Shown here: in pieces, positions 1 through 64,000 of the stretch | How positions within the stretch are numbered: position 1 is the stretch's first letter | Layout of the letters: each line of letters starts with the position of its first letter | Assembly: GCF_055900595.2 (NCBI RefSeq) | Contig: NZ_CM148325.1 | DNA: 64,000 nucleotides | Reading direction: 5' to 3' (one strand) | Translations under genes and position numbers: made by a program | Notes under the pieces: generated by a model | The model's input: the letters and a program-made list of their open reading frames with translations, nothing else | What the model was told of the DNA's origin: nothing | Databases searched by the model: none

Positions 1-1513
<1,513 letters not shown>

Positions 1514-1518
1514 GGCGA

Positions 1519-2418
1519 TCACTCCATCATCTTCTCAATCGGCAGGACCAGGATTGAACTGGCACCCAGCGCTTTCAGTTTTTCCATGGTTTCCCAGAAC
1601 AGGGTTTCGCTGCTGACCATGTGCATCGCTACGCGTTGTTGGTCACCCGCCAGCGGCAGAATAGTTGGGCGTTCGGCACCTGGCAGCAGGGCGATGACTT
1701 CATCCAGACGTTCGGTCGGTGCGTGCATCATGATGTATTTTGATTCGCGCGCCTGGATCACACCCTGAATACGGGTCAGCAGTGTGTCGATCAGTTGCTG
1801 TTTGGATTCTTCCATTTCGCCATCGCGTTGTATCAGGCAGGCTTTCGAGCGATAGATAACTTCGACTTCGCGCAGGCCGTTAGCTTCCAGCGTGGCACCG
1901 GTGGAAACCAGATCGCAAATCGCATCCGCCAGTCCGGCACGCGGGGCGACTTCAACAGAACCGTTCAGTAAGCAGGATTTAAAAGAGATACCTTTCTGGT
2001 CGAGATAACGCTTGAGCAGGTGAGGATAAGAGGTGGCGATACGTTTACCGTTTAAGGAGAGCGGGCCATCCCAGGCTTCATCAACCGGCGTTGCCAGTGA
2101 AAGTCGGCAGCCGCCGAAATCCAGACGACGCAGGGTAAAGTAGCGTGGATCTTCACCCTGGGCGCGGCGGTTAAGCAGCTCTTCTTCCAGCACGTTTTCG
2201 CCGATAATCCCAAGGTCTACCACGCCGTCCATTACCAGACCGGGAATGTCGTCGTCACGCACGCGCAGAATATCAATCGGCATGTTTTCTGCCATCGCGA
2301 TCAGGCGCTGGGTGTGAAGATTGATTTTAATGCCACAGCGCGCCAGCAATTCGCGTGAGTCATCACTTAAACGGCCGGATTTCTGCATAGCTATGCGTAA
2401 ACGAGTGTTGTCTGTCAT
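1519..2418 (-). CDS. hisG: ATP phosphoribosyltransferase HisG
   Basis: Translation [25 protein letters not shown]... (299 aa); ORF-track start at 2457 is an upstream extension. Confidence 0.95.
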
Positions 2419-2464
2419 TTTCTTATTCCTCTTTAAACCTGTCTGAACCGTTATCAACCGCGCA

Positions 2465-2503
2465 ATAAAAAAGCCCCCGGAAGGTGATCTTCCGGGGGCT
2501 TTC
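2465..2503 (-). terminator. his attenuator terminator (Rho-independent hairpin plus U-run)
   Basis: Minus strand reads GAAAGCCCCCGGAAGATCACCTTCCGGGGGCTTTTTT between hisL and hisG. Confidence 0.9.
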
Positions 2504-2563
2504 TCATGCGTTCATGCACCACTGGAAGATCTGAATGTCTTCCAGCACACATCGCCTGAAAGA

Positions 2564-2614
2564 CTAGTCAGGATGATGGTGATGATGGTGGTGTTTAAAT
2601 TGAACGCGTGTCAT
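2564..2614 (-). CDS. hisL: his operon leader peptide
   Basis: Minus strand ATGACACGCGTTCAATTTAAACACCACCATCATCACCATCATCCTGACTAG = MTRVQFKHHHHHHHPD, seven consecutive His codons. Confidence 0.95.
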   Translation of the reverse strand: MTRVQFKHHHHHHHPD

Positions 2615-2837
2615 AAAAGTCTCTGTGAATGTTTATTCAACTGATGTCTTTTAACCTAAACCACTTTCACGTTAGAAAGCAAGGGCTTTTTTATATATTT
2701 TATGGCGATGGATTTGTTTAATGAATGAGCGGGGAAAGGAGGGGCCTGGAGTGACTATGTTAGAAAAGTAATCGTGAAAATATGTCTTTAAAATCCTCAA
2801 GAACATTGTGTTCTGTAACTAAAGTGGGCTTTGTTCC

Positions 2838-2935
2838 TGCCGGATGCGGCGTGAATGCCTTATCAGGTCTACAAATGTTGCCTAAATTCAATATATTGAT
2901 GTTTTGTAGGACTGATAAGCGGAGCGCATCAGGCA
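2838..2935. repeat. REP/BIME-type palindromic element pair
   Basis: GCCGGATGCGGCGTGAATGCCTTATCAGGTCTACA and inverted partner TGTAGGACTGATAAGCGGAGCGCATCAGGC. Confidence 0.7.
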
Positions 2936-3038
2936 ATGGTATATTTGCTAACAGTTTCGATTTCATTCATAGAATGAATTGTCAGTTTTGATACGCTAGC
3001 GTAGCCTTATAGATCTAAGGTGTATCAGGAGATAACGG

Positions 3039-3863
3039 ATGAAAAAGGTCGCAATTGTCGGGTTAGGGTGGTTAGGCATGCCGCTGGCGATGTCACTTTC
3101 AGCGCGAGGCTGGCAAGTCACCGGGAGTAAAACCACACAAGATGGTGTCGAAGCGGCCCGAATGAGTGGCATTGATAGCTATCTGCTTCGCATGGAGCCT
3201 GAGTTAGTTTGCGATTCTGACGATCTGGATGCCCTGATGGATGCCGACGCGCTGGTCATTACGCTTCCGGCACGTCGTAGCGGCCCCGGCGATGAGTTCT
3301 ATTTACAAGCGGTACAAGAGTTAGTGGATAGCGCGCTGGCCCATCGTATTCCCCGAATTATTTTTACCAGCTCAACGTCTGTCTATGGCGACGCGCAAGG
3401 CACGGTGAAAGAAACCACCCCGCGTAATCCGGTAACCAACAGTGGACGAGTATTAGAAGAACTCGAAGACTGGCTGCACAATTTACCCGGTACTTCGGTC
3501 GATATTCTGCGTCTTGCGGGGCTGGTCGGACCGGGACGTCATCCCGGACGCTTCTTTGCCGGAAAAACCGCGCCTGATGGTGAACATGGTGTTAATTTAG
3601 TCCATTTAGAAGATGTTATTGGCGCTATCACTCTGTTGTTACAGGCACCTAAAGGCGGACACATCTATAATATATGTGCGCCAGCTCACCCTGCGCGTAA
3701 TGTTTTCTATCCGCAGATGGCCCGTTTACTGGGGCTGGAACCTCCGCAGTTCAGAAATAGTCTGGACAGCGGCAAAGGTAAGATTATTGATGGCAGTCGG
3801 ATTTGTAATGAACTGGGGTTTGAATACCAGTATCCCGATCCGCTGGTAATGCCGCTGGAGTAA
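3039..3863 (+). CDS. yeeZ: NAD-dependent epimerase/dehydratase-family protein YeeZ
   Basis: 274-aa ORF MKKVAIVGLGWLGMPLAMSL... with Rossmann GxGxxG N-terminus. Confidence 0.9.
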   Translation: MKKVAIVGLGWLGMPLAMSLSARGWQVTGSKTTQDGVEAARMSGIDSYLLRMEPELVCDSDDLDALMDADALVITLPARRSGPGDEFYLQAVQELVDSALAHRIPRIIFTSSTSVYGDAQGTVKETTPRNPVTNSGRVLEELEDWLHNLPGTSVDILRLAGLVGPGRHPGRFFAGKTAPDGEHGVNLVHLEDVIGAITLLLQAPKGGHIYNICAPAHPARNVFYPQMARLLGLEPPQFRNSLDSGKGKIIDGSRICNELGFEYQYPDPLVMPLE

Positions 3864-3908
3864 ACGATCACGCCAGCAGGACGCCGCATGCACTGCAAGG
3901 GGGCGTGT

Positions 3909-4838
3909 ATGAAACCACTGCTGGATGTGTTGATGATCCTCGATGCCTTAGAAAAAGAAGGCAGTTTTGCGGCGGCGTCAGCCAAACTCTACAAGACGCC
4001 GTCCGCTCTGAGTTACACCGTTCACAAGCTGGAAAGCGACCTTAATATTCAATTGCTTGATCGTAGCGGTCACCGCGCTAAATTCACCCGCACCGGAAAA
4101 ATGTTATTAGAGAAAGGGCGGGAAGTTCTGCATACCGTGCGGGAACTGGAAAAGCAGGCGATCAAACTGCATGAAGGCTGGGAAAACGAGCTGGTGATTG
4201 GCGTGGACGACACGTTTCCTTTTTCTCTGCTTGCGCCACTGATTGAAGCTTTTTATCAACATCATAGCGTGACGCGCCTGAAGTTTATCAATGGCGTACT
4301 CGGTGGTTCCTGGGATGCCCTGACTCAGGGGCGAGCGGATATTATTGTTGGCGCGATGCATGAGCCACCATCTTCCAGTGAGTTTGGTTTCTCGCGGTTG
4401 GGCGATCTGGAACAAGTCTTTGCGGTAGCGCCTCATCATCCGTTAGCCCTGGAAGAAGAACCGTTAAACCGTCGTATCATTAAGCGATATCGGGCGATTG
4501 TGGTGGGGGACACTGCGCAGGCCGGCGCTTCTACGGCCTCACAACTTCTCGACGAACAAGAAGCCATTACCGTCTTCGATTTTAAAACCAAGCTAGAGCT
4601 GCAAATTAGCGGCCTCGGCTGCGGCTATTTACCCCGTTATCTGGCGCAACGTTTTCTCGATAGTGGCGCGTTAATCGAGAAGAAAGTGGTCGCCCAAACT
4701 CTCTTTGAATCCGTCTGGATTGGCTGGAACGAACAGACCGCAGGGCTTGCCAGCGGCTGGTGGCGAGATGAAATTTTAGCAAATAGTGCGATCGCCGGTG
4801 TTTATGCAAAATCTGATGACGAAAAATCAGCCATTTAA
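3909..4838 (+). CDS. yeeY: LysR-family transcriptional regulator YeeY
   Basis: Translation MKPLLDVLMILDALEKEGSFAAASAKLYKTPSALSYTVHKLE... (HTH then LysR substrate domain); ORF-track start at 3888 is an extension. Confidence 0.9.
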   Translation: MKPLLDVLMILDALEKEGSFAAASAKLYKTPSALSYTVHKLESDLNIQLLDRSGHRAKFTRTGKMLLEKGREVLHTVRELEKQAIKLHEGWENELVIGVDDTFPFSLLAPLIEAFYQHHSVTRLKFINGVLGGSWDALTQGRADIIVGAMHEPPSSSEFGFSRLGDLEQVFAVAPHHPLALEEEPLNRRIIKRYRAIVVGDTAQAGASTASQLLDEQEAITVFDFKTKLELQISGLGCGYLPRYLAQRFLDSGALIEKKVVAQTLFESVWIGWNEQTAGLASGWWRDEILANSAIAGVYAKSDDEKSAI

Positions 4839-5104
4839 AGAAAAATTATTATGACAAGCCTCTCATTCTCTTGTCATTTCCCCCCCATTTAGGCACAATG
4901 CGCCGCTGTCAAAAAATGACTAAAAACCGACGTTTCATCAGCGTCGGTTATTTTTTGCTTCAAACCAATCATTCATACCAAGAGGCCGGGCTTCGTACCG
5001 GATAGATATTTACTAAAAATCGACAGTTGTTGTCGCTGAGGAATCCAAAAAAATGGGGCAATTTTTTGCTTACGCGACGGTTATCACCGTAAAGGAGAAT
5101 GACC

Positions 5105-6463
5105 ATGTCGCATAACGTTACTCCAAACACCTCTCGCGTGGAATTGCGTAAAACGCTTACGTTAGTTCCGGTTGTAATGATGGGTCTTGCCTATATGCAG
5201 CCGATGACGCTGTTTGATACTTTTGGTATCGTTTCAGGCCTCACGGATGGTCATGTGCCGACAGCCTATGCGTTCGCATTGATTGCGATCCTGTTTACGG
5301 CTCTGAGCTACGGGAAGCTGGTTCGCCGCTATCCTTCTGCTGGCTCTGCATATACTTACGCCCAGAAATCCATTAGCCCGACTGTCGGCTTTATGGTGGG
5401 TTGGTCTTCTCTGCTCGACTATCTGTTCGCGCCGATGATCAACATTCTGCTGGCGAAAATCTATTTTGAAGCTCTGGTGCCTTCCATCCCATCGTGGATG
5501 TTTGTGGTGGCGCTGGTGGCCTTTATGACCGCCTTTAACCTGCGTAGTCTGAAATCCGTAGCGAACTTCAACACTGTAATCGTCGTGTTGCAGGTAGTGC
5601 TGATCGCGGTGATTCTGGGCATGGTTGTTTATGGCGTATTTGAAGGTGAAGGCGCTGGTACGCTGGCGAGCACTCGTCCGTTCTGGTCTGGCGATGCGCA
5701 TGTTATCCCGATGATTACCGGGGCGACAATCCTGTGCTTCTCCTTTACCGGCTTTGACGGCATCAGCAACCTGTCGGAAGAAACCAAAGATGCAGAGCGC
5801 GTGATCCCGCGTGCGATTTTCCTGACCGCGCTGATTGGCGGCATGATCTTCATCTTTGCAACTTACTTCCTGCAGCTGTACTTCCCGGATATCTCTCGCT
5901 TTAAAGATCCGGATGCGTCACAGCCTGAAATCATGCTGTACGTGGCAGGTAAAGCATTCCAGGTTGGTGCGCTGATCTTCTCCACCATTACCGTACTGGC
6001 GTCCGGTATGGCGGCGCACGCAGGTGTTGCGCGTCTGATGTACGTAATGGGTCGTGACGGCGTGTTCCCGAAAAGCTTCTTCGGTTATGTACACCCGAAA
6101 TGGCGTACTCCGGCGATGAACATCATCCTGGTTGGCGCGATTGCCCTGCTGGCAATCAACTTCGACCTGGTAATGGCTACGGCGCTGATTAACTTTGGTG
6201 CGTTGGTGGCGTTCACCTTCGTTAACCTGTCGGTCATCTCGCAGTTCTGGATCCGTGAGAAGCGTAACAAGACGCTGAAAGATCACTTCCAGTATCTGTT
6301 CCTGCCGATGTGTGGTGCGCTGACCGTTGGTGCGCTGTGGGTTAACCTGGAAGAAAGCTCAATGGTTCTGGGTCTGATCTGGGCGGCTATCGGTCTGATT
6401 TACCTGGCTTGCGTCACCAAGAGTTTCCGTAACCCGGTTCCGCAGTACGAAGACGTAGCGTAA
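5105..6463 (+). CDS. plaP: Putrescine importer PlaP (APC-family permease)
   Basis: 452-aa multi-[39 protein letters not shown]... Confidence 0.9.
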
Positions 6464-6482
6464 TCATCTTTTGTAATAATAA

Positions 6483-6517
6483 ACCGGAGTCGAATGAATA
6501 TTTGGCTCCGGTTTTTT
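6483..6517 (+). terminator. Rho-independent terminator after plaP
   Basis: AACCGGAGTCGAATGAATATTTGGCTCCGG followed by TTTTTTTATT. Confidence 0.75.
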
Positions 6518-6641
6518 TATTCTTTTTTATCGACATCCTCATTAATAACCATTTGTTCTAATTTAGAGAATTTGGTTATTGGTCTGCATTCCACCAGTCA
6601 TGAATAATTTCCCTATTAACATTCATCTGGTTAATTAATTT

Positions 6642-7700
6642 ATGTTTTCAATGATATTAAGCGGGCTAATTTGTGGTGCTCTGCTGGGATTTGTCATGCA
6701 GCGTGGGCGTTTTTGCCTGACAGGTGGTTTTCGCGATATGTATCTCGCGAAAAATAATCGCATGTTTTACGCCTTGCTGATTGCAATTTCGGTACAAAGT
6801 GTGGGGGTTTTTGCGTTAATTCAGGCGGGCCTACTGACTTACGAAGCCGGGGCGTTCCCGTGGCTTGGTACTGTTATAGGTGGGTATATCTTCGGGCTGG
6901 GAATTGTTCTGGCGGGTGGATGTGCCACCGGGACCTGGTATCGCGCGGGTGAGGGATTGATCGGCAGTTGGATCGCGCTTTTCACTTATATGGTGATGAG
7001 TGCGGTGATGCGTTCTCCACATGCCAGTGGTTTAAATCAAACCTTGCAGCACTACAGTACTGAACATAACTCTATTGCTGAGACTTTTAATTTGTCTGTG
7101 TGGCCGTTGGTTGCCGTTTTGCTGGTGATAACGCTCTGGGTGGTGATGAAAGAGTTGAAGAAGCCAAAACTCAAAGTCGCGACCTTACCGCCGCGCCGAA
7201 CCGGGATCGCTCATATTCTGTTTGAAAAACGCTGGCATCCCTTTGTCACTGCTGTACTCATCGGTTTGATTGCGCTTTTAGCCTGGCCCCTGAGTGAAGC
7301 AACCGGACGCATGTTTGGGTTAGGAATCACTTCCCCAACGGCCAATATTCTGCAATTTCTGGTCGCGGGTGACGTGAAATACATTAACTGGGGCGTTTTC
7401 CTGGTGTTAGGGATCTTCGTGGGGTCATTTATTGCAGCCAAAGCGAGCCGTGAGTTCCGCGTTCGCGCAGCTGATGCACAAACAACATTACGTAGCGGGT
7501 TAGGTGGTGTACTGATGGGCTTCGGTGCCAGTATTGCAGGTGGTTGCTCTATCGGTAATGGACTGGTTATGACTGCAATGATGACCTGGCAGGGCTGGAT
7601 TGGCCTTGTATTTATGATTCTCGGAGTCTGGACTGCGTCCTGGCTTGTGTATGTTCGACCGCAGCGTAAGGCGCGACTGGCAACTGCTGCGGCAAATTAA
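6642..7700 (+). CDS. yeeE: Thiosulfate transporter YeeE/TsuA
   Basis: 352-aa polytopic membrane ORF with paired Cys-containing repeats; immediately followed by yeeD. Confidence 0.9.
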   Translation: MFSMILSGLICGALLGFVMQRGRFCLTGGFRDMYLAKNNRMFYALLIAISVQSVGVFALIQAGLLTYEAGAFPWLGTVIGGYIFGLGIVLAGGCATGTWYRAGEGLIGSWIALFTYMVMSAVMRSPHASGLNQTLQHYSTEHNSIAETFNLSVWPLVAVLLVITLWVVMKELKKPKLKVATLPPRRTGIAHILFEKRWHPFVTAVLIGLIALLAWPLSEATGRMFGLGITSPTANILQFLVAGDVKYINWGVFLVLGIFVGSFIAAKASREFRVRAADAQTTLRSGLGGVLMGFGASIAGGCSIGNGLVMTAMMTWQGWIGLVFMILGVWTASWLVYVRPQRKARLATAAAN

Positions 7701-7713
7701 GTAAGGTGTAAAG

Positions 7714-7941
7714 ATGGCGATTAAAAAGCTGGATGTGGTGACGCAGGTCTGTCCGTTTCCACTCATAGAAGCAAAAGCAGCACTGGCAGAAATGGCCAGC
7801 GGCGATGAGTTGGTAATTGAGTTTGATTGCACCCAGGCAACTGAAGCAATCCCACAGTGGGCGGCAGAAGAAGGACATGCCATCACCGATTATCAGCAGA
7901 TTGGCGATGCAGCGTGGAGCATCACCGTTCAAAAAGCCTGA
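7714..7941 (+). CDS. yeeD: TusA-like sulfurtransferase YeeD/TsuB
   Basis: 75-aa ORF with the TusA CPxP motif (VCPFPLIEAK). Confidence 0.9.
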   Translation: MAIKKLDVVTQVCPFPLIEAKAALAEMASGDELVIEFDCTQATEAIPQWAAEEGHAITDYQQIGDAAWSITVQKA

Positions 7942-7952
7942 CTCAACATTGT

Positions 7953-7976
7953 CCTCCGCCGTACCAGCGGCGGAGG
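7953..7976. terminator. Bidirectional hairpin between convergent yeeD and sbcB
   Basis: CCTCCGCCGTACCAGCGGCGGAGG perfect stem-loop. Confidence 0.6.
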
Positions 7977-7983
7977 CTTCAAA

Positions 7984-9411
7984 TTAGACGATCTCTTCCG
8001 CGTACTGCCAAAGCGCTTTTAACAGTGCCACTTTCTCTTTGTCATCGGCATATTGTTGTGCCAGCATCTGCAATTCATCTGCATAACCCTGTAAAAACTC
8101 TGGCGTGAAGACCTGGCGGCGGTGCTCCAGCCAGCGTTGCTGCTCGGCATAATCCAGCGTCCCCGGGAAGTTGCGCGCCCGATAATTGAACAACAGCTTT
8201 TCAATCCGTTTATCGACAAAAGTGATATCCAGTGCCGGTAAATTACGCGGCTCGGTTTCCAGCACAATTTTCATTGCTGCACGATCGGCGTCACTGAAAA
8301 AGCCGTTATAAAGCTGTGCATCCACGTTATCTGAAGGCGTAAACGGTTCGGCTTCCGCGAATATCGCCACCACTTTTTCGCGCACTTGCGGATTTTCACG
8401 CAGAATTTTCAGGTTATTGAGGCAATGCTGACGATTAATTCCCAGTCGGTCGGCATCTTCCGGGCGTAGCGTATTCGCCTGGGCCAGCACCGGACATTTA
8501 TTGATATGCACCAGCTTAACCGGAACGGCGGCGTTATCGCCAAGATCGGTTTTTGCGGTATATAAACGCTCGCGCAATGTGTCGCTATCCAGTTCCAGTA
8601 ATGGCGAAATGTCTCCTGCCAAATCCACCATAATTACGGCATTGCGATTTTCAGGATGCCACGCCAGCGGTGCCACCCAGCTGGTATTGCCGCGCCATGC
8701 CCCAAACATTCCGGAAACGTGCACCAGGGGTTTCATCTGCGGAACATCAATCAACGCCATCAGTTTGTGTTTATTACGATGGGTAAAGAGATATTCAAAC
8801 AGGCGTGGCTGACGCGTTTTTACCAGTTTCGCCATCGCAATAGTGGCGTACACATCAGCCATCGCATCGTGGGCGTTGCTATGTTCAATTCCATTCGCTT
8901 TGGTTAAATGCTCAAGGCGAAAGCTCGGTAGACCGTCATCATTTTCAGGCCAGTTTATTCCTTCCGGGCGCAGGGCATAACAGGCACGCATAACATCCAG
9001 TAAATCCCAGCGCGAGTTATCATGCTGCCAGCTCCAGGCGTAAGGATCGTAGAAATTACGATAAAAAACGTTGCGTGTGACTTCGTCGTCGAAACGCACA
9101 TTGTTGTAGCCCAGAATACAGGTCTTCGGTACGTTAAAAAGCGAGTGAATACGGGCGGCAAACGCGGCTTCGTTTTCTCCTTTCGCCCGTGCTTCCTGCG
9201 GGGTAATACCGGTAATTAATACTGCTCCAGGCTGGGGCAAATAGTCATCCGCGGGCTTGCAGTAAAAGACTTCGGGTTCGCCGATGACATTGAATTCGCT
9301 ATCGGTGCGAATGGCTGCGAACTGTGCAGGGCGATCTAACGCGGGGTGCGTGCCAAAGGTTTCGTAATCGTGAAACAAAAAGGTAGATTGTTGCTTACCG
9401 TCATTCATCAT
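7984..9411 (-). CDS. sbcB: Exodeoxyribonuclease I
   Basis: Translation MMNDGKQQSTFLFHDYETFGTHPALDRPAQFAAIRTD... (475 aa, DEDDh exonuclease); ORF-track start at 9483 is an extension. Confidence 0.95.
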   Translation of the reverse strand: MMNDGKQQSTFLFHDYETFGTHPALDRPAQFAAIRTDSEFNVIGEPEVFYCKPADDYLPQPGAVLITGITPQEARAKGENEAAFAARIHSLFNVPKTCILGYNNVRFDDEVTRNVFYRNFYDPYAWSWQHDNSRWDLLDVMRACYALRPEGINWPENDDGLPSFRLEHLTKANGIEHSNAHDAMADVYATIAMAKLVKTRQPRLFEYLFTHRNKHKLMALIDVPQMKPLVHVSGMFGAWRGNTSWVAPLAWHPENRNAVIMVDLAGDISPLLELDSDTLRERLYTAKTDLGDNAAVPVKLVHINKCPVLAQANTLRPEDADRLGINRQHCLNNLKILRENPQVREKVVAIFAEAEPFTPSDNVDAQLYNGFFSDADRAAMKIVLETEPRNLPALDITFVDKRIEKLLFNYRARNFPGTLDYAEQQRWLEHRRQVFTPEFLQGYADELQMLAQQYADDKEKVALLKALWQYAEEIV

Positions 9412-9613
9412 TAGGTTAAATCCGTTATTTCTGCTGTCTGCCAGAGTATCAAATATCACCGTGCTAATCAGCTTTAGCGCCACAATTTGGCAGCTAGTGG
9501 CAACAGATCATGTCAGATAAAAATGAGAGGGTAGTCACATTTTCTTGCACTTTATTCCAGCCAGTTCATAAGTATTTCCGTAAAAAGAACAGCTATTTGA
9601 AACTCCTGAGGGT

Positions 9614-10786
9614 TTGCTGTTGAAACGCCGTCTTATTATTGCTGCTTCTTTGTTCGTTTTTAACTTATCGTCTGGTTTTGCGGCGGAAAACATTCCTTTT
9701 TCACCTCAGCCTCCAGAGATTCATGCCGGGTCCTGGGTACTGATGGATTACACCACCGGACAGATCCTCACCGCGGGTAATGAGCATCAACAGCGCAATC
9801 CCGCCAGCCTGACAAAGCTGATGACGGGCTATGTCGTGGATCGCGCTATCGATAGTCATCGCATTACGCCAGACGATATTGTCACCGTAGGGCGCGATGC
9901 GTGGGCGAAAGATAATCCGGTGTTTGTCGGTTCTTCACTGATGTTTTTGAAAGAGGGCGATCGCGTATCGGTACGTGATTTAAGCCGTGGTTTAATTGTG
10001 GATTCCGGAAATGACGCTTGTGTTGCTCTGGCTGACTATATTGCCGGTGGGCAACGGCAGTTTGTTGAAATGATGAACAACTATGCCGAGAAGCTGCATC
10101 TCAAGGATACGCATTTTGAAACAGTGCATGGTCTGGATGCACCTGGCCAGCATAGCTCGGCTTATGATTTAGCTGTGCTTTCTCGCGCTATCATCCACGG
10201 CGAGCCCGAGTTTTATCATATGTACAGTGAGAAAAGTCTCACCTGGAACGGTATCACCCAGCAAAACCGTAACGGATTATTGTGGGATAAAACCATGAAT
10301 GTTGACGGCCTGAAAACGGGTCATACTTCTGGTGCCGGGTTTAATCTCATTGCTTCGGCTGTAGATGGGCAGCATCGTCTCATTGCAGTGATAATGGGGG
10401 CTGACAGTGCAAAAGGTCGTGAGGAAGAGGCAAGAAAATTACTGCGTTGGGGGCAACAAAACTTTACTACGGTGCAAATTTTGCACCGTGGGAAAAAGGT
10501 CGGAACGGAACGCATCTGGTATGGCGATAAAGAAAATATCGACCTGGGAACGGAACAAGAGTTCTGGATGGTGCTACCGAAAGCCGAAATTCCACATATC
10601 AAAGCCAAATATACCCTTGATGGTAAAGAACTCACCGCGCCAATTAGCGCCCATCAGCGGGTAGGGGAAATTGAACTTTACGACCGTGATAAACAGGTGG
10701 CGCACTGGCCGCTGGTTACCCTGGAATCTGTCGGGGAAGGCAGCATGTTTTCTCGCCTGAGTGATTATTTCCACCATAAGGCCTGA
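9614..10786 (+). CDS. dacD: D-alanyl-D-alanine carboxypeptidase DacD (PBP6b)
   Basis: Signal peptide then SLTK (SxxK) active-site motif and SGN; start codon choice uncertain by a few codons. Confidence 0.9.
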   Translation: MLLKRRLIIAASLFVFNLSSGFAAENIPFSPQPPEIHAGSWVLMDYTTGQILTAGNEHQQRNPASLTKLMTGYVVDRAIDSHRITPDDIVTVGRDAWAKDNPVFVGSSLMFLKEGDRVSVRDLSRGLIVDSGNDACVALADYIAGGQRQFVEMMNNYAEKLHLKDTHFETVHGLDAPGQHSSAYDLAVLSRAIIHGEPEFYHMYSEKSLTWNGITQQNRNGLLWDKTMNVDGLKTGHTSGAGFNLIASAVDGQHRLIAVIMGADSAKGREEEARKLLRWGQQNFTTVQILHRGKKVGTERIWYGDKENIDLGTEQEFWMVLPKAEIPHIKAKYTLDGKELTAPISAHQRVGEIELYDRDKQVAHWPLVTLESVGEGSMFSRLSDYFHHKA

Positions 10787-10872
10787 CCTTTCTTTTGCAG
10801 CAGACTGGCAGGAGTGCGAGTCTGCTCGCATAATCAACACTCATTCCTTGTGGTTTTAATATTGCAACTATA

Positions 10873-10888
10873 CTGTATATAAAAACAG
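10873..10888 (+). promoter_or_regulatory. LexA (SOS) box upstream of sbmC
   Basis: CTGTATATAAAAACAG matches CTGT-N8-ACAG about 20 bp upstream of the sbmC start. Confidence 0.8.
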
Positions 10889-10904
10889 TAATAATGGAGG
10901 CGTC

Positions 10905-11378
10905 ATGAACTACGAGATTAAGCAGGAAGATAAACGTACCGTTGCAGGTTTCCATCTCGTTGGCCCGTGGGAACAGACGGTAAAGAAAGGTTTTGAGCAG
11001 TTGATGATGTGGGTAGATAGCAAAAATATTGTGCCGAAGGAGTGGGTTGCTGTCTATTACGACAATCCGGATGAAACACCCGCCGAAAAATTACGCTGCG
11101 ACACCGTCGTGACGGTACCGAATAACTTTACGCTCCCCGAAAACAGTGAGGGCGTCATTCTGACAGAAATTTCAGGTGGTCAATATGCGGTGGCGGTGGC
11201 TCGTGTAGTCGGTGATGATTTTGCTAAACCCTGGTATCAGTTCTTTAATAGCCTCTTGCAGGACAGTGCTTATGAAATGTTACCAAAGCCCTGCTTCGAG
11301 GTTTACTTGAACAATGGCGCGGAAGATGGGTACTGGGATATCGAAATGTATGTTGCGGTGCAGCCAAAACATCACTAA
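10905..11378 (+). CDS. sbmC: DNA gyrase inhibitor SbmC/GyrI
   Basis: 157-aa [36 protein letters not shown]... Confidence 0.92.
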
Positions 11379-11575
11379 TTCATCTCAGGGCGGTGTGTTG
11401 ACGCGAAGACCACTCTTTTTTTGAAAGCGAAAAGAGTAAGATGCGCCTTTCAATTTTTTCGCTCCTGCCGGGAAATTACACTGTTCCCGGTTTGTCCGTC
11501 GGATAATTCAGAGGCGCGCCTTCTGGCCGACAGATGAGTTATGAGCGCTTTTAATCTTCATTACGGAGTTTCTGC

Positions 11576-12634
11576 GTGCGTGCCGATAAGTCATTAAGCC
11601 CGTTTGAAATCCGGGTATACCGCCATTACCGCATTGTGCATGGTACTCGGGTCGCGCTGGCATTCCTGCTCACTTTTCTCATTATCCGCCTGTTTACTAT
11701 CCCGGAAAGCACCTGGCCGCTGGTCACCATGGTGGTGATTATGGGGCCAATCTCGTTCTGGGGGAACGTTGTCCCTCGCGCATTCGAACGTATTGGCGGT
11801 ACGGTGTTGGGGTCGATTTTAGGTCTTATCGCTCTGCAACTGGAGTTAATCTCGTTACCGCTGATGTTAGTCTGGTGCGCGGCGGCTATGTTTCTTTGCG
11901 GTTGGCTGGCGCTGGGCAAGAAACCGTATCAAGGTTTATTGATTGGGGTGACGCTGGCAATTGTTGTTGGTTCCCCGACAGGTGAAATTAATACGGCGTT
12001 ATGGCGAAGCGGCGATGTGATCCTCGGCTCTTTACTGGCAATGTTGTTTACCGGTATCTGGCCACAACGGGCGTTCATCCACTGGCGCATTCAACTGGCA
12101 AAAAGTCTGACCGAGTATAATCGGGTCTATCAATCTGCATTCTCACCGAACTTACTCGAACGCCCGCGTCTGGAAAGCCATCTACAAAAACTCCTGACCG
12201 ATGCCGTGAAAATGCGTGGGCTGATTGCGCCCGCCAGCAAAGAAACCCGTATTCCAAAATCGATATATGAAGGTATCCAGACCATTAATCGCAATCTGGT
12301 TTGTATGCTGGAGTTGCAAATCAATGCGTACTGGGCCACGCGCCCCAGCCATTTCGTGTTATTGAACGCGCAAAAACTTCGTGATACCCAGCATATGATG
12401 CAGCAAATACTGCTGAGCCTTGTTCATGCGCTGTACGAAGGTAATCCGCAGCCGGTTTTTGCCAATACGGAAAAATTGAACGATGCTGTGGAAGAGCTGC
12501 GTCAGTTGCTGAATAACCACCATGACCTGAAGGTTGTGGAAACACCAATCTATGGTTATGTGTGGCTGAACATGGAAACGGCACATCAGCTTGAGTTGCT
12601 ATCGAATCTGATTTGCCGGGCCTTGCGCAAATAA
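11576..12634 (+). CDS. yeeA: Inner-membrane protein YeeA (FUSC-like)
   Basis: 352-aa ORF with N-terminal TM helices; conserved position between sbmC and yeeX. Confidence 0.85.
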   Translation: MRADKSLSPFEIRVYRHYRIVHGTRVALAFLLTFLIIRLFTIPESTWPLVTMVVIMGPISFWGNVVPRAFERIGGTVLGSILGLIALQLELISLPLMLVWCAAAMFLCGWLALGKKPYQGLLIGVTLAIVVGSPTGEINTALWRSGDVILGSLLAMLFTGIWPQRAFIHWRIQLAKSLTEYNRVYQSAFSPNLLERPRLESHLQKLLTDAVKMRGLIAPASKETRIPKSIYEGIQTINRNLVCMLELQINAYWATRPSHFVLLNAQKLRDTQHMMQQILLSLVHALYEGNPQPVFANTEKLNDAVEELRQLLNNHHDLKVVETPIYGYVWLNMETAHQLELLSNLICRALRK

Positions 12635-12805
12635 TTCCTGAACTTCAGAATCATCTTGCTGCTGCTTCGATTCAGCAAGGATAAAGGGTATGATAGTGAA
12701 AAGGGATAAAAGCATTGTCATCTGCGGCAGCTATGAGTAATGTTGGCCCTAACGAATAGCGGTTGCTTAAACGAATCCGACTCTCACATTATCAGGGGTA
12801 TAAAA

Positions 12806-13135
12806 ATGGAAACTACCAAGCCTTCATTCCAGGACGTACTGGAATTTGTTCGTCTGTTCCGTCGTAAGAACAAACTGCAACGTGAAATTCAGGACGTTGA
12901 GAAAAAGATCCGTGACAACCAGAAGCGCGTCCTGTTGCTGGACAACCTGAGCGATTACATCAAGCCAGGGATGAGCGTTGAAGCAATCCAGGGCATCATC
13001 GCCAGCATGAAAGGTGACTATGAAGATCGCGTTGACGATTACATCATCAAAAATGCCGAGCTCTCCAAAGAACGCCGCGATATCTCCAAAAAGCTGAAAG
13101 CTATGGGCGAAATGAAAAACGGCGAAGCGAAGTAA
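12806..13135 (+). CDS. yeeX: YeeX (UPF0265/DUF496) protein
   Basis: Translation [55 protein letters not shown]... (109 aa); ORF-track start at 12740 is an extension. Confidence 0.9.
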
Positions 13136-13148
13136 TTCCCGTTTTATT

Positions 13149-13177
13149 CAATGAGGGTTGCTCGGCAACCCTCATTG
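13149..13177 (+). terminator. Hairpin after yeeX
   Basis: CAATGAGGGTTGC-TCG-GCAACCCTCATTG perfect 13-bp stem. Confidence 0.6.
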
Positions 13178-13235
13178 CTCATTGATTCTTATCTGTGTAT
13201 CACCGTCATCATTCTCATCTGAGAACCAATCGAAA

Positions 13236-13440
13236 TTAACAACAGCCTTCTTCTGTATGCAGCAAGGCAAAAAGTTCTGTAACTCCATTGTTATTAACTG
13301 CACTGGTTACTAACACGTTGTGCGCTCCAGCTTCCCGTAACCAACTTTTCACCAAAGATATTTGTTCCATGCTGGCTAAATCTGCTTTGGTTACTACTCC
13401 AATGACCGGGTGATTCATGGCCCGGTAGGGCGTTTTTACC
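13236..13440 (-). pseudogene. C-terminal remnant of a small GTPase (EutP/PduV-like), truncated upstream by the IS66 remnant
   Basis: Minus-strand tail ...NHPVIGVVTKADLASMEQISLVKSWLREAGAHNVLVTSAVNNNGVTELFALLH; no P-loop region remains. Confidence 0.4.
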
Positions 13441-13484
13441 TCTAATTCCTGCTTCAGCGCTGAGATTCCTGCTTGTTGCCGGAA

Positions 13485-13649
13485 AAGCAGGCACCTGCCG
13501 TCTGAACGGTATCGATCCGGAAGCGTATCTGCGCCATATTCTGAGCATACTGCCGGAATGGCCCTCCAACCGTGTTGACGAACTCCTGCCATGGAACGTA
13601 GTTCTCACCAATAAATAAGCGTCAATACGGTGCTCCGTTGACGCTTACT
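13485..13649 (+). mobile_element. IS66-family remnant: 3' end of tnpC plus terminal inverted repeat
   Basis: Plus frame AGTCRLNGIDPEAYLRHILSILPEWPSNRVDELLPWNVVLTNK* parallels the C-terminus of the intact IS66 TnpC at 24160-25731; ends in ...CGCTTAC, the complement of the GTAAGCG IR. Confidence 0.7.
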
Positions 13650-13846
13650 TTAATCCGTTTTCTGAGCTTAGATTTTTCTGTTCCTACCCAGACCGTGGAT
13701 TTGGAATTCATTTTTTGTCAGGTCAATGCTAATCGTTAAAACGGCCATAACGCACCTCCACTGGAAGGTTTATCAGTAATATCCTACCGTTGCTTCATGG
13801 TCGGGGCGTCCATTCCATTATTATCGGTTTTCCTTTCTGTTTATAA

Positions 13847-13878
13847 ATGAAAACGCCAGCTGTATTCAGGCTGGCGTC
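13847..13878 (-). terminator. Rho-independent terminator downstream of yeeW
   Basis: Minus strand GCCAGCCTGAATACAGCTGGC followed by GTTTTCATTT. Confidence 0.5.
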
Positions 13879-14032
13879 AGGGGAAATGAAGCCTGTTGAG
13901 TGAGATTCACCGCTTCTGGTGCAGAAGCTGCAGATGGCGCAGGGTAAGGACATCTTCTCTTGCCTGCTTAATACAGGACAACAGTGCTGTTTCTGTGGTT
14001 AATGGCACTATACCCTGCATCACTGCATTGTC

Positions 14033-14227
14033 TTACAGCAACTGGTGAGGGCTGGCATAAGTTGCCGGTGTTTCGGTAGAGTCACGGTCATCCACCACGC
14101 GGAGTGAATAACCTTTTTCAGCGGCCTTATTAATCAGTTCAGTGATATTAACACCATCAATGTCAACGACAATGTGCCCCATATCCAGCGCCTGTACGTT
14201 AACGCTGTCGGCTTCCAGTGTCATCAT
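14033..14227 (-). CDS. yeeW: CP4-44-type prophage protein YeeW
   Basis: 64-aa ORF MMTLEADSVNVQALDMGHIVVDIDGVNITELINKAAEKGYSLRVVDD...; its start overlaps the cbtA stop. Confidence 0.8.
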   Translation of the reverse strand: MMTLEADSVNVQALDMGHIVVDIDGVNITELINKAAEKGYSLRVVDDRDSTETPATYASPHQLL

Positions 14228-14597
14228 TTCGCCTCCGGATACTTACCCAGGGTAATGTTATTTACCGTTCTGTAATTGTCGCGGGTCATCAGGCCGGTCG
14301 CCCTGCGAGCCCGGAGGATATCGATGCTGTTTATTAACTGAGAGCGGGTACAGGCGCTGAATCCCGGCTGGTCGGTAGCACCAGCGCGTATTTTTCCACG
14401 AGAAAGTTCACCGCATCACACAGTGAAATGCCTGCCTCAATATGCTGCTCAATCACACGTTCATCGGCAAAAGGTGTGTCATTCAGTGTGAGGCCATAGT
14501 GCTGGTCCAGCAGTCGGGACAGCAGTATCTGCCAGATTTCAACAGGAGACGGGCGAGAACTGGTCGCCTGCCCGGGTAATACAGGTAATGTTTTCAT
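14224..14597 (-). pseudogene. cbtA: Type IV toxin CbtA (YeeV), frameshifted
   Basis: N-terminus [36 protein letters not shown]... intact to ...VEKYALV, then frame is lost near 14395; the C-terminus ...NSIDILRARRATGLMTRDNYRTVNNITLGKYPEAK reads in an adjacent frame. Confidence 0.8.
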
Positions 14598-14685
14598 ACT
14601 GAAGATTTTCCTGATATGCAGATATAAAAATGGAAAAGTGGCGTGGTGAAAACACCAGGCCGTAGCAGAAGGCTATTCTGGAGAG

Positions 14686-15054
14686 TTAATTTTTCATTTC
14701 GGGCGTCGGATAAACAGCCAGATAAACGTAACCACAACTGCTGAGGGTATCGGCTTTGCAGGTCAGCCCTTTTGCATACAGCGTGACGGTATGCTGATGG
14801 CGGGGATTCAGTTCACCGCTGGTGAGCATGAGTTCCAGTTGTTTCATCAGCAGCGGAAAGGCCTGGTCCAGGTGGTACGCATCTGCATCGCTGAACAGGC
14901 CTCTGATACCGGCGCGGTCGGCAAGGTAATGCAACCGGTTACCCTCCTGCACCAGACGTGCCCCGAAACAGGGCGTCACGGTGCAGGGCAGCCCCCACCA
15001 GGGGCGGTCGTGATTGTCGTCGGGAAGTGTTGTCCCGGGGAGTGTGTCTGACAC
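14686..15054 (-). CDS. cbeA: Antitoxin CbeA (YeeU)
   Basis: 122-aa ORF MSDTLPGTTLPDDNHDRPWWGLPCTVTPCFGARLVQEGNRLHYLADRAGI... Confidence 0.9.
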   Translation of the reverse strand: MSDTLPGTTLPDDNHDRPWWGLPCTVTPCFGARLVQEGNRLHYLADRAGIRGLFSDADAYHLDQAFPLLMKQLELMLTSGELNPRHQHTVTLYAKGLTCKADTLSSCGYVYLAVYPTPEMKN

Positions 15055-15127
15055 GATAAAATCCTTACAGAAAATCGGCTAAGAATGGTCCGGTAGTGGC
15101 GATAATTCTGCTCATCAGAATTCCCAC

Positions 15128-15349
15128 TCAGTTCAGGGTGACGCTCATCAGCCGGACATACGGACCAAAACTGTCCTTACGGCGTTCAGCAAACACGGCC
15201 AGCACACCGGGAATATCCTGCACTTCACGACCGGTATACGCTTCAGCACTGCCGTGCCAGCGGTATTTACCGGTACAGAACGGAAAAAGACGGGATGTCG
15301 GATGTTGTTGGTGAATACGCATGGCTTCACCACGGGTGATAATTTTCAT
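15128..15349 (-). CDS. yeeT: YeeT (DUF987) prophage protein
   Basis: 73-aa ORF MKIITRGEAMRIHQQHPTSRLFPFCTGKYRWHGSAEAYTGREVQDIPGVL... Confidence 0.85.
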   Translation of the reverse strand: MKIITRGEAMRIHQQHPTSRLFPFCTGKYRWHGSAEAYTGREVQDIPGVLAVFAERRKDSFGPYVRLMSVTLN

Positions 15350-15411
15350 AATGGGATACCTCTGAAGACAGAAGATAAAAGTGAAAACAGGTGTGATGTG
15401 GTTGTGAAGGG

Positions 15412-15903
15412 TTAAAGCAGACCATGTTCGGCAAAGGAGAAAACCTGGTTGCCACCGACTATCAGATGGTCCGGCACCCGGATATCCACCAGGCCCAGTG
15501 CCTGTACCAGACGTTCCGTGATAAGGCGGTCTGCCTTACTGGGTGTGACTTCACCGGAGGGGTGATTGTGTGCCAGCACCACGGCAGCGGCATTGTGGTA
15601 CAGGGCGCGTTTAATCACTTCCCGGGGATGGACTTCCGTGCGGTTGATGGTGCCGGTAAAGAGGGTTTCACCGGCAATCAGTTGATTCTGGTTATTCAGA
15701 TACAGCACCCGGAATTCTTCACGCTCCAGTCCCGCCATGTTCAGAATCAGCCATTCCCGTGCTGCACGGGTGGAGGTGAAGGCCACGCCGGGTTCATGAA
15801 GATGGCGGTCCAGGGTTTTCAGGGCCCGTTGAATGAGGCTGCGCTCGCCGGGCGTCATCTCTCCGGGCAGAAAGGAAAGTTGTTGCATTGTGCTTCTCTC
15901 CAT
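15412..15903 (-). CDS. yeeS: RadC-like JAB-domain protein YeeS
   Basis: JAMM motif HNHPSGEVTPSKADRLIT; exact start (15903 or a downstream Met) uncertain. Confidence 0.85.
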   Translation of the reverse strand: MERSTMQQLSFLPGEMTPGERSLIQRALKTLDRHLHEPGVAFTSTRAAREWLILNMAGLEREEFRVLYLNNQNQLIAGETLFTGTINRTEVHPREVIKRALYHNAAAVVLAHNHPSGEVTPSKADRLITERLVQALGLVDIRVPDHLIVGGNQVFSFAEHGLL

Positions 15904-16383
15904 TCAGTCGATGATGCGCATAATGGCGCTGCATTCCGGATGCTGCAGGGCGTAATCCCGCAACCGGTAATAATGGACCGTCATGGCATAATTCTCCGTA
16001 CGACAGGCATGATGACTGTACGTCATCAGACAGGCGGCAATACCGGCGGCTTCCGGGCTCATTTCTGCGCGGTTACCGTTCATGGCATTGAACAGTACCC
16101 ATGTTTCGTCATCATCGTCATCCGGTTCGGGTGCCATAAATGCCCCGCCGTTGTTCAGGGTGTACAGATTCCAGATACCACCGCAGTAGTCTTCGCACAG
16201 ACGGTCCATCCAGCCGAAGACACGGGGCTCCAGGGTCACCCACTGTGGAATGAGGCCAAAATGCTGCGGCCAGAAGCTGATGCGCTGTTCATCAGGGACG
16301 AGGCTGGCAACCAACTGAGGCGGATTATTCTCTGGTGTTGTAGCTGAATAAATTGTGGGGGTATTCTGAGAAACGGTTTTCAT
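15904..16383 (-). CDS. Antirestriction protein, KlcA/ArdB family (YfjX-like)
   Basis: 159-aa ORF ...NPPQLVASLVPDEQRISFWPQHFGLIPQWV...EPDDDDDETWVLFNAMNGNRAEMS... Confidence 0.85.
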   Translation of the reverse strand: MKTVSQNTPTIYSATTPENNPPQLVASLVPDEQRISFWPQHFGLIPQWVTLEPRVFGWMDRLCEDYCGGIWNLYTLNNGGAFMAPEPDDDDDETWVLFNAMNGNRAEMSPEAAGIAACLMTYSHHACRTENYAMTVHYYRLRDYALQHPECSAIMRIID

Positions 16384-16464
16384 GAGATAACTCTTTAAAT
16401 AACAAATAAATGTGTGTTTTTCAGGAACGAAAGCTGAATGATTCCCTCACTCAGGGAAACGGCA

Positions 16465-17286
16465 TCAGCGCAGGCTCTCCAGCATCGTTTCTGCCATCAC
16501 CCACAATGCGCGATTGAGCTTAATGTCGGTATCAATGCTGTGAATGGCCCGGGTATGGATACGTTTTCCTTTTGCACTGCGACCGGAAATCCCGCCTTTC
16601 AGCATATTCTCCTGGATGGTCTGATATGCGCTCCACAGGTCCTTACCGTAATCCTCCCGGCGTCGCGGCGTCAGAATGTCGGCGGTGGTGACGGGCTGAT
16701 GTTCGTCACCATAACGGTAAGTCAGTGCCGCCTGTGCCAGCGCCTGGCGTGCCGGTGGCGGCAGGACCAGAGACTGCATGGCATCACGCTTCTCCTCTAT
16801 CCGGTCAAACACGCCCACCACCTCGTAAGCCCCTTCGATAACTTTCTCCACTACATTTCCCCGGTGTGGAACACGCACTTCCCCCAGAGACTGGCCACAG
16901 ACGCACCCGTTCTGGCAGACGAACCTGAAGTAACCCGGCAGCATCTGGTAGCTGGAGGTACCGTCATGAGAGTTGAGCAGAATAATTTCAGGGACATGTT
17001 CTCCGTTTATCTCTCCGGCCCGCCGCAGACGCAGCATGTGTTTTGTGTATCCCCGGCGGCCCGGGTCGCGCACACGGGTCTGGCAGGCGAAGAACGGCTG
17101 AAAGCCTTCCCGCTGCAGATTTTCCAGGACGGTAATGGTGGGAATGTACGCATACCGTTCACTGCGGGAGGTGTGCCGGTCTTCCCCAAAAATACTGGGT
17201 ACATGGCGTATCAGTTCTTCATGTGTCAGCGGACGGTCACGGCGTATCTGGTTTGCAGCATAACCAAAACGACTTGCTAATCGCAT
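16465..17286 (-). CDS. YfjQ/YafZ-like island backbone protein (DUF932-type)
   Basis: 273-aa ORF MRLASRFGYAANQIRRDRPLTHEELIRHVPSIFGEDRHTSRSERYAYIPT...; same position relative to the antirestriction gene as yfjQ in CP4-57. Confidence 0.7.
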   Translation of the reverse strand: MRLASRFGYAANQIRRDRPLTHEELIRHVPSIFGEDRHTSRSERYAYIPTITVLENLQREGFQPFFACQTRVRDPGRRGYTKHMLRLRRAGEINGEHVPEIILLNSHDGTSSYQMLPGYFRFVCQNGCVCGQSLGEVRVPHRGNVVEKVIEGAYEVVGVFDRIEEKRDAMQSLVLPPPARQALAQAALTYRYGDEHQPVTTADILTPRRREDYGKDLWSAYQTIQENMLKGGISGRSAKGKRIHTRAIHSIDTDIKLNRALWVMAETMLESLR

Positions 17287-17506
17287 ACTTTGCTCCTTAT
17301 CGGTGGTTAAGATTTACTGGTGCAATAAATGAAAAAAGCCGCGTCTCCCGGAGAAGACGCGGCCTGACGGGTGAAATGAATAAGGTTTATTGTCTGAGAG
17401 GCCTTTCACTGGCGAGCCACGCATTAAGCGGCTTTCCGGTAACAATGGCTGGGGCTGTATTTACCTTTGATATTAATAATGTGCAGAGAAACGCATGGTT
17501 TACTCC

Positions 17507-17917
17507 TTAGATTTTAAGTTTGTCCTGGGCTACAACGACAGGTTTTCCGGATGTGTCGATGACTCCTACCGTCGGTACGCCATTTTTGATTTCGAAGAAC
17601 GGTTTGTTGCTACCTGAGCACAGTTGATTGTCCCCGTATTCAATCATTTGTGCTTTCCCGGTTTTCAGGTTAACTACCGAGACAGTGTAGTCGTAGCACC
17701 AGGCACCACCACGTTCAAGCACGAAAACATAGCTGTTATCTTTATAGTTGAACTGATTCTTTGTCTGGCAATTCATACCGTCAATTTCGGTACAGGAAAA
17801 CGCTTCTGTAGTATTAACGTATTTGATGTTATTTGGCAGTTTTACTTGTTTCGCAGTAGCGAAGACAGAGAACAGAATAGTTACAGCAACGAGTAAAGTT
17901 TTGATAAAAGTTTTCAT
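17507..17917 (-). CDS. Small secreted protein, unknown function (signal peptide, 4 Cys)
   Basis: 136-aa ORF MKTFIKTLLVAVTILFSVFATAKQ...; AT-rich relative to neighbours; plausible RBS. Confidence 0.6.
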   Translation of the reverse strand: MKTFIKTLLVAVTILFSVFATAKQVKLPNNIKYVNTTEAFSCTEIDGMNCQTKNQFNYKDNSYVFVLERGGAWCYDYTVSVVNLKTGKAQMIEYGDNQLCSGSNKPFFEIKNGVPTVGVIDTSGKPVVVAQDKLKI

Positions 17918-17932
17918 GATAGACTCCTTAAA

Positions 17933-18421
17933 TTAGTTAACCGCAGCTACGTAGTTTTTCACCAGATACGCGAATTCATGCACGCCAATTTCACCGAACC
18001 AAACCAGGTAGGCCGGGTCATCTAAACCAAAGTAACGGTAGCCAACAACTTCATGGGTTTTTGGGTTATAGAGTGTTACGATAAAGTCCCAGCCGCAGGT
18101 ATTGGCTTTGCAACCGTCGCCCTGGAACCAGACTGTACCGTTAATGTTTACTGGCGTGATACCTCCACCAGGGCCATCCATATAGCCGCCTTTACCGAAC
18201 ATGCCGCTCAGTCCGACCGGTTTTAATGCTTTGTCGATAGCGGCTTTGTAGGTAGCGTCACCTTCGTACAACTCGTACGTTGATGGACACGCTCCAGGTT
18301 GTTCAGCCCAGGCTTCCGGGTTACAACTAAGAGCTTGTTTTACGGTAGCCGCTTCTGCGTTAAAGTTAAAGCCCGTGAACAGAACCGCCAGAAATAACAT
18401 AAGGGTATGTAAACGTTTCAT
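17933..18421 (-). CDS. Secreted protein with an Ivy-like C-K-x3-C loop (possible periplasmic lysozyme-inhibitor-like protein)
   Basis: From internal Met: MKRLHTLMLFLAVLFTGFNFNAEA... with GDGCKANTCGWDFIV; ORF-track start at 18724 is an implausible 100-aa extension. Confidence 0.55.
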   Translation of the reverse strand: MKRLHTLMLFLAVLFTGFNFNAEAATVKQALSCNPEAWAEQPGACPSTYELYEGDATYKAAIDKALKPVGLSGMFGKGGYMDGPGGGITPVNINGTVWFQGDGCKANTCGWDFIVTLYNPKTHEVVGYRYFGLDDPAYLVWFGEIGVHEFAYLVKNYVAAVN

Positions 18422-18718
18422 TGTAAATATTCTTCCGTTGTAAATGGCGCTGGAAAATTTCTCATCAGTGAAACCTTCCGGAAGTTTCCCCCCCTTGTAT
18501 GATGTATATCGCCAGTATTTTATTTCATCCCGGCTGTAATTTTTATATTCCCCGGCACGTGCAATAACGCTGACCAGAGATATAAGGCTCATTAATAACT
18601 TTACAGGTAATTTCATAATTAAATTTCCAGTGAGTGAATTGACAGGTGAGGGGTAAAACTTTCTCTCAGGTAATATATATCTGAAAATATTTTCAATAAC
18701 ACCAGACAGGAAAAACAC

Positions 18719-18748
18719 CACCACAGGCGGTGGCGTTTCTTTGGGGCG
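18719..18748 (-). terminator. Rho-independent terminator downstream of the patatin gene
   Basis: Minus strand CGCCACCGCCTGTGGTGGTG followed by TTTTTCC, directly after the stop at 18752. Confidence 0.6.
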
Positions 18749-18751
18749 TCT

Positions 18752-19822
18752 TTATTTAATCCGGGCCATCGCGTTTCTCAGTGCCAAATCTGCCTCTTCC
18801 GTTATATCCAGGCTTTTCTGCAATACCGCCTCTGACCGGGTCAGTGCCTGACGTGCTGCCAGCGGTTTCCGGATATGCTCCATCGCCAGCATCGTGTCTT
18901 CATAGCCCTGCTGACGCCAGGCGTCGGTATGTGCCGATGTAAAACTGAGCAGACCGCCGCTGTTGCCACCATCACCTGCATATTTCAGCCTTTTCCGGGG
19001 ACGGATCTCAAGGATTGTGGTGTCCGGAAAAGCCTGGCGATCCCATAAAGAACCGTCACTCAGATGCGTCACAATCACCATATTGCATCCGGCATCGACC
19101 AGAGGTGTCACAGGGGTATTTCCCTGCATATTTCGCCATCCTCCCATACCACCATCACCGAACATTGTCCCCTGAACCTCACGGGGACGGAACAGCAGGG
19201 GCAGCGCGGCTGACGCAAGCAGAGCCTCTTTCTGCTGTCCGCGGGGCAGGCTCTGGATATGCTGAAAAACGGCGTTTTTCGTGGTTCCGACACCCAGTTC
19301 AGCACGAATGCAGTCAATAATATCCTGCATGCCCCCTTCTGTGGGGTACAGCGACACATACAGCGGTAGCCCGTCTGCCAGAGCATCAGTATCAAGATAA
19401 TGATCCATCAGCGCTGTCAGGGGTTCATCTGACAACAACGGCTGAGCCATCAGATTGTCAAACCCGTTGATTGTCGATATATGGCGAAGAAGCGTCGTAA
19501 GCAGTGCTCCTGCACGTCCGGGGATCTGGCAGAGGTTCATTGCCTGGAACAATTTTTTCAGCAATGAAAAGTAAACCAATCTGTTTACCGACAGCACCTG
19601 ATTATTCCCCAGATGATCCCAGAGCGCCTCCAGGCGTACGGCAGCTTCTGACAGATCGGGAGAGGCCACGATAATGGCACCATTGAATGCGCCAATGCTG
19701 GCCCCTGAAACCATGCTGATCTGTGTACCACACTCTGCCAGTGCCTTAACCACTCCCGCCTGATAAGCGCCCACCGCCCCGCCACCGGACAGCACCAGCC
19801 CCGTTTTCATTTCTGTACTCAT
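18752..19822 (-). CDS. Patatin-like phospholipase
   Basis: Oxyanion-hole LSGGGAVGAYQAG, nucleophile elbow GASIG (GxSxG) and catalytic DGG (FGDGGMGG); start overlaps upstream stop (ATGA). Confidence 0.85.
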   Translation of the reverse strand: MSTEMKTGLVLSGGGAVGAYQAGVVKALAECGTQISMVSGASIGAFNGAIIVASPDLSEAAVRLEALWDHLGNNQVLSVNRLVYFSLLKKLFQAMNLCQIPGRAGALLTTLLRHISTINGFDNLMAQPLLSDEPLTALMDHYLDTDALADGLPLYVSLYPTEGGMQDIIDCIRAELGVGTTKNAVFQHIQSLPRGQQKEALLASAALPLLFRPREVQGTMFGDGGMGGWRNMQGNTPVTPLVDAGCNMVIVTHLSDGSLWDRQAFPDTTILEIRPRKRLKYAGDGGNSGGLLSFTSAHTDAWRQQGYEDTMLAMEHIRKPLAARQALTRSEAVLQKSLDITEEADLALRNAMARIK

Positions 19823-20724
19823 GCAGCCCCCTTCTGAAATATTTCATCGACCATACTTTCAGAGAGGCGTTCTGCAGAGCAGAGGCGAGGCATGCGAACC
19901 GGTAAGTGTTCTGCAGCCTGCGTGGTTGACCAGATCACCGGATGCTGCTCTTCACTGCACCAGTCTCCCAGCCAGTTAATCGCGTCATGCCACTCGTTAT
20001 CTGCCTGCTCCCGGCCCTGACCACCAAGCCAGTCCAGAGTGTTCAGACGCACGGTTGCACTACCGCCACTCTCCTGTGCCATCTGCGTTAATGCTTTATG
20101 TCTGAGAATATCCAGTAGCTGGTTAACCTGGCCTGTTTCGCTCTGACGTATCACATCACCAAACGCGCCCCAGCGAAGCTCTTCAAGTGCCACATAACAA
20201 CGTCCGGCAGGGGAAAATGACGCATATCGCCCGGCGCTCCACCATGAGAATATCTGCTCAAGATGTAACTGCGCCCGCTGAACCTGGTCAACACGGTGGA
20301 GTTTTTCTTCAAGATGATTCAGTTTATGGTGAACCTGATCGGCCAGGGTGAGTAACTGCTCCCGCGTATCTGCGGAATAATGCGCCAGCCTGGCTGTATC
20401 ACTGACCAGTGAACTGACCCTGTCGTTTACCCGGGTAATCGCGTAGTTTGTGGTGGCAAGTGACGTTGTCATCTCCGTCAGCCAGCGCAGGGACGCCTCA
20501 ACGCCCTGTGCAAGCGACGCATTGATGGCATTCTGCCGTGCAGCGCCTTCGCCGGTCAGCCCCTCTTTTAAACGCCGGAAGAACGTGCGCTCTCCGGCCG
20601 TGCGGATATGCTCCTGTGCAACATCGATTCCGTTTGCGAAATCAACCACAAATTTTTCAGGAAGACAGGTGAGTACCTGACATACCCGGTTATCAGCAAT
20701 TTGTTGAATAAATGGTGAAGTCAC
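19819..20724 (-). CDS. Hypothetical 301-aa protein, translationally coupled between the dynamin-like and patatin genes
   Basis: ORF MTSPFIQQIADNRVCQVLTCLPEKF...; no motif recognised; 4-nt ATGA overlaps at both ends. Confidence 0.7.
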   Translation of the reverse strand: MTSPFIQQIADNRVCQVLTCLPEKFVVDFANGIDVAQEHIRTAGERTFFRRLKEGLTGEGAARQNAINASLAQGVEASLRWLTEMTTSLATTNYAITRVNDRVSSLVSDTARLAHYSADTREQLLTLADQVHHKLNHLEEKLHRVDQVQRAQLHLEQIFSWWSAGRYASFSPAGRCYVALEELRWGAFGDVIRQSETGQVNQLLDILRHKALTQMAQESGGSATVRLNTLDWLGGQGREQADNEWHDAINWLGDWCSEEQHPVIWSTTQAAEHLPVRMPRLCSAERLSESMVDEIFQKGAA

Positions 20725-23117
20725 AGCATTGTCTCCAGCTCTTCCCTCAGCGCCTTACTGTCAGTAATGAGCTCAGGAACCCTTTCATTTAATGCCTGAA
20801 GTCGCCCGGTAAGTCGTTCCTGCGCCTGCTGATCGCGTTTATGATCTTCAGAGCTCTGAATCAGCGTGTTACGCAGTTGTTCAACTTTCTCCCTGAATGC
20901 GCAGAAAAAGGCATCGATTTCCTGGCGGACGGGCTGGTTAATATCCTGCTCAATGGATGCCTGCAGCTCCCCGAAATATGCCCGGGTCAGTGACATAACT
21001 TCCTCTCTGACCTTGTTGATATTGATCACGCTGCGACTCACATCCTCGTCATAGTTTTCCCAGCCCAGGTCACTGGTGCCAAACCATCGACAAACGGTTC
21101 CCCATACGCCACTCTGCCGACGGCGACGGGTGACGGTCTCCGTTCTTTCCTCCATAAGCGCACTCAGATTTATTTTTACCGCGAGCCGGGTCTGTAACTG
21201 GCTGACTGCCGGAAAACTGATTTTTACGGTAAAGCCCTCATCCTCCAGGCGGGCATTGATGCGACCGGCAATGTTTTCTGTGGCGTACAGGGCCGTGCCA
21301 CGAAAACCTGTTTCAATCCCGCTGACGATTTTCTCCAGCTCAGGCCGGAACTGTGCTTCAGCCTCACGGTGCAGGCTGGTCACGGTCGATTCGATTTGCG
21401 TCATCAGTTCAAGGGCTTCCCTGCGATCACTGAATTTTATTTCGGGGCTGTCCGGGGCAAAATCTCGTTTCCTGTAATCCTCCCGGCCCTGGTTGTTGAT
21501 ACCGGACCATTGAGAAATTTTCCCCCATAATCCGGACTGAGACCTTCGTTGTTCTGCGTCTTCTTCCTCCAGCATTTGCTGTTCTTTGCGTTTACCGCTT
21601 CTGAAATAGTCATTCAGCTCCTCTTCCAGTGAGGTGCAGACCCCCGTCAGTAATTCCCGGGTTTTAGTATCGATCTCCTCCATGGCCATTCTGACATCAG
21701 TGGTCATCTGCTCCTGACAGTCCGCGATTTCCCGGATATCCGCAAGCAGGCTGGTGATATGCGACTGCAGTGACTGAATGCTTTGCTGTAGCCCCTGATG
21801 GCGTAACAACAGGTATTCACTGATATTTTCTGCATTCTGCATCAGTTTTGCGGCGGCAGAGTCAACCGCCAGTGCCGCAGCTCTGGAATGTGAGCTCTGT
21901 ATGACTTCCGTTATCAGTTGATCGATAAGTGAGCCTTCCCACAGGTCTGTCGCCCCTTCAGTTGCCAGTTCACTGTCTTTACAGACGTATTCTTTTTTCA
22001 TGCAACCGAAGGCACCTCTGATAAAATCATCGACCCAGGCTTCATCAACAGGAAGGGTTCCGTTTTTCCGTAACTCATGAAGCGCACGGTTAGCCAGGTA
22101 TGCCTGGCGTGAGGATCCGGGATAAACGCGGGAGGCGGGCAGCACATTGCTGTTCAGCATTGCCGGAACTTTCTGGCGTACGGCATCTGCCCCATCGCCA
22201 TTGCGGTCTTTCTCATCAAATTTATTGACCAGTACAAACAGGCGGCCGGCTGATACGTCAGCAATGGCATTAAGCTCTTTACGGACGTCTTCATCCGCTT
22301 TTGAGTTCATCTGTGTGTAATCCATCACAGCCAGAACCGCAGAGGCTTTCTGCAGTTGATCCCGCATCATCACTTCCATCTGCGGTTGTCCGGCCTCATT
22401 AGGGCCGGGGGTATCCAGCAGTGTGAGTGTTCCCTGGCATGCATCCATCCCCACCAGATGGCTGAATTCCACGTCGATCACCGGCAGTTTCTGCACTTCT
22501 GCGTATTCATCAAAAGGAAATTCAGTCCCCATTGCCGCAGCAAGACGAACCAGATCGTTTAACGATGCCAGTCCGGTAAAGATTTCCTCCTCCCCGTGGT
22601 ATTCATTTTTGAGCCAGCCATCATCCGTCAGAATATCCAGCAGTTCGCGGGTATCCCCGGTTTGCTGCAGGGTCTGTGCGACCTGCTGTCCTGCCGGGGT
22701 GGCGAGTTTTTCCTGCAGTGTGATTAATAAATTGCGGACAGGCTGAATATGTTCCAGATGGAGAACCGGCTCAGTTTTTCCGGGAACGTGGCGGATGAGC
22801 GTCGGTACAGAGGTCATGGGGCGGTTACGGTTAGGCAGAATTTCCTGCCCCACAATGGCGTTGATGGTGGTTGATTTGCCTGCTTTCATCGTGCCGACAA
22901 CAGCCAGCACCATCTCCCTGCGGGCGGTTTTGATTTGTTCGCCCTCCAGCTCCTCAATTCTTTTCAGTGCTTTCTGTTTATCAAAAAGCAGTCTGTTTTC
23001 GTTCTTACTGTCAGATAACACATCTGGCTCCTCAACCATTTGCCGGAGCAGATTAATGTTCAGTTGCAAAAGTCGGTCGGCTTCATCACAAAGCAGGGCG
23101 ATGTTCTTTTCGTGCAT
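20721..23117 (-). CDS. Dynamin-like large GTPase (bacterial dynamin-like protein, 798 aa)
   Basis: G1 GTMKAGKST, G3 DTPG, G4 NKFD, followed by a long helical, charge-rich stalk region. Confidence 0.85.
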   Translation of the reverse strand: MHEKNIALLCDEADRLLQLNINLLRQMVEEPDVLSDSKNENRLLFDKQKALKRIEELEGEQIKTARREMVLAVVGTMKAGKSTTINAIVGQEILPNRNRPMTSVPTLIRHVPGKTEPVLHLEHIQPVRNLLITLQEKLATPAGQQVAQTLQQTGDTRELLDILTDDGWLKNEYHGEEEIFTGLASLNDLVRLAAAMGTEFPFDEYAEVQKLPVIDVEFSHLVGMDACQGTLTLLDTPGPNEAGQPQMEVMMRDQLQKASAVLAVMDYTQMNSKADEDVRKELNAIADVSAGRLFVLVNKFDEKDRNGDGADAVRQKVPAMLNSNVLPASRVYPGSSRQAYLANRALHELRKNGTLPVDEAWVDDFIRGAFGCMKKEYVCKDSELATEGATDLWEGSLIDQLITEVIQSSHSRAAALAVDSAAAKLMQNAENISEYLLLRHQGLQQSIQSLQSHITSLLADIREIADCQEQMTTDVRMAMEEIDTKTRELLTGVCTSLEEELNDYFRSGKRKEQQMLEEEDAEQRRSQSGLWGKISQWSGINNQGREDYRKRDFAPDSPEIKFSDRREALELMTQIESTVTSLHREAEAQFRPELEKIVSGIETGFRGTALYATENIAGRINARLEDEGFTVKISFPAVSQLQTRLAVKINLSALMEERTETVTRRRRQSGVWGTVCRWFGTSDLGWENYDEDVSRSVININKVREEVMSLTRAYFGELQASIEQDINQPVRQEIDAFFCAFREKVEQLRNTLIQSSEDHKRDQQAQERLTGRLQALNERVPELITDSKALREELETML

Positions 23118-23169
23118 TATTTAACCTTCCTAAGACGCATTTTCATGACAACCACGGAGGAGGTCATTT

Positions 23170-23250
23170 ACTACAAACGATCGTTTATAACGATCGATAT
23201 GATAGTAACGATCGATGTATTCTATTAACTTGAGAAACACAACGCAAGGG
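23170..23250 (-). promoter_or_regulatory. Putative promoter with three clustered GATC (Dam) sites; candidate phase-variation switch
   Basis: Minus strand TTGCGT-17 bp-TAGAAT, then CGATCG boxes at plus 23179, 23192 and 23210 within imperfect AACGATCG(T/A)T repeats, about 60-100 nt upstream of the dynamin start. Confidence 0.45.
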
Positions 23251-24159
23251 GACAACCCGGGTATGGCTGCGTTTGCATAGTGTTTTCATGGAGTTAAAAA
23301 TCTGTAACAACAGCCTGGTACATCACCACCGGGTTCAGAAGAAAATCCAGTTCCATACCGCGCGGGCAACAGAGACCACCTAGTCACGGACGGCGCGCAG
23401 AACCGTGCGTGCAACAGAGGCAATGCAGACGCTCTCCGCCGTGTCAAATATCCGGTCCACCGCACCGGTAAACTGTTCACGGGCCTGAGACCGGACAGAC
23501 TCCGTGCGCAGCTCGTCCTGCAGGCGGGTCATCAGGGGACTGGCGGCATGGTCGGGAAGTGCTGTCATGAGCGCACTGACCAGCGTATCCAGTTCCCAGC
23601 CGGTGCGGGCCGATACGGCAACAACCCGATGTACGGGCCGGAACAGACGGAATACCGCCTCCGTTTTTTCGCGAATGTTCTGTGCCTGTGCGGGAGAAGG
23701 CTGAATACCGGCCATATCCCATTCATGGCAGGGCTCCGTTTTATCGGCCTGCATCACCACAAACAGTACCCGCTGATGTCCCCGGTGCAGGATGTGTCGC
23801 CAGAAATACTCATCCACAGACAGGGCACGGTCATCGGCTTTAATCAGCCACAGTACCAGGTCCAGTTCGAGCAGAATGTCACGGTACAGGGCTTCATACT
23901 CTGCATCCCTGTCCCGGCTCTCGCCCACCCCGGGCAGGTCAGTGATAACCATGCTGTGACCATGGCCATTCAGACGGAAGCGCTGCACTTCCCGGGGGCC
24001 GGCGTGAACATCACTGACCGGGGTGACCTCCCCCTGAAACAGCGCATTACAGAGTGAGGATTTACCGGCCCCGCTTTTACCCATAATGCCAGGCACGGGT
24101 TCGTGACTGGTGAGTTTGCGCAGATGTTCGTAAGCGACTCGTCAGAACCGTATTGATAT

Positions 24160-25731
24160 TTACTGAGAGCTCAGATCAACTTTCCAGGGCAACAGATCGC
24201 GTACCCGGTTTGCCGGCCAGTCCTGGATATGTTCAATGACGTAACGCAGCCACTTTTCTGGCTCCACATTGTTCAGACGGCATGTGCCGATCAGCGAGTA
24301 CAACACCGCCGCATGTTCACCACCGCTGTCGGAACCCGCGAACATCCAGTTTTTCCGGCCTACGGCCACTCCCCGTAAGGCGTTCTCTGCGATGTTGTTG
24401 TCGATTTCCACCCAGCCATTACTGCAGTACACGTTCAGTGCATCCCACTGTTTCAGCAGGTATGCGAACGCTTTTGCCGTATCTGAGTGACGCGACAGTG
24501 TTTTCATCTGTTGCTGTATCCAGTCATACAGTGACTGCATCAGTGGCGCGGCTCTGGCTTTTCTTGCCGCCAGACGCTGTTCTGCTGAACAGCCCCGGAC
24601 CTCTGCCTCGATGGCATACAGTTCACCGATACGCTGCAGGGCTTCCGTGGTGATGTAGGTGGGCGCTCTTGCATGCACATCGTGGATTTTTCTCCGGGCA
24701 TGAGCCATACACGCGGCTTCCGTTATTCTGCCGGATTCGTATAACGCCCGGTAACCACCGTAAGCATCGGCCTGAAGCACACCGCTGTAACCGGCCAGGT
24801 GATTTTGTGGATGGATACCTTTCCGGTCCGGACTGTACGCGAACCAGACCGCCGGGGGCATCTGTGAACCGGCGTTACGGTCATCACGGACGTAGACCCA
24901 CAGCCGGGCTGTCCGGGTTTTACCGCTGCCCGGCTCCTGGACCGGGACGGGGATATCATCAGCATGGACTTTACCGGGCATCAGCACATACTGGCGCAGG
25001 ACGTCATACAGCGGCTCCAGCAGTTCAGCAACAGCACCTGTCCAGCGCCCCAGTGTGGCACGGCTCAGCTCCACTCCCTGACGACGGTATATTTCTGACT
25101 GGCGGTATAACGGCAGATGGTCTGCATATTTCCCGGTGACAACATGGGCCAGAAGCCCCGCTCCGGCATAACTGCGTGCAATGGGTTTTGAAGGTACTGG
25201 TGCCTGCACGATATGGTCGCACCGGCAACAGGCCTGTTTCGGACGTTGTGTTTCGATAACCTTAAAGGCGCTGCTGATAAGCTCCAGTTGCTCTGACACA
25301 TCACATCCCAGAGAACTGAGTTCACCACCACAGGCAGGACAGCATTCCTCTTCCGGCCGGATAACCCGGGTTTCACGGGGAAGTGAGGCCGGTAACGGTT
25401 TACGGGCTGAAGACTGGCGCAGGGCGGATGGCAGTACCGGGTCATATTGCTCACCCAGCGTTTCCGCCATTTCTTCCTGAAGTGCGCTGATTCGCTCCTG
25501 TGCTTCCTGTATCTGCCGTTCGGTTTTTGCACGAAGTTTTTCTGAGCTTTTACCGAACTGCATACGTTGCAGTTTCGCAACCAGCGCCTTCAGCCGGTTG
25601 ATTTCGGAAGCATAAGCCGCCACCCGCTGTGAGAGCAGGCGGTTGTATTCAGCCATCTGGCGGATGGTGTCCTGTTGCGTCTGCAACAGTGCCCGCAGGC
25701 GGGCGTTCTCATGAGCAAGTGAGGTGTCCAT
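24160..25731 (-). CDS. tnpC: IS66-family transposase TnpC (Orf3)
   Basis: 523-aa ORF with N-terminal coiled coil, zinc-ribbon CPACGG and C-terminal ...[27 protein letters not shown]. Confidence 0.9.
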
Positions 25732-25750
25732 ATCCTCACTTTACAACGGG

Positions 25751-26098
25751 TTATATGCGGATTCCAGCGCGTTCCGTTCGTTTCGGGTGCTTCCAGTTGA
25801 TACCTTCAAGAAGCATGGATAACTGAGCCGGAGTAAGGTGCACCTTGCCGTCACGGGTGACTGGCCAGACGAAGCGGCCCCGCTCCAGGCGTTTGGTGAA
25901 GAGGCACAGTCCGTCACTGTCAGCCCACAACACTTTTATCTGGTCACCCCGGCGTCCGCGGAAGATGAACAGGTGTCCGGAGAACGGGTCATCCTTCAGG
26001 ACGTTCTGAACTTTTGATGCCAGGCCGTTAAAGCCATTTCGCATATCGGTGATACCTGCAACCAGCCAGATACGCGAACCTGCAGGGAGAGATATCAT
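25751..26098 (-). CDS. tnpB: IS66 Orf2 (TnpB)
   Basis: 115-aa ORF MISLPAGSRIWLVAGITDMRNGFNGLASKVQNVL... Confidence 0.9.
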   Translation of the reverse strand: MISLPAGSRIWLVAGITDMRNGFNGLASKVQNVLKDDPFSGHLFIFRGRRGDQIKVLWADSDGLCLFTKRLERGRFVWPVTRDGKVHLTPAQLSMLLEGINWKHPKRTERAGIRI

Positions 26099-26775
26099 CA
26101 GTGGCTGCTCCCTTTTATTTCGCGGATAAGTGTCTGTAATAACGCCGGCGTCAGTTTACCTTTAAGCCTGAGAGTTCCGGCCGGCAGAACCAGCTCACAA
26201 CACAGACTGTCGGACGGTGTATTTATCCGCTCTGGTTCCTGTGCGGGGGCCGGGATTTTATTATCCGGCTCCGGCGTTAACGTCACGGGAAGCAGTGCCG
26301 GCATATTTTTTCCGGAAGGCAGCAGGCCACCTTTCCGGTATTGATGGCGCCAGTTGAAGAGCAGGTTATCGTTGATTCCGTTTTCCCGGGCGATCTGCGC
26401 CACACAGGCTCCGGGCTGCAGTGACTGCTCCACTAAGGCGATTTTAAACTCATAAGGGAAGTTGGGCCGCCGGGGACGTTTTTTTACCACGGGGGCTTCG
26501 GATATAACGGTGCTTTCAGGACGTACGACTGGTACCGTGGAAAATTGTCCGTAAAGGCAGGCATCAAGTTCCTGCTCCGACATGCCTGCGGGCAAAGGCC
26601 ACGAAAGGCCAGCTCTCCGAAAGCGCACGAACATACTACAAACTGTTGATTTTGGTACACCCAGGCGACGCCCGGCCACAACCCGGGGTAAATGTTCTTC
26701 AAAGTGAAGACGTAAAGCTTCAGTGATCCAGGTCCGGTGTTTCATACGATAGTGTCCATTAAAAATGATGGACAT
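26098..26775 (-). CDS. tnpA: IS66 Orf1 (TnpA, HTH protein)
   Basis: C-terminal half matches IS66 Orf1 (FKIALVEQSLQPGACVAQIARENGINDNLLFNWRHQYRKG...); start codon uncertain. Confidence 0.8.
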   Translation of the reverse strand: MSIIFNGHYRMKHRTWITEALRLHFEEHLPRVVAGRRLGVPKSTVCSMFVRFRRAGLSWPLPAGMSEQELDACLYGQFSTVPVVRPESTVISEAPVVKKRPRRPNFPYEFKIALVEQSLQPGACVAQIARENGINDNLLFNWRHQYRKGGLLPSGKNMPALLPVTLTPEPDNKIPAPAQEPERINTPSDSLCCELVLPAGTLRLKGKLTPALLQTLIREIKGSSH

Positions 26776-26997
26776 TATTTTTGTAGAGCCGGAGGAAACA
26801 GACCAGACGGTTTAAATGAGCCGGTTACAGATGTTCCAGGATGTGACGGGAAAGTGAGTAAGGCAGGGAGGAGAGCGGTTTTTCAATTGCCTCAATGGCA
26901 TCAGACGGATTCATACATGTATTCCCGGTGAAAAAAGACAAAACCCCGCGCACCGGAAAGGTGGCGGGGGATTCACGGAAATAATATCTGTCTGAAA

Positions 26998-28161
26998 TTA
27001 TCTGGAATCGATTTGGCTGTTCTGCCTGGTTGCCACCAAATCATGGTACGCCTGCTCAATCATTTCATTCAGCAGTTTTTTTGGGAGGACACCACGACTT
27101 CGGGCAATACTTTCAAGCTGTTTGTGGATTTTTCCGGACAGTTTCAGAGGGACGGAACCATCAGCACGTTCATCACGCCTTTTTTGTTGCTCCCGGGCAC
27201 TTTTCAGCTCATCAAGAAGAATCGCTTTATGCTGAATCCTGGGGGCCTGGAAGGAGACCTGCGTAAACTTCGCTCTGTTCCGTCTGGGATTACTTTCCAG
27301 TAAAAACTGTACCTGTTGCTCATTCCAGCCCTCCCAGTTATCAAACGTGGCGCAGGCAAACCAGTATTTCTGCTCCGGGGTAAGGGGATTCAGCGGGGTT
27401 CCCACACACCGGACCTGCATGGCGTTCCATAACCAGTCACACTGTTCACTGTCCCTGCTGTCCACCCACGAAAAGGGGGAGGGGTAATCATTGTTTATGC
27501 TGGCCCATTCAGAGAATACTGAGTTGATAATCGTCCTCGTAGCCTCTGGTCCGGATTTCAGCAGGTAACTGGAGCAGAACCATATAATTTCACGGTAGAT
27601 TTTATCCGGATGCACGGTGCGCATCGGCTTTTCTCTGGGACCGGCAATCTTCGGTTGCGATGGAAACCCCGTGGCAAACCGCAGATGTTCCGGGGGCATT
27701 CCTGAACGTTTTTCAGGAATGGGTGTGAGTCCTGCGTTTCTGGTCTTTTCCGCTTGTCCGGTATTGCCTCCGGCCGGAGTGTTGTCGGGAGTATCTTCCG
27801 GAGGCGAGGTGTTTTCATTAGTTGGGGGAACAACAGCAGAACTGTCCATCTCCGGAATGGGTTGAGGGGCATAATCACTGTGGTAGCCAGGGGAAAGCGT
27901 TAAGTCCCGAAGGGTGACATCAGGTTCCGGGCAGTGAGTGCCACCGGGAGTGAACGGGAGTTGTTGCTTTTGGGAGAAAAATGTATTGTGAATGCGGGTA
28001 TACAGCTGGAACAGAAAAAAATAAGATGCCCGTGGTTCTTTTTTTAACCACTGTGTATATTCCTCTATGGCACCGAGCTGTTGTTTGTGCCGTTTTACAG
28101 CATCGATATACGGACAGCTGGTGCAGATATCATCCAGTTCCTTTCCCACAATACACCTCAC
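26998..28161 (-). CDS. Hypothetical island protein (387 aa; Pro/Thr-rich linker, basic C-terminus)
   Basis: Long ORF upstream of the yeeP-like gene; no motif recognised; start uncertain. Confidence 0.5.
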   Translation of the reverse strand: MRCIVGKELDDICTSCPYIDAVKRHKQQLGAIEEYTQWLKKEPRASYFFLFQLYTRIHNTFFSQKQQLPFTPGGTHCPEPDVTLRDLTLSPGYHSDYAPQPIPEMDSSAVVPPTNENTSPPEDTPDNTPAGGNTGQAEKTRNAGLTPIPEKRSGMPPEHLRFATGFPSQPKIAGPREKPMRTVHPDKIYREIIWFCSSYLLKSGPEATRTIINSVFSEWASINNDYPSPFSWVDSRDSEQCDWLWNAMQVRCVGTPLNPLTPEQKYWFACATFDNWEGWNEQQVQFLLESNPRRNRAKFTQVSFQAPRIQHKAILLDELKSAREQQKRRDERADGSVPLKLSGKIHKQLESIARSRGVLPKKLLNEMIEQAYHDLVATRQNSQIDSR

Positions 28162-29680
28162 CTGCTTTTCTCACATTTGCAGATTTTAAAAAAGCAAACA
28201 AAAACCTCCGTACATGATGTACAGAACAATCTACCAGGTAGTGGCGTCAGAAAACCCCCGGGCCGCCTGCACTTTCCGGAATGCGCCGGTTATGAAAAAC
28301 CGGAAATTCAGTCTCTGTTGTAAGATGTACCCTCTGATACTACGTTTTCTCTGTGTATTTAACTCACTGTATTTATTGTCTTTTTAAGCTTGACTGATAT
28401 TCTCCGGTCATAGTGTGCCGGATATACATCCCGTAAACTTCTCATTTTTATATAAAAATACCTGCACTCTCTTCAGCGCATCTGTCTCCTTTAAGTAAAA
28501 AATGTTTTCACGTATTGCTGTAAATTCATTTTAAATCAGTATATTACCTTGATATTGCTGTCTCCTGGTTTGATGCGTAATCGTTCTGCCTTTCTGGATG
28601 ATTCTGGTGCTTCCGGGTGCATTCTCCTCTGCACATGCAACAGTTCGTCATCGCCACGCTCCCAAAAAGCATATAAAAACGAATCGAATTTGATATTTTT
28701 TTCAATCGTTTTTCATAGGAATTTCGTAGGGTATTCTCCGCTATAACCTCCATATTTGCTGCCTTTTTCTCCATAAATCGTATGCAATATAGCCTGTCTG
28801 TCAAGACCTCTTCTCTGCTGTTGAGGAGACGATCTCATTTTTGGTCTTTTCCGGGAGAGAGGCTGTCAGATGAGCGAGCCGGATATACTGTCAGAGGTAC
28901 ACCCCGTAGCAGACCTGTGCTCCCATTTCCGCGATCCGGAACCAACAACACCCTACGGTTAATACCATTTGAAGCGTCAGGTACTGCAGGAAGTTCCCCC
29001 CTGCGCGGACATCGGTTCCTGCCGACATCTCACAATACGGCCAGACTGTCATGCAGTAACACCCGCATGCGGTCTGCGGTTTTAAGCGCACTCTCCCGTT
29101 TTCAGTGCACCGATAATGCGTCATAGTAAGTCTGGGGGAAGTTACGGAATGCCTGTTAAGTGGTGCCGTGGGTGGAGACAGCTTACTTTTCTACAGCAAC
29201 TGCAGTCATTCAGGATGATCAGGAGATATTCTGTCAATGTCACGATCCTGCCATTTTCGTACCCGCTAAGATACTTCCGTTACTGATGCTGTCCGCTTTT
29301 CACCATTTCATCCTCACTGACAGGCGTTGCGTTTTGGGTCATCACCACAGCTTTACGTTTCTCTTTTAACCGGTAACGCTCTCCTTTGATATTCAGCGTG
29401 GTTGAGTGATGCAGCAGTCAATCCAGGAGCGCTGTTGTCCGGCAACCACCATATCAACTTCTTCCCGGGTGTGGCGGAGAGGTGGTATCCTGGCTGAGTT
29501 TCGAAGCGAACCGTTCTTTTTGACGGGCGCATTTTACGTCCGGGCTGAATGTAGTAACGCGGCATGGAACGTCGGCCCGTATACCATTGCCTTAATCTCC
29601 GCAAAGATAACCTCGTCATTCCGGACATTCTCTGCCAGGCATATGTCGATGTAATCCATAAACGATTTCAGCTTACCCCT

Positions 29681-31638
<1,958 letters not shown>

Positions 31639-32500
31639 TTTGTGGCCAGTCTTTCTGGCTGGCGGTTCAGGGGATGTTTTCTGGTTATCGTGTACCACAA
31701 AGCAGGGATATTGCCCCGATAGTCACATTTCAGATTGATCGCGGTCTGAAGATGTGGCACTGAGGTAACGTGCTGGTGTCACTGGTATTGCTGAAGTTAT
31801 GGTTTTTCGGGGTCAGGTGAGCCTGTTGTGTGTATGCTTTTTGTTCAGGTCAGAGGGGGACTGTGTGGACAGCGGCTTTTGTCTCCGGGCATTCACGCCT
31901 GAACGATGAATGCGATTTTCAGCAATATTTGTCTTTGTGACACTCTCTGGTTGAGAAGCTAATGCGCGCCCCTGTTTCCACAGAGAATGAGGCTTGCCAT
32001 CAGCCGAAACATCAGTATTCCACGCCATACAGACGGCGCCTGACCATGTGCTGATGCAGGTAAAATGTTTCACTACAACTGTTCGGGTTGCTATGCAACG
32101 AAACAGCGATTCTCACGATCTTTAACTGCAACGTTTTTCCGCCTGAAAGCTGACTGCCTCCTGCTGAGGTGGGAGGCTATGATTCAGTGCGTTTATAGTC
32201 TCCGGGGTATGCATGTACCGGAGCATACCATTTCTGGTGGATAACAAGCCGGCACATTCAGACTGCAGTGAAGATGGAAGCACCTGGTTGTGAAGAACGT
32301 TTCTGCCCGTGGCTGCTTCGCATCATCAATGGTATTCATACCCGCTCAGAAATGACCGGGTGCTGAAGCCCTCCGTTATCGCGCAGTATAATGACGTATA
32401 TGATCTGTGGACGAGTGAGCGGCGTGCCTGATGTACGCCGCTATTACTGTATTTTACCACAGGGCTGGTTTTCTGCTGCCAGCCCTGTGGTTCTCAGACA

Positions 32501-33118
32501 TCAACTGTGAGCGGCATCAACCGATGTACGGTATGCCATAAGCACGTACTGATCCATCAGATTTGTCAGTGGTTCACTCTGACCCTGACGTGCAATGATC
32601 CATTGCTCCAGATCTTTTTCTGATTTGTGTTTCAGGTTTTTCGTCCAGTCGTCAAGGCTGTTTCCGGTCATTAAGTCAAGCCAGCAGAGCCAGACCAGTT
32701 TGAGACGTAACTCCGTGCCGCCAAACTGACGGAAGAGGCTGATCAGTTTGTTTGCCAGAGAATGTTGCTTCAGGCGCTCACATTCAGACAGCAGGATCCC
32801 TTCCAGCATCGGATGATGAACCAGCAGGTGTTCGCTGGTGCATAAATTCACCACCAGATCATCATCCAGGGACGGGGAGCTCCGTTTGTCCGGACCATAA
32901 ATCAGCCGGTGCAGACTCTGGGGAACGATGGCAATCTCCGGTTTTTCGCCATTGAATGACACCCACCCGGGCGTCAGATTATGGAAATAGTAGATATTCG
33001 GATGACACACGCCCCATGATACGGCGTGCCGGGTGAAGCCGGTCAGCCATTTCTGGTAGTTTTCATGGAGCAGCTCGTAACGGGTCTGATACTGTTGTTT
33101 CATTTTCATATTCCTCAC
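32501..33118 (-). CDS. Hypothetical island protein (205 aa)
   Basis: ORF MRNMKMKQQYQTRYELLHENYQKWLTGF... downstream of alpA-like gene on the same strand. Confidence 0.5.
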   Translation of the reverse strand: MRNMKMKQQYQTRYELLHENYQKWLTGFTRHAVSWGVCHPNIYYFHNLTPGWVSFNGEKPEIAIVPQSLHRLIYGPDKRSSPSLDDDLVVNLCTSEHLLVHHPMLEGILLSECERLKQHSLANKLISLFRQFGGTELRLKLVWLCWLDLMTGNSLDDWTKNLKHKSEKDLEQWIIARQGQSEPLTNLMDQYVLMAYRTSVDAAHS

Positions 33119-33196
33119 GGGGGATAACAGGCAGCAGAGCGCCGCCGGCAGGCCGGAGATTGCGTCTGCTGTGGGCGAAGGGTTAGTGGTTAAAAA

Positions 33197-33403
33197 TTAC
33201 GGACGGGACTGTGCAATACGCGCCTGCAGCCAGGCTTCCACTTCACTTTTCAGCCAGCGGGAGCTGCGCCCCATTTTGATGGGCGCAGGAAAGCCCCCAT
33301 CTTTGATGAGTTTGTCAAACCACTTATCGGTTAGGCCGGTCAGTTGAGTGATAAACGCCATGTCGACCATCTGGTCATCCATCAGCGAAACTGGGGTAGC
33401 CAT
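33197..33403 (-). CDS. alpA: AlpA-family prophage transcriptional regulator
   Basis: 68-aa core MATPVSLMDDQMVDMAFITQLTGLTDKWFDKLIKDGGFPAPIKMGRSSRWLKSEVEAWL; ORF-track start at 33604 is an extension. Confidence 0.75.
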   Translation of the reverse strand: MATPVSLMDDQMVDMAFITQLTGLTDKWFDKLIKDGGFPAPIKMGRSSRWLKSEVEAWLQARIAQSRP

Positions 33404-34529
33404 GAGAATGTTCCTCCGGATGTTGTTAAACCAGCCGGTGTGGTCATGAAAACAGCGCGCCACCTTCACCGGCATAACAACCGGGGAGAAACGTAAAAAA
33501 TAATCGGGAATGCGGCTGTCCGGAGATAAACGGGGGGATTGCGATGGCAGAGCCGTAGCGGAATCCCGGAGGGGGGGGTTGCGAAAAGATGCTTCCGCAC
33601 GCACGCGCGATAAAGAGGGGATAGTTTTCGTGAGGACAGGGAGAGAAGCAGGCGTTCTGATAATTGCAGAGTTGTTTTCGGAGGTGGTTACAGTGAGTCA
33701 GCCCGTTCCTGGCGAGCAGGAGACTGATATCACCGATGGGATAAGGTTGTCTGATTGGTATTATAAATATAAGAAGTCATCAGAGAGTAACGTAAAGGAT
33801 TTGCCAGAATAACCTAAGAGAGTAAATCTCTCCGGTAACAGAGCGCTGTGAAGCATTCTGTATCAGAGTGCAGATACATGAACGCTGATGCGTAAAATCA
33901 GCAGTGACACGCCAGCTCCCCCTATGCCCATTCCTGTATAAGACATGAACTGAGTGTATTAATGCTTCTGCCCTGAGACTGAGCCGGTGAGTGAGGGGCT
34001 GAGAAATCCCTCTTGACACAGCTCTAACCAGAAATACTTCCCCGGTTGTTGCGGTGCGTCCGGATCCCCGATAACGGAACACTAAGGCTGTATTGCGGGA
34101 CACCGGGTAAGTAGCAGCCCGTAAGGCGTTCTGTCAACGCCAGAAAAAATGATTTCCCACACGCGTTATAGACTCACTCCTGTGGACCTGGAAGCCCGTA
34201 ACTCTGCGTTTGCCCACTGACTGACGGAACTGACCGCAAATTTTACGAGTGCGTGCTGGGCTTCAGTCTGGTCACCTGAGCGTTCGGTAACGGAGGCGCG
34301 GGCGGTAATAGGCTGATTTTCAGGTATTACCGGCTTACAGCGTGTGGTTGATATTGAGGGGCTGTGAGTTTCGCGTATTTGTCAGAAACCCAGACGAGTT
34401 TTCCTGTATGGGACGAAATAAGGCAGCGGCAATACCTGGAAAAATTTAATATGGTATGAAGGAGAACCTGTCGGTTACGCTTAATATACCCGGTACACTG
34501 TCAGCTCAGGGGATACATGAACCGTTATC

Positions 34530-34733
34530 TCACCAGCTACACAGTATATACACACTGACGCTGACAGTAGTCAGCAGGACCACAATAATCAGTGCCAGCA
34601 GTATGGTAACGATACGGTCTGTATTCCGGTAATAGCCGAAGGGGTCGACAGAACCACAATACGGGCAACACACTGTATTATGAGTAATCGCGTTTCCACA
34701 GTCCCTGCACTTCTTTTTGCGTATCACCATCAC
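34530..34733 (-). CDS. Small zinc-ribbon protein with C-terminal TM anchor (67 aa)
   Basis: CRDCGNAITHNTVCCPYCGS followed by hydrophobic IVTILLALIIVVLLTTVSVSVYIL. Confidence 0.45.
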   Translation of the reverse strand: MMVIRKKKCRDCGNAITHNTVCCPYCGSVDPFGYYRNTDRIVTILLALIIVVLLTTVSVSVYILCSW

Positions 34734-34893
34734 TCCCTCCTCACAGCCTTACCCGTAACCGGTTTTTTACATTAAAAAACCAACGCTGAAAATTCAACCG
34801 TCAGTCCGGAGACGACCGTTCGGGTTATCACAGAGTGCCTGAGACAGTGTCCTGCCGGAGGTCACTTCAGGGACTCTGCGCATTTTTTACGAC

Positions 34894-35499
34894 GTGGCTA
34901 TTCCGTATGAACCATACGGAGATTTAACCATGACCTACAAATACAACCCCTTCTGGCAGCAACGTATTCGTGAGACGGTGCGGCACGCACTGAATGTTCA
35001 TCCCCGCCTGACGGCATTGCGGGTTGACCTGCGTTTCCCGGATGTACCGGCAGCAACGGACGCAGCTGTGATATCCCGCTTCATCAATGCCCTGAAAGCC
35101 CGAATCGACGCTTACCAGAAACGTAAGCATCGGGAAGGTAAACGCGTGCATCCCACAACCCTGCATTACGTCTGGGCCCGGGAGTTTGGGGAGTGCAAAG
35201 GTAAAAAACACTATCACCTGATGCTGCTGGTTAACCGGGATACCTGGTGTCGTGCCGGTGATTACCGTGCTCCGGGATCACTGGCCGGGATGATTAAACA
35301 GGCGTGGTGCAGTGCCCTGGGAGTGGATGTCGGGTGCCATGCCACACTGGTGCATTTTCCGGCCTGGCCGGCGGTGTGGCTGGAACGCGATGATGACACT
35401 GGCTTTCAGCAGGTGCTGGAACGTGCTGACTATCTGGCGAAGGAACATACCAAAGCTCACTGCACCGGTGAGCGCAATTTTGGCTGTAGCCGGAGTTGA
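34894..35499 (+). CDS. YagK/YfjJ-family (inovirus Gp2-like) protein
   Basis: 201-aa ORF ...MTYKYNPFWQQRIRETVRHALNVHPRLTALRVDLRFPDV...HYHLMLLVNRD... Confidence 0.6.
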   Translation: MAIPYEPYGDLTMTYKYNPFWQQRIRETVRHALNVHPRLTALRVDLRFPDVPAATDAAVISRFINALKARIDAYQKRKHREGKRVHPTTLHYVWAREFGECKGKKHYHLMLLVNRDTWCRAGDYRAPGSLAGMIKQAWCSALGVDVGCHATLVHFPAWPAVWLERDDDTGFQQVLERADYLAKEHTKAHCTGERNFGCSRS

Positions 35500-35752
35500 G
35501 CACGACTGGCGCGCCAATACCCGGCAAACCAAAAGTATGGGTTGTTGTCTGGCGGCAACGATGTATCCACTCGCCCACTGACTGTTTTTTACGTCAGTGT
35601 TCCATTGTGTGACAACCACAGTGCTGTAACAGCAACCAGCCTGCTTTACCCAAACTCCAGTCCAGATTTTAACTGAACCGCCATTCACACCCTGACCACG
35701 CTGCCCGTACCGGGACGGCTGTTGCCTGCGTGTCGTCTGGCGGCTGAGGAAT

Positions 35753-36160
35753 ATGACTATGTACGCAAAATCCTTTATCGCTCTTGATGGCAACGGACGT
35801 CTGACGGGCGCCCGTACTGCACAGGCCGCACCTTATGCTAACTACACCTGCCACTTGTGTGGCAGTGCACTCAGATACCATCCGCAATACGACACTGAAC
35901 TTCCCTGGTTTGAACACACTGACGACAGGCTGACAGAGCACGGTCAACAGTGCCCTTATGTCAGGCCGGAGCGCAGAGAAATACAGTTGATTAAACGTCT
36001 GCAGCAATTCGTACCGGATGCCTTACCCGTGGTGCGTAAAGCCAGCTGGCACTGCAGACAATGTCACCACGATTATTATGGGGAGCGGTACTGCACACAC
36101 TGCCAGACCGGAGGATTCAGTATTCCCCGGACAACTCAGGAGGAAATATGCGAATTCTGA
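35753..36160 (+). CDS. Zinc-ribbon protein (paralog 1)
   Basis: CHLCGS...PWFEH...QCPY and C-terminal CRQCHHDYYGERYCTHC. Confidence 0.55.
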   Translation: MTMYAKSFIALDGNGRLTGARTAQAAPYANYTCHLCGSALRYHPQYDTELPWFEHTDDRLTEHGQQCPYVRPERREIQLIKRLQQFVPDALPVVRKASWHCRQCHHDYYGERYCTHCQTGGFSIPRTTQEEICEF

Positions 36161-36555
36161 ACTGTTATATGGCGAATGACAGCAAAGGCCATTTTGTTAC
36201 GGCGAAAGAAGCAGCGAAGCACAACCGCCAGGACGTTTTGTGCTGTGTGTCCTGTGGATGCCCGTTAACACTTCAGCGGGGCAATGACGGACAACCACCG
36301 TGGTTTGAACATGACCAGATGACTGTCGCTGAGAAAATCCTGCTGCGATGCACCTGGCTTGACCCGGCAGAGAAAGAGGCCCGTCGTTTGCATCTGCAGG
36401 GTATGACGGTTCCGGATTATACGGTGAAGGTGAGAAAGTGGTTTTGTGTGATGTGTGACGAAAATTATGAGGGGGAAAAGTGCTGCCCGAGTTGTGGTAC
36501 CGGGGTATACAGCAGGGAGGGGGGGCAGGAGGGCAACTGGAAGGATAGGAACTGA
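36148..36555 (+). CDS. Zinc-ribbon protein (paralog 2)
   Basis: Same architecture: CVSCGC...PWFEH...CVMCDENYEGEKCCPSC; start overlaps the stop of paralog 1. Confidence 0.55.
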   Translation: MRILNCYMANDSKGHFVTAKEAAKHNRQDVLCCVSCGCPLTLQRGNDGQPPWFEHDQMTVAEKILLRCTWLDPAEKEARRLHLQGMTVPDYTVKVRKWFCVMCDENYEGEKCCPSCGTGVYSREGGQEGNWKDRN

Positions 36556-36838
36556 GCGGTTCAGTCGCGGAAATCAGTTGCAGAGCTGTAATGATATCTC
36601 CGGGAGTGCTGCGTTGGTAGGGGCATCCCGGGATAGAGAAATTTTAGCACTTTGCCCTGAATGATTGTAGACGTCCCGAGTACTCGTACCGGTCTGAGTT
36701 ATTACAGTTAGATATTCACTTTTTCTCCCGCATACTTCACATCTGTCAACGACGGATGAAAAGTGGTTCTTCCGCAACCTGGGTGGAAGAAAATGGATGA
36801 AACTTTCTGGCGAACAAGGATCTAAGCTGTTTTAAGTT

Positions 36839-38458
36839 ATGGGCAACGCAATGCACTCTCTTAAGACACTTCTACAGTTACCTTGCGGATGGCGATGCAG
36901 TCGACAAATTATTAGCTCTGACGGTATAACCCTCCATCTCCACGGAAAACGCAAAACAGCACAATGTCCTGAATGCTTTAAGCGTAGCGACTCTGTTCAT
37001 AGTTGTCGTCGGCGCCGGATACAGCATCTACCCTGCTCAGGGCAGACGCTATGGCTTGTATTTTCCGTCCGCCACTGGTACTGCCGTAACCCGGCTTGTT
37101 CACGTAAAATTTTTGCCGAGTCGCTTGCTCCCTTCGCCAGTTCACACCAGCAGTCTTCACAGGCGTTACAAAATTAACAACGTCAACTGGGATTAATAGC
37201 TGGAGGTGAGGCTGGAAAACGGGCTGCAACGGCAGTGGGTCTCCGTTGCAGTGCTGATACTCTTCTTCGCAGGCTTATCAATACCCCGGAGACGAAACAG
37301 TCAGGCGCGCCTCATGTCGGTATTGATGAGTGGGCGTGGCATCGGGGCCACTGCTGCGGTATGTTAATAGTCAATCCTGATACTCACCGTCCCCTCGTCC
37401 TGCTTCCCGGCCGTGATCAGCGTACGCTGGCGACCTGGTTCAGAAAATATCCGGAAATACAGGTTGTCTCGCGTGATCGCAGTGGAGTCTATGCGACAGC
37501 AGCACGTGAAGGTGCACCTCAGGCCAGACAGGTGGCCGATCGATGGCACCTGCTAAAAAATATTGGTGATGAGCCTGAACGAATGATGTACAGATATATG
37601 CCTCTGATACGTCTTGTTGTCAGAGAGTTATCACTGAAGAAATCACCTGAGCCAGAAATATCTGTGCCTGTAGCATCGCTCCGTCGTCTGGAACGCCTTA
37701 AACAGCACATCCGCAAAAAACGGCATCAGCGTTGGACAGAGGTTATGGCCCTGCATAACAAGGGATGTAGTTTCAGGGAAATATCCCGTATTACAGGCCT
37801 GTCGCGAGTGACAGTCAGTCGCTGGGTGGGTTCAGGAACATTCCCTGAAATGTCAACTAGGCCTCCAAAGCGAGGGCTTCTGGACCCATGGAGGGAGTGG
37901 TTAAAAGAGCAACGAGAATGTGGTAATTATAACTCCGGCCGGATATGGCGGGAAATGGTGGCCAGGGGGGTTACAGGCAGTGAAACCATCGTCAGGGATG
38001 CTGTTGCCAAATGGCATAAAGGCTGGATCCCACCGGTTACTACTGCCGCAAGACTTCCTTCAGTGTCCCGGGTAAGCCGCTGGTTGATGCCCTGGAGAAT
38101 AATCAGGGGTGAAGAAAATTATGCTTTCCGATTTATTAGTCTGATGTGTGAAAAAGAACCGGAGTTGAAAATAGCGCAGCAACTGGTACTCGAGTTCTAC
38201 CGTATTCTGAAAACCTAAAATAAATCACAGCTAAGCAGCTGGTTCACTCGGGTCCACGAAAGCGGCTCAGCAGAACTTCGGTGCGTAGCTGCGGGGATGG
38301 AAGCTGATGCTGCGGCTATATGTGAGGCAATCAGCAGTCGCTGGAGTACTGGTGTTGTCGAAGGTCATGTAAATCGCCTGAAGGTGCTGATACGCCAGAT
38401 GTATGGTCGAGCCGGACTTGAACTACTTAGGCGGAGGGTAATGAGTCCACTGGCATGA
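36839..38458 (+). pseudogene. ISL3-family transposase, disrupted by frameshifts (three ORF pieces)
   Basis: N-terminal zinc-finger piece (36839-37177), core (37235-38218) and C-terminal tail ...EGHVNRLKVLIRQMYGRAGLELLRRRVM in a third frame. Confidence 0.75.
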
Positions 38459-38509
38459 AAATCTTCACCTAGGTTGAGGAAGAGCCACTTTTGCACTGTT
38501 CGTGACAGT

Positions 38510-38830
38510 ATGGCCTTTATGTACTCACTTTGTTACCGGTAGCTGAATCATCACTACCGTGCTGCAAATGGTGGTGAACAGCATCAATTGTGGAATGAAT
38601 GTTGCCGAAGCGACCAATGCGCCTCGTTTCCACCATCAGTGGTTGCCGGACGAGCTGCGTGTTGAAAAGGGTTTAGTCCGGATACGCTCAAGCTGCTGGA
38701 AGCAAAAGGTCAGAAAGTGGCGCTGAATGAGGCGATGGGCAGCACGCAAAGCATTATGGTTGGGTCGGATGGTGAGTTGTACGGCGCATCCGACTCGCGC
38801 TTGGTGGATGATTTAACGGCGGGGTATTAA
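38510..38830 (+). pseudogene. ggt: 3' fragment of a gamma-glutamyltranspeptidase (ggt) gene copy
   Basis: Translates ...MVVNSINCGMNVAEATNAPRFHHQWLPDELRVEKGFSPDTLKLLEAKGQKVALNEAMGSTQSIMVGSDGELYGASD...DLTAGY*; preceded by an in-frame stop, no N-terminal part. Confidence 0.7.
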
Positions 38831-38869
38831 TTGACATCCCCCGGCGCAGTGTGCCGGGGGATAATGGTT

Positions 38870-39721
38870 TTATGCGGTCAATAATCGTCCGGGATTATCG
38901 ATACAGAGTTTTTTGAGGATCGTTTTATCGACGCCGCGCTCCGCCAGATAGGCCAGAAAAACATCTGGAACAAATCCCCAGCCATTACCGCCATTTTTAG
39001 CCCACATTTGTTTAAGGAAGACATCGTGGCTGAGAACAAGCTGATCGGCGTATCCCAACTCAATGAGATGAGCGACGGCATCGGCAGTCTCCTGCACCCC
39101 TGGCGCTATTCCCTCTTTCGGGAAGGTAATGTCTAGGCCAATCATGTCGAATTCCAGCCAGACACCCTTATCAAGCATTTTCCGCTGATACGCCACGTCT
39201 TTTCCTGACGGATCCGAGTGTGCGAGAGAGACTTTATTTGGCGAGACGCCCATTTCACCTAACACAATGTCGAGTACTTCATCACCGCGACGAAGCCAGC
39301 CCGGCATGTGAATATTCATCGCCACATGAGGATTGTTAATCTGTGCCAGCGAGGCAGCCCGCAAGCTGTTATGCTCGGCTTCGGTAAATGTCGGTGAGAC
39401 ACCTATTTCACCGATCATTCCGGCACGAATATCCGTATCGCCAATCCCTTGATTCAATTCTTTATCAATCGTTGCCGCCAGTTCATCAACCGTTTTATGA
39501 ATTCTCTGGCTTTCAAATTTTTCCAAGTAGGGACCGGAGGAAGCAACAATATTCAGACCTGTTTTTAATGCGACTTCTCGTAATGCCTGCGCATCTCGTC
39601 CGATAGACTCAGACCCTGTGGCATCAACAATGGTGCGACCACCGAGCGAGATAAAGTTATTAATTTCGAAGATCACATCTTCAATAGGTTTGCGGTCCAT
39701 ATTATCAGCGCAGCAATAAGG
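38870..39721 (-). pseudogene. Phosphotriesterase-family (PHP-like) hydrolase gene, 5'-truncated by IS3
   Basis: 276-aa C-terminal ORF of the amidohydrolase/phosphotriesterase fold; N-terminal HxH region missing; frame stays open up to the IS3 end at 39722. Confidence 0.6.
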
Positions 39722-39777
39722 TGATCTTACCCAGCAATAGTGGACACGCGGCTAAGTGAGTAAACTCTCAGTCAGAG

Positions 39778-40086
39778 GTGACTCACATGACAAAAACAGT
39801 ATCAACCAGTAAAAAACCCCGTAAACAGCATTCGCCTGAATTTCGCAGTGAAGCCCTGAAGCTTGCTGAACGCATCGGTGTTACTGCCGCAGCCCGTGAA
39901 CTCAGCCTGTATGAATCACAGCTCTACAACTGGCGCAGTAAACAGCAAAATCAGCAGACGTCTTCTGAACGTGAACTGGAGATGTCTACCGAGATTGCAC
40001 GTCTCAAACGCCAGCTGGCAGAACGGGATGAAGAGCTGGCTATCCTCCAAAAGGCCGCGACATACTTCGCGAAGCGCCTGAAATGA
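39778..40086 (+). CDS. insE: IS3 OrfA (InsE)
   Basis: 102-aa HTH ORF ...[48 protein letters not shown]... Confidence 0.9.
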
Positions 40087-40905
40087 AGTATGTCTTTATT
40101 GAAAAACATCAGGCTGAGTTCAGCATCAAAGCAATGTGCCGCGTGCTCCGGGTGGCCCGCAGCGGCTGGTATACGTGGTGTCAGCGGCGGACAAGGATAA
40201 GCACGCGTCAGCAGTTCCGCCAACACTGCGACAGCGTTGTCCTCGCGGCTTTTACCCGGTCAAAACAGCGTTACGGTGCCCCACGCCTGACGGATGAACT
40301 GCGTGCTCAGGGTTACCCCTTTAACGTAAAAACCGTGGCGGCAAGCCTGCGCCGTCAGGGACTGAGGGCAAAGGCCTCCCGGAAGTTCAGCCCGGTCAGC
40401 TACCGCGCACACGGCCTGCCTGTGTCAGAAAATCTGTTGGAGCAGGATTTTTACGCCAGTGGCCCGAACCAGAAGTGGGCAGGAGACATCACGTACTTAC
40501 GTACAGATGAAGGCTGGCTGTATCTGGCAGTGGTCATTGACCTGTGGTCACGTGCCGTTATTGGCTGGTCAATGTCGCCACGCATGACGGCGCAACTGGC
40601 CTGCGATGCCCTGCAGATGGCGCTGTGGCGGCGTAAGAGGCCCCGGAACGTTATCGTTCACACGGACCGTGGAGGCCAGTACTGTTCAGCAGATTATCAG
40701 GCGCAACTGAAGCGGCATAATCTGCGTGGAAAGCTTCTTTCATTCGCTGAAAGTGGAATGTATCCATGGAGAACACTTTATCAGCCGGGAAATAATGCGG
40801 GCAACGGTGTTTAATTATATCGAATGTGATTACAATCGGTGGCGGCGGCACAGTTGGTGTGGCGGCCTCAGTCCGGAACAATTTGAAAACCAGAATCTCG
40901 CTTAG
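40083..40905 (+). pseudogene. insF: IS3 OrfB (InsF) transposase, frameshifted by the 44-bp deletion
   Basis: DDE core intact to ...[12 protein letters not shown]-terminal ...[43 protein letters not shown]... continues in another frame. Confidence 0.8.
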
Positions 40906-42393
40906 GCCTGTGTCCATATTACGTGGGTAGGATCACCGCACTCTTGACATAAGAGTGCGGTCCGTGGAAAACGGAGTTGAAAAAATGGTGTCTGAAAGAA
41001 GGTACCATCATTGCGATGACAAACACTTTGGCGTGGATAATGTAATTAATTGCTGAAATTGACCGTATATGCGGTAAGACTCATATCAGTATCAGGTCCG
41101 GTTAATTGCTGATACTGACATAAACTTTTTACAAAAGGATGAATGCAGAAGGTTACTCTAATGGCCAGAGTGATGACAATGATGGTCAGACGTTGACCTG
41201 CAGAAACTGCATTTTAATTGGTCTATAAAGTCTGCAAGAGGAATCAGGGCCAGATCAGTGAGTCTTATCGCGGCCCGAAGCTATGACTGAAAGAAGGCTG
41301 GATACAGAATTGCAACAATTTGGCAATGTCAGAACACAGAAGCTTTGCAAGCAGGTGAAAGGTTATGTCTAGCAAAAGGAGTATATCAGAATACATCTAC
41401 TGATGTATAAAACACAACAATAGCTTCATGATATATAAATACGTGATGACGAGTGGTACTCCGCATGGTTATTTAACTTCTCAGCACCACTAATGATCCT
41501 GAGCAACTTCGTATTTGGGCCATTGCCATGGAGTAGAAAGCTGTGTCTGAGAATGCAGAATTTGAGAAAAGAATTCGCTTTCTTGGAGAGCTTCTGAAAA
41601 TGGCACGCTAACAACGTTTTGTTAAAAAATGTGAATCACTTGCCGAGGCTGCATTTTCTATTCGAGGAGAATGTTGACGTAGATATTACAGAAATCTCAG
41701 CGCATCAGGATAAACTGCTACCTTAGGTCAACCACCAAAAGAAAATACAATACGTCCAGTTTGTATGCCTTTAATAACACATCTTTTAAATGTTGAAGAA
41801 TTATCCCGCCTGCTGAAGAACGTTGCTCTGAGTGTGATAAACCTTTTTATTCTTGATGATGTCAGCGAGAAGATGGAATATATCCCCGACTGGGTCGTGG
41901 TTACCCGGTTAAACATCTGGTGGCGCTAATAAATCTGGCAAGTCACATTCTGTTGAATGCTGTGACAGTGCCTTACCGAGAGAGCGAAATTGTGGTGTTC
42001 TAGTGCATAGTCGCCACCATTCCGGATAATTCTATTGCGTTGTTTTACAAGTTCTTTTACAGCGCAGATCTGTCGTTGACGTTGAATCAATAGCCTGGAT
42101 TTCAGAACACAATGCCCGTTTGCTGGTTGGTCCGGCAGTAGCATTAATTCATTATCTGAATGAAATGTGTCAATCCACAGAAACCGCTGTCAATGACGCA
42201 TTTTGTCGGACGTTAACACGAGGAAGTCTGGCTATTCCACAATGCCATCTTCTTTCGTAATGGATTGAGAATGCTGGATTTTTAATTATATTACGCGCAG
42301 TATTGATCGTGTAAATGTTTTGCGGTCAGCAATGGTGGGGGATCCATTGTTCTGTTCAATGAATACCATCATACAATTGAATCAGGAGTCGGT

Positions 42394-42939
42394 ATGATGA
42401 TTTTGGTGACGGGGGGCGCACGGAGCGGGAAGAGTCGCCACGCAGAGGCGCTTATTGGGGACTCTTCACAGGTTCTGTATATCGCCACCTCGCAAATCCT
42501 TGATGACGAGATGGCTGCACGGATAGAACATCATCGGCAAGGCCGTCCGGCGCACTGGCGCACGGTGGAGCGTTGGCAACATCTTGATGAATTAATTCAT
42601 GCAGACATTAACCCGCATGAAGCTGTGTTGCTGGAATGCGTTACCACAATGGTGACTAATCTGTTGTTTGATTATGGCGGCGATAAAGACCCTGATGAAT
42701 GGGATTATCAGGCGATGGAACAGGCGATTAATGCTGAGATTCAGTCGTTGATTGCTGCCTGCCAACGTTGCCCCGCAAAGGTTGTATTAGTGACTAACGA
42801 AGTGGGAATGGGGATTGTGCCGGAGAGTCGTCTGGCACGACATTTTCGTGATATTGCCGGGCGGGTAAATCAGCAGCTGGCCGCTGCGGCAAATGAAGTA
42901 TGGCTGGTGGTTTCGGGTATTGGAGTAAAAATCAAATGA
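42394..42939 (+). CDS. cobU: Adenosylcobinamide kinase / adenosylcobinamide-phosphate guanylyltransferase CobU
   Basis: 181-aa ORF with P-loop GGARSGKS. Confidence 0.92.
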
Positions 42940-43679
42940 GTAAATTATTTTGGGCGATGCTCTCATTTATTACGCGTCTGCCTGTACCGCGTCGCTGGTC
43001 CCAGGGACTGGATTTCGAGCATTATTCTCGCGGTATTATTACTTTTCCTTTAATTGGATTATTGCTTGGCGCGATTAGCGGGCTGGTCTTCATGGTGCTG
43101 CAGGCATGGTGTGGCGTACCACTGGCGGCACTGTTTAGCGTACTTGTGCTGGCGCTGATGACCGGGGGATTCCACCTAGACGGCCTCGCCGATACCTGTG
43201 ATGGCGTATTTTCTGCACGTAGCCGCGATCGCATGTTGGAAATCATGCGTGATAGCCGTTTAGGTACCCACGGCGGTCTGGCATTGATTTTTGTTGTACT
43301 GGCAAAGATTTTGGTGTTAAGCGAGTTGGCTCTGCGTGGCGAACCGATCCTTGCATCGCTGGCGGCAGCATGTGCGATCAGCCGCGGGACTGCCGCATTA
43401 TTGATGTATCGTCATCGTTATGCCCGGGAAGAAGGGCTTGGCAATGTGTTCATTGGCAAAATTGATGGGCGACAAACCTGCGTCACACTCGGCTTAGCCG
43501 CTATTTTTGCTGCCGTATTATTGCCGGGTATGCATGGTGTGGCTGCTATGGTGGTGACGATGGTGGCGATTTTCATCCTCGGTCAGCTTCTCAAACGTAC
43601 GCTGGGCGGGCAAACCGGCGATACGCTGGGAGCAGCCATAGAGCTTGGTGAACTGGTCTTCCTGCTGGCACTGCTATAA
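42936..43679 (+). CDS. cobS: Cobalamin 5'-phosphate synthase CobS
   Basis: Multi-[23 protein letters not shown]...; start overlaps cobU stop. Confidence 0.9.
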
Positions 43680-43690
43680 AGAGACGTGAC

Positions 43691-44770
43691 ATGCAAACAC
43701 TTGCCAATTTACTGAATACGATCCCTGCCATCGATCCTGCCGCTATGTCGCGTGCACAACGGCATATTGACGGGTTACTCAAACCTGTTGGTAGCCTGGG
43801 AAGGCTGGAGGCGCTTGGCGTACAACTGGCGGGAATGCCGGGGTTGAATGGCATACCGCATGTGGGCAAAAAAGCGGTACTGGTTATGTGTGCCGATCAC
43901 GGCGTCTGGGAGGAAGGGGTCGCTATTTCCCCAAAAGAAGTGACAGCCATTCAGGCTGAAAATATGACCCGCGGAACAACCGGCGTGTGTGTGCTGGCAG
44001 CACAAGCGGGCGCTAACGTCCACGTAATTGATGTTGGTATTGATACTGCTGAGCCTATCCCCGGGCTTATCAACATGCGTGTCGCACGAGGTAGCGGCAA
44101 TATTGCTTCAGCTCCGGCAATGAGTCGCCGTCAGGCTGAAAAGTTACTTTTGGACGTCATATGTTATACGCGGGAGCTGGCAAAAAACGGTGTCACGCTG
44201 TTTGGTGTAGGTGAACTGGGGATGGCAAACACGACACCGGCAGCAGCAATAGTCAGCACAATCACTGGCCGGGATCCTGAAGAAGTGGTTGGGATTGGCG
44301 CAAACCTGCCGACAGATAAACTGGCTAATAAAATTGATGTTGTGCGCCGGGCGATTACGTTGAATCAGCCAAATCCGCAGGATGGCGTTAATGTTCTGGC
44401 AAAAGTGGGTGGATTTGATTTGGTCGGAATGGCTGGCGTGATGTTAGGCGCTGCTTCCTGCGGTTTACCCGTGTTGCTGGATGGATTTCTTTCTTATGCT
44501 GCTGCGCTCGCAGCCTGCCAGATGTCTCCTGCAATCAAACCGTATCTCATTCCTTCTCACCTGTCGGCAGAAAAAGGGGCGCGTATAGCGCTGTCGCATT
44601 TGGGGCTGGAGCCTTTTCTCAATATGGATATGCGTTTAGGTGAGGGGAGTGGCGCAGCTCTGGCGATGCCCATCATCGAAGCTGCTTGTGCGATATACAA
44701 CAACATGGGCGAACTTGCTGCCAGTAAAATTGTTCTACCGGGGAATACGACTTCTGATTTGAACAGTTAA
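43691..44770 (+). CDS. cobT: Nicotinate-nucleotide--dimethylbenzimidazole phosphoribosyltransferase CobT
   Basis: 359-aa [43 protein letters not shown]... Confidence 0.92.
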
Positions 44771-44831
44771 AAACGAAAAGTCTGATAAAAGCTATACTTA
44801 ACCGATAGCTTTCGCGACTTAGGAAAGGGAC

Positions 44832-45767
44832 ATGATGCGTCGTGTAAATATTCTTTGCTCATTTGCTCTGCTTTTTGCCAGCCATACTAGCCTGGCGGTA
44901 ACTTATCCATTACCTCCAGAGGGTAGCCGTTTAGTGGGGCAGTCGCTTACTGTAACTGTTCCTGATCACAATACCCAGCCGCTGGAGACTTTTGCCGCAC
45001 AATACGGGCAAGGGTTAAGTAACATGCTGGAAGCGAATCCGGGCGCTGATGTCTTCTTACCGAAGTCAGGTTCGCAACTCACCATTCCGCAGCAACTGAT
45101 TTTGCCCGCCACTGTTCGTAAAGGGATTGTGGTTAACGTCGCTGAGATGCGTCTTTATTACTACCCACCAGACAGTAATACTGTGGAAGTCTTTCCTATT
45201 GGTATCGGCCAGGCTGGGCGAGAAACCCCGCGTAACTGGGTGACTACCGTTGAACGTAAACAAGAAGCACCAACCTGGACGCCAACGCCGAACACCCGGC
45301 GCGAATATGCGAAACGAGGGGAGAGTTTGCCCGCATTTGTTCCTGCGGGGCCCGATAATCCCATGGGGCTGTACGCGATTTATATTGGCAGGCTATATGC
45401 CATCCACGGTACCAATGCCAATTTTGGTATTGGGCTCCGGGTAAGTCAGGGCTGTATTCGTCTGCGCAATGACGATATCAAATATCTGTTTGATAATGTT
45501 CCTGTAGGTACTCGTGTGCAAATTATTGATCAGCCAGTGAAATACACAACGGAACCGGATGGTTCAAAGTGGCTGGAAGTTCATGAGCCGCTGTCGCGCA
45601 ATCGTGCTGAATATGAGTCTGACCGAAAAGTGCCATTGCCGGTAACCCCATCTTTGCGGGCGTTTATCAACGGGCAAGAAGTTGATGTGAATCGCGCAAA
45701 TGCTGCGTTGCAACGTCGATCGGGAATGCCTGTGCAAATTAGTTCTGGTTCAAGACAGATGTTTTAA
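44832..45767 (+). CDS. ldtA: L,D-transpeptidase LdtA (ErfK)
   Basis: Signal peptide, LysM-like region and YkuD catalytic motif [20 protein letters not shown]. Confidence 0.9.
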
Positions 45768-45792
45768 GAGCGTTGGTAATTAGAAAGCAAAA

Positions 45793-45818
45793 AGCCTGCT
45801 AGAAAGCAGGCTTTTTTG
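45793..45818 (+). terminator. Rho-independent terminator after ldtA
   Basis: AGCCTGCT-AGAA-AGCAGGCT followed by TTTTTTG. Confidence 0.8.
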
Positions 45819-45822
45819 AATT

Positions 45823-45898
45823 TGGCTCCTCTGACTGGACTCGAACCAGTGACATACGGATTAACAGTCCGCCGTTCTACCGACTGAACTACAGAGGA
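45823..45898 (-). tRNA. asnV: tRNA-Asn (GUU)
   Basis: 76-nt minus-strand TCCTCTGTAGTTCAGTCGGTAGAACGGCGGACTGTTAATCCGTATGTCACTGGTTCGAGTCCAGTCAGAGGAGCCA; locus name from position between ldtA and nac. Confidence 0.95.
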
Positions 45899-45916
45899 AT
45901 CGTGTGAACGGGGCGC

Positions 45917-45945
45917 ATATTAATGGCAGTGCATGGTGATGTCAA
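45917..45945 (-). promoter_or_regulatory. asnV sigma70 promoter
   Basis: Minus strand TTGACA-17 bp-TAATAT then GC-rich discriminator upstream of the tRNA. Confidence 0.7.
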
Positions 45946-46152
45946 AGGGTGAAATGCATTTTTTTGTTTGTTTGCTGTCAATTTCAACAAAGTGATGAGA
46001 TTTCAATCTTATTGGTAATGAACCATCGTGGTGCATACCCTCCTTTTATAGGGCAGGGGAACGCGACTGCTGGTGAAAAGAGCCAATGACGAATCTATCA
46101 TAATCTCTTATTTGACAGTTGGTTAGCTTGTACATCAACGCCAAAATAAAAC

Positions 46153-46168
46153 TGGCAAGCATCTTGCA
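46153..46168 (+). promoter_or_regulatory. nac sigma54 (-24/-12) promoter
   Basis: TGGCAAGCATCTTGCA with canonical GG-N10-GC spacing about 55 bp upstream of nac. Confidence 0.75.
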
Positions 46169-46223
46169 ATCTGGTTGTAAGTAATGGCGGCACTTGGGCC
46201 GATTCTCAAAAACCGGAGGCAAC

Positions 46224-47141
46224 ATGAACTTCAGACGCCTGAAATACTTCGTAAAAATTGTAGATATTGGTAGCCTGACTCAGGCTGCTGAAGTATTGCA
46301 TATCGCACAACCAGCGCTCAGCCAGCAGGTTGCCACACTCGAAGGTGAGTTAAATCAACAACTTTTGATTCGCACAAAACGGGGCGTTACGCCAACAGAC
46401 GCCGGAAAAATTCTCTATACCCATGCGCGGGCCATTTTACGTCAGTGTGAGCAGGCCCAACTCGCGGTGCATAACGTTGGTCAGGCATTATCGGGGCAAG
46501 TCTCGATTGGCTTTGCGCCAGGAACCGCTGCGTCATCCATCACCATGCCCTTATTACAGGCGGTTCGCGCTGAATTCCCGGAGGTCGTTATCTATCTTCA
46601 TGAAAATAGCGGTGCAGTGCTTAACGAAAAACTGATAAATCACCAACTCGATATGGCGGTGATTTATGAGCATTCCCCTGTGGCTGGTGTATCCAGTCAG
46701 GCTTTGCTGAAAGAAGATCTTTTCCTGGTAGGAACTCAAGATTGCCCGGGGCAAAGCGTTGATGTTAATGCTATTGCACAAATGAACCTTTTTCTCCCCA
46801 GTGATTACAGCGCTGTTAGACTTCGTGTTGATGAGGCGTTTTCCCTACGGCGGCTCACGGCAAAAGTCATTGGTGAAATTGAGTCTATTGCTACGCTTAC
46901 CGCAGCGATTGCCAGCGGCATGGGCGTTGCAGTATTACCCGAATCGGCCGCGCGTTCGTTATGTGGCGCAGTAAATGGGTGGATGTCACGCATTACCACG
47001 CCTTCCATGAGTCTCTCTTTGTCATTAAATTTACCCGCCAGAGCGAACTTATCGCCACAGGCACAGGCAGTGAAAGAGTTGTTAATGTCAGTGATTAGTT
47101 CTCCAGTGATGGAAAAAAGGCAGTGGCAATTGGTGAGCTAA
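46224..47141 (+). CDS. nac: Nitrogen assimilation control protein Nac (LysR family)
   Basis: Translation MNFRRLKYFVKIVDIGSLTQAAEVLHIAQPALSQQVATLE... (305 aa); ORF-track start at 46194 is an extension. Confidence 0.92.
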   Translation: MNFRRLKYFVKIVDIGSLTQAAEVLHIAQPALSQQVATLEGELNQQLLIRTKRGVTPTDAGKILYTHARAILRQCEQAQLAVHNVGQALSGQVSIGFAPGTAASSITMPLLQAVRAEFPEVVIYLHENSGAVLNEKLINHQLDMAVIYEHSPVAGVSSQALLKEDLFLVGTQDCPGQSVDVNAIAQMNLFLPSDYSAVRLRVDEAFSLRRLTAKVIGEIESIATLTAAIASGMGVAVLPESAARSLCGAVNGWMSRITTPSMSLSLSLNLPARANLSPQAQAVKELLMSVISSPVMEKRQWQLVS

Positions 47142-47242
47142 GCGTTATATCGGGATGGAATAAGATGCGGGTTTTTATTATTTGTTATGCCGGGCGTTAG
47201 ACTTTAACAATAACGGGATATCTGAACTGCCCGGAGTTTACC

Positions 47243-48193
47243 GTGAATTTCCAACAACTAAAGATAATCCGCGAAGCTGCACGTCAGGATTACAACCTGA
47301 CAGAGGTTGCGAATATGCTTTTTACCTCACAGTCAGGCGTCAGCCGTCATATTCGGGAACTGGAGGATGAACTTGGCATCGAAATATTTGTTCGACGAGG
47401 TAAGCGACTGCTGGGCATGACTGAACCGGGCAAAGCATTACTGGTCATTGCAGAACGTATTCTCAATGAAGCCAGTAATGTTCGTCGGCTTGCAGACCTG
47501 TTTACCAACGATACGTCTGGCGTTCTCACTATTGCAACGACGCATACTCAGGCACGTTATAGCTTGCCAGAGGTCATTAAAGCTTTTCGCGAACTTTTCC
47601 CGGAGGTTCGGCTCGAGCTAATCCAGGGGACGCCACAGGAAATTGCGACGTTGTTGCATAATGGTGAAGCTGATATTGGTATCGCCAGCGAGCGTTTGAG
47701 TAATGACCCGCAGCTCGTCGCCTTCCCGTGGTTTCGTTGGCACCATAGTTTGCTTGTTCCACACGATCATCCCTTGACGCAAATTACACCATTGACGCTG
47801 GAATCAATAGCGAAGTGGCCGTTAATCACTTACCGACAGGGGATTACGGGGCGCTCACGTATTGATGACGCATTTGCCCGCAAAGGTTTGCTGGCAGATA
47901 TTATATTAAGTGCGCAGGATTCTGATGTCATTAAAACCTATGTTGCTCTTGGGCTTGGGATCGGATTAGTTGCCGAACAATCCAGCGGTGAACAAGAGGA
48001 AAAGAATTTAATCCGCCTGGATACGCGGCATCTTTTCGATGCTAATACTGTCTGGTTGGGACTGAAGCGAGGACAACTTCAGCGTAACTATGTCTGGCGC
48101 TTTCTGGAACTTTGTAATGCAGGACTTTCAGTTGAGGATATCAAGCGGCAGGTGATGGAAAACAGTGAAGAGGAAATTGATTATCAGATATAG
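47243..48193 (+). CDS. cbl: LysR-family regulator Cbl (sulfonate-sulfur utilisation)
   Basis: 316-aa ORF MNFQQLKIIREAARQDYNLTEVANMLFTSQSGVSRHIRELE... Confidence 0.92.
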   Translation: MNFQQLKIIREAARQDYNLTEVANMLFTSQSGVSRHIRELEDELGIEIFVRRGKRLLGMTEPGKALLVIAERILNEASNVRRLADLFTNDTSGVLTIATTHTQARYSLPEVIKAFRELFPEVRLELIQGTPQEIATLLHNGEADIGIASERLSNDPQLVAFPWFRWHHSLLVPHDHPLTQITPLTLESIAKWPLITYRQGITGRSRIDDAFARKGLLADIILSAQDSDVIKTYVALGLGIGLVAEQSSGEQEEKNLIRLDTRHLFDANTVWLGLKRGQLQRNYVWRFLELCNAGLSVEDIKRQVMENSEEEIDYQI

Positions 48194-48198
48194 CAAAA

Positions 48199-48222
48199 AG
48201 CCCGCTATAAAAGCGGGCTTTT
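48199..48222 (+). terminator. Rho-independent terminator after cbl
   Basis: AAGCCCGCT-ATAAA-AGCGGGCTTTTC. Confidence 0.8.
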
Positions 48223-48230
48223 CAGAAATT

Positions 48231-48306
48231 TGGCTCCTCTGACTGGACTCGAACCAGTGACATACGGATTAACAGTCCGCCGTTCTACCGACTGAACTAC
48301 AGAGGA
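48231..48306 (-). tRNA. asnU: tRNA-Asn (GUU)
   Basis: Identical 76-nt tRNA-Asn sequence on the minus strand; locus name from position between cbl and yeeO. Confidence 0.95.
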
Positions 48307-48322
48307 ATCGCTGTTGAGGCAC

Positions 48323-48350
48323 ATCTTAACGGCGAAAAATCTTTTGTCAA
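48323..48350 (-). promoter_or_regulatory. asnU sigma70 promoter
   Basis: Minus strand TTGACA-16 bp-TAAGAT upstream of the tRNA. Confidence 0.65.
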
Positions 48351-48466
48351 ACCCGATTTTTAATTTTCCCAACTGTTTGCCGTTTCTATCAACAGTTTGT
48401 TGCATTTGCAGACAATTTGATGGCGAAAATCTTTGCAGCTTTGCTGATTCTCCCTCATTATTTGAA

Positions 48467-49954
48467 ATGTGGTTTCACTTTCTGCAATTAAGGTCGGCTT
48501 TGAATATCTCCTCTGCTTTACGCCAGGTTGTTCACGGCACTCGCTGGCACGCTAAACGCAAGAGCTACAAAGTGTTGTTCTGGCGCGAGATAACCCCGCT
48601 TGCTGTTCCTATCTTCATGGAGAATGCCTGTGTCCTGTTGATGGGGGTTCTGAGCACTTTTCTGGTCAGCTGGCTGGGAAAAGATGCGATGGCCGGCGTG
48701 GGATTGGCGGACAGCTTCAATATGGTCATTATGGCTTTTTTTGCAGCTATCGATCTTGGTACTACTGTCGTTGTAGCATTTAGTCTCGGTAAGCGAGATC
48801 GACGACGAGCGAGGGTGGCGACGCGGCAGTCATTGGTGATCATGACGTTGTTTGCCGTACTGTTGGCAACGCTAATTCATCATTTTGGCGAACAAATTAT
48901 TGATTTCGTCGCGGGTGATGCCACGACAGACGTTAAAGCACTGGCGTTGACTTATCTGGAGCTGACCGTACTCAGTTATCCAGCAGCTGCCATCACTCTT
49001 ATTGGTAGCGGGGCACTTCGTGGTGCAGGGAATACGAAAATACCGCTACTGATTAACGGTAGCCTGAATATTCTTAATATTATTATTAGCGGCATATTGA
49101 TTTACGGCCTTTTCTCCTGGCCGGGACTGGGATTTGTCAGGGCTGGGTTGGGTTTAACCATTTCTCGTTATATTGGCGCAGTTGCAATTTTGTGGGTGCT
49201 GGCGATTGGTTTTAATCCTGCGCTAAGGATTTCGTTAAAGAGCTATTTTAAACCGCTGAATTTTAGCATTATCTGGGAAGTCATGGGGATTGGTATTCCA
49301 GCGAGTGTCGAATCAGTGTTATTTACCAGTGGTCGGTTATTAACCCAAATGTTCGTTGCCGGGATGGGGACCAGCGTTATTGCCGGAAATTTTATCGCGT
49401 TCTCAATTGCGGCTCTTATCAACTTACCCGGAAGTGCGCTCGGTTCTGCTTCTACGATCATTACAGGCCGAAGGTTGGGGGTAGGGCAGATAGCGCAAGC
49501 AGAGATTCAGTTGCGGCATGTGTTCTGGCTGTCCACTCTTGGATTAACGGCCATCGCCTGGCTAACGGCTCCCTTTGCCGGGGTTATGGCATCGTTTTAC
49601 ACCCAGGATCCACAGGTTAAACACGTCGTTGTGATTCTGATTTGGCTAAATGCTTTATTTATGCCTATTTGGTCCGCCTCATGGGTGCTACCCGCTGGAT
49701 TTAAAGGTGCTCGTGATGCCCGTTACGCCATGTGGGTTTCGATGTTGAGCATGTGGGGTTGTCGGGTTGTAGTCGGTTATGTGCTGGGAATCATGCTTGG
49801 CTGGGGTGTGGTTGGCGTCTGGATGGGAATGTTTGCCGACTGGGCTGTGCGGGCCGTGCTGTTTTACTGGCGAATGGTTACTGGACGTTGGCTATGGAAA
49901 TACCCTCGATCCGAGCCGCAAAAGTGTGAAAAAAAGCCAGTTGTGTCGGAATAA
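48467..49954 (+). CDS. yeeO: MATE-family efflux transporter YeeO
   Basis: 12-TM MATE-like ORF; start taken at MWFHFLQ (495 aa), while the ORF track extends to 48314; start uncertain. Confidence 0.85.
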   Translation: MWFHFLQLRSALNISSALRQVVHGTRWHAKRKSYKVLFWREITPLAVPIFMENACVLLMGVLSTFLVSWLGKDAMAGVGLADSFNMVIMAFFAAIDLGTTVVVAFSLGKRDRRRARVATRQSLVIMTLFAVLLATLIHHFGEQIIDFVAGDATTDVKALALTYLELTVLSYPAAAITLIGSGALRGAGNTKIPLLINGSLNILNIIISGILIYGLFSWPGLGFVRAGLGLTISRYIGAVAILWVLAIGFNPALRISLKSYFKPLNFSIIWEVMGIGIPASVESVLFTSGRLLTQMFVAGMGTSVIAGNFIAFSIAALINLPGSALGSASTIITGRRLGVGQIAQAEIQLRHVFWLSTLGLTAIAWLTAPFAGVMASFYTQDPQVKHVVVILIWLNALFMPIWSASWVLPAGFKGARDARYAMWVSMLSMWGCRVVVGYVLGIMLGWGVVGVWMGMFADWAVRAVLFYWRMVTGRWLWKYPRSEPQKCEKKPVVSE

Positions 49955-50007
49955 ACGACAAAATGCAGATTATTTCAGCAAACGATTTCAAATTTAAAAA
50001 ACAGGCT

Positions 50008-50036
50008 TTGACATTGTGGGTGGGCATCGCTAATAT
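50008..50036 (+). promoter_or_regulatory. asnW sigma70 promoter
   Basis: TTGACA-17 bp-TAATAT then TCGCCTCG discriminator, 19 bp upstream of the tRNA. Confidence 0.75.
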
Positions 50037-50054
50037 TCGCCTCGTTCTCACGAT

Positions 50055-50130
50055 TCCTCTGTAGTTCAGTCGGTAGAACGGCGGACTGTTAATCCGTATG
50101 TCACTGGTTCGAGTCCAGTCAGAGGAGCCA
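50055..50130 (+). tRNA. asnW: tRNA-Asn (GUU)
   Basis: 76-nt plus-strand tRNA-Asn with GTT anticodon; locus name from position between yeeO and yeeN. Confidence 0.95.
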
Positions 50131-50191
50131 AATTTTAGTTTTGAGATATCTCTATGAGTCTCAGGACAGTTAAAAAATAAAAATTATTTTT

Positions 50192-50228
50192 ACCCGGTCA
50201 CTTTGTAAAAAAGTGGCCGGGTTTTTGA
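50192..50228 (+). terminator. Rho-independent terminator after asnW
   Basis: CCCGGTCACTTTGTAAAAAAGTGGCCGGG followed by TTTTTGATTT. Confidence 0.75.
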
Positions 50229-50583
50229 TTTCTGTGTTTCGTGCGCTTAATCGAGTCTCACGCTTCAGTGAGCAAATTGCCCCTCCCCAACAGACATCAC
50301 GATTCACAAGGTCAAAAATTCTGTTCCATGAAGTACCGTACAAAGATAAAGAGAAAAATGCCTTATGCGGGATGTAGCAGTCGCGTCTTTATCGGGAAAC
50401 TATACGTAATTGCCACTTTGTCTTCGGTAATCAGAAAAAGAAGACCTGCCATTTTAATAAATATTATTTCTCTGGGAACGGGGATTTTTTATAAGCAATA
50501 TGACGAGTTAAACATTATATTTTTATAAGGATTATATGAGATTAAAGAAATCTGCCATAAAGACAGATTTCTTTAACATATAA

Positions 50584-51300
50584 TTAGAGATTTGCGACGT
50601 TATGATAAACTTTTTGTACATCGTCGTCATCTTCAAGGGCATCAACAAGCCCTTCAAAGATTTCTAAATCTTCTGGGGAAAGCTCAACTTCAGATTGAGC
50701 AATCATTTCTAATTCTGTTGTTGAGAACTCAGTGATTCCAGCTGCTTTTAGCGCCGCGATTCCTTTATGAAGGTCAGTAGGTTCAGTATAAATAACAATA
50801 TTACCTTCTTCTTCAGTTACATCACGAACATCAACTTCAGCTTCAAGCAAAATTTCAAAAATATGGTCAGGGTCTGTTCCTTTAAATACAATCACACCCG
50901 TATTGTCAAACATATAGCTGACAGAACCTGCCGCTCCGATATTGCCGCCTTTTTTATTGAAAATTGTGCGAACGTTAGCAATCGTACGGTTAACATTTGA
51001 AGTCAATGTCTCAGCAATAATCATTGAGCCATTAGGACCAAAGCCTTCATAACGTCCCTGTACGAACGTTTCATCTCCACCGCCTTTGGCTTTATCAATT
51101 GCTTTATCAATAACGTGCTTTGGAACTTGTGCCTGCTTTGCACGTTCAATAACGAATTTTAAAGATGTGTTTAATTCTGGATCGGGTTCACCTTGTTTGG
51201 CAGCAGCATAGATTTCTACACCGAATTTTGCATAAATTTTAGACGTTGCACCGTCTTTAGCCGTTTTTTTAGCAACAATATTGGCCCATTTACGTCCCAC
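50584..51300 (-). CDS. yeeN: YebC/PmpR-family transcriptional regulator YeeN
   Basis: 238-aa [47 protein letters not shown]... Confidence 0.92.
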
Positions 51301-51642
51301 TGGAATGATCTCCTCGAAAATTTATTTACATTACTGGTAAATCGTTAACATGTGTTAATTCAGCATATTATATCATAACAGGAAAAATCTCGTCTATTAG
51401 AAATAAAAATATTCTAAAGCCATAATCTTATATTTAATTTTATAAAAGCTAATGTTGTTGGCGGGATTTTTTATAATTGTGTTTTGAAAGCATACTTGCT
51501 TTTAATATGTGGAAATCATTAAGACGATAATAAAACTCGCATCTGCCCAAGGAAGCAAACAGCCCGCGTTTATTGCAGGCTATTTGCCAGATGTCTTACT
51601 TAATCCTTCACATCTATTTCTGATAAGAAGGTTCATAACTTA

Positions 51643-53097
51643 TTATCGGAACGGCGGCTCATTAAAGGTTCGTAATTTACGTGAATGCAGTCGGTCGCCT
51701 TCTGCGCGCAGCAAATCGATCGCCCGAATGCCAATTTGCAGGTGTTCGGAAATAGCGCCTTCATAAAAACGGTTAGCCTGGCCGGGAAGCTTAATCTCAC
51801 CATGTAACGGTTTATCTGAAACACACAGTAGTGTCCCGTATGGCACGCGGAAACGATATCCTTGCGCGGCAATGGTTGCACTTTCCATATCAATTGCTAC
51901 GGCCCGGCTTAAGTTAAAACGAAGTGCAGAAGCTGAGTAACGTAACTCCCAGTTCCTGTCATCTGTGGTTACCACAGTACCTGTACGCAGCCGCTGTTTG
52001 ACTTCCTCACCAGGCCTGCCGCTGACTAACTTGGTAGCGTCATAAAGCGCACGTTGCACTTCAGCAATGCTCGGAATAGGAATATCGGGCGGCAGAACCG
52101 CATCAAGAACGTGGTCATCGCGTAAATAAGCGTGTGCAAGGACATAATCTCCAATGGCCTGGCTTTCACGTAATCCGCCACAGTGACCAATCATCAACCA
52201 GACATCCGGGCGTAGCACTGCCAGATGATCGCAGATGGTTTTAGCATTGGACGGTCCCACGCCAATATTCACCAGAGTAATACCCTGACCATCAGCGGTA
52301 ATTAAATGCCATGCTGGCATCTGGTATTTTTTCCATGCAAGGTCGGAAATGGCTTCTTCTGGCGCTTCGGTTTCGGCAGTGATCCAGTTCCCGCCAGCAC
52401 AAGAAAGGGCAATGTAGGGACTATCAGGATCGAGGATCTGGCTGCATCCCCAACGAACGAATTCATCCACATAACGTGTGTAGTTGGTAAACAAGACGAA
52501 CGGTTGAAAATGTTCTACTGGCGTACCGGTATAATGGCGCAACCGTGCGAGGGAAAAATCAACCCGGCGAGCATCAAAATGCGATAACGGGGAGAATTCC
52601 GTTGGATGATAAATGCCGTCTGCAGTTTCATCGCCGATTTGCGCCAGTTCTGTTGTCGGGAAGTAGCGAGTTAAACCAGCGCTCATTGAGCGATCAAGTG
52701 TCAATTCAGAGCCATCAATGACATAAGGATAAGGGATTTCATGCTGCGAGGGTTGCACAGAGATATGCGCACCATAATCCTGATACAGCAACGTAAGTTG
52801 TTCATTGAGATACGAACGAAAGAGAGTAGGGCGAGTAATCGTGGTGGTGTAGCTGCCTGCGTGAGTAAAACGACCAAATGCGCGCGTTTTGGGGGGATTA
52901 GTTGTGCTACCGTCCCAGGTTACGGTCAGTGATGGATAGACAAAAAGACCTTTTTTGCGGGCGTTTTCATCAGGTAATTCGCCACTTGTAATATATTTGC
53001 CAATGGCGTTGCGTAAAGCAACTACAGATTGCTCATACAGCGCGTCGAGTTTATCCAGTGCCTGAGCTGGGGTCAGACCGGAGCCCTTATTATTCAT
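51643..53097 (-). CDS. amn: AMP nucleosidase
   Basis: Translation MNNKGSGLTPAQALDKLDALYEQSVVALRNAIGKYITSG... (484 aa); ORF-track start at 53253 is an extension into shiA. Confidence 0.92.
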   Translation of the reverse strand: MNNKGSGLTPAQALDKLDALYEQSVVALRNAIGKYITSGELPDENARKKGLFVYPSLTVTWDGSTTNPPKTRAFGRFTHAGSYTTTITRPTLFRSYLNEQLTLLYQDYGAHISVQPSQHEIPYPYVIDGSELTLDRSMSAGLTRYFPTTELAQIGDETADGIYHPTEFSPLSHFDARRVDFSLARLRHYTGTPVEHFQPFVLFTNYTRYVDEFVRWGCSQILDPDSPYIALSCAGGNWITAETEAPEEAISDLAWKKYQMPAWHLITADGQGITLVNIGVGPSNAKTICDHLAVLRPDVWLMIGHCGGLRESQAIGDYVLAHAYLRDDHVLDAVLPPDIPIPSIAEVQRALYDATKLVSGRPGEEVKQRLRTGTVVTTDDRNWELRYSASALRFNLSRAVAIDMESATIAAQGYRFRVPYGTLLCVSDKPLHGEIKLPGQANRFYEGAISEHLQIGIRAIDLLRAEGDRLHSRKLRTFNEPPFR

Positions 53098-53198
53098 GTG
53101 TGTCTCCTGTTCCATACAATTACCGCACATCCGATAGTATGTCACAGGAATGTGAAACAAAAGTATAAGGCGAAGATCGGATGATCTTCGCCAGGCTA

Positions 53199-54515
53199 TC
53201 ACGAGCGTTGATTGTCTTTCATCAATAAAGCGGTCATTGCAGAAATCAGGCATCCAGCCAGCAAATAAATGGCGACGCTATGCCAGTTCCCGGCAAAGTA
53301 AGTGATGAGTGCAGCGGCAATAAAAGGTGTAAATCCACCGCCAACCACACTGGCAACCTGATAACCGACTCCAGCACCACTGTAGCGATAACTGGCACCA
53401 AACATTTCGGTAAACATCGGTTGTTGCACACACACCACCATGTCATGCGCAATGTTTGCCAGCATTATGGAGAAGAAAACTATCCAGAAAATAGATTGTG
53501 CTTCAAGCGCCATAAAGAAAGGAAATGCGCTCAACGTTCCGATCAACGCGCCTGTGATATAAACCCTGCGCCGACCAAAACGATCGGCAAGCCAGGCAAA
53601 ACAGGGAATTGTCAGGCAGCTTAATCCACCTACCAGCAAACCAATATTAAGGAAAAGTTCGCGCGGTAACCCCATATTCTGGGTTGAATAATTAAGTGCA
53701 AAGGCAGTAACAATGTACATCGTCAGCAACTCGCACAGTCGTAGTGCAATAATCTTCAGGAAAGCACCGGGATGTCGTAACAGAGCTTCGATAACCGGGA
53801 TGCGTTTTTTCGCGGCCGCTTGATTATGTTGCTGTTGTTCAAATTCCGCGGACTCCTCCATGCCATTGCGCACCCACAATGCTCCCAGTACCAGTACGAT
53901 GCTAAACAGGAAAGGAATGCGCCAGCCCCAGCTTAAAAACTGTTCGTCAGTCGTCATCATACTGATCAATGAAACCAGTCCGGTTGAAAGCAGTAAACCT
54001 ACTCCGTAGCCAACTTGTACACCGCTACTGTAAAAGGCTTTTTTATTTTTCGGCGCACTTTCAACGGAAAGCAACGCTGCGCCTCCCCATTCGCCGCCGA
54101 CGGCAAATCCCTGAATGGCACGCAGTGTCACCAGCAAAATAGGTGCCCACCACCCAATGGTCGAGAATGAAGGAAGAATACCAATCAAGGCTGTCGCGAT
54201 GCCCATCATCCAGACGGTCAGCATTAACATGCGCTTACGTCCCAGCCGGTCACCAAAGTGACCGAAAATGACACCGCCGAGCGGTCGGAAAAGGAAGCCG
54301 ACACCAAAGGTGGCAAATGCGGCGAGCGTTCCCATCGCCGGGCTTACCTGCGGGAAAAACTCGCGATTAAACACCAGTGCGGCGGTAATGCCATAGAGTA
54401 AAAAATCATACCAGTCGACGACGGCACCAGCGAAACTGCCTAACGCAGCTCGTCGGGCGCGACTTAACGAAAGCGTCCCTTCATCGGGACGAGTGGAGAT
54501 GAGCGTGGAGTCCAT
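53199..54515 (-). CDS. shiA: Shikimate transporter ShiA (MFS)
   Basis: 438-aa 12-TM MFS ORF with GRLGRKRMLM-type loop motif. Confidence 0.92.
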   Translation of the reverse strand: MDSTLISTRPDEGTLSLSRARRAALGSFAGAVVDWYDFLLYGITAALVFNREFFPQVSPAMGTLAAFATFGVGFLFRPLGGVIFGHFGDRLGRKRMLMLTVWMMGIATALIGILPSFSTIGWWAPILLVTLRAIQGFAVGGEWGGAALLSVESAPKNKKAFYSSGVQVGYGVGLLLSTGLVSLISMMTTDEQFLSWGWRIPFLFSIVLVLGALWVRNGMEESAEFEQQQHNQAAAKKRIPVIEALLRHPGAFLKIIALRLCELLTMYIVTAFALNYSTQNMGLPRELFLNIGLLVGGLSCLTIPCFAWLADRFGRRRVYITGALIGTLSAFPFFMALEAQSIFWIVFFSIMLANIAHDMVVCVQQPMFTEMFGASYRYSGAGVGYQVASVVGGGFTPFIAAALITYFAGNWHSVAIYLLAGCLISAMTALLMKDNQRS

Positions 54516-55113
54516 AATGATCCTGTTTGTACTGTCTTTTTATAATTAGTATGGAAAAGGTAACTCACATTGCCGTCGATCTATAAACGAACCTTATGAG
54601 ACTACCTCGACAGAGCGAATCTGCAAATGATTTTATGGCTGATTAACGGCAACATGAAAAATTCGATGGAAGATGAAAGCGCAGGAGTTGCTGGTGTTGT
54701 TTAAGGATTAAGCAGAGGGCCCACAGGTTCGAGATATGAAACATAAAAGTCCGCATATGCACAAAATTGCACCCTGATGATTCTGATAGACTGCATTGCA
54801 TTATAACCAGTAGGGAGGCGAGGTTAGTTATGTTTTTAGTATCATTGTTGAGACGTATTGCATTTAGTTACTACGATTATAAAGCTTATAATTTTAATAT
54901 TGAAAAAACAGACTTTGTTGTCATACATATTCCCGATCAGATTGGCGATGCTATGGCCATCTTTCCTGTTATTCGGGCGCTTGAATTGCATAAAATTAAG
55001 CATCTATTAATTGTTACGTCGACAATTAATTTAGAAGTCTTTAATGCGCTCAAACTTGGGTGATGCTGCCAACTTACTGATTTAGTGTATGATGGTGTTT
55101 TTGAGGTGCTCCA

Positions 55114-55389
55114 GTGGCTTCTGTTTCTATCAGCTGTCCCTCCTGTTCAGCTACTGACGGGGTGGTGCGTAACGGCAAAAGCACCGCCGGACATCAGCGC
55201 TATCTCTGCTCTCACTGCCGTAAAACATGGCAACTGCAGTTCACTTACACCGCTTCTCAACCCGGTACGCACCAGAAAATCATTGATATGGCCATGAATG
55301 GCGTTGGATGCCGGGCAACTGCCCGCATTATGGGCGTTGGCCTCAACACGATTTTACGTCACTTAAAAAACTCAGGCCGCAGTCGGTAA
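55114..55389 (+). CDS. insA: IS1 InsA
   Basis: 91-aa [46 protein letters not shown]... Confidence 0.95.
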
Positions 55390-55811
55390 CCTCGCGCATA
55401 CAGCCGGGCAGTGACGTCATCGTCTGTGCGGAAATGGACGAACAGTGGGGCTATGTCGGGGCTAAATCGCGCCAGCGCTGGCTGTTTTACGCGTATGACA
55501 GGCTCCGGAAGACGGTTGTTGCGCACGTATTCGGTGAACGCACTATGGCGACGCTGGGGCGTCTTATGAGCCTGCTGTCACCCTTTGACGTGGTGATATG
55601 GATGACGGATGGCTGGCCGCTGTATGAATCCCGCCTGAAGGGAAAGCTGCACGTAATCAGCAAGCGATATACGCAGCGAATTGAGCGGCATAACCTGAAT
55701 CTGAGGCAGCACCTGGCACGGCTGGGACGGAAGTCGCTGTCGTTCTCAAAATCGGTGGAGCTGCATGACAAAGTCATCGGGCATTATCTGAACATAAAAC
55801 ACTATCAATAA
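55308..55811 (+). CDS. insB: IS1 InsB reading frame (expressed as InsAB' by -1 frameshift)
   Basis: 167-aa ORF overlapping insA in the -1 frame; ...[46 protein letters not shown]... Confidence 0.9.
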
Positions 55812-56217
55812 GTTGGAGTCATTACCGTCTACCGTTTATCCTTATCACCCTCGATTAAACGTTCAGCAGCAATTATAAAAGATGCTTATATGGCAATAAC
55901 TCCTGACACCTCAATATTACATATGGCAAGCGCCTATAATACCCCTGTTGTTGCAATTTATGCTGATTACAAAACGCGATGGCCCGCAATGGCCGATGTT
56001 TCGGAGTCAGTCGCCGTTGGGCAAAAAATTGACAATATAAGTCTGGATGAATTCGCAAAGGCATTAAAAAGTGTTTTGGCGAGAATTTGAGGCAGTACTT
56101 ATGCATAGTAATGCCGATCTGTTATGAACGGTGGTGCCATCAATACTCTGAGGCTGGTCAATCATCACAGAAAACCAGCCTTTGGATCAAAGCAATACTC
56201 ACCGAAAATGATCATAG

Positions 56218-64000: not shown

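Follow-up and report, generated by a model that had tools for sequence, protein, structure and literature searches.

The interval between hisL and yeeZ in the DNA analyzed here, a 64,000-nucleotide stretch of an E. coli chromosome (referred to as the window), appears to be the ancestral, pre-insertion form of this locus in Escherichia. According to this reading, which we hold with a probability of roughly 90%, a K-12-type cassette carrying yefM and yoeB replaced ~205 bp of the interval inside E. coli. The polarity is argued by parsimony with four non-K-12 Escherichia genomes. Because sister Escherichia carry the same toxin-free spacer, the window presumably represents the ancestral state and K-12 the derived state, and the toxin-antitoxin pair is better described as "absent" than as "lost."

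In the window, the genes hisD-hisG-hisL on the minus strand are followed by yeeZ-yeeY-yoeI-plaP on the plus strand. The end of hisL and the start of yeeZ delimit an interval of exactly 424 bp (2615-3038), the same interval in which the original prediction noted the absence of a toxin-antitoxin module that K-12 carries between the his leader and yeeZ. The corresponding interval of K-12 (NZ_CP014270) is 867 bp long and does contain annotated yefM (252 nt, 83 aa) and yoeB (255 nt, 84 aa) genes, both in the orientation of yeeZ.

Neither coding sequence is detected by tblastn in the interval or in the remainder of the 64 kb, in agreement with that prediction. When K-12 YefM is searched against all six frames of the window, the best match (E = 0.27) lies elsewhere, and the value inside positions 2560-3060 is E = 383. 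The best YoeB match (E = 1.3) is a chance match inside yeeZ, and the value in the spacer is E = 62. The spacer yields no YefM/Phd-family antitoxin ORF of ~83 aa by tblastn or at Pfam cut-offs, and no YoeB/Txe toxin ORF of ~84 aa overlapping an antitoxin stop codon by tblastn. Moreover, the yefM operator motif TGTACA, which is present in the K-12 allele, has zero occurrences in 2615-3038. Alignment of the interval to K-12, proposed earlier as a check, matches only the flanks, which amount to 133 bp beside hisL and 77 bp beside yeeZ (Table 1). The additional claim that the interval contains no ORF of the right size is strictly incorrect, since mechanical ORFs of 69 and 68 aa exist, but neither resembles YefM or YoeB, and neither matches a Pfam family at its cut-off.

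Table 1. Features of the hisL-yeeZ region (positions in the window)
Feature	Position	Strand	Remarks
his operon leader/attenuator RNA	2465-2588	-	Rfam RF00514 His_leader, 131.6 bits versus gathering score 49; model positions 1-126 of 126
hisL leader peptide gene	2564-2614	-	MTRVQFKHHHHHHHPD; read from the sequence; identical M160133 stretch annotates the same coordinates
Left flank	2615-2751		Common to both alleles, with his promoter region; 98.5% to K-12 over 2615-2747
Allele-specific segment, ~205 bp	2752-2958		Occupies the place of the 657-bp yefM-yoeB cassette of K-12; boundaries +/- ~5 bp
Mechanical ORF, 68 aa	2760-2966	-	Passes through REPs
Mechanical ORF, 69 aa	2782-2991	+	Passes through REPs
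REP element 1 of BIME	2839-2872	+	3 mismatches to consensus GCCGGATGCGGCGTGAACGCCTTATCCGGCCTAC; chance expectation 0
Linker between REPs	2873-2905		With IHF-consensus-like site 2886-2901 (consensus match)
REP element 2 of BIME	2906-2935	-	2 mismatches to consensus GTAGGCCTGATAAGCGTAGCGCATCAGGCA; chance expectation 0; orientation opposite to REP 1
Right flank	2959-3038		Common to both alleles; 100% to K-12 over 2962-3038; invariant in four cassette-bearing alleles
yeeZ, SDR/epimerase-family oxidoreductase	3039-3863	+	274-aa ORF; Pfam PF01370 Epimerase/SDR, 2.5e-12

In an Rfam scan with permissive thresholds, His_leader exceeds its gathering threshold over the full model, and every other match falls below its own gathering score. 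A terminator scan of 2400-3200 returned nothing and missed even the known his attenuator, so that it carries no information about the spacer. The left flank contains the his promoter region, with putative hexamers on the minus strand (TTGCTT-17-TAGGTT at about 2652-2685). Homology in this flank reaches ~2751 once outgroups and other cassette-bearing alleles are compared. The allele-specific segment has a GC content of 38%, and its boundaries are uncertain by ~5 bp because of microhomology. The right flank comprises a palindrome, ATTCATTC-ATA-GAATGAAT, and the yeeZ ribosome-binding region, and a promoter-like CTAACA-16-TAGAAT (2948-2975, a consensus match only) straddles the right junction. The genome of M160133 is identical to the window over 2400-3300, and the yeeZ product has the accession WP_000754737.1 in both K-12 and M160133.

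As the original prediction proposed, the interval includes a REP/BIME pair. Two segments match REP consensus sequences, and they are mutually inverted, with inverted-repeat arms at 2859-2875/2903-2919 and 2838-2848/2925-2935 around a short linker. The 33-bp linker carries two overlapping matches, one per strand and each with one mismatch, to WATCAANNNNTTR, the IHF consensus. A site for IHF is predicted in the linker, and we provisionally call the element BIME-1-like (also RIP or RIB). Dispersed relatives are present, in that window positions 2834-2935 match other chromosomal sites with ~83% identity in many E. coli genomes, although the 64-kb window contains no second REP copy at three or fewer mismatches. 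BIMEs probably lie more often at 3' ends, whereas the one in the window resides between divergently transcribed genes.

The junctions were located by a base-by-base comparison of four cassette-bearing and five toxin-free alleles. The left junction is at 2751-2757 of the window, where all alleles share ...GGAGGGGGC(TA/CT)(A/G)GAG followed by the 4-nt microhomology GACT. The right junction, at 2954-2961, consists of an AACAG microhomology followed by the common palindrome ATTCATTCATAGAATGAAT. Between these junctions, the 657 bp of K-12 and the ~205 bp of the window have no detectable similarity. As judged from these alignments, the polymorphism is a swap of two unrelated segments, one of ~205 bp with a BIME and the other of 657 bp with the module, and neither a clean deletion nor an empty gap.

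Two observations concern the left part of the cassette. Each of the four cassette-bearing alleles has a palindrome, AGAGGAC-T-GTCCTCT, across its left junction (~643-665 of the K-12 locus, L001; left-junction region 2744-2757 in the window), and it is longer in K-12, where it reads GCTAAGAGGAC-T-GTCCTCTTAGC. The left arm belongs to the ancestral flank, and the first cassette bases form the right arm; the palindrome may reflect how the insertion took place, or it may have arisen by chance. In addition, the 149 bp from the left junction to yefM (L001 649-797; 401-549 in the loci L058, L059, and L060 of three other strains) form two deep haplotypes. K-12 is 88-89% identical to the three other strains in this stretch, versus 97-99% in yefM and yoeB and 98-100% in the flanks, and the stretch has no plasmid counterpart.

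Comparison across the family bears on which of the two segments is older. Scanning one genome per species for exact matches to the coding sequence of hisL gave 53 loci; E. fergusonii and the GTDB representative of E. coli lie outside this set, as the exact pattern did not retrieve them. HisG and YeeZ flank hisL throughout, and tblastn detects YefM or YoeB in none of these 53 Enterobacteriaceae loci. Since hisL and yeeZ are adjacent in every Enterobacteriaceae locus that has both genes, the site is indeed a conserved core position, as had been proposed. The spacer measures 160-178 bp in 42 of the 45 measurable loci from outside Escherichia. Four Escherichia genomes (E. albertii, Escherichia sp. 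E1V33, Escherichia sp. MOD1-EC7003, and E. coli E69) have spacers of 424-426 bp, and these are collinear with that of the window from end to end, BIME included, with a mean column identity of 96%.

We propose a scenario in three steps. A short spacer would have been the starting condition in the family, and it would have grown to ~425 bp, with the BIME, at the base of Escherichia. Subsequently, inside E. coli, the 657-bp yefM-yoeB cassette would have replaced ~205 bp of it. The interval in the window comprises the his promoter region, ~205 bp of noncoding DNA with one BIME (inverted REPs around an IHF-like site), and the upstream region of yeeZ, and it holds neither a toxin-antitoxin module nor a remnant of one. 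Given near-identical flanks and a location beside the his/O-antigen region, either allele could presumably move between lineages by homologous recombination.

Both alleles are common in E. coli. Our collection comprised 5,426 complete E. coli genomes, and the locus is present in 5,423. At least 80% of the diagnostic 241 bp of the window (2735-2975) is covered in 1,196 of the 5,426 (22%), with 95.5-100% identity, and 1,193 genomes cover at least 80% of positions 2400-3300 in one piece. Carriers of the window-type spacer include ATCC 8739, the BL21-derived T7 Express, and many O157:H7 strains. The K-12 cassette occurs in 4,218 genomes (78%). Together these essentially complementary sets account for 5,414 genomes, leaving about a dozen in other states, and the presence/absence polymorphism anticipated in the original prediction is thus evident within the species. 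The cassette occupies 4,225 places in its 4,218 genomes, and therefore extra K-12-type copies elsewhere in a genome are rare. This rarity makes it unlikely that the strain from which the window derives carries the cassette at another site, although a divergent pair of the YefM/YoeB family could lie outside the 64 kb. None of the plasmids of the collection has the cassette.

Three records deserve separate mention. The 649-bp spacer of HH97 (NZ_CP116409.1; L003 1325-1973) was considered as a third allele or evolutionary intermediate and rejected, as it has no intact ORF and interleaves cassette and BIME alleles on a fine scale; a mixed sample that yielded an artefactual consensus is the most likely explanation. 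MEI4BO-21 (NZ_CM149565.1) was likewise rejected as an outgroup. This record is labeled E. coli, but it has a 178-bp spacer, HisG and YeeZ that are 94% and 82% identical to the proteins of the window, and no yeeY, and it looks like an imported or foreign his-yeeZ segment whose spacer is of the type found in other genera. Finally, hisL of E. coli 2013C_3277 (L059 220-267) is annotated with 48 nt instead of 51 and a different leader-peptide accession. Going by the annotated length, this leader may have one histidine codon fewer.

Several other features of the window were noted. After sbcB, M160133 has a ~40.7-kb P22-like prophage that the window lacks; it carries genes for an integrase, a tailspike, and two tRNAs, as well as an IS1 insertion. 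Window positions 1-9392 and 9363-23280 match M160133 on either side of this prophage (sbcB is at 7984-9483, minus strand), and the 30-bp overlap at 9363-9392 is probably an att repeat. The window does encode a toxin-antitoxin pair of type IV, cbtA/cbeA, at ~14224-15054 in a CP4-44-like island. Other genes of this island are yeeS, yeeT, yeeW, one for antirestriction, and dynamin-like and patatin-like ones. In M160133, whose stretch is 100% identical, the annotation marks cbtA as frameshifted. An island of insertion-sequence debris at ~23000-42300, situated before cobUST-ldtA-tRNA-Asn-nac-cbl, includes fragments of IS66/ISCro1, IS100, ISL3, IS3, and IS4 and several pseudogenes, as seen in comparison with strain M3. 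A copy of IS1 is present at ~55059-55826.

From a K-12-centered view, it is natural to suppose that the lineage once had yefM-yoeB and lost it through a fresh deletion that left the sequence now seen as a scar, and the cassette is indeed present in 78% of E. coli genomes. However, 205 bp of unrelated sequence could not arise through a deletion, and E. albertii and two other Escherichia species have the segment in collinear form, together with its BIME. No remnant of yefM or yoeB is found in the window by tblastn or DNA comparison. We therefore regard a deletion as effectively refuted and extremely improbable. An assembly artefact, which might be suspected given that one record (HH97) is garbled at this site, is refuted still more decisively, with a probability close to nil, by the occurrence of the same spacer in 1,196 independent complete genomes and in sister species. 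Another proposal is that a hidden small gene or regulatory RNA, such as one of the ORFs of 68-69 aa, functionally replaces the module. The segment is conserved across Escherichia species, and there is a weak Rfam match to ES036 at 2873-2913. Yet this match scores 21.3 bits against a gathering score of 37.6, the ORFs pass through REP palindromes and reach no Pfam cut-off, and the segment is free of RefSeq annotation in M160133 and in the other toxin-free genomes listed. Moreover, the RNA fold z-score of the BIME (-2.1) is unremarkable and equals what a REP pair gives by itself. We consider a hidden gene very improbable.

A more serious alternative concerns the recent history of this strain. Its near ancestors may have had the cassette, with the toxin-free allele re-imported by homologous recombination, for example during exchange of the his/O-antigen region. 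Both alleles occur in strains of a single phylogroup (K-12 versus ATCC 8739 and BL21-type strains), and the flanks are near-identical between alleles. Iguchi et al. (2011) also describe exchange between lineages of the regions that flank the O-antigen cluster (PMC3158064). We judge re-import to be a realistic possibility that nevertheless has considerably less than an even chance of being correct.

As to the source of the inserted DNA, the K-12 cassette begins with ~150 bp of upstream DNA, continues through the yefM promoter/operator and the two genes, and stops 5 nt past the yoeB stop codon. This composition fits the minimal transferable module of Ramisetty et al., which has a promoter/operator and ORFs and lacks a terminator (PMC5120126). 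In the plasmid collection, Salmonella, Citrobacter, and E. marmotae plasmids of 130-170 kb match cassette positions 86-653 (operator through yoeB) with 81-86% identity. They rank just after the three best matches, which are mislabeled chromosome-sized records or fragments. Cassette positions 1-85 match nothing in the plasmid collection, and no donor was found there, the best plasmid relatives being those at 81-86%. Because the closest relatives outside E. coli chromosomes sit on large plasmids of Salmonella, Citrobacter, and E. marmotae, the cassette likely originated from a plasmid.

It is tempting to imagine that the BIME or the junction palindromes (AGAGGAC-T-GTCCTCT on the left and the palindrome of the right flank) served as target or facilitator for the capture of a plasmid-derived cassette extending from promoter to stop codon. 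If so, core spacers rich in REPs or hairpins might be general landing pads, which would explain why minimal toxin-antitoxin cassettes reside at fixed core positions. We view this idea as a long shot.

Several properties of the strain are predicted from the sequence of the window. It would lack, at this locus, both the ribosome-dependent mRNA interferase YoeB and the antitoxin YefM. For K-12, co-transcription of yeeZ with yefM-yoeB is regarded as likely (PMC5120126). In the window, yeeZ would be transcribed from its own upstream DNA and not, as is possible in K-12, by read-through from the yefM promoter. The his promoter, which lies in the common left flank, would be untouched by the replacement. 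More generally, yefM-yoeB is an accessory module and not a core pair of E. coli, and the arrangement in K-12 should not be taken as the default for this site. This is relevant to reasoning from K-12 deletion strains about chromosomal toxin-antitoxin modules and to comparisons of yeeZ expression between strains. The overall weight of these results is small, with the polarity being one mildly useful addition.

The polymorphism itself is already known and published. Iguchi et al. (2011) reported that yoeB and yefM are missing from the yeeZ-hisL spacer of O157:H7 Sakai, and that this spacer has REP sequences, with indels involving REPs (PMC3158064). The interval in the window resembles the Sakai spacer in the same absence and in its REPs. 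O157:H7 genomes match 2735-2975 over the full length with ~96% identity and so differ from the window by only a few percent of nucleotides. The ancestral state is left undiscussed in that study (PMC3158064), and what is added here is limited to an explicit polarity and to frequencies among 5,426 genomes. Fraikin et al., in a 2020 review (PMC7167474), point out that four reference E. coli strains have no conserved type II module in common. The yefM-yoeB locus of K-12 shares position and flanks with the window and differs in having the 657-bp cassette in place of ~205 bp of noncoding DNA with a BIME. The BIME, in turn, is like other BIME/REP elements of E. coli in having two inverted REPs of ~30-34 nt that are ~33 bp apart, with an IHF-consensus-like site between them. 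A similar case is ccdO157, located between folA and apaH, which Mine et al. (2009) reportedly found to be present in some E. coli strains and replaced by a short intergenic sequence in others. If so, both loci exemplify a chromosomal type II module that is present or replaced at a fixed core position, with different toxin families and at different sites.

Follow-up and report, generated by a model that had tools for sequence, protein, structure and literature searches.

An intact antitoxin gene beside a frameshifted toxin gene raises the question of whether the frameshift is real and, if so, whether the toxin has been lost. The window, that is, the whole 64,000-nucleotide stretch of DNA that was analysed, covers the E. 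coli chromosome around sbmC-yeeA-tmaR and carries the right end of a CP4-44-type island on the minus strand. The island genes are arranged in the order yeeW, cbtA, cbeA, yeeT and yeeS, followed by antirestriction, DUF932 and further genes. This is the same locus as that of the type IV pair CbtA/CbeA (YeeV/YeeU) in the cryptic prophage CP4-44 of K-12 (sbmC-yeeA-tmaR ... yeeW-cbtA-cbeA-yeeT-yeeS). The features of the region are as follows.

13236..13999, strand not given: degraded right island end, as annotated by PGAP in the CP53 locus, which is 100% identical, and transferred to the window
13236-13418, within the degraded end: EutP/yoeF fragment
13481-13618, within the degraded end: IS66-type transposase fragment
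13907-13999, within the degraded end: DUF957 fragment, neighbouring the 3' side of yeeW
14033..14227, minus strand: yeeW, intact, 64 aa, restricted to the N-terminal part of a DUF5983 protein, 63/64 identical to K-12
14224..14597, minus strand: cbtA (yeeV) pseudogene, 374 nt as against 375, from the K-12 alignment and the PGAP entry 'cbtA ... frameshifted' on identical sequence
14227..14376, minus strand: untranslated CbtA remnant, residues 75-124 in the adjacent (-1) frame, with its stop codon at 14224-14226
14334..14597, minus strand: surviving ORF of 87 aa, made up of 73 native CbtA codons followed by 14 codons out of frame and a TAA stop
Between 14378 and 14377, minus strand: site of the 1-nt deletion, where codon 74 (CGT, Arg74) lacks its G, from the K-12 alignment
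14598..14685, minus strand: cbeA-cbtA intergenic region, 88 nt, 0 differences from K-12
14686..15054, minus strand: cbeA (yeeU) antitoxin gene, intact, 122 aa, 121/122 identical to K-12, Pfam CbeA_antitoxin
15128..15349, minus strand: yeeT (DUF987), upstream gene of the conserved island module
15412..15888, minus strand: yeeS, encoding a RadC-like JAB domain protein of the island module

The alignment of cbtA with the 375-nt K-12 gene revealed two differences, a 1-nt gap at gene position 221 and the SNP G34A (Ala12Thr), which corresponds to a DNA identity of 373/375. The lesion is thus a single-base loss in a 99.7% identical ortholog and no chance pattern, and the original prediction, made from the letters alone, that one base is missing relative to K-12 was borne out. 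While the predicted frameshift itself stood, its placement after ~68 codons, near 14395, did not: the true site in codon 74, at 14377/14378, lies about 17 nt and 5 codons away. The surrounding sequence, GTGC[G]TACC, is non-repetitive and contains no homopolymer, in agreement with the description of the region as poor in homopolymers. In-frame translation ends after Val73, and the product therefore lacks the C-terminal 51 of the 124 toxin residues; as compared to K-12 CP4-44, the toxin in the window is in frame only for residues 1-73. The missing C-terminal peptide is still encoded in the adjacent frame, as had also been noticed: residues 75-124 are preserved unchanged at 14376..14227, with 100% identity to K-12 over 50 residues. 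The start of yeeW overlaps the original cbtA stop (ATGA). Any translational coupling between cbtA and yeeW is predicted to be lost, as ribosomes would stop 107 nt before the yeeW start.

The antitoxin gene is full length, as predicted, and its product matches the Pfam CbeA_antitoxin profile (PF06154) with an E-value of 4.3e-53 over profile positions 1-100 of 101. This CbeA protein, WP_001285585.1, is found in strains with the deleted cbtA as well as in strains with an intact one. The cbtA gene lies 88 nt downstream of cbeA on the same strand, the position expected for a member of the CbtA_toxin family, and no further CbtA or CbeA paralogs are present in the 64-kb window. Full-length DUF5983 genes of 159-163 aa, as against the 64-aa yeeW, occur in other, less degraded island copies. 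For cbtA/cbeA loci, a 2026 paper (PMC13294457) raises the possibility that DUF5983 and a neighbouring ORF flagged by AntiFam are linked by programmed frameshifting.

The module lies among many pseudogenes and elements of the IS66, IS21/IS100 and ISL3 types, as in a decaying island. Upstream of yeeS, the window has antirestriction, DUF932, patatin-like and dynamin-family genes, whereas K-12 has yeeR-flu. The patatin-like phospholipase, RdcB-family and dynamin-family genes lie at 18752-23117, and beyond them come an IS66-family element, at about 24160-26775, and then, at 29771-31572, an IS21/IS100 element. Elsewhere in the window, positions 2748-2961 contain no counterpart of the yefM-yoeB toxin-antitoxin pair, which strain WCHEC040047 carries between hisL and yeeZ (its locus positions 5455-5957); the interval measures ~657 nt in that strain and ~214 nt in the window.

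What the deletion does to the toxin can be read from the domain that remains. The 87-aa product matched the Pfam CbtA_toxin profile (PF06755) over residues 1-73, with an E-value of 3.1e-37 and 127 bits (cut-off 25). It covers profile positions 1-73 of 112, as compared to 1-112 for the K-12 protein, so that 39 of the 112 positions are lost, and no single frame contains the complete domain of about 124-126 aa, the frame being broken after codon 73. We aligned 34 full-length homologs, 124-126 aa long and 69-90% identical, that came from Escherichia, Klebsiella, Citrobacter, Enterobacter, Serratia and Raoultella. Of the 43 invariant columns, 17 fall in the part from residue 74 onwards, R74 itself and the 8-residue block S91-IDILRAR-98 among them. 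The conserved residues R74, D76, G79, S91-IDILRAR-98, G102, L103, Y109, I115 and G118 are all downstream of the frameshift and absent from the product. This C-terminal conservation argues that the lost segment is necessary for the selected function. Judging from these sequence features, the 87-aa allele would have lost its toxicity, which in the full-length protein stems from binding to FtsZ and MreB and gives lemon-shaped cells when the toxin is overexpressed.

Taken as a whole, the locus is probably an inherited null or strongly weakened cbtA allele in a decaying CP4-44 island, in which the antitoxin has been retained. The original prediction had offered toxin inactivation in a decaying prophage as one of two explanations. 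This explanation is the best supported, by the IS elements and gene fragments and by the loss of the conserved C-terminal third of the domain, with the qualifications that the loss of toxicity is itself predicted and that the lesion is no private event of one strain.

The strongest competing explanation is that the 87-aa product folds through an N-terminal three-helix core and binds FtsZ, and perhaps MreB. It would then be a weaker inhibitor, or one of division alone, and with CbeA counteracting it the pair would form a working, modified toxin-antitoxin module. We consider this rather unlikely, although several features of the retained part point towards it. R15 and F65, the residues genetically shown to mediate target binding to MreB and FtsZ, respectively (Heller et al. 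2017, PMC5624674), are both within residues 1-73. In an AlphaFold2 model of full-length CbtA, the three-helix core of residues 12-72 is predicted confidently (pLDDT 75-91), whereas residues 80-124 are of low confidence (pLDDT below 50). However, this model is only moderate (mean pLDDT 64.7) and is based on a shallow alignment, and we found no solved structure for the CbtA toxin family. C-terminal truncations of CbtA reportedly cause cell elongation. A passage of a review summarising Tan et al. 2011 assigns the FtsZ interaction to the N-terminus of CbtA and the MreB interaction to its C-terminus (PMC3920263). In addition, the expression signals are unchanged, the intergenic region being identical to that of K-12, and the 87-codon ORF is intact in very many genomes. 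On the other hand, the segment that was lost holds the 17 invariant columns with the invariant block, and the protein may be made unstable by its out-of-frame tail of 14 residues.

The variation among the deleted alleles bears on the same point. The protein variants of the 87-aa product comprise A12T, R15H, R47C and V6G in the native part, together with further changes in the tail that is read out of frame. Every one is non-synonymous, and one affects R15, which fits relaxed constraint and speaks against partial function, although the comparison has no synonymous baseline. Substitution of the same residue in R15C abolishes MreB binding (Heller et al. 2017, PMC5624674). The deleted allele of the O103:H2 strain CEC12044 carries G44A, which yields Arg15His, and the same change is present in a partial database protein (P0014). 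The sampled deleted alleles contain no extra stops or indels, with 0-1 SNP per allele and an equally low background divergence. The yeeT-cbeA-cbtA-yeeW block differs by 0-1 SNP per gene between lineages, with deleted and intact alleles alike, and the 897 nt of junk downstream of the block differ by 2-9 SNPs. Since the background divergence is so low, neutrality and constraint are indistinguishable at the cbtA locus.

In a stronger version of partial function, the 87-aa product would be a selected attenuated variant that either inhibits FtsZ alone, and hence only division, or dominantly modulates the paralogous CbtA toxins. To us this seems more doubtful still. If it were true, selection would explain the ~27% carriage with an intact 87-codon ORF and cbeA, as well as the copying of the allele into a second island, described below. 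A genome-wide association study of microcin J25 resistance lists an associated non-wild-type cbtA sequence, without details in its text (PMC10926693), and this variant might be the 87-aa allele.

A further explanation places the repair of the toxin at the level of its expression: a programmed -1 ribosomal frameshift, or transcriptional slippage, would rejoin the two frames and yield near-full-length toxin at a low, regulated level. The chances of this appear very small. The two frames do overlap over gene nt 183-264, with an A5 run inside (G GAA AAA T, nt 203-207), and Lys-AAA codons are slip-prone in E. coli. However, the canonical X XXY YYZ heptamer is absent from nt 183-264, and the downstream 91 nt have a minimum free energy of -24.2 kcal/mol, as compared to a shuffled mean of -26.8 (z=+0.85), revealing no stimulatory structure. 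Moreover, the A5 run is equally present in the intact alleles and thus did not evolve with the deletion, and five A residues are too short a run for efficient transcriptional slippage. With a slip at this run, YALVR would become IRAGA, and the invariant L72 and R74 would be lost. With neither a slippery heptamer nor a stimulatory structure, and with a slip product devoid of these invariant residues, programmed frameshifting was rejected.

The remaining question, whether the deletion exists in the bacterium at all, was addressed in the population by the comparison with other strains that the original prediction had called for. An 80-nt probe centred on the deletion was searched for exact matches in 5,426 complete E. 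coli genomes and was found in 1,486 of them (~27%, about a quarter), including O157:H7, O55:H7, O111:NM, O103:H2, O20:H12 and ETEC strains. The corresponding intact K-12 probe was exact in 1,775 genomes, a count that includes paralogous island copies identical over the probe. At least 40 complete genomes from unrelated projects are 100% identical to the stretch 14000-15100 (1,101 nt). In a collection of 15 billion proteins, the exact 87-aa protein was present on at least 1,000 contigs, as was the intact K-12 protein. The gene is marked as 'cbtA ... frameshifted', a pseudogene, in all nine deleted-allele records inspected in RefSeq/PGAP, and our literature search found no published description of the deleted cbtA allele. 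The identical deletion is therefore shared by many E. coli lineages. A sequencing or assembly error over a truly intact gene, the other explanation first offered, has a negligible probability and was rejected on this population evidence: the same deletion is shared by independently assembled genomes from many laboratories and sequencing platforms, its exact product recurs on the contigs counted above, the PGAP flag appears in every lineage inspected, the site is not homopolymeric, and the deletion moves inside a recombination tract in O55:H7. With the same lesion in independent genomes and its disruption recognised by the reference annotation, as expected of an inherited pseudogene, the frameshifted cbtA is a real, inherited and common allele that is already a pseudogene in public annotation. 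It is an old allele shared across the species and no private decay of the source strain.

The deleted alleles also retain traces of their history. Those of O157:H7 and O20:H12 are the same as the intact K-12/YPE3 allele except for the deletion, while those of the window, O111 and O103 additionally carry G34A, and the O103:H2 strain also has the G44A change. Since the deleted alleles otherwise match the intact K-12/YPE3 allele, the deletion occurred on a common K-12-like haplotype, to which the SNPs were added afterwards. As judged from the allele sequences, a single origin is likely; at a site without repeats, the same base is unlikely to have been lost several times independently. We considered a recurrent hotspot deletion and found it unlikely, with a non-repetitive site and an allele that travels in recombination tracts. 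The flanks of the deleted alleles vary by lineage, with 0-12 SNPs in yeeS and 8 in yeeT of the O111 strain, and the intact-allele strains YPE3 and Ecol_316 have the same CbeA protein as the deleted strains. The flank variation, together with the CbeA shared across both allele types, thus indicates recombination around the site.

In the O55:H7 strain DEC5D, the deleted allele resides in a different island copy, where ISEc31 truncates cbeA and the DUF5983 and DUF957 genes downstream are full length. We compared this mosaic with the same island in the O157:H7 strain 9234, in which the toxin is intact. In DEC5D, 55 consecutive informative sites are of the CP4-44 type (locus positions 1276-1640, the deletion included), and they are flanked by 54 and 298 sites of the second-island type. 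This tract of gene conversion, at least 365 bp long, has brought the 5' part of a CP4-44-type cbtA into the second island. The exact mosaic is present in three O55:H7 genomes, and 16 records match it at 99% or better. The deletion has thus been copied into a paralogous second island by gene conversion in an O55:H7 sublineage.

Other strains differ elsewhere in the module. In MINF_1A, which has the deleted allele, a single SNP has led to the annotation of an N-terminally shortened cbeA of 306 nt rather than 369; this short cbeA is possibly a second decay step of the module. In SK1144 and ZH063, cbtA is intact, yeeT and cbeA are separated by an additional hypothetical gene of 645 nt, and cbeA itself has diverged by 12 SNPs, an arrangement which indicates that the module is mosaic among lineages.

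For the preferred reading, an inactivated toxin beside a retained antitoxin, we propose the following course of events. A single G would have been lost once from codon 74 of cbtA, on the common K-12-like haplotype. Translation would then leave the native frame after Val73 and stop 14 codons on, and the deleted allele would have been passed on within E. coli both by inheritance and by homologous recombination. The antitoxin gene is left intact. Since CbeA stabilises FtsZ and MreB polymers and does not act by binding the toxin, it may still guard the cell against CbtA-family toxins from paralogous loci and against other inhibitors of the cytoskeleton, and nothing would select against keeping its gene. 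Such a role would account for the retention of cbeA. Heller et al. 2017 (PMC5624674) describe protection by CbeA against FtsZ inhibitors in general, and according to Wen et al. 2017 (PMC5371832) each of the paralogous antitoxins YafW and YfjZ can neutralise either toxin, YkfI or YpjF. Copies of the CbtA family occur at a median of 3 places per genome, and many genomes have several. Given these several copies and the generality of CbeA, an intact cbeA beside a dead cbtA need not be useless.

The modules YkfI/YafW (CP4-6) and YpjF/YfjZ (CP4-57) and the CbtA copies of other islands belong to the same Pfam families and share the gene order, and their toxins target FtsZ and MreB. Sequence exchange through gene conversion also takes place between the CP4-44 copy and the CbtA-family copies of other islands. 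Unlike the cbtA of the window, the toxins of the YkfI/YafW and YpjF/YfjZ modules are full length. A closer likeness in state is provided by degenerate chromosomal toxin-antitoxin loci, which likewise combine a disrupted toxin ORF, an intact ('orphan') antitoxin and a decaying mobile element; a toxin pseudogene with a retained antitoxin is a commonly described fate of chromosomal modules. As compared to such loci in general, however, the antitoxin in the window is of type IV. Because it acts on the targets of the toxin and not on the toxin itself, the usefulness of CbeA is independent of its own toxin.

The frameshift at this locus is therefore a common, already annotated pseudogene allele of a well-studied toxin, and neither an artefact nor a new system. 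Its significance for biology at large is little; its consequences concern the CbtA/CbeA family and the strains that carry it. Counts of functional CbtA/CbeA modules are affected, the CP4-44 copy being truncated in about a quarter of genomes, including all sampled O157:H7 genomes, and CbtA-dependent phenotypes established in K-12 may not transfer to strains with the deleted allele. The O55:H7 mosaic illustrates cleanly how gene conversion can carry a null allele from one island to a paralogous one. Finally, the allele is a natural C-terminal truncation, which could be used for probing the proposed functional split of CbtA between FtsZ and MreB.

Follow-up and report, generated by a model that had tools for sequence, protein, structure and literature searches.

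Two short genes lie on the minus strand behind the dynamin/RdcB/patatin operon of the window, by which we mean the whole 64,000-nucleotide stretch of contig NZ_CM148325.1 (assembly GCF_055900595.2) that was analysed. What do they encode, where do they come from, and do they serve the operon that they follow or some other purpose?

Genes, export and transcription

The upstream gene of the two, referred to below as the Ivy-like gene (17933–18421, minus strand), starts at the Met codon at 18421 and has its stop at 17933; the preliminary description had this start right, but its length of 163 aa includes the stop codon, and the precursor has 162 aa (mature form ∼138 aa). Its partner (17507–17917, minus strand) starts 15 nt further on behind the Shine-Dalgarno sequence AAGGAG and encodes a 136-aa protein of the phrog_8968 family, predicted to be secreted and all-beta, whose translation contains the four Cys reported earlier. 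Both ORFs lie where that description had placed them, and they are real genes under purifying selection rather than chance ORFs, since homologues occur in 2332 (Ivy-like) and 2365 (136-aa) of 5426 complete E. coli genomes and dN/dS against diverged copies is low (0.12–0.20 and 0.11–0.23, respectively); intact ORFs are found in ∼35–42% of these genomes. Scans of the two proteins with Pfam, NCBIfam and PADLOC gave nothing useful, neither protein matched the known anti-phage defence proteins of PADLOC-DB at E ≤ 1, and literature queries by protein accession returned no match.

Sequence features and hydropathy predict a signal peptide for residues 1–24 of the Ivy-like protein (MKRLHTLMLFLAVLFTGFNFNAEA; 18350–18421, minus strand), with a cut before ATVKQ. 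Both N-termini have Lys/Arg residues and a 12-residue hydrophobic core (Kyte-Doolittle 2.5–2.9), and the cleavage motifs of the two proteins are AEA↓A or ATA↓K; in the Ivy-like protein, n-, h- and c-regions with AEA↓A can be discerned, with a hydropathy of 2.5 over 12 residues compared with 2.2 in E. coli Ivy. No lipobox was seen when the N-termini were inspected. The signal peptides proposed earlier are thus borne out as Sec-type features in both proteins, which are predicted to be exported to the periplasm.

The start codon matters here. RefSeq places the start at 18616, giving a 227-aa ORF, and a product translated from there would probably keep its Ivy domain in the cytoplasm. Diverged Ivy-like homologues (160–161 aa) all begin at the same MKRL, and the 65 extra codons (18422–18616, minus strand; RefSeq/PGAP model and homology) correspond to the signal peptide and ∼43 residues of a gene for a 180-aa secreted protein, with 49% identity (E = 5e-16) to residues 1–63 of the intact copy in locus L003. 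Judged by this homology, the RefSeq ORF is a chimera in which the remnant has become fused in frame with the Ivy-like gene, a correction that matters whenever the gene is to be expressed or deleted. On the far side of the pair, DNA alignment locates an eight-codon stub (ATG CGT TTC TCT GCA CAT TAT TAA; 17473–17496, minus strand) with its own Shine-Dalgarno sequence. Aligned with the phage-like loci L007 and L020 (see below), the similarity spans the Shine-Dalgarno sequence and the ATG with the codons just after it and ends at a junction common to L003, which identifies the stub, from its sequence, as what is left of the beginning of the phage cluster's third gene, the 129-aa paralogue.

Two terminator-like hairpins with T-runs flank the pair on the minus strand, one just 3′ of the patatin stop (18716–18732; −20.6 kcal/mol, z = −3.95) and the other at the end of the two-gene unit (17336–17365; 13-bp stem, −24.5 kcal/mol, z = −5.4). 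The separate transcription unit proposed in the preliminary description has these hairpins on its side, but a promoter scan found no sigma-70 consensus promoter on the minus strand upstream of the pair or between the hairpins, and for this reason the unit is plausible, not proven. The AT-richness noted earlier likewise holds in part: GC content is 41.1% in the 136-aa gene and 39% in the 65-codon stretch upstream, but 48.7% in the Ivy-like gene, as against 52–54% in the dynamin/RdcB/patatin genes.

Ivy family membership of the 162-aa protein

An AlphaFold model of the Ivy-like protein (pLDDT 87, pTM 0.85) consists of helices, five strands and a C-terminal helix. When it was compared with the PDB by Foldseek, as the preliminary description had proposed, ranks 1–8 were all Ivy structures (4ps6, 1uuz, 1gpq, 1xs0; probability 1.0), with TM-scores, query- or target-normalised, of 0.56–0.73 and mostly 0.62–0.73; the first non-Ivy match followed at E = 0.13. 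At the sequence level, a search with the profile of the Ivy-like family retrieved 47 representatives, and the Pfam Ivy model (PF08816) matches 22 of 30 sequences in an alignment of 26 of the retrieved relatives, three query-family sequences and E. coli Ivy. Alignment of the family by hhalign to an Ivy-family alignment (A6) that includes E. coli Ivy gave a probability of 99.5% (E = 2e-23) and placed C80/C85 on Ivy C57/C62, a figure that is not fully independent because A6 consists of sequences that the profile of the query family had itself retrieved; with E. coli Ivy as the sole target, E was 3.5e-4. A tblastn search gave 33% identity over 96% of the query (E = 8e-11) to proteins annotated as 'Ivy family c-type lysozyme inhibitor'. 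The Pfam Ivy HMM did not match the 227-aa or the mature sequence even at E = 10, and phmmer searches with each small protein against PDB sequences found no meaningful match. The resemblance to Ivy noticed earlier thus extends well beyond a loop motif: fold prediction, profile homology and loop register concur, and on this basis of homology and modelling the 162-aa protein is a divergent, unannotated member of the Ivy family. About 40% of complete E. coli genomes carry the pair under the label 'hypothetical protein', and the assignment gives the Ivy-like protein a testable biochemical role.

The motif that had drawn attention lies within GDGCKANTCGWD. Its codons, C-K-A-N-T-C (18095–18112, minus strand), run from Cys104 (18112–18110) to Cys109 (18097–18095), and both hhalign and MAFFT align these residues with Ivy Cys57/Cys62; in the model, the loop is found between strands 2 and 3. 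As far as alignment and model can tell, the CKANTC loop is the counterpart of the inhibitory loop of Ivy, CKPHDC (C57-K-P-H-D-C62), which is reported to be essential for inhibition (PMC4262234). In both proteins, the loop is closed by a disulfide, has six residues with Lys as the second, occupies the same place in the sheet and is followed by Gly, and C, K, C, G and W, both loop cysteines included, are invariant in the Ivy-like family. The interior of the loop varies among sister alleles and may carry His, Asn or Asp (CKAHAC, the commonest; CKSNAC, CKSDAC, CKANAC). In the wider Ivy-family alignment, the loop His is at least 90% conserved, and since it is Asn in the window allele, the product may lack activity against classical c-type lysozymes (the role of His60 being taken from secondary sources).

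Compared with Ivy itself (E. coli YkfE, PDB 1GPQ/1XS0; P. aeruginosa, 1UUZ/4PS6), the window protein shares the predicted fold and the character of a small, Sec-exported periplasmic protein, but it is only ∼16–22% identical, has an extra N-terminal Cys pair (C-x11-C-P) absent in E. coli Ivy, and has its gene on a mobile island and in phage-like contigs, whereas that of Ivy belongs to the core genome. The nearest annotated relatives (profile E down to 1e-20) are two-domain Ivy proteins, borne on islands and plasmids, of Salmonella enterica, Klebsiella plasmids (e.g., WP_226650519.1) and Pectobacterium, which have the N-terminal Cys pair in common with it; Salmonella, said to lack Ivy, thereby gains an Ivy-like protein family.

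A gene cluster of jumbo-phage-like contigs

In six loci (L007, L012–L015 and L020), the genes for the Ivy-like and 136-aa proteins stand in the order 131 aa, Ivy-like, 136 aa, 129 aa, 158, 202 and SMC-like, within jumbo-phage-like contigs of ∼220 kb and 43.6–44.6% GC. The homologues there are 59–75% identical and have signal peptides, and two YfjT-family genes lie just upstream of the cluster. The SMC-like protein of L007 is 71% identical to gp207 of the Erwinia jumbo phage Asesino, and the cluster is collinear with Asesino gp201–207 and with phage Lh1B. The L007 contig also encodes a protein with an SLT domain (15385–16083). A tblastn search of 50,697 deposited phage genomes with the Ivy-like gene gave no match; its attribution to phages is based on metagenomic contigs and on a 222-kb record filed as a plasmid. 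From gene order and composition, the pair nevertheless appears to come from giant bacteriophages. The different origin suggested earlier is supported by these two features, which the pair and the contigs have in common, and the AT-richness of the pair is accounted for by the ∼44% GC of the source contigs. The 131-aa gene survives as a pseudogene in L003, and the 129-aa gene as the stub in the window.

None of the six phage-like loci carries the patatin or dynamin operon next to the pair, and the combination of genes behind the patatin operon varies among the other E. coli islands, with, for example, the 180-aa and Ivy-like genes present there without the 136-aa gene. The functional tie between pair and patatin that had been suggested is therefore not upheld.

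The 136-aa protein itself matches phrog_8968 with E = 2.6e-45 and has homologues in E. coli, Salmonella and jumbo phages. Its model (pLDDT 68) is all-beta, and no fold could be assigned. It could in principle resemble PliC/MliC, PliG or PliI, which are small, exported, beta-rich proteins of Gram-negative bacteria, but comparisons with inhibitor families including these gave no match by sequence or fold, and the profile of the four-cysteine family found nothing among PDB sequences. YfjS/YafY and YfjT of the E. coli cryptic prophages CP4-57 and CP4-6 are also exported and occupy the same kind of island and the same class of position as the pair. Hints of kinship with the four-cysteine family are faint: one paralogue reaches the YfjS/YafY domain (PF20494) at a Pfam E of 0.083, Foldseek lists YfjS/YafY for the family at rank 43 (E = 0.89), and hhalign against K-12 YfjS gives a probability of 0.8%.

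A connection between the two small proteins is provided by the two-domain proteins, single chains of ∼280–360 aa in which an Ala/Pro-rich linker joins the Ivy domain to a four-cysteine domain related to the 129-aa/136-aa phage family; the window instead encodes the two domain types in neighbouring genes. Scored against the phage 129-aa family, the C-terminal domain of the fused proteins reaches 17.7 bits, a value that none of 18000 shuffles attained, and all four Cys align. One such copy on a Klebsiella plasmid (L010) adjoins genes of CP4-type islands (a GTPase family protein, a WYL protein and DUF905). Because related proteins in Salmonella, Klebsiella and Pectobacterium fuse both domain types, the Ivy-like and 136-aa proteins probably act together.

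Candidate targets and competing readings

What would such a pair do in the periplasm? On sequence, model and analogy, the Ivy-like protein most likely inhibits lysozyme-fold cell-wall glycosidases in the periplasm and is probably phage-borne. The 162-aa product would leave the cytoplasm via Sec, shed its 24-residue signal peptide and fold in the periplasm into helices packed against a five-stranded antiparallel sheet, from which the disulfide-closed, six-residue CKANTC loop would stick out and, by analogy with Ivy, plug the active-site cleft of a lysozyme-fold peptidoglycan glycosidase. The likeliest targets would be muralytic enzymes delivered by phages, such as virion lytic transglycosylases or lysozymes; Ivy is reported to inhibit lytic transglycosylases as well (PMC3660660, PMC10139938). 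With the 136-aa protein as its probable partner, it could act as a barrier in the periplasm against infection by phages or the lysis that they induce, much like T4 Spackle (gp61.3), a small phage protein with a cleaved signal peptide that inhibits the tail lysozyme gp5 in the periplasm and limits later infection (PMC7650644). Spackle is phage-encoded and exported, as is predicted for the pair, and we use it as an analogy for the action of the pair, although it inhibits allosterically and not by insertion of an Ivy-type loop into the active site (PMC7650644); no Spackle structure is among the top 50 PDB fold matches listed for the Ivy-like model, and PDB sequences gave no match to it.

An Ivy-like E. 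coli protein with a CKANTC loop is already known from a 2024 preprint, according to which its knock-down in E. coli O121 raised both the fitness and the plating efficiency of phage T7 (bioRxiv 10.1101/2024.04.20.590424). This protein, Hypo_04657, appears to be the Ivy-like protein of the window, matched by its description: an Ivy-like domain, the CKANTC loop and a helical hydrophobic region, all of which fit the 227-aa RefSeq ORF. In the preprint, the long ORF counts as a single protein of two domains with the helical part at its C-terminus, the reverse of the order in the window; T7 lysozyme is the proposed target, and there is no discussion of the 136-aa neighbour, of the ORF being a chimera or of the jumbo-phage cluster. 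The proposed target is doubtful because T7 'lysozyme' (gp3.5) is an amidase and no glycosidase (PMC2680503). Moreover, since CRISPRi is polar, the phenotype could stem from the 136-aa gene or from both genes. We infer glycosidase binding, the identity of the target and the anti-phage role, for the last of which the CRISPRi result is the one line of support.

Taken as a whole, the reading in which a Sec-exported periplasmic inhibitor of the Ivy type, part of a pair derived from jumbo phages, blocks the muralytic enzymes of incoming phages is one that we favour with modest confidence. Jumbo-phage link, fusions and T7 phenotype all point to a periplasmic defence through a block of cell-wall enzymes, a mode hardly covered by existing catalogues. 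The pair would be a piece of a secreted-protein gene cluster of phiKZ-related jumbo phages (Erskinevirus/Seoulvirus-like), of which CP4-44-type E. coli islands would have captured a fragment that then eroded at both ends. A broader suggestion, offered tentatively, is that a two-part Ivy-like/four-cysteine periplasmic module arose in phiKZ-related jumbo phages for superinfection exclusion or lysis control, acting on muralytic enzymes of competing phages or on their own, and was then domesticated by islands of E. coli, Salmonella and Klebsiella, with the two genes kept apart or fused into one; if so, it would represent a widespread, uncatalogued anti-phage barrier outside the cytoplasm, with the Asn, His or Asp of the loop tracking differing phage enzymes.

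Alternatively, the protein might play the classical role of Ivy, blocking animal c-type lysozyme and aiding E. coli in the gut or in tissues, in which case its presence in phages and islands would be that of fitness cargo unrelated to phage defence. Fold and loop geometry are those of Ivy, NCBI names the nearest annotated relatives after this activity, the commonest sister allele has the loop His, and the gene is frequent in animal-associated E. coli. Yet the loop, reported to be essential in Ivy, has neither the His nor the Pro-His-Asp core in the window allele, E. coli already has a chromosomal ivy, a lytic jumbo phage would profit little from blocking an animal enzyme, and the published phenotype concerns T7; we think this role unlikely.

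Distinctly unlikely, too, is a role as regulator of the cell's own lytic transglycosylases, that is, as a brake on autolysis that protects the wall when the envelope is stressed, the dynamin/patatin system next door being one source of such stress. Ivy proteins, among them a paralogue without the canonical loop, were reported to inhibit P. aeruginosa MltB, and E. coli Ivy acts weakly on MltA and MltB (PMC10139938, PMC3660660); lysogens show strong induction of homologous dynamin/RdcB/phospholipase operons located on E. coli islands (PMC12922286). However, the inhibition by E. coli Ivy is weak and has no effect in vivo, the pair is found in phage-like contigs that lack the dynamin operon, and the rapid variation of the loop would be left without a reason.

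That the genes are inert, decaying cargo of phage origin, remnants with no present function in E. coli, is suggested by the erosion of the array, in which a remnant has been fused, the 131-aa gene deleted and the 129-aa gene truncated, and by frameshifted cbtA and GTPase genes on the same island, but is quite improbable for ORFs that have stayed intact in so many genomes, with a dN/dS of ∼0.1–0.2 and a published knock-down phenotype.

Finally, that the two proteins provide immunity against the patatin-like phospholipase next to them or against the dynamin system, as their position directly downstream on the same strand and the failure to find a separate promoter might suggest, is very improbable and was rejected on genomic context, because the pair is kept with other neighbours in phage-like contigs devoid of the patatin operon; a terminator hairpin separates it from patatin, patatin operons elsewhere are followed by other genes, both small proteins are predicted to be exported while the patatin has no evident signal peptide, and the pair and the operon differ in GC content.

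Two small secreted-protein genes and a corrected gene model

The preliminary description reported two genes for small secreted proteins in the window, and both the observation and the coordinates proved right: an Ivy-like gene (17933-18421, minus strand) and, 15 nt downstream and preceded by an AAGGAG Shine-Dalgarno sequence, a gene for a 136-residue protein with four Cys (17507-17917, minus strand). The 163 residues first assigned to the Ivy-like product (which includes GDGCKANTCGWD) counted the stop codon; the correct length is 162. As proposed, both proteins have predicted N-terminal signal peptides of typical Sec type. Both ORFs are real genes, present in 2332 (Ivy-like) and 2365 (136-residue) of 5426 complete E. 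coli genomes, and dN/dS against diverged copies is 0.11-0.23 for both, indicating purifying selection.

RefSeq/PGAP starts the Ivy-like ORF at 18616 (MKLPV...), so that a second signal-peptide-like segment precedes the first; more diverged homologues have 160-161 residues and begin at MKRL. In the sister E. coli island L003, the gene order is patatin gene, 180-residue secreted-protein gene, copy of a 131-residue gene, Ivy-like gene. The 180-residue gene (7098-7640) is intact, with a secreted, Cys-containing product, and the 131-residue copy (7660-7980) is a frameshifted pseudogene of a phage gene (77% and 54% identity in two frames). Because the 65 extra codons in the window (18422-18616, minus strand) match the start of the 180-residue protein (49% identity to residues 1-63, E = 5e-16), the 227-residue ORF is a chimera: a deletion joined the 5' end of the 180-residue gene to the start codon of the Ivy-like gene, keeping the reading frame. 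Membrane-topology rules suggest that the Ivy domain would be periplasmic only with initiation at 18421. The remnant at 18422-18616 stays an open frame in the diverged alleles P0001, P0002, P0005, and P0006. One Ivy-like allele (H71, NZ_CP074785.1 770001-770109; P0014) is labeled "DNA polymerase III subunit gamma/tau" in its RefSeq record and UniRef, evidently a misannotation.

Ivy-family membership of the 162-residue protein

Sequence searches of Pfam, NCBIfam, PADLOC, and PDB with the 162-residue protein returned nothing, and RefSeq labels its ORF hypothetical. Modeled by AlphaFold from nine family members (pLDDT 87, pTM 0.85), the mature protein is predicted to have helices at its N-terminus, then five antiparallel strands and a helix at its C-terminus. 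When the model was compared with PDB by Foldseek, as the preliminary description had suggested, the eight best matches were all Ivy (4PS6, 1UUZ, 1GPQ, 1XS0; probability 1.0, TM mostly 0.62-0.73), and the ninth had E = 0.13. A family profile retrieved 47 relatives from 1.8 billion representative proteins; we aligned 26 of these with three family members and E. coli Ivy, and 22 of the 30 aligned sequences matched the Pfam Ivy family (PF08816). In hhalign, the family matched the alignment of relatives and E. coli Ivy at 99.5% (E = 2e-23, 119 columns); since the query family's own hits supplied that alignment, the score is not fully independent. With E. coli Ivy as the sole target, E was 3.5e-4. 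Finally, in tblastn the protein matched Klebsiella plasmid genes named "Ivy family c-type lysozyme inhibitor" by NCBI (33% identity, 96% coverage, E = 8e-11). Fold, profile homology, and direct similarity are three independent lines in agreement, and Ivy-family membership is well supported by the modeled fold and by homology. The earlier Ivy interpretation thus stands for fold and family (AlphaFold/Foldseek, hhalign, tblastn) and is not yet upheld for activity.

The CKPHDC loop of Ivy is reported to be essential for lysozyme inhibition (PMC4262234). Since Cys104 and Cys109 align with Ivy Cys57 and Cys62 in every alignment, CKANTC is its counterpart in the window protein, which lacks the canonical motif itself. 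All members of the E. coli family share C, K, C, G, and W and differ in the loop interior (CKANTC, CKAHAC, CKSNAC, CKSDAC, CKANAC); the window protein carries Asn in place of the loop His, a residue conserved to at least 90% across the wider family.

A probable jumbo-phage gene array in an E. coli island

The host is E. coli, and the region, identical to an annotated stretch of O103:H2 strain 12009, lies in a CP4-44-type island adjoining yeeA/tmaR. Upstream of the pair is a minus-strand operon of dynamin-family (20721-23117), RdcB-family (19819-20724), and patatin-like phospholipase (18752-19822) genes, with only weak PADLOC matches across 18752-23117 (LeoBC, 8.8e-5; phospholipase effector, 5e-4). 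On islands of E. coli MP1, homologous operons are reported to show the strongest induction of all genes in Kapi1 lysogens, and a phage-defense role has been suggested for them (PMC12922286). A hairpin with a T-run (18732-18716, minus strand) separates the patatin-like gene from the pair, and a strong one (17365-17336, minus strand) follows the pair, ahead of DUF932, an antirestriction gene, yeeS, yeeT, and cbeA. Genomic context speaks against an immunity role of the pair toward this operon, and the link to the patatin gene implied in the preliminary description is rejected. In the identical O103:H2 record, frameshifts are flagged in cbtA (encoding the toxin of the CbtA/CbeA pair) and in a YeeP-like GTPase gene (features mapping to about 14200-14600 and 23300-24200 of the window), and several other island genes are partial; the island is therefore decaying.

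Six jumbo-phage-like records (L007, L012-L015, L020) carry the Ivy-like gene (59-75% identity to the window; 65% for the 136-residue gene in L007) in a tight array: two YfjT-family genes (one in some contigs), then genes for 131-residue, Ivy-like, 136-, 129-, 158-, and 202-residue, and SMC-like proteins. The array is collinear with gp201-207 of the Erwinia jumbo phage Asesino and with phage Lh1B, in which a third four-Cys paralogue fills the Ivy slot; Asesino gp207 and the L007 SMC-like protein share 71% identity. Contigs with these proteins reach 221-227 kb. One, filed as a plasmid (L020; NZ_CP134650.1, Enterobacter ludwigii "plasmid unnamed1", 222,441 bp, circular, non-mobilizable), is probably a jumbo-phage genome, because the gene order in the stretch examined is of the Asesino/Lh1B type; the PLSDB gene table does not list its Ivy-like gene (locus 9001-9480). 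The YfjT-family (PF27224) secreted-protein genes lie directly upstream of the cluster (L007 6598-7551, L012 4078-5041); as yfjT itself belongs to cryptic prophage CP4-57 of E. coli K-12, exported cargo proteins are shared more widely by CP4-type islands and jumbo phages.

Flanking phage genes left traces in the E. coli islands in unchanged order: the 131-residue pseudogene in L003 and, in the window, an eight-codon stub of the phage 129-residue gene (17473-17496, minus strand) after the 136-residue gene. L003 (8484-8530) has the same break-point at the stub and lacks the 136-residue gene, which implies one ancestral acquisition followed by different deletions. The low GC of the pair (41-49%; neighboring operon, 52-54%) is explained by that of the phage-like contigs (43.6-44.6%). 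The simplest reading is that the island took up a phage segment once and that erosion followed. Because tblastn with the Ivy-like protein found no carrier among 50,697 deposited phage genomes, for this gene alone transfer could have run in either direction.

Possible coupling to the four-Cys protein and possible targets

In Salmonella, on Klebsiella plasmids, and in Pectobacterium, the relatives are single 280-360-residue proteins in which a signal peptide and Ivy domain (loops CEQGNC, CEANNC, CEAHNC; L010 4872-5945 on the Klebsiella plasmid, P0088, P0089, P0120) are joined by an Ala/Pro-rich linker to a four-Cys domain at the C-terminus. Some of the Salmonella proteins are labeled "Prophage protein"; Salmonella was previously described as lacking Ivy homologues (PMC2267010). 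An HMM of the fused C-terminal domain scored 17.7 bits against the phage 129-residue family, with at least 5.8 bits in four of nine members; among 18000 composition-preserving shuffles, 0 reached 17.7 bits and 55 reached 5.8 bits. In hhalign the four Cys all aligned, at E = 0.003 and a probability of only 9%. The four-Cys domain is thus probably related to the phage 129-/136-residue family, and its fusion to Ivy domains, a Rosetta-stone pattern, suggests with moderate support that the Ivy-like and four-Cys proteins are functionally coupled.

Ivy blocks c-type lysozyme via its loop (PMC4262234), and it has been reported to inhibit lytic transglycosylases (PMC3660660, PMC10139938). A 2024 preprint described, from E. 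coli O121, a hypothetical protein that combines an Ivy-like domain with a "CKANTC" loop; its CRISPRi knock-down raised T7 fitness and plating, and the protein was put forward as a phage-lysozyme inhibitor (bioRxiv 10.1101/2024.04.20.590424). By its description, this is almost certainly the window protein as the 227-residue ORF; the protein is a new, unannotated Ivy-family member whose Ivy resemblance was already noted there, and the present analysis adds a corrected gene model, a proposed origin in jumbo phages, and domain fusions as evidence for a two-protein module. CRISPRi is polar, and the 136-residue gene may therefore contribute to the knock-down phenotype. The T7 lysozyme gp3.5 is an amidase, and a transglycosylase domain resides on the virion protein gp16 (PMC2680503); gp16, encountered during entry, would be the more plausible partner of a periplasmic Ivy-type inhibitor. 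T4 Spackle is a phage-encoded periplasmic lysozyme inhibitor able to limit later infection (PMC7650644).

Follow-up and report, generated by a model that had tools for sequence, protein, structure and literature searches.

A Horizontally Mobile Operon for a Dynamin-Like GTPase, an RdcB-Family Protein, and a Patatin-Like Phospholipase: A Putative Defense or Toxin Module

The window analyzed here, a stretch of 64,000 nucleotides from contig NZ_CM148325.1 (RefSeq assembly GCF_055900595.2), contains a real and co-inherited operon for a dynamin-like GTPase, an RdcB-like protein, and a patatin-like phospholipase. Its three proteins make up a self-contained module that is horizontally mobile. Since its second product belongs to the YjcZ/RdcB family and its first is related to CrfC/RdcA, two of its genes can be assigned to a GTPase partner system already described (PMC6510439). 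A putative function in defense or as a toxin is plausible, and chances are about even that the operon constitutes a gated-lipase module for an anti-phage response or a broader response to insults to the cell envelope.

Operon Organization

An ORF check of the window places three minus-strand reading frames of 798, 301, and 356 amino acids exactly where the first-pass annotation had put them; their Pfam matches (Table 1) identify them as genes rather than chance ORFs. Both junctions are 4-nt overlaps. The ATGA described for the 301-aa stop and the patatin start was found, whereas the YjcZ-domain partner gene, located directly downstream of the GTPase gene, overlaps the latter by GTGA and not, as had been claimed, by ATGA; its start codon is GTG, which PGAP also uses in identical genomes. 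Together with a gene order that is the same in all 32 patatin-clade loci, the overlaps bear out the proposal of a coupled three-gene unit. The terminator hairpin suspected behind the operon is likewise real; its GC-rich stem lies between an A-tract and a U-tract, and none of 200 shuffled sequences folds as well.

Table 1. Features of the operon and its flanks (positions in the window)
Feature	Position	Strand	Evidence
Dynamin-like GTPase, 798 aa	20721..23117	-	Pfam Dynamin_N 1.6e-17; NCBIfam CrfC; AF2/Foldseek
RdcB/YjcZ-family partner protein, 301 aa, GTG start	19819..20724	-	Pfam YjcZ 4.7e-70
Patatin-like phospholipase, 356 aa, predicted cytoplasmic	18752..19822	-	Pfam Patatin 3e-23
Intrinsic terminator hairpin 3' of patatin gene (core)	~18711..18740	-	dG -20.6 kcal/mol, z = -4.1
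Three-GATC repeat cluster	23175..23216	-	Repeat family D1; agn43/flu homology
Sigma-70 promoter-like site, TTAATA-18-TATCAT	23199..23228	-	Consensus scan, 9/12 matches

The GTPase and Its RdcB-Like Partner

Besides its G domain, the GTPase has a long helical stalk, in which residues 527-550 form a disordered basic/hydrophobic loop and residues 656-699 a Trp-rich beta-hairpin. The complete dynamin-type signature recognized at first pass is present; G1 (GTMKAGKST), G2 (T102), G3 (DTPG), and G4 (NKFD) do not vary among 32 aligned homologues, and across 75 sequences G1, G3, and G4 are at least 90% conserved. For the AF2 model (pLDDT 78), the best Foldseek matches are SynDLP, BDLP, IniA, and mitofusins, with E-values down to 1.4e-12 (SynDLP; BDLP, 6.7e-12) at a probability of 1.0 and with TM-scores of only ~0.3, which are low because of the stalk geometry. 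As a putative membrane-binding paddle or tip, the stalk offers the disordered loop and the Trp-rich hairpin. By hydropathy, no transmembrane helix is found in any of the three window proteins, and K-12 RdcA was reported to be soluble (PMC6510439).

With K-12 RdcA, the GTPase shares 33% identity over its full length. The NCBIfam CrfC equivalog model NF007368 is aligned end to end with 556.4 bits (E = 1e-166), missing its cut-off of 1146 bits. By this score, the identity value, and the affiliation to a separate clade, orthology with CrfC/RdcA is ruled out; on sequence grounds, the protein is a CrfC/RdcA paralogue.

The 301-aa protein, in which no motif had been recognized initially, is in fact a full-length member of the YjcZ/RdcB family (Pfam PF13990, 4.7e-70, model positions 1-272 of 272) with 30% identity to K-12 RdcB over the full length (E = 2e-37). 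Its dN/dS against E. albertii is 0.10, and PGAP names it 'diguanylate cyclase regulator RdcB family'. Because an RdcB-family protein is thus encoded next to an RdcA paralogue, the first two genes represent a diverged copy of K-12 rdcA-rdcB. In E. coli K-12, RdcA (CrfC/YjdA) and RdcB (YjcZ) jointly activate the diguanylate cyclase DgcE as a GTPase partner system; RdcA binds RdcB, and a membrane target is acted on according to the GTPase state (PMC6510439). That RdcAB, the one characterized relative, is a c-di-GMP signaling regulator and not an immune system was counted against an anti-phage reading.

Common to both pairs are the two protein families, the gene order, the 4-nt overlap, the G1-G4 motifs, the stalk, and the Trp-rich motif. 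However, rdcAB is a two-gene core operon beside proP that is found in Enterobacteriaceae only, lacks an effector enzyme, and is reportedly controlled by FlhDC/FliA (PMC6510439), whereas the window operon is located in the CP4-44 island behind a putative agn43-type switch. It falls into a separate deep clade in which the patatin gene is always attached, and the triad is mobile and patchily distributed over Gamma- and Betaproteobacteria. Triad dynamins also differ from the core RdcA clade in a basic/hydrophobic loop that is ~30 residues longer (median 64 versus 33 residues) and in a more basic lead-in to the Trp motif.

The Patatin-Like Phospholipase

In the 356-aa protein, Pfam finds the Patatin domain and no further one; an autotransporter domain is therefore lacking. 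The motifs GGGAVG, GASIG, and DGG, described as intact at first pass, were found, and in 33 patatins the catalytic positions of GGGA[K/I/V]G, GASIG, and DGG are invariant; at position 17, E. coli has V and 26 of the 33 sequences have K. As far as can be judged from their sequences, patatin and GTPase both look active. The nearest solved relatives of the patatin are PlpD (1e-11), followed by VipD as second-best PDB match, and also ExoU. It possesses conserved C-terminal motifs of its own and belongs to a subfamily different from that of CapV.

Distribution and Mobility

The operon of the window sits between yeeA/tmaR and cobU, in the CP4-44 slot, as is evident from the annotation of near-identical genomes, and its proposed status as cargo of a CP4-type island is thereby confirmed. 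A scan of 100,044 species genomes for YjcZ loci revealed a patatin-bearing clade in which all 32 non-core loci (32/32) encode dynamin, YjcZ, and patatin in this order, with overlaps mostly of 4 nt, while none of the 47 core rdcAB loci, all from Enterobacteriaceae, has a patatin gene. The hosts of the patatin-bearing loci are Gamma- and Betaproteobacteria, including Pseudomonas, Chromatiales, and Burkholderiales; in these and other groups the scan found no core pair. The arrangement is kept in the distant members L098-L100. Pairwise distances indicate co-evolution of the three proteins (r = 0.85-0.88; Mantel p <= 0.001), and dN/dS values of 0.10-0.30 indicate purifying selection.

About half of the complete E. 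coli genomes (2618 of 5426) carry the operon, in up to five copies and always in CP4-like islands. Other carriers are conjugative IncF plasmids, where IS elements flank the operon, and an integrase island in Pseudomonas, so that the survey advised at first pass has yielded both conserved three-gene synteny and carriage by mobile elements. No phage genome with the module or a decoy was found, and functional selections from E. coli fosmid libraries (PD-T4, PD-T7, PD-Lambda; in PADLOC) reportedly did not recover the operon, though it is common in the species; both observations were counted against an anti-phage reading.

The agn43-Type GATC Switch

The window operon is located directly behind a putative agn43-type three-GATC (Dam/OxyR) switch. 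The dynamin start codon is preceded, at 58-99 nt, by three copies of AACGATCG(A/T)T with one GATC each, and the motif ATCGATCGTTA does not occur elsewhere in the window. The GATC stretch could be aligned with the K-12 yeeP-flu region and, in JP538, with the sequence preceding cah, the flanks being unaligned; in Nissle 1917 and E. albertii, this cluster likewise precedes the dynamin gene. In K-12, the three-GATC regulatory region of agn43/flu is a Dam/OxyR phase-variation switch. The homologous block follows right after a yeeP-like gene in either case; it leads to the dynamin gene after 58 nt in the window, but to the long isrC/flu leader and the adhesin gene in CP4-44 of K-12. The promoter-like site (Table 1) is interleaved with the GATC sites; its 9/12 matches are weak by themselves, and its position in the agn43-like region is its sole support. 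In the E. coli island, the operon would probably be expressed in a heritable ON/OFF fashion through this switch. The strong induction of the operon in lysogens (PMC12922286) could simply stem from clones that differ in the ON/OFF state of a phase-variable promoter (PMC3764049), which was counted against an anti-phage reading.

Genomic Context and Relation to Named Defense Systems

In the window, the operon is surrounded by CP4 backbone genes, namely antirestriction and RadC genes and the CbeA/CbtA toxin-antitoxin pair, none of which is matched by PADLOC. The defense-island-like context assumed at first pass does not hold for the window, but is seen in other genomes, where type III RM (L010), BREX BrxC (L011), type I RM (L033), an SNF2/ZacB-like pair (L012, L048), and PDC-S24 (L052) are encoded nearby; in strain MP1, Druantia and EcoKI were reported near the operon. 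An HTH-WYL-WCX regulator is the sole recurrent neighbor. At many loci there are housekeeping neighbors only.

For the three window proteins, there is no real PADLOC system match, in agreement with the initial view that the pairing is not a named system, and no match to an NCBIfam defense model; in the literature searched, dynamin and patatin are not treated together in phage defense. These missing database matches, the housekeeping-only loci, and the backbone neighbors in the window were counted against an anti-phage reading. The operon can no longer be called undescribed, as a 2026 paper flags it as a putative defense operon. The reading of the first-pass annotation as a defense or toxin module has held in that the operon is coupled, mobile, and unnamed; it has to be revised as to an unknown 301-aa protein, an unnoticed operon, and defense neighbors in the window.

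With Eleos and B. subtilis DynA, the window operon has in common a bacterial dynamin-like GTPase of a kind tied to phage defense and a multi-gene operon on mobile DNA. Eleos (LeoA plus LeoBC) was rejected; the PADLOC models gave no match for LeoA and only 19.8 bits (E = 8.8e-5) for LeoBC, with no stretch passing alone. Eleos has neither a YjcZ partner nor a lipase, and its dynamin arrangement differs from the single DLP of the window; a tandem dynamin pair is found only in L045. CBASS was rejected as well, with 16.2 bits for the CapV model NF041079 versus a 200-bit cut-off and neither a CD-NTase nor cyclic-nucleotide machinery in the island annotation. CapV and Legionella VipD are cytoplasmic or intracellular patatin lipases that require a partner to be switched on, as is presumed for the patatin of the window; VipD is activated by Rab5, a precedent for a GTPase-triggered patatin.

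Juk was rejected for the window, where none of the three proteins matches JukA (DUF3944/YaaW). The metagenomic locus L102 does link the two, albeit as one case only; there, a JukA domain (PADLOC JukA, 246 bits) replaces the dynamin and is fused to a full-length RdcB-like domain, with a patatin gene following. RdcB-like domain and patatin are 36% and 38% identical to those of the window, and the patatin is of the same subfamily. JukA is a validated anti-jumbo-phage sensor for which fusions with a patatin, with an unknown coiled-coil domain, and with a GTPase have been described (bioRxiv 10.1101/2022.09.17.508391). The JukA-fused GTPase is of the YeeP type and not of the dynamin type. Among 5.8 billion proteins, the JukA-YjcZ fusion occurs just once, which was counted against an anti-phage reading.

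Alternative Functions and Proposed Mechanism

B. subtilis DynA and mycobacterial IniA tether, fuse, or seal damaged membranes, and mitoPLD assists mitofusin, which offers an analogy for patatin lipid products aiding curvature or fusion. By extension, the operon might be a membrane repair or remodeling module without immune role, in which the DLP would tether, fuse, or seal damaged inner membrane while the patatin would supply lysolipid or fatty acid locally. This is rather unlikely. The GTPase fold nearest to fusion/fission DLPs, the longer loop and more basic Trp-motif lead-in, the lack of transmembrane helices as expected of peripheral membrane proteins, and the position of several loci among housekeeping or efflux genes argue for it; yet one would not expect a housekeeping function to vary between strains and to be multi-copy on islands and plasmids, beside RM and BREX genes, nor to come with WYL regulation and a swap with the JukA sensor. 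A cytoplasmic phospholipase, if freely active, is a danger to the cell, which is more in keeping with an effector under tight control. An element-selfish toxin or addiction module, with the patatin restrained by GTPase and adaptor and serving to stabilize the island or plasmid or to mediate exclusion, is improbable: while CP4-like elements with CbtA/CbeA, the IncF plasmids, and a stoichiometry that coupled translation would fix are in its favor, the operon is very large for such a system, is found in Yersinia, Klebsiella, and Methylomonas at chromosomal sites that do not look mobile, and has a presumed phase-variable OFF state hard to square with post-segregational killing.

Full-length homology to RdcA and RdcB, the PGAP name, and a location in the slot of the biofilm adhesin Ag43 behind an agn43-type switch (with cah in JP538) are consistent with a second RdcAB-type signaling system modulating DgcE or another MASE1 protein and, consequently, c-di-GMP and biofilm formation. 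Such a role is distinctly improbable in view of the 30-33% identity only, the missed CrfC cut-off, the separate deep clade, and the presence of the operon in groups where the scan found no core pair; it would also leave the invariant, catalytically intact lipase unexplained. It is highly improbable that the operon encodes a virulence or vesiculation factor, with the dynamin promoting outer-membrane vesicle release like LeoABC of ETEC, or with the patatin exported like ExoU, VipD, or PlpD. Although these are the nearest solved patatins and the islands bearing the operon are pathogenicity-island-like, the patatin has neither a transmembrane helix nor an autotransporter domain, no secretion system is linked to the operon in ~45 loci, the Leo matches are as poor as given above, and the free-living Methylomonas, Gallionella, and Allochromatium carry the module.

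For the gated-lipase module, homology, three-gene architecture, intact catalytic sites, co-evolution, mobility, neighbors, and GATC homology are observed; among the neighbors, the defense genes near several of the loci and the recurrent HTH-WYL-WCX regulator speak in its favor. The GTPase, a BDLP/mitofusin-class RdcA paralogue, would bind the RdcB-like adaptor as RdcA binds RdcB in K-12, and both would jointly control, presumably by physical gating, the cytoplasmic patatin acting on the inner membrane. By analogy, this adaptor logic has precedent in RdcA-RdcB (PMC6510439) and in the RdcB-like domain with patatin, but without dynamin, of L102. At infection, the GTPase-adaptor complex may sense a change in membrane or nucleotide state, upon which the lipase would be released or recruited. 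Its hydrolysis of membrane lipid would then be confined to the injection site or a phage-made vesicle, or else be global and lead to abortive infection. In the E. coli island, the agn43-type Dam/OxyR switch would render this response heritably ON or OFF.

Composition and Homologies of the Operon

The operon consists of three consecutive minus-strand ORFs encoding a dynamin-like GTPase, a 301-aa protein and a patatin-like phospholipase. Their coordinates match those of the first-pass annotation exactly, the GTPase and lipase motifs quoted there are all present in the proteins, and the terminator hairpin proposed to follow the patatin gene is borne out by folding, with none of 200 shuffles folding equally well. 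Of the two ATGA overlaps reported, the one between the 301-aa gene and the patatin gene stands, while the junction of the dynamin gene and the 301-aa gene reads GTGA, because the latter has a GTG start, which is also the start in the PGAP annotation of identical genomes.

Features of the operon, its surroundings and the defence genes found beside related loci
Feature	Location	Strand	Evidence or remark
Dynamin-like GTPase gene, 798 aa	20721-23117	minus	ORF; Pfam Dynamin_N 1.6e-17
RdcB-like gene, 301 aa	19819-20724	minus	ORF; Pfam YjcZ 4.7e-70, full length
Patatin gene, 356 aa	18752-19822	minus	ORF; Pfam Patatin 3e-23
Terminator hairpin	core ~18711-18740	minus	3' of patatin stop codon; dG -20.6 kcal/mol, z = -4.1
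Three copies of AACGATCG(A/T)T, one GATC in each	23175-23216		58-99 nt upstream of dynamin start
Hypothetical gene after triad, 227 aa	17933-18616	minus	ORF
Hypothetical gene after triad, 136 aa	17507-17917	minus	ORF
Strong terminator, 13-bp stem	17336-17365		after the two hypothetical genes
Type III RM methylase	locus L010		PADLOC 948 bits
BrxC	locus L011		PADLOC 1385 bits
SNF2 helicase and ZacB-like protein	loci L012, L048		PADLOC
Type I RM methylase	locus L033		PADLOC 626 bits
PDC-S24	locus L052		PADLOC 592 bits

The 301-aa protein, previously taken as unknown, is a full-length member of the YjcZ/RdcB family. An end-to-end alignment of the GTPase to the NCBIfam model CrfC (= YjdA = RdcA) scores 556 bits, far under the equivalog cut-off of 1146 bits. 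In direct comparison, the GTPase is 33% identical to RdcA of E. coli K-12 (E = 6e-121) and the 301-aa protein 30% identical to RdcB (E = 2e-37). K-12 RdcA binds RdcB and, in a manner that depends on RdcA GTPase activity, engages the diguanylate cyclase DgcE at its MASE1 domain (PMC6510439). The first two genes of the operon are thus a diverged copy of the RdcA-RdcB partner system. In model searches and in the PDB, the patatin falls within no named bacterial patatin group: it scores 31 bits with RssA and 16 bits with the CBASS lipase model, which has a cut-off of 200, and its PDB match to PlpD is at 1e-11. A PADLOC search with all three proteins gave no real match, the top one being LeoBC at 19.8 bits, in agreement with the earlier view that the triad is not a named system. 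One defining feature each of the RdcAB orthologue group, Eleos, CBASS and Juk was tested, and the triad lacks all of them. By descent it is a sister of RdcAB; in function it would be most like a sensor-adaptor-effector immune operon with patatin output, such as CBASS CapV and the Juk variants.

The operon has already been called a putative defence system (PMC12922286) and appears in island descriptions (PMC13182975); a functional study of it was not found in the literature searched. New here are the strict dichotomy of triads and patatin-less rdcAB pairs together with its breadth, an agn43-type switch before the triad, a link of the RdcB-like-plus-patatin pair to JukA, and an association with a WYL regulator.

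Predicted Structures

The model of the dynamin-like GTPase (pLDDT 78) comprises a G domain and a long helical stalk, which contains a disordered loop (527-550) and a beta-hairpin-plus-helix (656-699) with a basic Trp-rich motif. In Foldseek it groups with the membrane-active dynamin-like proteins SynDLP, Nostoc BDLP, IniA, mitofusins and Campylobacter DLP1/2. The Trp-rich motif was considered as a triad-specific membrane anchor and dismissed; it is degenerate in K-12 RdcA, yet well kept in other core-clade proteins such as those of Buttiauxella and Cedecea, and is common to triad dynamins and the core RdcA clade. Specific to the triad dynamins are only a variable loop that is about 30 residues longer than in the core clade, basic and then hydrophobic, and a more basic lead-in to the Trp motif. 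The RdcB-like model (pLDDT 69) combines a long coiled N-terminal half with a compact, confidently predicted helical C-terminal domain, which carries most of the invariant residues; no significant structural relative of it was found. A transmembrane helix was found in none of the three window proteins.

Conservation as a Three-Gene Unit

An RdcB-family alignment was used to scan one genome per species from 100,044 species and returned 79 loci, every one of which, where upstream sequence is available, encodes a dynamin directly upstream. At 32 loci a patatin gene follows the RdcB-like gene immediately, mostly with 4-nt overlaps; the other 47, in Enterobacteriaceae only, are core rdcAB pairs without patatin. 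The triads come from Escherichia, Pantoea, Erwinia, Serratia, Budvicia, eight Pseudomonas, Chromatiales, Marinospirillum and HdN1 as well as several Burkholderiales and Nitrosomonadales. Ten more contexts from metagenomes and genomes, distant family members included, are also triads. The third gene of one locus (L100), which had no Pfam match in a precomputed table, was considered as an alternative gene; it encodes the same patatin with a 66-residue insert.

With the dynamin and RdcB-like proteins concatenated, a neighbour-joining tree places triads and pairs in separate groups, the pair clade being taxonomically narrow and the triad clade deep. Rooting of the tree was attempted for the ancestral arrangement; the midpoint root falls between the two clades and thus gives no direction. 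Pairwise distances of the three proteins correlate (r = 0.85-0.88, Mantel p <= 0.001), and when E. coli copies are compared with those of E. albertii, dN/dS for dynamin, RdcB-like protein and patatin is 0.24, 0.10 and 0.30, respectively. The genes of the triad share inheritance and selection. Across 32 aligned homologues the GTPase motifs G1-G4 do not vary, nor do the catalytic positions of the lipase motifs GGGA[K/I/V]G, GASIG and DGG across 33 sequences, from which both enzymes are predicted to be kept active.

Some loci deviate in detail. In a Synergistaceae MAG (L045, 1290-6356), a single 1688-aa ORF upstream of the RdcB-like and patatin genes joins two dynamin paralogues in tandem, with matches to the window dynamin at residues 42-565 and at 878-1681, an arrangement reminiscent of the fused double dynamin DynA. 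Among the otherwise proteobacterial carriers of the module, the Synergistaceae label, and likewise the Syntrophomonadaceae label of a further MAG (L026), is unexpected; a binning error or transfer may account for it. Methylomonas koyamae (L007, 6617-6916) and a further locus (L008) have an additional 99-aa ORF without Pfam match between the dynamin and RdcB-like genes.

Genomic Context

The operon is present in 2618 of 5426 complete E. coli genomes (2445 with at least 80% of its length; up to five copies in some), among them Nissle 1917, O157:H7 and O104:H4. In the E. coli contexts examined it occupies the cargo region of CP4-like elements, flanked by a YeeP-like GTPase gene on one side and the DUF932-antirestriction-RadC-CbeA/CbtA backbone on the other. 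IncF conjugative plasmids from Klebsiella, Enterobacter and E. coli carry a variant whose RdcB-like protein has 62% identity, with IS1 and IS30 on its flanks; the module was found in none of 50,697 phage records. Outside Escherichia, it resides in an integrase/DUF927 island, in a CP4-like island of Pectobacterium, or alone amid housekeeping genes. The sole recurrent neighbour is an HTH-WYL-WCX regulator, upstream and on the same strand, at no fewer than seven loci from four orders.

When about 30 large flanking ORFs from roughly 22 loci were searched with PADLOC, defence matches were obtained beside the operon at six loci, which is a lower bound, the other scanned ORFs being housekeeping genes. 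In strain MP1, EcoKI and Druantia are reported close to the two operon copies (PMC12922286). Within the window itself, PADLOC gave no defence match for the neighbours, so that the defence-island context proposed there was not upheld. In Pantoea conspicua (L012, 65-4483) and Erwinia sp. S63 (L048, 53-4471), a conserved gene pair immediately upstream of the triad encodes a 614-aa protein, which matches ZacB weakly, and an SNF2 helicase of 857 aa, which partially matches DrmD, DpdE, ZacC and PDC-M27C; it may be an undescribed helicase-based defence candidate.

Two larger units were considered and rejected. A five-gene operon would include the two hypothetical genes downstream; the small genes after the patatin gene vary among islands, differing in Nissle 1917 and JP538 and being absent outside Escherichia, and are therefore not part of the unit. 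The two genes of the window occur in about 2409 E. coli genomes, and their products have no PADLOC or NCBIfam match. The 136-aa product has a hydrophobic, signal-peptide-like N-terminal segment, and so does the 227-aa product, in which another such segment lies about 65 residues from the N-terminus (MKRLHTLMLFLAVLFTGFNFNAEA); this points to a fusion of two small genes or to a wrongly called start. The YeeP-like GTPase as a fourth component was set aside as CP4 backbone, which is degraded in the window and from which the triad can be separated by cah; its degradation indicates that the triad needs no such GTPase in cis. The gene (23380-24096, minus strand) adjoins an IS66-family element (24160-25731) and, compared with strain WCHEC040047, has a 79-bp deletion removing the start codon and about 26 codons as well as a TCG-to-TAG change by which its 3' end is truncated. 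For E. coli ATCC 25922, an evolution experiment lists 122 crfC, 75 rssA (patatin), 10 yeeP and 3 yjcZ 'mutations' (PMC7696260), most likely the result of read mis-mapping or recombination among multiple triad copies and not of selection.

A Putative agn43-Type Switch Upstream of the Dynamin Gene

A promoter-like site is interleaved with the three GATC copies that precede the dynamin gene. Their block can be aligned to the yeeP-flu intergenic region of K-12, where the three agn43 GATC sites lie, and also to the sequence ahead of cah in JP538; no alignment to either region was found for the sequence around the block. Homologous blocks recur in related genomes (L094, 13477-13517; L010, 4509-4549; L095, 16583-16624); in Nissle 1917 and E. 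albertii the same GATC arrangement lies ahead of the dynamin gene. In JP538 the block precedes the Ag43-like gene cah, after which the triad follows; the Pectobacterium leader is unrelated to it. Cargo in this CP4-like island slot appears to inherit the agn43 switch.

Phase variation of agn43 is brought about by Dam methylation of the GATC sites competing with OxyR binding (PMC3764049). By homology, the triad in most E. coli islands would be expressed in a heritable ON/OFF manner. In an expression study, the cluster was the most up-regulated locus of a lysogen in any medium, without tracking prophage induction (PMC12922286); such a pattern can arise from a clonal comparison at a phase-variable locus, which is an alternative reading of that result. 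Depending on the colony picked, expression studies and functional screens may miss or misread the system.

A Possible Link to JukA

One locus on a 1.44-Mb metagenomic contig (L102) has no dynamin gene. It encodes a 532-aa protein in which a JukA (DUF3944/YaaW) domain (PADLOC 246 bits, E = 8e-74) is joined to a full-length RdcB-like domain with 36% identity to the window protein; the fusion gene overlaps by 4 nt a patatin gene of the same subfamily (38% identity over full length). In the Juk systems against jumbo phages JukA acts as the sensor, and it is reported there in fusions to a patatin, a GTPase and an unknown coiled-coil domain (bioRxiv 10.1101/2022.09.17.508391). Together, these fusions suggest that the RdcB-like-plus-patatin pair is an output module drivable by different sensors. 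The JukA-GTPase fusion was considered as a link to the dynamin and rejected; its GTPase is a YeeP-type enzyme (31% identity, E = 1e-33) and shares only the P-loop with the dynamin. Because of this, and because the JukA-RdcB-like fusion occurs just once in the protein collection searched, the link is suggestive, not strong. The JukA-fused GTPase domain of the metagenomic proteins (P0273, loci L103-L105) is homologous to a YeeP/YfjP/YkfA-type GTPase (L003, 23336-24208), encoded by a backbone gene of CP4-like islands; this hints that an immune-related role may fall to these enigmatic island GTPases.

Proposed Function and Alternatives

The analysis establishes the homology and architecture of the triad, its intact catalytic sites, co-evolution and mobility, its neighbours and the GATC homology; physical gating, its trigger, an immune outcome and the kind of response, abortive or protective, are inferred. 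Like RdcA with RdcB, the dynamin-like GTPase would bind the RdcB-like adaptor in a complex. According to nucleotide or membrane state, this complex would hold the cytoplasmic lipase off or carry it to the membrane. Phage infection or a comparable envelope insult would be the trigger, and phospholipid hydrolysis the output. This model as a whole is the best supported, and we give it about equal belief and doubt.

Among the other explanations, membrane repair of a non-immune kind is unlikely, and a toxin module serving the element selfishly is improbable. A second regulator of c-di-GMP, as suggested by the PGAP name, is quite improbable, and a role in virulence or vesiculation very much so. In a wider scenario, the triad would be a GTPase-gated immune effector acting on membrane lipid and recruited to the phage-perturbed membrane (injection site or early phage vesicles) by dynamin or JukA interchangeably, K-12 RdcAB would be a domesticated offshoot of this mobile module after loss of the lipase and rewiring to DgcE, and E. 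coli would run the module by an epigenetic ON/OFF bet-hedging switch borrowed from agn43; taken as a whole, this scenario is rather unlikely.

About half of the complete E. coli genomes have the cassette, which is also found in many environmental proteobacteria and on conjugative plasmids from Klebsiella and Enterobacter. Should it serve immunity or respond to membrane damage, it would provide the first example of a lipase effector controlled by a dynamin-like GTPase, RdcB/YjcZ proteins would have a general adaptor role, and the c-di-GMP regulator RdcAB of K-12 would be the patatin-less sister clade, in an unrooted tree, of a mobile module.

Follow-up and report, generated by a model that had tools for sequence, protein, structure and literature searches.

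The stretch of contig NZ_CM148325.1 that was analysed here (the window) is 64,000 nucleotides long and carries a five-gene operon on its minus strand. The operon is headed by a dynamin-family GTPase gene. An intergenic region (23118-23379) lies between the dynamin open reading frame and a yeeP-like GTPase open reading frame, both on the minus strand. In the direction of transcription, the genes and the hairpin that follows them are:

23380..24096, minus strand: yeeP-like GTPase gene without its N-terminal part, adjoining an IS66 element; the conserved upstream neighbour of the putative switch
20721..23117, minus strand: gene 1, dynamin-family GTPase (RefSeq name), 798 codons, a full-length CrfC/YjdA/RdcA paralogue
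19819..20724, minus strand: gene 2, RdcB-family protein, called "diguanylate cyclase regulator RdcB family protein" by RefSeq at the identical locus
18752..19822, minus strand: gene 3, patatin-like phospholipase (RefSeq), with weak NCBIfam RssA and PADLOC phospholipase matches to its N-terminal motif
17933..18616, minus strand: gene 4, a 227-aa protein with an N-terminal signal-peptide-like segment
17507..17917, minus strand: gene 5, a 136-aa protein with an N-terminal signal-peptide-like segment
17336..17365, minus strand: strong intrinsic terminator-like hairpin with a 13-bp stem, 8 G-C pairs and a T-run

The start of gene 2 overlaps the stop of gene 1, and the hairpin likely ends the five-gene unit, which agrees with the co-regulated five-gene cluster of E. 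coli MP1 (PMC12922286). The yeeP-like gene stops early, having TAG at a position where K-12 and O157 have ACG. Genes 1 and 2 are full-length paralogues of the K-12 proteins RdcA and RdcB (YjdA/CrfC and YjcZ; PMC6510439). The match of gene 1 to the NCBIfam model NF007368 (E = 1e-166, 556 bits) falls under the equivalog cut-off of 1146, marking it as a paralogue and another protein, and the identity of the cargo to the core RdcA/RdcB proteins is ~30% (PMC12922286). Unlike the K-12 pair, genes 1 and 2 lie on an island, together with genes for a patatin-like phospholipase and for two exported proteins. It also recalls Eleos (LeoA/LeoBC), another case of dynamin-family GTPases on mobile islands near defence genes, but differs from it in having RdcB-like and patatin genes. 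In PADLOC, LeoBC gave E = 8.8e-5 with no stretch passing alone, and there was no LeoA match. Assignment of the operon to a known defence system was set aside, as PADLOC returned marginal matches only. A part in phage defence or a connection with c-di-GMP signalling has been suggested for such an operon (PMC12922286).

The first-pass annotation had placed a minus-strand promoter, TTGCGT-17-TAGAAT, and three CGATCG boxes in the intergenic region, and both are present as described (hexamers at 23247..23242 and 23224..23219; boxes at 23179, 23192 and 23210). The features of the region, observed and predicted, are:

23242..23247, minus strand: -35 hexamer TTGCGT, 17 nt from the -10 hexamer, read directly
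23219..23228, minus strand: -10 block TTAATAGAAT, with the hexamer TAGAAT at 23224..23219
23210..23213: GATC-I, which aligns with agn43 GATC-I
23192..23195: GATC-II, inside the invariant ATCGATCG
23179..23182: GATC-III, at a distance of 13 from GATC-II that is invariant across alleles
23212, minus strand: predicted transcription start, the A of GATC-I, placed by homology
23180..23216, minus strand ATCGATCGTTACTATCATATCGATCGTTATAAACGAT: predicted OxyR tetramer site of 37 bp, ~-4 to +33 relative to the predicted start
23118..23212, minus strand: predicted 5' leader of 95 nt, with a strong Shine-Dalgarno sequence, AGGAAGG, at 23131..23125

Each GATC stands in a CGATCG context within a repeat that reads AACGATCG(T/A)T on the plus strand, and the start-to-start spacings are 13 and 18 bp. 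The promoter matches the consensus at 8 of 12 positions, as does its K-12 flu counterpart (TTGTCC-17-TAGAAT). A generic promoter scan missed TTGCGT-17-TAGAAT because the threshold of the tool is 9, and the pick of that scan, TTAATA-18-TATCAT, has been set aside in favour of the homology-based promoter. The position of the predicted start is taken from two relatives. In K-12, the isrC/flu leader RNA is annotated from the corresponding A of GATC-I, which precedes the ATG by 222 nt, and in EC958 the agn43 start has been mapped by 5' RACE to 228 nt upstream of the ATG (PMC4807369). The predicted leader of the window is much shorter than that of K-12 agn43 (~95 nt vs ~222 nt), and nearly all of the IsrC-annotated leader is absent. 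It is homologous to the cah leader over its first ~55 nt, and its last ~40 nt occur only in the dynamin-type allele.

A cluster of GATC sites is a poor argument when taken by itself. Three GATCs within 31 bp are expected somewhere in about 45% of random 64-kb placements (P ~0.45, uniform placement), and GATC clustering as such has been dropped as evidence. The second-tightest triple in the window spans 54 bp, and the surrounding island (13.5-36 kb) is poor in GATC, with 54 sites observed vs 87.5 expected. For a triple of CGATCG, which occurs 15 times in the window, the probability falls to ~5e-4. The decisive evidence is homology to agn43 rather than site counts.

In K-12, CP4-44 has the order yeeP, a 327-bp spacer in which the IsrC RNA is annotated, flu, and then yeeR-yeeS-yeeT-cbeA-cbtA, so that flu does occupy the slot after yeeP that the first-pass annotation had assigned to it. 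That annotation had also pointed to an agn43-like architecture and had called for an alignment with the K-12 agn43 regulatory region. The minus strand of the window aligns with the region upstream of K-12 flu: the 3' end of yeeP is near-identical, ~100 nt have diverged, and the -10 block TAATAGAATA and GATC I-III then align. The O157:H7 cah allele and other Ag43/Cah alleles are closer to the window than K-12 flu is, with ~72% identity over 231 nt and the same TTGCGT -35 hexamer. The likeness in architecture thus proves to be true homology, in which the 3' end of yeeP, the -35 hexamer, the -10 block and the three GATC boxes align with both K-12 flu and O157 cah. The window shares with these loci the position after a yeeP-like gene in an island of the CP4-44 family, TAATAGAAT, the order in which the GATCs stand and the distance of 13 from GATC-II to GATC-III. 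We regard it as almost certain, from the alignments, that the region is related to the agn43 switch by common descent, beyond a shared architecture. The cargo is what differs, since a dynamin/RdcB/patatin operon and no autotransporter adhesin lies behind the switch in the window.

Fourteen alleles with three GATCs have been compared, comprising six of dynamin type (the window, O157 strain 2-6-2, 13C1065T, CFT073, MP1 and E. albertii), six of Ag43/Cah type and two from Citrobacter. All 14, across three cargo classes, keep TAATAGAAT (23227..23219 in the window), the three GATCs, the ATC that precedes GATC-II and a II-III distance of 13, and their flanks diverge past alignment. At 23228, K-12 flu has A and the other 13 alleles have T, and the -35 hexamer is TTGCGT in cah-type and dynamin-type alleles and TTGTCC in K-12 flu. 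GATC-I and GATC-II are 18 apart in every dynamin-type allele and also in agn43 of strain 673, and 19 apart in the remaining seven, including K-12 and cah. In E. albertii, the same switch precedes the same operon (the dynamin has 93% protein identity), and substitutions fall between the GATCs but never within them.

None of the 12 GATC columns varies among these Escherichia and Citrobacter alleles, compared with 18 of the 29 other columns (Fisher P = 2.7e-4). Four of the 14 sequences had been retrieved with a pattern that required GATC, and the test was repeated on the ten alleles found by BLAST only, where the figures are 0/12 and 17/29 (P = 3.8e-4). A metagenome scan anchored on the flanks TTAATAGAAT ... 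CCTCCTCCGTGGTTGTCATGA, with a gap of 30-60 and no GATC requirement, recovered 42 contigs with 15 haplotypes. All three GATCs are kept in 41 of the 42; in the lone exception GATC-III has become TATC, leaving two GATCs. Two GATCs also remain in the complete genome of NCTC9699, which has lost one 18-bp repeat unit. Among dynamin-type alleles only, in a shallow metagenome sample, the depletion of GATC variation is a trend that does not reach significance (P = 0.06-0.15).

This last result, together with the close relatedness of the dynamin-type alleles, is what would be expected if the switch were inert, left over in young alleles from a rearrangement that removed or bypassed an Ag43 gene, with the operon driven by read-through or by a prophage-linked factor. 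A rearrangement did occur, given that the leader shows no relation to that of cah over its last ~40 nt. Against an inert leftover, the core has been kept in E. albertii and in two Citrobacter species, the latter with a yeeP-like gene of 59% identity and a third cargo, while the flanks have fully diverged. Furthermore, many carriers, the window, CFT073 and MP1 among them, have only a pseudogene (truncated, IS-flanked or frameshifted) for the upstream GTPase, which makes read-through an unlikely main driver. We consider an inert leftover quite improbable and favour a working switch homologous to that of agn43.

The OxyR consensus is reportedly ATAGnTnnnAnCTAT-N7-ATAGnTnnnAnCTAT, a string said to come from Toledano et al. 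1994. This string, with its 20 specified positions, was used for scoring, and the half-site given in PMC2909390 differs slightly from it. The predicted site at 23180-23216 matches 16 of the 20 positions. No other site on the two strands of the 64 kb scores 14 or more, and a site of 16 or more turns up in just 3% of block shuffles. All three GATCs lie in or beside its recognition elements. In agn43, OxyR acts from a repressor position, and three close GATCs overlap the OxyR-binding region at the promoter (PMC13337833; PMC4872104). As in agn43 and cah, the site predicted here spans all three GATCs. Measured from the conserved -10, K-12 and the window place it alike, and with the predicted start it would lie in that repressor position.

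The CGATCG repeats could instead act through structure, as a leader hairpin or attenuator, or through another reader of GATC such as a SeqA cluster, without OxyR. GATC-II and GATC-III do form an 8-bp palindrome followed by TTTGTAGT, which was flagged by a terminator scan and is seen in the leader fold. However, its T-run is poor, the leader fold is marginally better than shuffles (z = -1.9), and a search of the leader against Rfam gave no meaningful match. The palindrome has been rejected as a terminator on the first two of these grounds and is read as the dyad expected of an OxyR site. The K-12 homologue is, moreover, an experimentally established OxyR/Dam target (PMC13337833; PMC4872104). 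A structural role, or one for another GATC reader, in place of OxyR is therefore very hard to credit, and binding by OxyR is the preferred reading of the repeats.

A stronger challenge concerns what OxyR would do at this site. Phase variation is reported to need an appropriate, intermediate OxyR affinity and a sufficient effect of methylation (PMC2909390). The dynamin-type sites score 15-16/20, against 13-14/20 in K-12 flu and O157 cah (the window has 16/20, K-12 agn43 14/20 and O157 cah 13/20), and the I-II spacing is 1 bp below that of K-12. The shorter spacing and the nearer-consensus site could raise the affinity for OxyR and bias the switch towards OFF or lock it there. The main rival is thus that OxyR represses the operon with no useful heritable switching, either as a locked OFF state that silences an island operon or as graded control. 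Yet the agn43 allele of strain 673 scores 17/20 with the same 18/13 spacing, and a plain repressor site needs none of the GATCs that are conserved here while neighbouring bases of the site vary. In MP1 the cluster is strongly expressed in one lineage, so the promoter is not always OFF. We judge repression without switching unlikely, though it is the least improbable of the alternatives, and keep to a phase-variable switch of the agn43 kind.

Other Dam-dependent switches fit the region less well. Salmonella gtr and opvAB also combine OxyR and Dam, with GATCs in the OxyR half-sites and methylation blocking OxyR (PMC2909390), as is predicted here. In contrast to gtr, which has four GATCs as two pairs upstream of the promoter and alternative activating and repressing OxyR sites (PMC2909390), the window has three GATCs, all downstream of the -10, and one tetramer-length site. 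No sequence homology was found between the window switch and gtr or opvAB. Switches of the pap type use Lrp and Dam, with two GATC boxes ~102 bp apart in Lrp sites and a PapI-like co-regulator (PMC2909390). The intergenic region of the window has only the 13/18-bp cluster, with the next GATCs more than 600 bp away, and no papI/papB-like gene is adjacent to the switch.

The same module has been found before further cargo. The switch of Citrobacter braakii and C. amalonaticus, with 19/13 spacing, follows a yeeP-like gene (59% protein identity) and precedes two small signal-peptide proteins that are unrelated to Ag43 or dynamin. Searches with blastp and against PDB sequences gave these proteins no relatives among solved structures and no relationship to genes 4 and 5 of the window. 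IrmA has a solved structure (PMC4807369), so the Citrobacter proteins are not related to IrmA either. By sequence comparison, the yeeP-plus-switch module serves at least three types of cargo, namely Ag43/Cah, the dynamin operon and the Citrobacter exported proteins, which supports the earlier suggestion of a switch retained through changes of cargo. That suggestion needs a refinement, as cah and the dynamin gene also occur together.

Of 5426 complete E. coli genomes, 1984 (~37%) have the 95-bp switch core (at least 80% coverage) immediately ahead of the dynamin gene, among them CFT073, JJ1886 (ST131), ATCC 25922, O145, O103 and some O157 strains. Another 635 E. coli genomes show a second architecture, yeeP-switch-cah-111 bp-dynamin-RdcB, and no promoter or terminator is predicted in the 111-bp spacer between cah and the dynamin gene. 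The dynamin gene itself (first 600 nt) is found in 2455 complete E. coli genomes. Set against this number, the 1984 and 635 junctions indicate that nearly every dynamin copy lies behind the switch. The two architectures become homologous precisely at the ATG of the dynamin gene, and the ~40 nt ahead of this ATG are unique to the window arrangement, which gives no support to a simple loss of cah as the origin of the window allele. Since the dynamin gene stands directly downstream of cah, behind the same switch, in 635 genomes, the operon seems to have long occupied the slot under control of the switch, and the window allele is the version without cah.

Control of downstream genes from such a promoter has a precedent. 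In CFT073 and EC958, yeeR and irmA lie downstream of agn43, are co-transcribed with it and are repressed by OxyR (PMC4807369). The O157 arrangement of cah, 111 bp and dynamin looks analogous to this agn43-yeeR-irmA operon of uropathogenic E. coli. The window differs from it in having no adhesin gene between the switch and the genes downstream.

Expression of the operon has been recorded in derivatives of E. coli MP1. The Kapi1 lysogen MP13 was compared with KP7, which is without the prophage, using two colonies of each, and SID94_19700-19720 was the most strongly up-regulated cluster of MP13 vs KP7 in both LB and simulated intestinal fluid (PMC12922286). The authors credited the change in expression to the Kapi1 prophage and stated that the regulation of such dynamins has not been described (PMC12922286). 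In the MP1 genome (NZ_CP139039.1), this cluster consists of dynamin, RdcB and patatin genes and two hypothetical genes, directly downstream of a frameshifted GTPase gene. The intergenic region has the same TTGCGT-17-TAGAAT promoter and three GATCs with 18/13 spacing, and the co-regulated cluster begins exactly at the gene behind the switch. The difference could truly be caused by the prophage, and the attribution to Kapi1 is a further point in favour of an inert switch; the position at which the cluster begins argues against one. Differences in colony state are a documented artefact in studies of Ag43 (PMC3764049). A large, medium-independent difference between sister strains that were derived separately fits a heritable ON/OFF state of the operon, as circumstantial evidence.

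The reading that we favour, at a probability of about 0.75, is that an orthologue of the Dam-OxyR switch of agn43 (flu/cah) sits in 23118-23379, is wired to the five-gene operon and would work by phase variation. RNA polymerase would start at ~23212 from the TTGCGT-17-TAGAAT promoter. Reduced OxyR would bind the 37-bp site at 23180-23216, which covers all three GATCs, and bound OxyR would both repress transcription and shield the GATCs from Dam, giving the OFF state. Dam methylation after replication would block the binding of OxyR, and the operon would then be transcribed, giving the ON state. Both states would be inherited with low-frequency switching, leading to a mixed clonal population. 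The mechanism is drawn by homology with agn43, from which we infer the transcription start, OxyR binding, methylation sensitivity and bistability. The operon is thus probably ON in a heritable subset of cells only.

Bacterial epigenetic inheritance has a textbook example in the Dam/OxyR switch of Ag43, which has been described for one adhesin family. A search of the literature on dynamin together with agn43, antigen 43, OxyR, GATC, Dam, methylome and phase variation found no link of the operon to the switch. The mechanism is known; the interest lies in the cargo, the prevalence and the pattern of a reusable slot. More broadly, the three-GATC/OxyR element may be a portable controller that makes any cargo of a CP4-44-family slot bistable. 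On this wider proposal, for and against are evenly balanced in our estimate. In about 45% of E. coli strains, a heritable minority of cells would then express a dynamin/phospholipase membrane module, possibly for phage defence or for RdcAB-like c-di-GMP/biofilm signalling co-ordinated with Ag43 aggregation, and the up-regulation in MP1 would be a phase difference between lineages.

If the favoured reading is true, Dam-dependent phase-variable traits would extend beyond surface structures to a dynamin/RdcB/patatin operon of the cytoplasm and membrane, in over a third of E. coli, and the carriers would include CFT073, ST131, ATCC 25922 and EHEC lineages. It would also explain why bulk RNA-seq shows the operon as a large "regulated" cluster whatever the medium, and would serve as a warning for such experiments. 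Mutants of oxyR or dam, or point mutants of the GATCs, would lock this uncharacterised operon ON or OFF, which would provide a simple handle on it. The comparison of the three cargoes suggests that these islands carry a reusable slot for bistable expression.

The predicted Dam/OxyR switch and the dynamin operon lie in a genomic island that is bracketed, in the window, by the His operon leader on one side and tRNA-Asn genes on the other. The landmarks of this region are as follows (window coordinates).

2465-2588: His operon leader, bracketing the island
13518-19003: stretch with the cbtA/cbeA/yeeT/yeeS backbone, antirestriction and DUF932 genes, operon genes 4 and 5 (two small signal-peptide-like proteins), together with the 3' part of the patatin gene
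23118-23212, minus strand: predicted leader RNA
23380-26775: yeeP-like GTPase gene and the adjoining IS66-family element
24160-25731: IS66-family transposase, with tnpB/tnpA-like ORFs upstream
29771-31572: IS100 (istA/istB), inside the island
45823-50130: three tRNA-Asn genes, bracketing the island

In the genome M160133, whose locus is identical to that of the window over the 301-bp query, the flanking genes are yeeA, tmaR, and sbmC, which likewise flank CP4-44 in K-12. Based on this bracket and these flanks, the element is therefore placed at the K-12 CP4-44 position. The yeeP-like gene of the window lacks its N-terminal part where it adjoins the IS66-family element, and is ended by an early TAG (23382..23380) at a position where K-12 and O157 have ACG. 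This gene is also frameshifted or truncated in CFT073, MP1, O157 2-6-2, and 13C1065T.

The switch is also found with other cargo. Citrobacter braakii and C. amalonaticus (L012 3977-5015; L014) carry a yeeP-like gene and a three-GATC switch, as in the window, and there the switch precedes two small signal-peptide proteins of 154 and 157 amino acids followed by DUF932, antirestriction, and RadC genes. No relatives of the two proteins were found in the PDB, and no similarity was found to Ag43, the dynamin, or the products of window genes 4 and 5. This pair is a third cargo type of the switch. In O157:H7 SS52, the dynamin-RdcB operon begins 111 bp after cah (L003 9288-9397), an arrangement present in 635 complete genomes. 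Neither a terminator nor a promoter is predicted in the SS52 spacer, and this layout suggests joint expression of Cah with the dynamin module in EHEC, driven by a single phase-variable promoter. A 1.56-kb contig labelled Collinsella sp. MAG (JAIJJM010000733.1) also carries a cah-type switch, together with a yeeP 3' end of the E. coli type, with 95% identity at the protein level; the contig almost certainly comes from Escherichia and was placed in an actinobacterial MAG by mis-binning.

GATC is entirely absent from window 13518-19003 (5.49 kb; GC 50.6%), where ~21 sites are expected (P ~5e-10). The island backbone of M160133 is likewise GATC-free, and that of MP1, an E. coli strain carrying the same operon, is nearly so (3 vs. 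19.5 expected). The K-12 yeeR-yeeW segment is not GATC-free (13 vs. 15.5 expected); the K-12 flu coding sequence (L001 5540-8659, 3.1 kb) has 0 vs. ~11 expected and is located directly 3' of the three regulatory GATCs. The dynamin, RdcB, and patatin genes of the window have a normal GATC density.

In the predicted leader, the AGGAAGG ribosome-binding site pairs with a CCUCC motif that lies ~40 nt upstream of it. The predicted fold is only marginally better than that of shuffled sequences (z = -1.9), and the modelled pairing may serve in translational control or may be fortuitous.

Several natural dynamin-type alleles depart from the three-GATC arrangement or its surroundings. Among 42 flank-anchored metagenome alleles, GATC loss is observed in one (QZLM01002248.1, ~6053-6138), in which GATC-III (window 23179) is replaced by TATC. 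This contig either carries a locked variant or is misassembled at the site. In E. coli 13C1065T (L009 ~4026-4100), GATC-III is followed by the I-II spacer in reverse-complement form, GATATGATAGTAA, which places TTATAAA at the centre of a perfect 18-nt inverted repeat; the allele also gains an extra ATAG element. The CGATCG sites are palindromic, and the inverted repeat looks like the outcome of template switching or conversion between them. The allele of E. coli NCTC9699 (L005 6148-6190) has two GATCs only, through deletion of one 18-bp repeat unit comprising GATC-I and the spacer, which probably occurred by recombination between ATCGATCGTTA repeats. This two-GATC allele would provide a useful natural test of the number of GATC sites needed by the switch.

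Follow-up and report, generated by a model that had tools for sequence, protein, structure and literature searches.

Genetic organization of the inserted element

The window analyzed in this study (64,000 nucleotides of contig NZ_CM148325.1, RefSeq assembly GCF_055900595.2; all positions refer to this stretch) contains a complete insertion sequence, ISCro1, of 2699 bp (24130–26828, minus strand), located within a GTPase gene of a CP4-44-like island of Escherichia coli. ISCro1 belongs to the IS66 family; its name was first given in Citrobacter rodentium ICC168, and the element is widespread in E. coli chromosomes and plasmids. An IS66-type element of this size and position had been recognized in an earlier note on this DNA, and a specific name can now be assigned to it. 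Over its full length it shows 100% identity to copies from many E. coli chromosomes and plasmids that carry the RefSeq annotation "IS66-like element ISCro1 family", and it has the length and the 8-bp duplication of the target site (TSD) published for ISCro1 (PMC12115866). The identification is based on the RefSeq-annotated copies and the published length.

The element lies in the same orientation as the interrupted gene, with its tnpC-side end at 24130 and its tnpA-side end at 26828. Alignment of both ends (GTAAGCGACTCG... and ...GAGCCGGTTAC) revealed imperfect inverted repeats, in which 15 of the first 21 positions match. The repeat on the tnpC side (24130–24153, minus strand) reads GTAAGCGACTCGTCAGAACCGTAT on the plus strand, while that on the tnpA side (26805–26828, minus strand) reads GTAACCGGCTCATTTAAACCGTCT as its reverse complement. 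Imperfect terminal repeats starting with GTAAGCG/GTAA-CG are typical of the IS66 family, and such repeats are present here (GTAAGCGACTCGTCAGAACCG versus GTAACCGGCTCATTTAAACCG).

Three ORFs, all on the minus strand, show the tnpA-tnpB-tnpC layout of ISCro1: (i) tnpA (26098–26775), encoding an IS66-like accessory protein of 225 aa (NF038385; 294.5 bits, cut-off 150), (ii) tnpB (25751–26098), encoding an IS66 accessory protein of 115 aa (NF033819; 128.9 bits, cut-off 50) and (iii) tnpC (24160–25731), encoding an IS66-family transposase of 523 aa (NF033517; 477.9 bits, cut-off 180), in which the match to transpos_IS66 spans residues 106–501. The stop codon of tnpA overlaps the start codon of tnpB (ATGA; base 26098 is common to both), and tnpC starts 20 bp past tnpB. 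All three ORFs thus score above the curated NCBIfam cut-offs and both ends are intact; judging from its sequence, this copy of ISCro1 is probably capable of transposition. The element itself does not differ from ISCro1, and only its insertion site is particular to this genome.

The interrupted gene and its genomic context

In silico excision of the element together with one octamer restores a reading frame (MNPSDAIEAIEKPLSSLPYSLSRHILEHLRKLTSHEPVPGIMGKSGAGKSS...) whose product contains an MMR_HSR1 domain (PF01926; residues 40–148, E 4.6e-12) with the G1 motif GKSGAGKS and a DLPG motif. The restored protein is similar over residues 1–274 to YfjP (47.8% identity) and YkfA (47.1%) of E. coli K-12 (E about 1e-84), and the restored gene shows 96.2% DNA identity to the K-12 yeeP region over 505 bp. 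This confirms the earlier description of a yeeP-like GTPase; the interrupted gene is the orthologue of yeeP in an island of the CP4-44 type. One fragment is named "YfjP family GTPase" in RefSeq.

The window is colinear with the island of E. coli S88, in which the genes of a CP4-type backbone (DUF932, antirestriction, YeeS, YeeT and CbeA/CbtA, downstream of the GTPase gene) are found beside yeeA-sbmC-dacD-sbcB. YeeP of K-12, encoded by a pseudogene in CP4-44, occupies the same chromosomal locus beside sbcB-dacD-sbmC-yeeA, and it is its surviving 3′ part that shares the 96% DNA identity, whereas the similarity to YkfA (CP4-6) and YfjP (CP4-57) extends over the full-length protein. The two loci differ in two respects. 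In K-12, yeeP is followed by flu (Ag43), whereas in the window a dynamin-like/RdcB-like/patatin-like operon is found in this position; furthermore, K-12 yeeP has been inactivated by a 5′ truncation, in contrast to the ISCro1 insertion and nonsense SNP described below. PADLOC analysis of the GTPase and its neighbours yielded only weak LeoBC-like and phospholipase matches (E 2e-5 to 5e-4), and no defence system could be assigned to these genes.

Target site duplication and the empty allele

The element is directly flanked by two copies of the octamer AGATGTTC (24122–24129 and 26829–26836), whose identity, claimed in the earlier note, was confirmed on re-inspection of both sides. On the gene strand the first copy reads GAACATCT and comprises codons E27 and H28 of yeeP and two bases of L29. 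Beyond the octamers, the sequences on the two sides show no relation, and the probability that two abutting octamers are identical by chance is 4^-8 (about 1.5e-5). A third, unrelated copy of AGATGTTC is present in the window at position 27683.

More decisive than this probability is the existence of an uninterrupted empty allele. A query composed of 600 bp from each side of the element plus one octamer was found as a single piece, with 100% identity, in many E. coli genomes, where the gene is annotated as "GTPase family protein"; 908 records were at least 99% identical and 927 genomes had at least 80% coverage. An 8-bp direct duplication also accompanies all other mapped ISCro1 copies of the yeeP locus. 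TnpC, a DDE transposase, would cut the two strands of AGATGTTC with an 8-bp stagger, and the octamer would then be duplicated by repair, as expected from what is known of the family; the structure left by such a cut and its repair is directly visible in the sequence.

The window contains one copy of ISCro1 only, and on both sides of it the DNA is colinear with the S88 island; a rearrangement was thus not involved. An IS-mediated one is ruled out by the single copy, by the identical TSDs and by the contiguity of the flanks in the empty alleles. Nothing observed contradicts a simple insertion with an 8-bp TSD, which the abutting octamers and the empty allele bear out. We therefore regard a simple, recent transposition of ISCro1 into codons 27–29 of the yeeP-type GTPase gene of this CP4-44-like E. 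coli island as established with very little residual doubt.

Effect of the insertion on the GTPase gene and the downstream region

The insertion splits yeeP upstream of the P-loop. Translation across the junction showed that the 5′ fragment (26829–26914, minus strand; ATG at 26914) encodes 29 aa and is closed by a TAA codon provided by the terminal GTAA of the tnpA-side IS end. The 3′ fragment (23380–24129, minus strand) comprises codons 27–275 up to a premature TAG, and both the MMR_HSR1 domain and its P-loop, GKSGAGKS, are located in it. The earlier statement that excision restores a continuous frame holds as regards the absence of internal stops, but the restored ORF ends at 275 aa instead of the normal 290. 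The cause is a private SNP at 23381 (TCG, Ser276, to TAG; T in the window versus G in 15 of the 15 loci compared). This G>T change removes the conserved C-terminal 15 residues; the usual stop lies 15 codons beyond the TAG (about 23335–23337), and a 290-aa CDS is annotated in other genomes.

With ISCro1 at codons 27–29 and the nonsense SNP at codon 276, the window lacks the intact 290-aa product of the family, and the gene is a pseudogene of the YeeP/YkfA/YfjP family. In front of the 3′ piece there are two in-frame stops, and no ribosome-binding site is evident; the GTPase is therefore almost certainly null. As to the inactivation proposed previously, the split ahead of the P-loop and the stops at both junctions are observed, while loss of function is a prediction drawn from them. 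The SNP, as a second lesion, fits a dispensable gene in decay. In principle, translation of a 234–238-aa protein retaining the P-loop could begin at the GTG of position 24096 or, three codons later, at an ATG. A TnpC-YeeP fusion or stop-codon read-through, considered since tnpC and the 3′ part of yeeP share a frame, is ruled out by the two stops between them. Transcripts leaving tnpC run in the same direction as yeeP.

The GTPase gene had also been described as lying just upstream of a putative switch. The region concerned (23182–23228), which contains three GATC sites and is agn43-like, lies, on the gene strand, some 900 bp downstream from the IS and has its own promoter-like site, so that any effect of the insertion on it would be indirect at most. 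Since the dynamin-like/RdcB-like/patatin operon has this promoter-like, three-GATC region of its own, a strong polar effect on it is not expected.

Recurrent insertion of ISCro1 around the start of yeeP

Analysis of other complete genomes revealed that ISCro1 and its close relatives have inserted repeatedly and independently at a local hotspot in other strains, and that the site occupied in the window is within this hotspot. At least 13 distinct site/orientation events were identified within 372 bp around the gene start, compared with 8 events in the remaining ~2180 bp surveyed; the flanking density is about 10 times lower (scan-statistic P about 5e-5, for a region chosen post hoc). In three-part chimeric control queries only rows including the locus-specific 300 bp were counted, and IS-IS junctions unrelated to the locus were ignored.

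Several targets have been used more than once: (i) in strains CDE6306 and TB354 the identical octamer AGATGTTC is occupied in the opposite orientation, (ii) at the +69 site (GCATCAGA) two IS variants whose termini differ in sequence have inserted and (iii) the +128 and +127 sites have been used in two paralogous islands. Same-orientation events outnumber those in the opposite orientation (about 9 sites versus 5). Insertions in the body of the GTPase domain are rare overall, and none was found in the survey between -137 and -429. About 115 bp inside the neighbouring dynamin-like gene there are two more insertions, at most 6 bp apart and of opposite orientation.

A search for a consensus around 15 target sites, aligned by IS orientation, gave nothing convincing. 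The best IR-like sequences within 700 bp on either side of the site matched at 13–14 of 24 positions, below the shuffle mean of 14.5, and the GC profile over the hotspot (0.42–0.65) was unremarkable, with no compositional anomaly.

Age and lineage of the insertion

The insertion itself is an ordinary knock-out by a known IS: another copy of a well-known element in a cryptic-prophage gene that is dispensable and has no known function. Its use is mainly in annotation (yeeP::ISCro1 pseudogene), and strain typing might also profit from it. Its description in the earlier note as datable is tenable only in a restricted sense: the ISCro1 copy has no private mutations and is a 100% match to widespread copies, so the event can be called recent, but no more than that.

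No 100% counterpart of the exact allele (IS variant, intact 3′ frame and nonsense SNP) was found among 5426 complete E. coli genomes. The closest filled allele is that of DSM 103246, with the insertion at the same site and in the same orientation and 99.5% identity across the junction. One shared origin, by descent or by transfer of the island, would make the insertion old enough for a lineage marker and is suggested by the common TSD and orientation and by right flanks without a difference over 1000 bp, but we consider it rather doubtful. Between the two ISCro1 copies there are 2 differences (positions 2099 and 2361), the left flanks differ by 6 mismatches and a 1-bp deletion in 2100 bp, a frameshift in DSM 103246 is absent from the window while the nonsense SNP of the window is absent from DSM 103246, and the site has demonstrably been reused in other strains. 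Repeated hits at this one octamer mean that the presence of ISCro1 here does not mark phylogeny cleanly, and the recurrent insertions warn against its use as a lineage marker.

Target preference or selection

The IS66 family is usually regarded as lacking a marked target preference. The clustering at the 5′ end of yeeP may nevertheless reflect a true preference of this family, with the structure of the local DNA, a protein bound to it or the topology close to the promoter as the cue and the insertion in the window as one of its outcomes. We give this explanation an even chance. It is favoured by the excess of events in the 372-bp region, by the reuse of AGATGTTC in reverse orientation, of GCATCAGA by two IS variants and of +128/+127 in paralogous islands, by the rarity of insertions in the GTPase body, although these would be equally inactivating, and by the paired insertions, in both orientations, in the dynamin-like gene. 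Against it stand the lack of a sequence consensus, of an IR-like sequence and of a compositional anomaly; moreover, the sample consists of natural isolates only, on which selection and common ancestry have acted as filters, some events are deduced to be independent only from orientation, IS SNPs or position, and the region was examined because of this very insertion.

Selection, instead of targeting, would give the same clustering if insertions were favoured or better tolerated wherever they shut off the promoter or N-terminus of yeeP or allow the IS to read into the gene. Decay of the gene is common: frameshifts or internal stops in yeeP are annotated in DSM 103246, ETEC1717, CRE1540, MS 119-7 and CDE6306, the gene is 5′-truncated in K-12 and it carries the nonsense SNP in the window; the excess of same-orientation events is also in line with selection. 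However, selection for inactivation should scatter hits, of either orientation and by other IS families too, throughout the GTPase domain, whereas the observed insertions are packed in ~370 bp, with reuse of exact sites and some of them upstream of the ORF, and no yeeP phenotype is known. We regard selection as an unlikely source of the pattern.

Returning to target preference, we tentatively propose, at slightly less than even probability, that the first ~150 bp of yeeP-type genes and ~230 bp upstream constitute a genuine regional hotspot for ISCro1/IS66 transposition, in which single 8-bp sites are reused both ways. Such a hotspot, if true, would speak for a cue in target selection, such as the structure of the DNA, a nucleoid protein bound there or the topology near the promoter. 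The ~370-bp region offers a compact natural substrate for experiments on the poorly understood target choice of IS66-family elements.

Literature searches returned no described yeeP or IS66 hotspot; they did return an ISCro1/ISEc10 hotspot in afa and an association of ISEc23 with the region near the CP4-44 end. The afa/dr regulatory region of E. coli ST131 is an IS integration hotspot in which ISCro1 and the IS21-family element ISEc10 recur at one site (PMC8764528), and this report also speaks for a target preference. As at yeeP, ISCro1 recurs there and ISEc10 is involved. The two hotspots differ in locus and in form, since in afa/dr one position is common to different elements, whereas around yeeP there are many ISCro1 sites over ~370 bp, in both orientations. 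Some of the ISCro1 copies at the yeeP hotspot carry a nested ISEc10, ISEc12 or ISEc62.

Identity, ends and target site of the inserted element

The 2699-bp element (24130–26828, minus strand) contains three ORFs, all on the minus strand, whose products clear the curated NCBIfam cut-offs: TnpA (225 aa; 26098–26775; NF038385, 294 bits, cut-off 150), TnpB (115 aa; 25751–26098; NF033819, 129 bits, cut-off 50) and TnpC (523 aa; 24160–25731; NF033517, 478 bits, cut-off 180). The stop codon of the first ORF overlaps the start of the second, and the third begins 20 bp past the end of the second. In a megablast comparison with 5426 complete E. coli genomes, many chromosomes and plasmids matched it at 100% over the full length, and the annotation of every match is IS66-like element ISCro1, with tnpA, tnpB and transposase. 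Since a 2699-bp ISCro1 on an IncHI1 plasmid also made an 8-bp target-site duplication (PMC12115866, published in 2025), the element is a complete copy of a known and evidently active IS. It is the only ISCro1 copy in the window.

The octamer AGATGTTC is present at 24122–24129 and 26829–26836, as read in the sequence and checked by script. The bases beyond the octamers differ both upstream (GAGTTTGCGC versus AGCCGGTTAC) and downstream (GTAAGCGACT versus CAGGATGTGA), so the octamers are not parts of a longer repeat. The intervening 2699 bp start with GTAAGCGACTCGTCAGAACCG, while the far end, in reverse complement, reads GTAACCGGCTCATTTAAACCG; these ends are imperfect inverted repeats in which 15 of the first 21 positions agree.

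An in silico empty allele (600 bp of left flank that include one octamer, joined to 600 bp of right flank) was searched for in the 5426 genomes. Many strains, S88 and O145:H28 RM13514 among them, have the 1200-bp sequence uninterrupted and 100% identical, and 908 records were at least 99% identical (annotation: “GTPase family protein / hypothetical protein”). On either side of the IS the window and the island of E. coli S88 are colinear, and this comparison of the flanks gave no sign of IS-mediated rearrangement at the site. The earlier note had described identical octamers around an IS66-type element and a clean, simple transposition; both descriptions hold. The insertion is an ordinary finding, a textbook 8-bp-duplication event of a known IS in a dispensable cryptic-prophage GTPase gene.

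The interrupted gene and a second lesion

After excision of the IS and one repeat, the minus strand reads MNPSDAIEAIEKPLSSLPYSLSRHILEHLRKLTSHEPVPGIMGKSGAGKSS... without an internal stop. The restored protein contains an MMR_HSR1 GTPase domain (Pfam; residues 40–148) and is 47.8% and 47.1% identical to K-12 YfjP and YkfA, respectively, over their full length; the gene DNA is 96% identical to the surviving part of the K-12 yeeP pseudogene. The locus adjoins sbcB-dacD-sbmC-yeeA and is followed by DUF932, antirestriction, yeeS, yeeT, cbeA/cbtA and yeeW genes, which places it at the CP4-44 position. On these grounds the gene is the yeeP orthologue, in line with the yeeP-like GTPase recognized at the outset.

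The restored ORF ends with ...LRAVRD followed by TAG, whereas K-12 YeeP, YfjP and YkfA each run ~15 residues further (VVSVARAVW...FF); the RefSeq product length for this allele group is 290 aa. Position 23381 is T in the window and G in 15/15 related loci aligned. This private G>T substitution changes yeeP codon 276 from TCG (Ser276) to TAG and costs the protein its conserved hydrophobic C-terminal 15 residues. Excision by itself would therefore not yield wild-type yeeP: the first reading was right about a continuous restored frame, but missed its early end.

Genes of the yeeP type are often pseudogenes independently of ISCro1, as in K-12 (L020) and the loci L001, L005, L009, L013, L014 and L015 of other E. 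coli genomes. The annotated lesions are frameshifts and internal stops, with a 5′ truncation in K-12. This frequency suggests that purifying selection on such genes is weak or absent.

Predicted effect of the insertion

The target octamer comprises codons E27–H28 and two bases of L29, upstream of the P-loop (residues 43–50). The 5′ yeeP fragment encodes 29 residues and is ended by a TAA derived from the IS terminal GTAA. tnpC and the 3′ fragment are in the same frame, with two stop codons between them. In the 3′ fragment, translation could restart at the earliest from a GTG at 24096 or from an ATG three codons on, and no Shine-Dalgarno-like sequence was seen ahead of either. The allele is almost certainly null, which agrees with the inactivation proposed in the earlier note. 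Since the IS and yeeP have the same orientation, read-through transcripts out of tnpC could cover the 3′ fragment. Strong polarity on the downstream operon would not be expected, because the latter has its own promoter-like site (23228–23199), overlapped by three GATC sites.

Recurrent ISCro1 insertions around the yeeP start

The sole feature that goes past routine annotation is the recurrence, partly at identical sites, of such insertions elsewhere. A junction search revealed 18 genomes with a piece of the GTPase gene close to an ISCro1 end, at differing spacings. The search was repeated with two chimeric queries (the gene 3′ end joined to either IS end), designed to detect insertions in either orientation throughout the gene and over about 350 bp upstream of it; the loci from the junction search and those with the opposite orientation were fetched and every junction was mapped.

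Relative to the window site (plus, toward the gene start; ATG at about +78 to +85), insertions in the same orientation were located at −64, −19, 0, +18, +20, +79, +234 and +387, at +69 (two strains, with IS copies that differ in terminal sequence) and at +128 (also +127 in an Ag43-linked paralogue). Those in the opposite orientation were at −429, −137, −96, 0 and +7. Every fully mapped copy had clean 8-bp duplications. CDE6306 and TB354 share the duplication AGATGTTC with the window but have the IS inverted; independent use of the identical 8 bp is the sole explanation found.

As a control, three-part chimeric queries were applied to the 950 bp on either side of the first survey. They detected three downstream insertions (one being the −429 site already counted) and four upstream; the loci of three control insertions were fetched, which confirmed them. 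Of the 21 site/orientation events in all, 13 lie within 372 bp (−137 to +234) of the 2550 bp surveyed (scan-statistic simulation, P ~5e-5). The flanks are a fair local control, because they have copy number, island context and, presumably, dispensability in common with the core. In the dynamin-like gene, about 115 bp from its 5′ end, L026 (Br_190_kylling, equivalent to window position ~22998) and L027 (08-00022, equivalent to ~23004) have ISCro1-like elements inserted ~6 bp apart in opposite orientations, a hint that ISCro1 may favour promoter-proximal coding DNA more generally.

No target consensus, IR-like sequence or compositional anomaly in the hotspot targets and their surroundings accounts for the clustering. 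A real regional target preference is the most likely cause, with roughly an even chance of being correct. Selection for yeeP inactivation, a weak candidate, would fit the frequent loss of the gene by other routes, but the body of the GTPase domain is almost insertion-free. A literature search found no description of an ISCro1 hotspot at yeeP; what has been reported is an ISCro1/ISEc10 hotspot in ST131, within the afa regulatory region (PMC8764528), and an association of ISEc23 (IS66 family) near the end of CP4-44 (bioRxiv 10.1101/527788).

Three hotspot copies of ISCro1-like elements, in L010 (510016), L012 (2020N21-246) and L013 (MS 119-7), carry a nested IS21-family element (ISEc10, ISEc12 or ISEc62) in the final 500 bp of tnpC, about 212–237 and 493–501 from the tnpC-side IS end, two of them within about 25 bp. 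This tnpC segment may be a second-order hotspot, and the nesting echoes the ISCro1/ISEc10 co-occurrence at afa.

Age of the insertion

No private substitution distinguishes the window ISCro1, whose whole sequence is shared by copies in unrelated strains and plasmids. This identity indicates a recent insertion but assigns no date; of the “datable” event of the earlier note, only the recency stands. The exact filled allele was absent from the 5426 complete E. coli genomes in the junction search. DSM 103246 has ISCro1 at the identical octamer in the same orientation, with two differing positions in the IS and, over 2100 bp of left flank, 6 mismatches and a 1-bp deletion; it lacks the nonsense SNP. 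Common descent and independent events at one octamer are both possible for this pair. Because the site is reused, yeeP::ISCro1 is not a safe lineage marker.

Neighbouring regions

Instead of flu, the CP4-44-type island contains, downstream of yeeP, an operon of dynamin-like, RdcB-family and patatin-like phospholipase genes (18752–23117, minus strand), which replaces Ag43. The dynamin-like protein (798 aa) is CrfC-like (NCBIfam, 556 bits, below the cut-off of 1146); the RdcB-family name comes from RefSeq, with no NCBIfam match. PADLOC gave only weak LeoBC-like and phospholipase matches for the operon.

The GATC sites at 23182, 23195 and 23213 lie 13 and 18 bp apart and overlap the sole sigma-70-like promoter match of the intergenic region between yeeP and the dynamin-like gene (23118–23379). 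Positions 23178–23228 align with the regulatory region of K-12 agn43 (flu), where the spacing of three GATC sites is 13 and 19 bp; by this alignment, a Dam/OxyR-type phase switch may control the operon. The region is presumably the “putative switch” of the earlier note.

Upstream of yeeP, an IS21-family element is present at ~29634–31639 (istA, 340 aa, 29771–30793; istB, 260 aa, 30790–31572). An IS66-family element takes its place in E. coli S88, which also has an ISEc43 copy that the window lacks; DNA upstream of yeeP is a general landing zone for IS elements.
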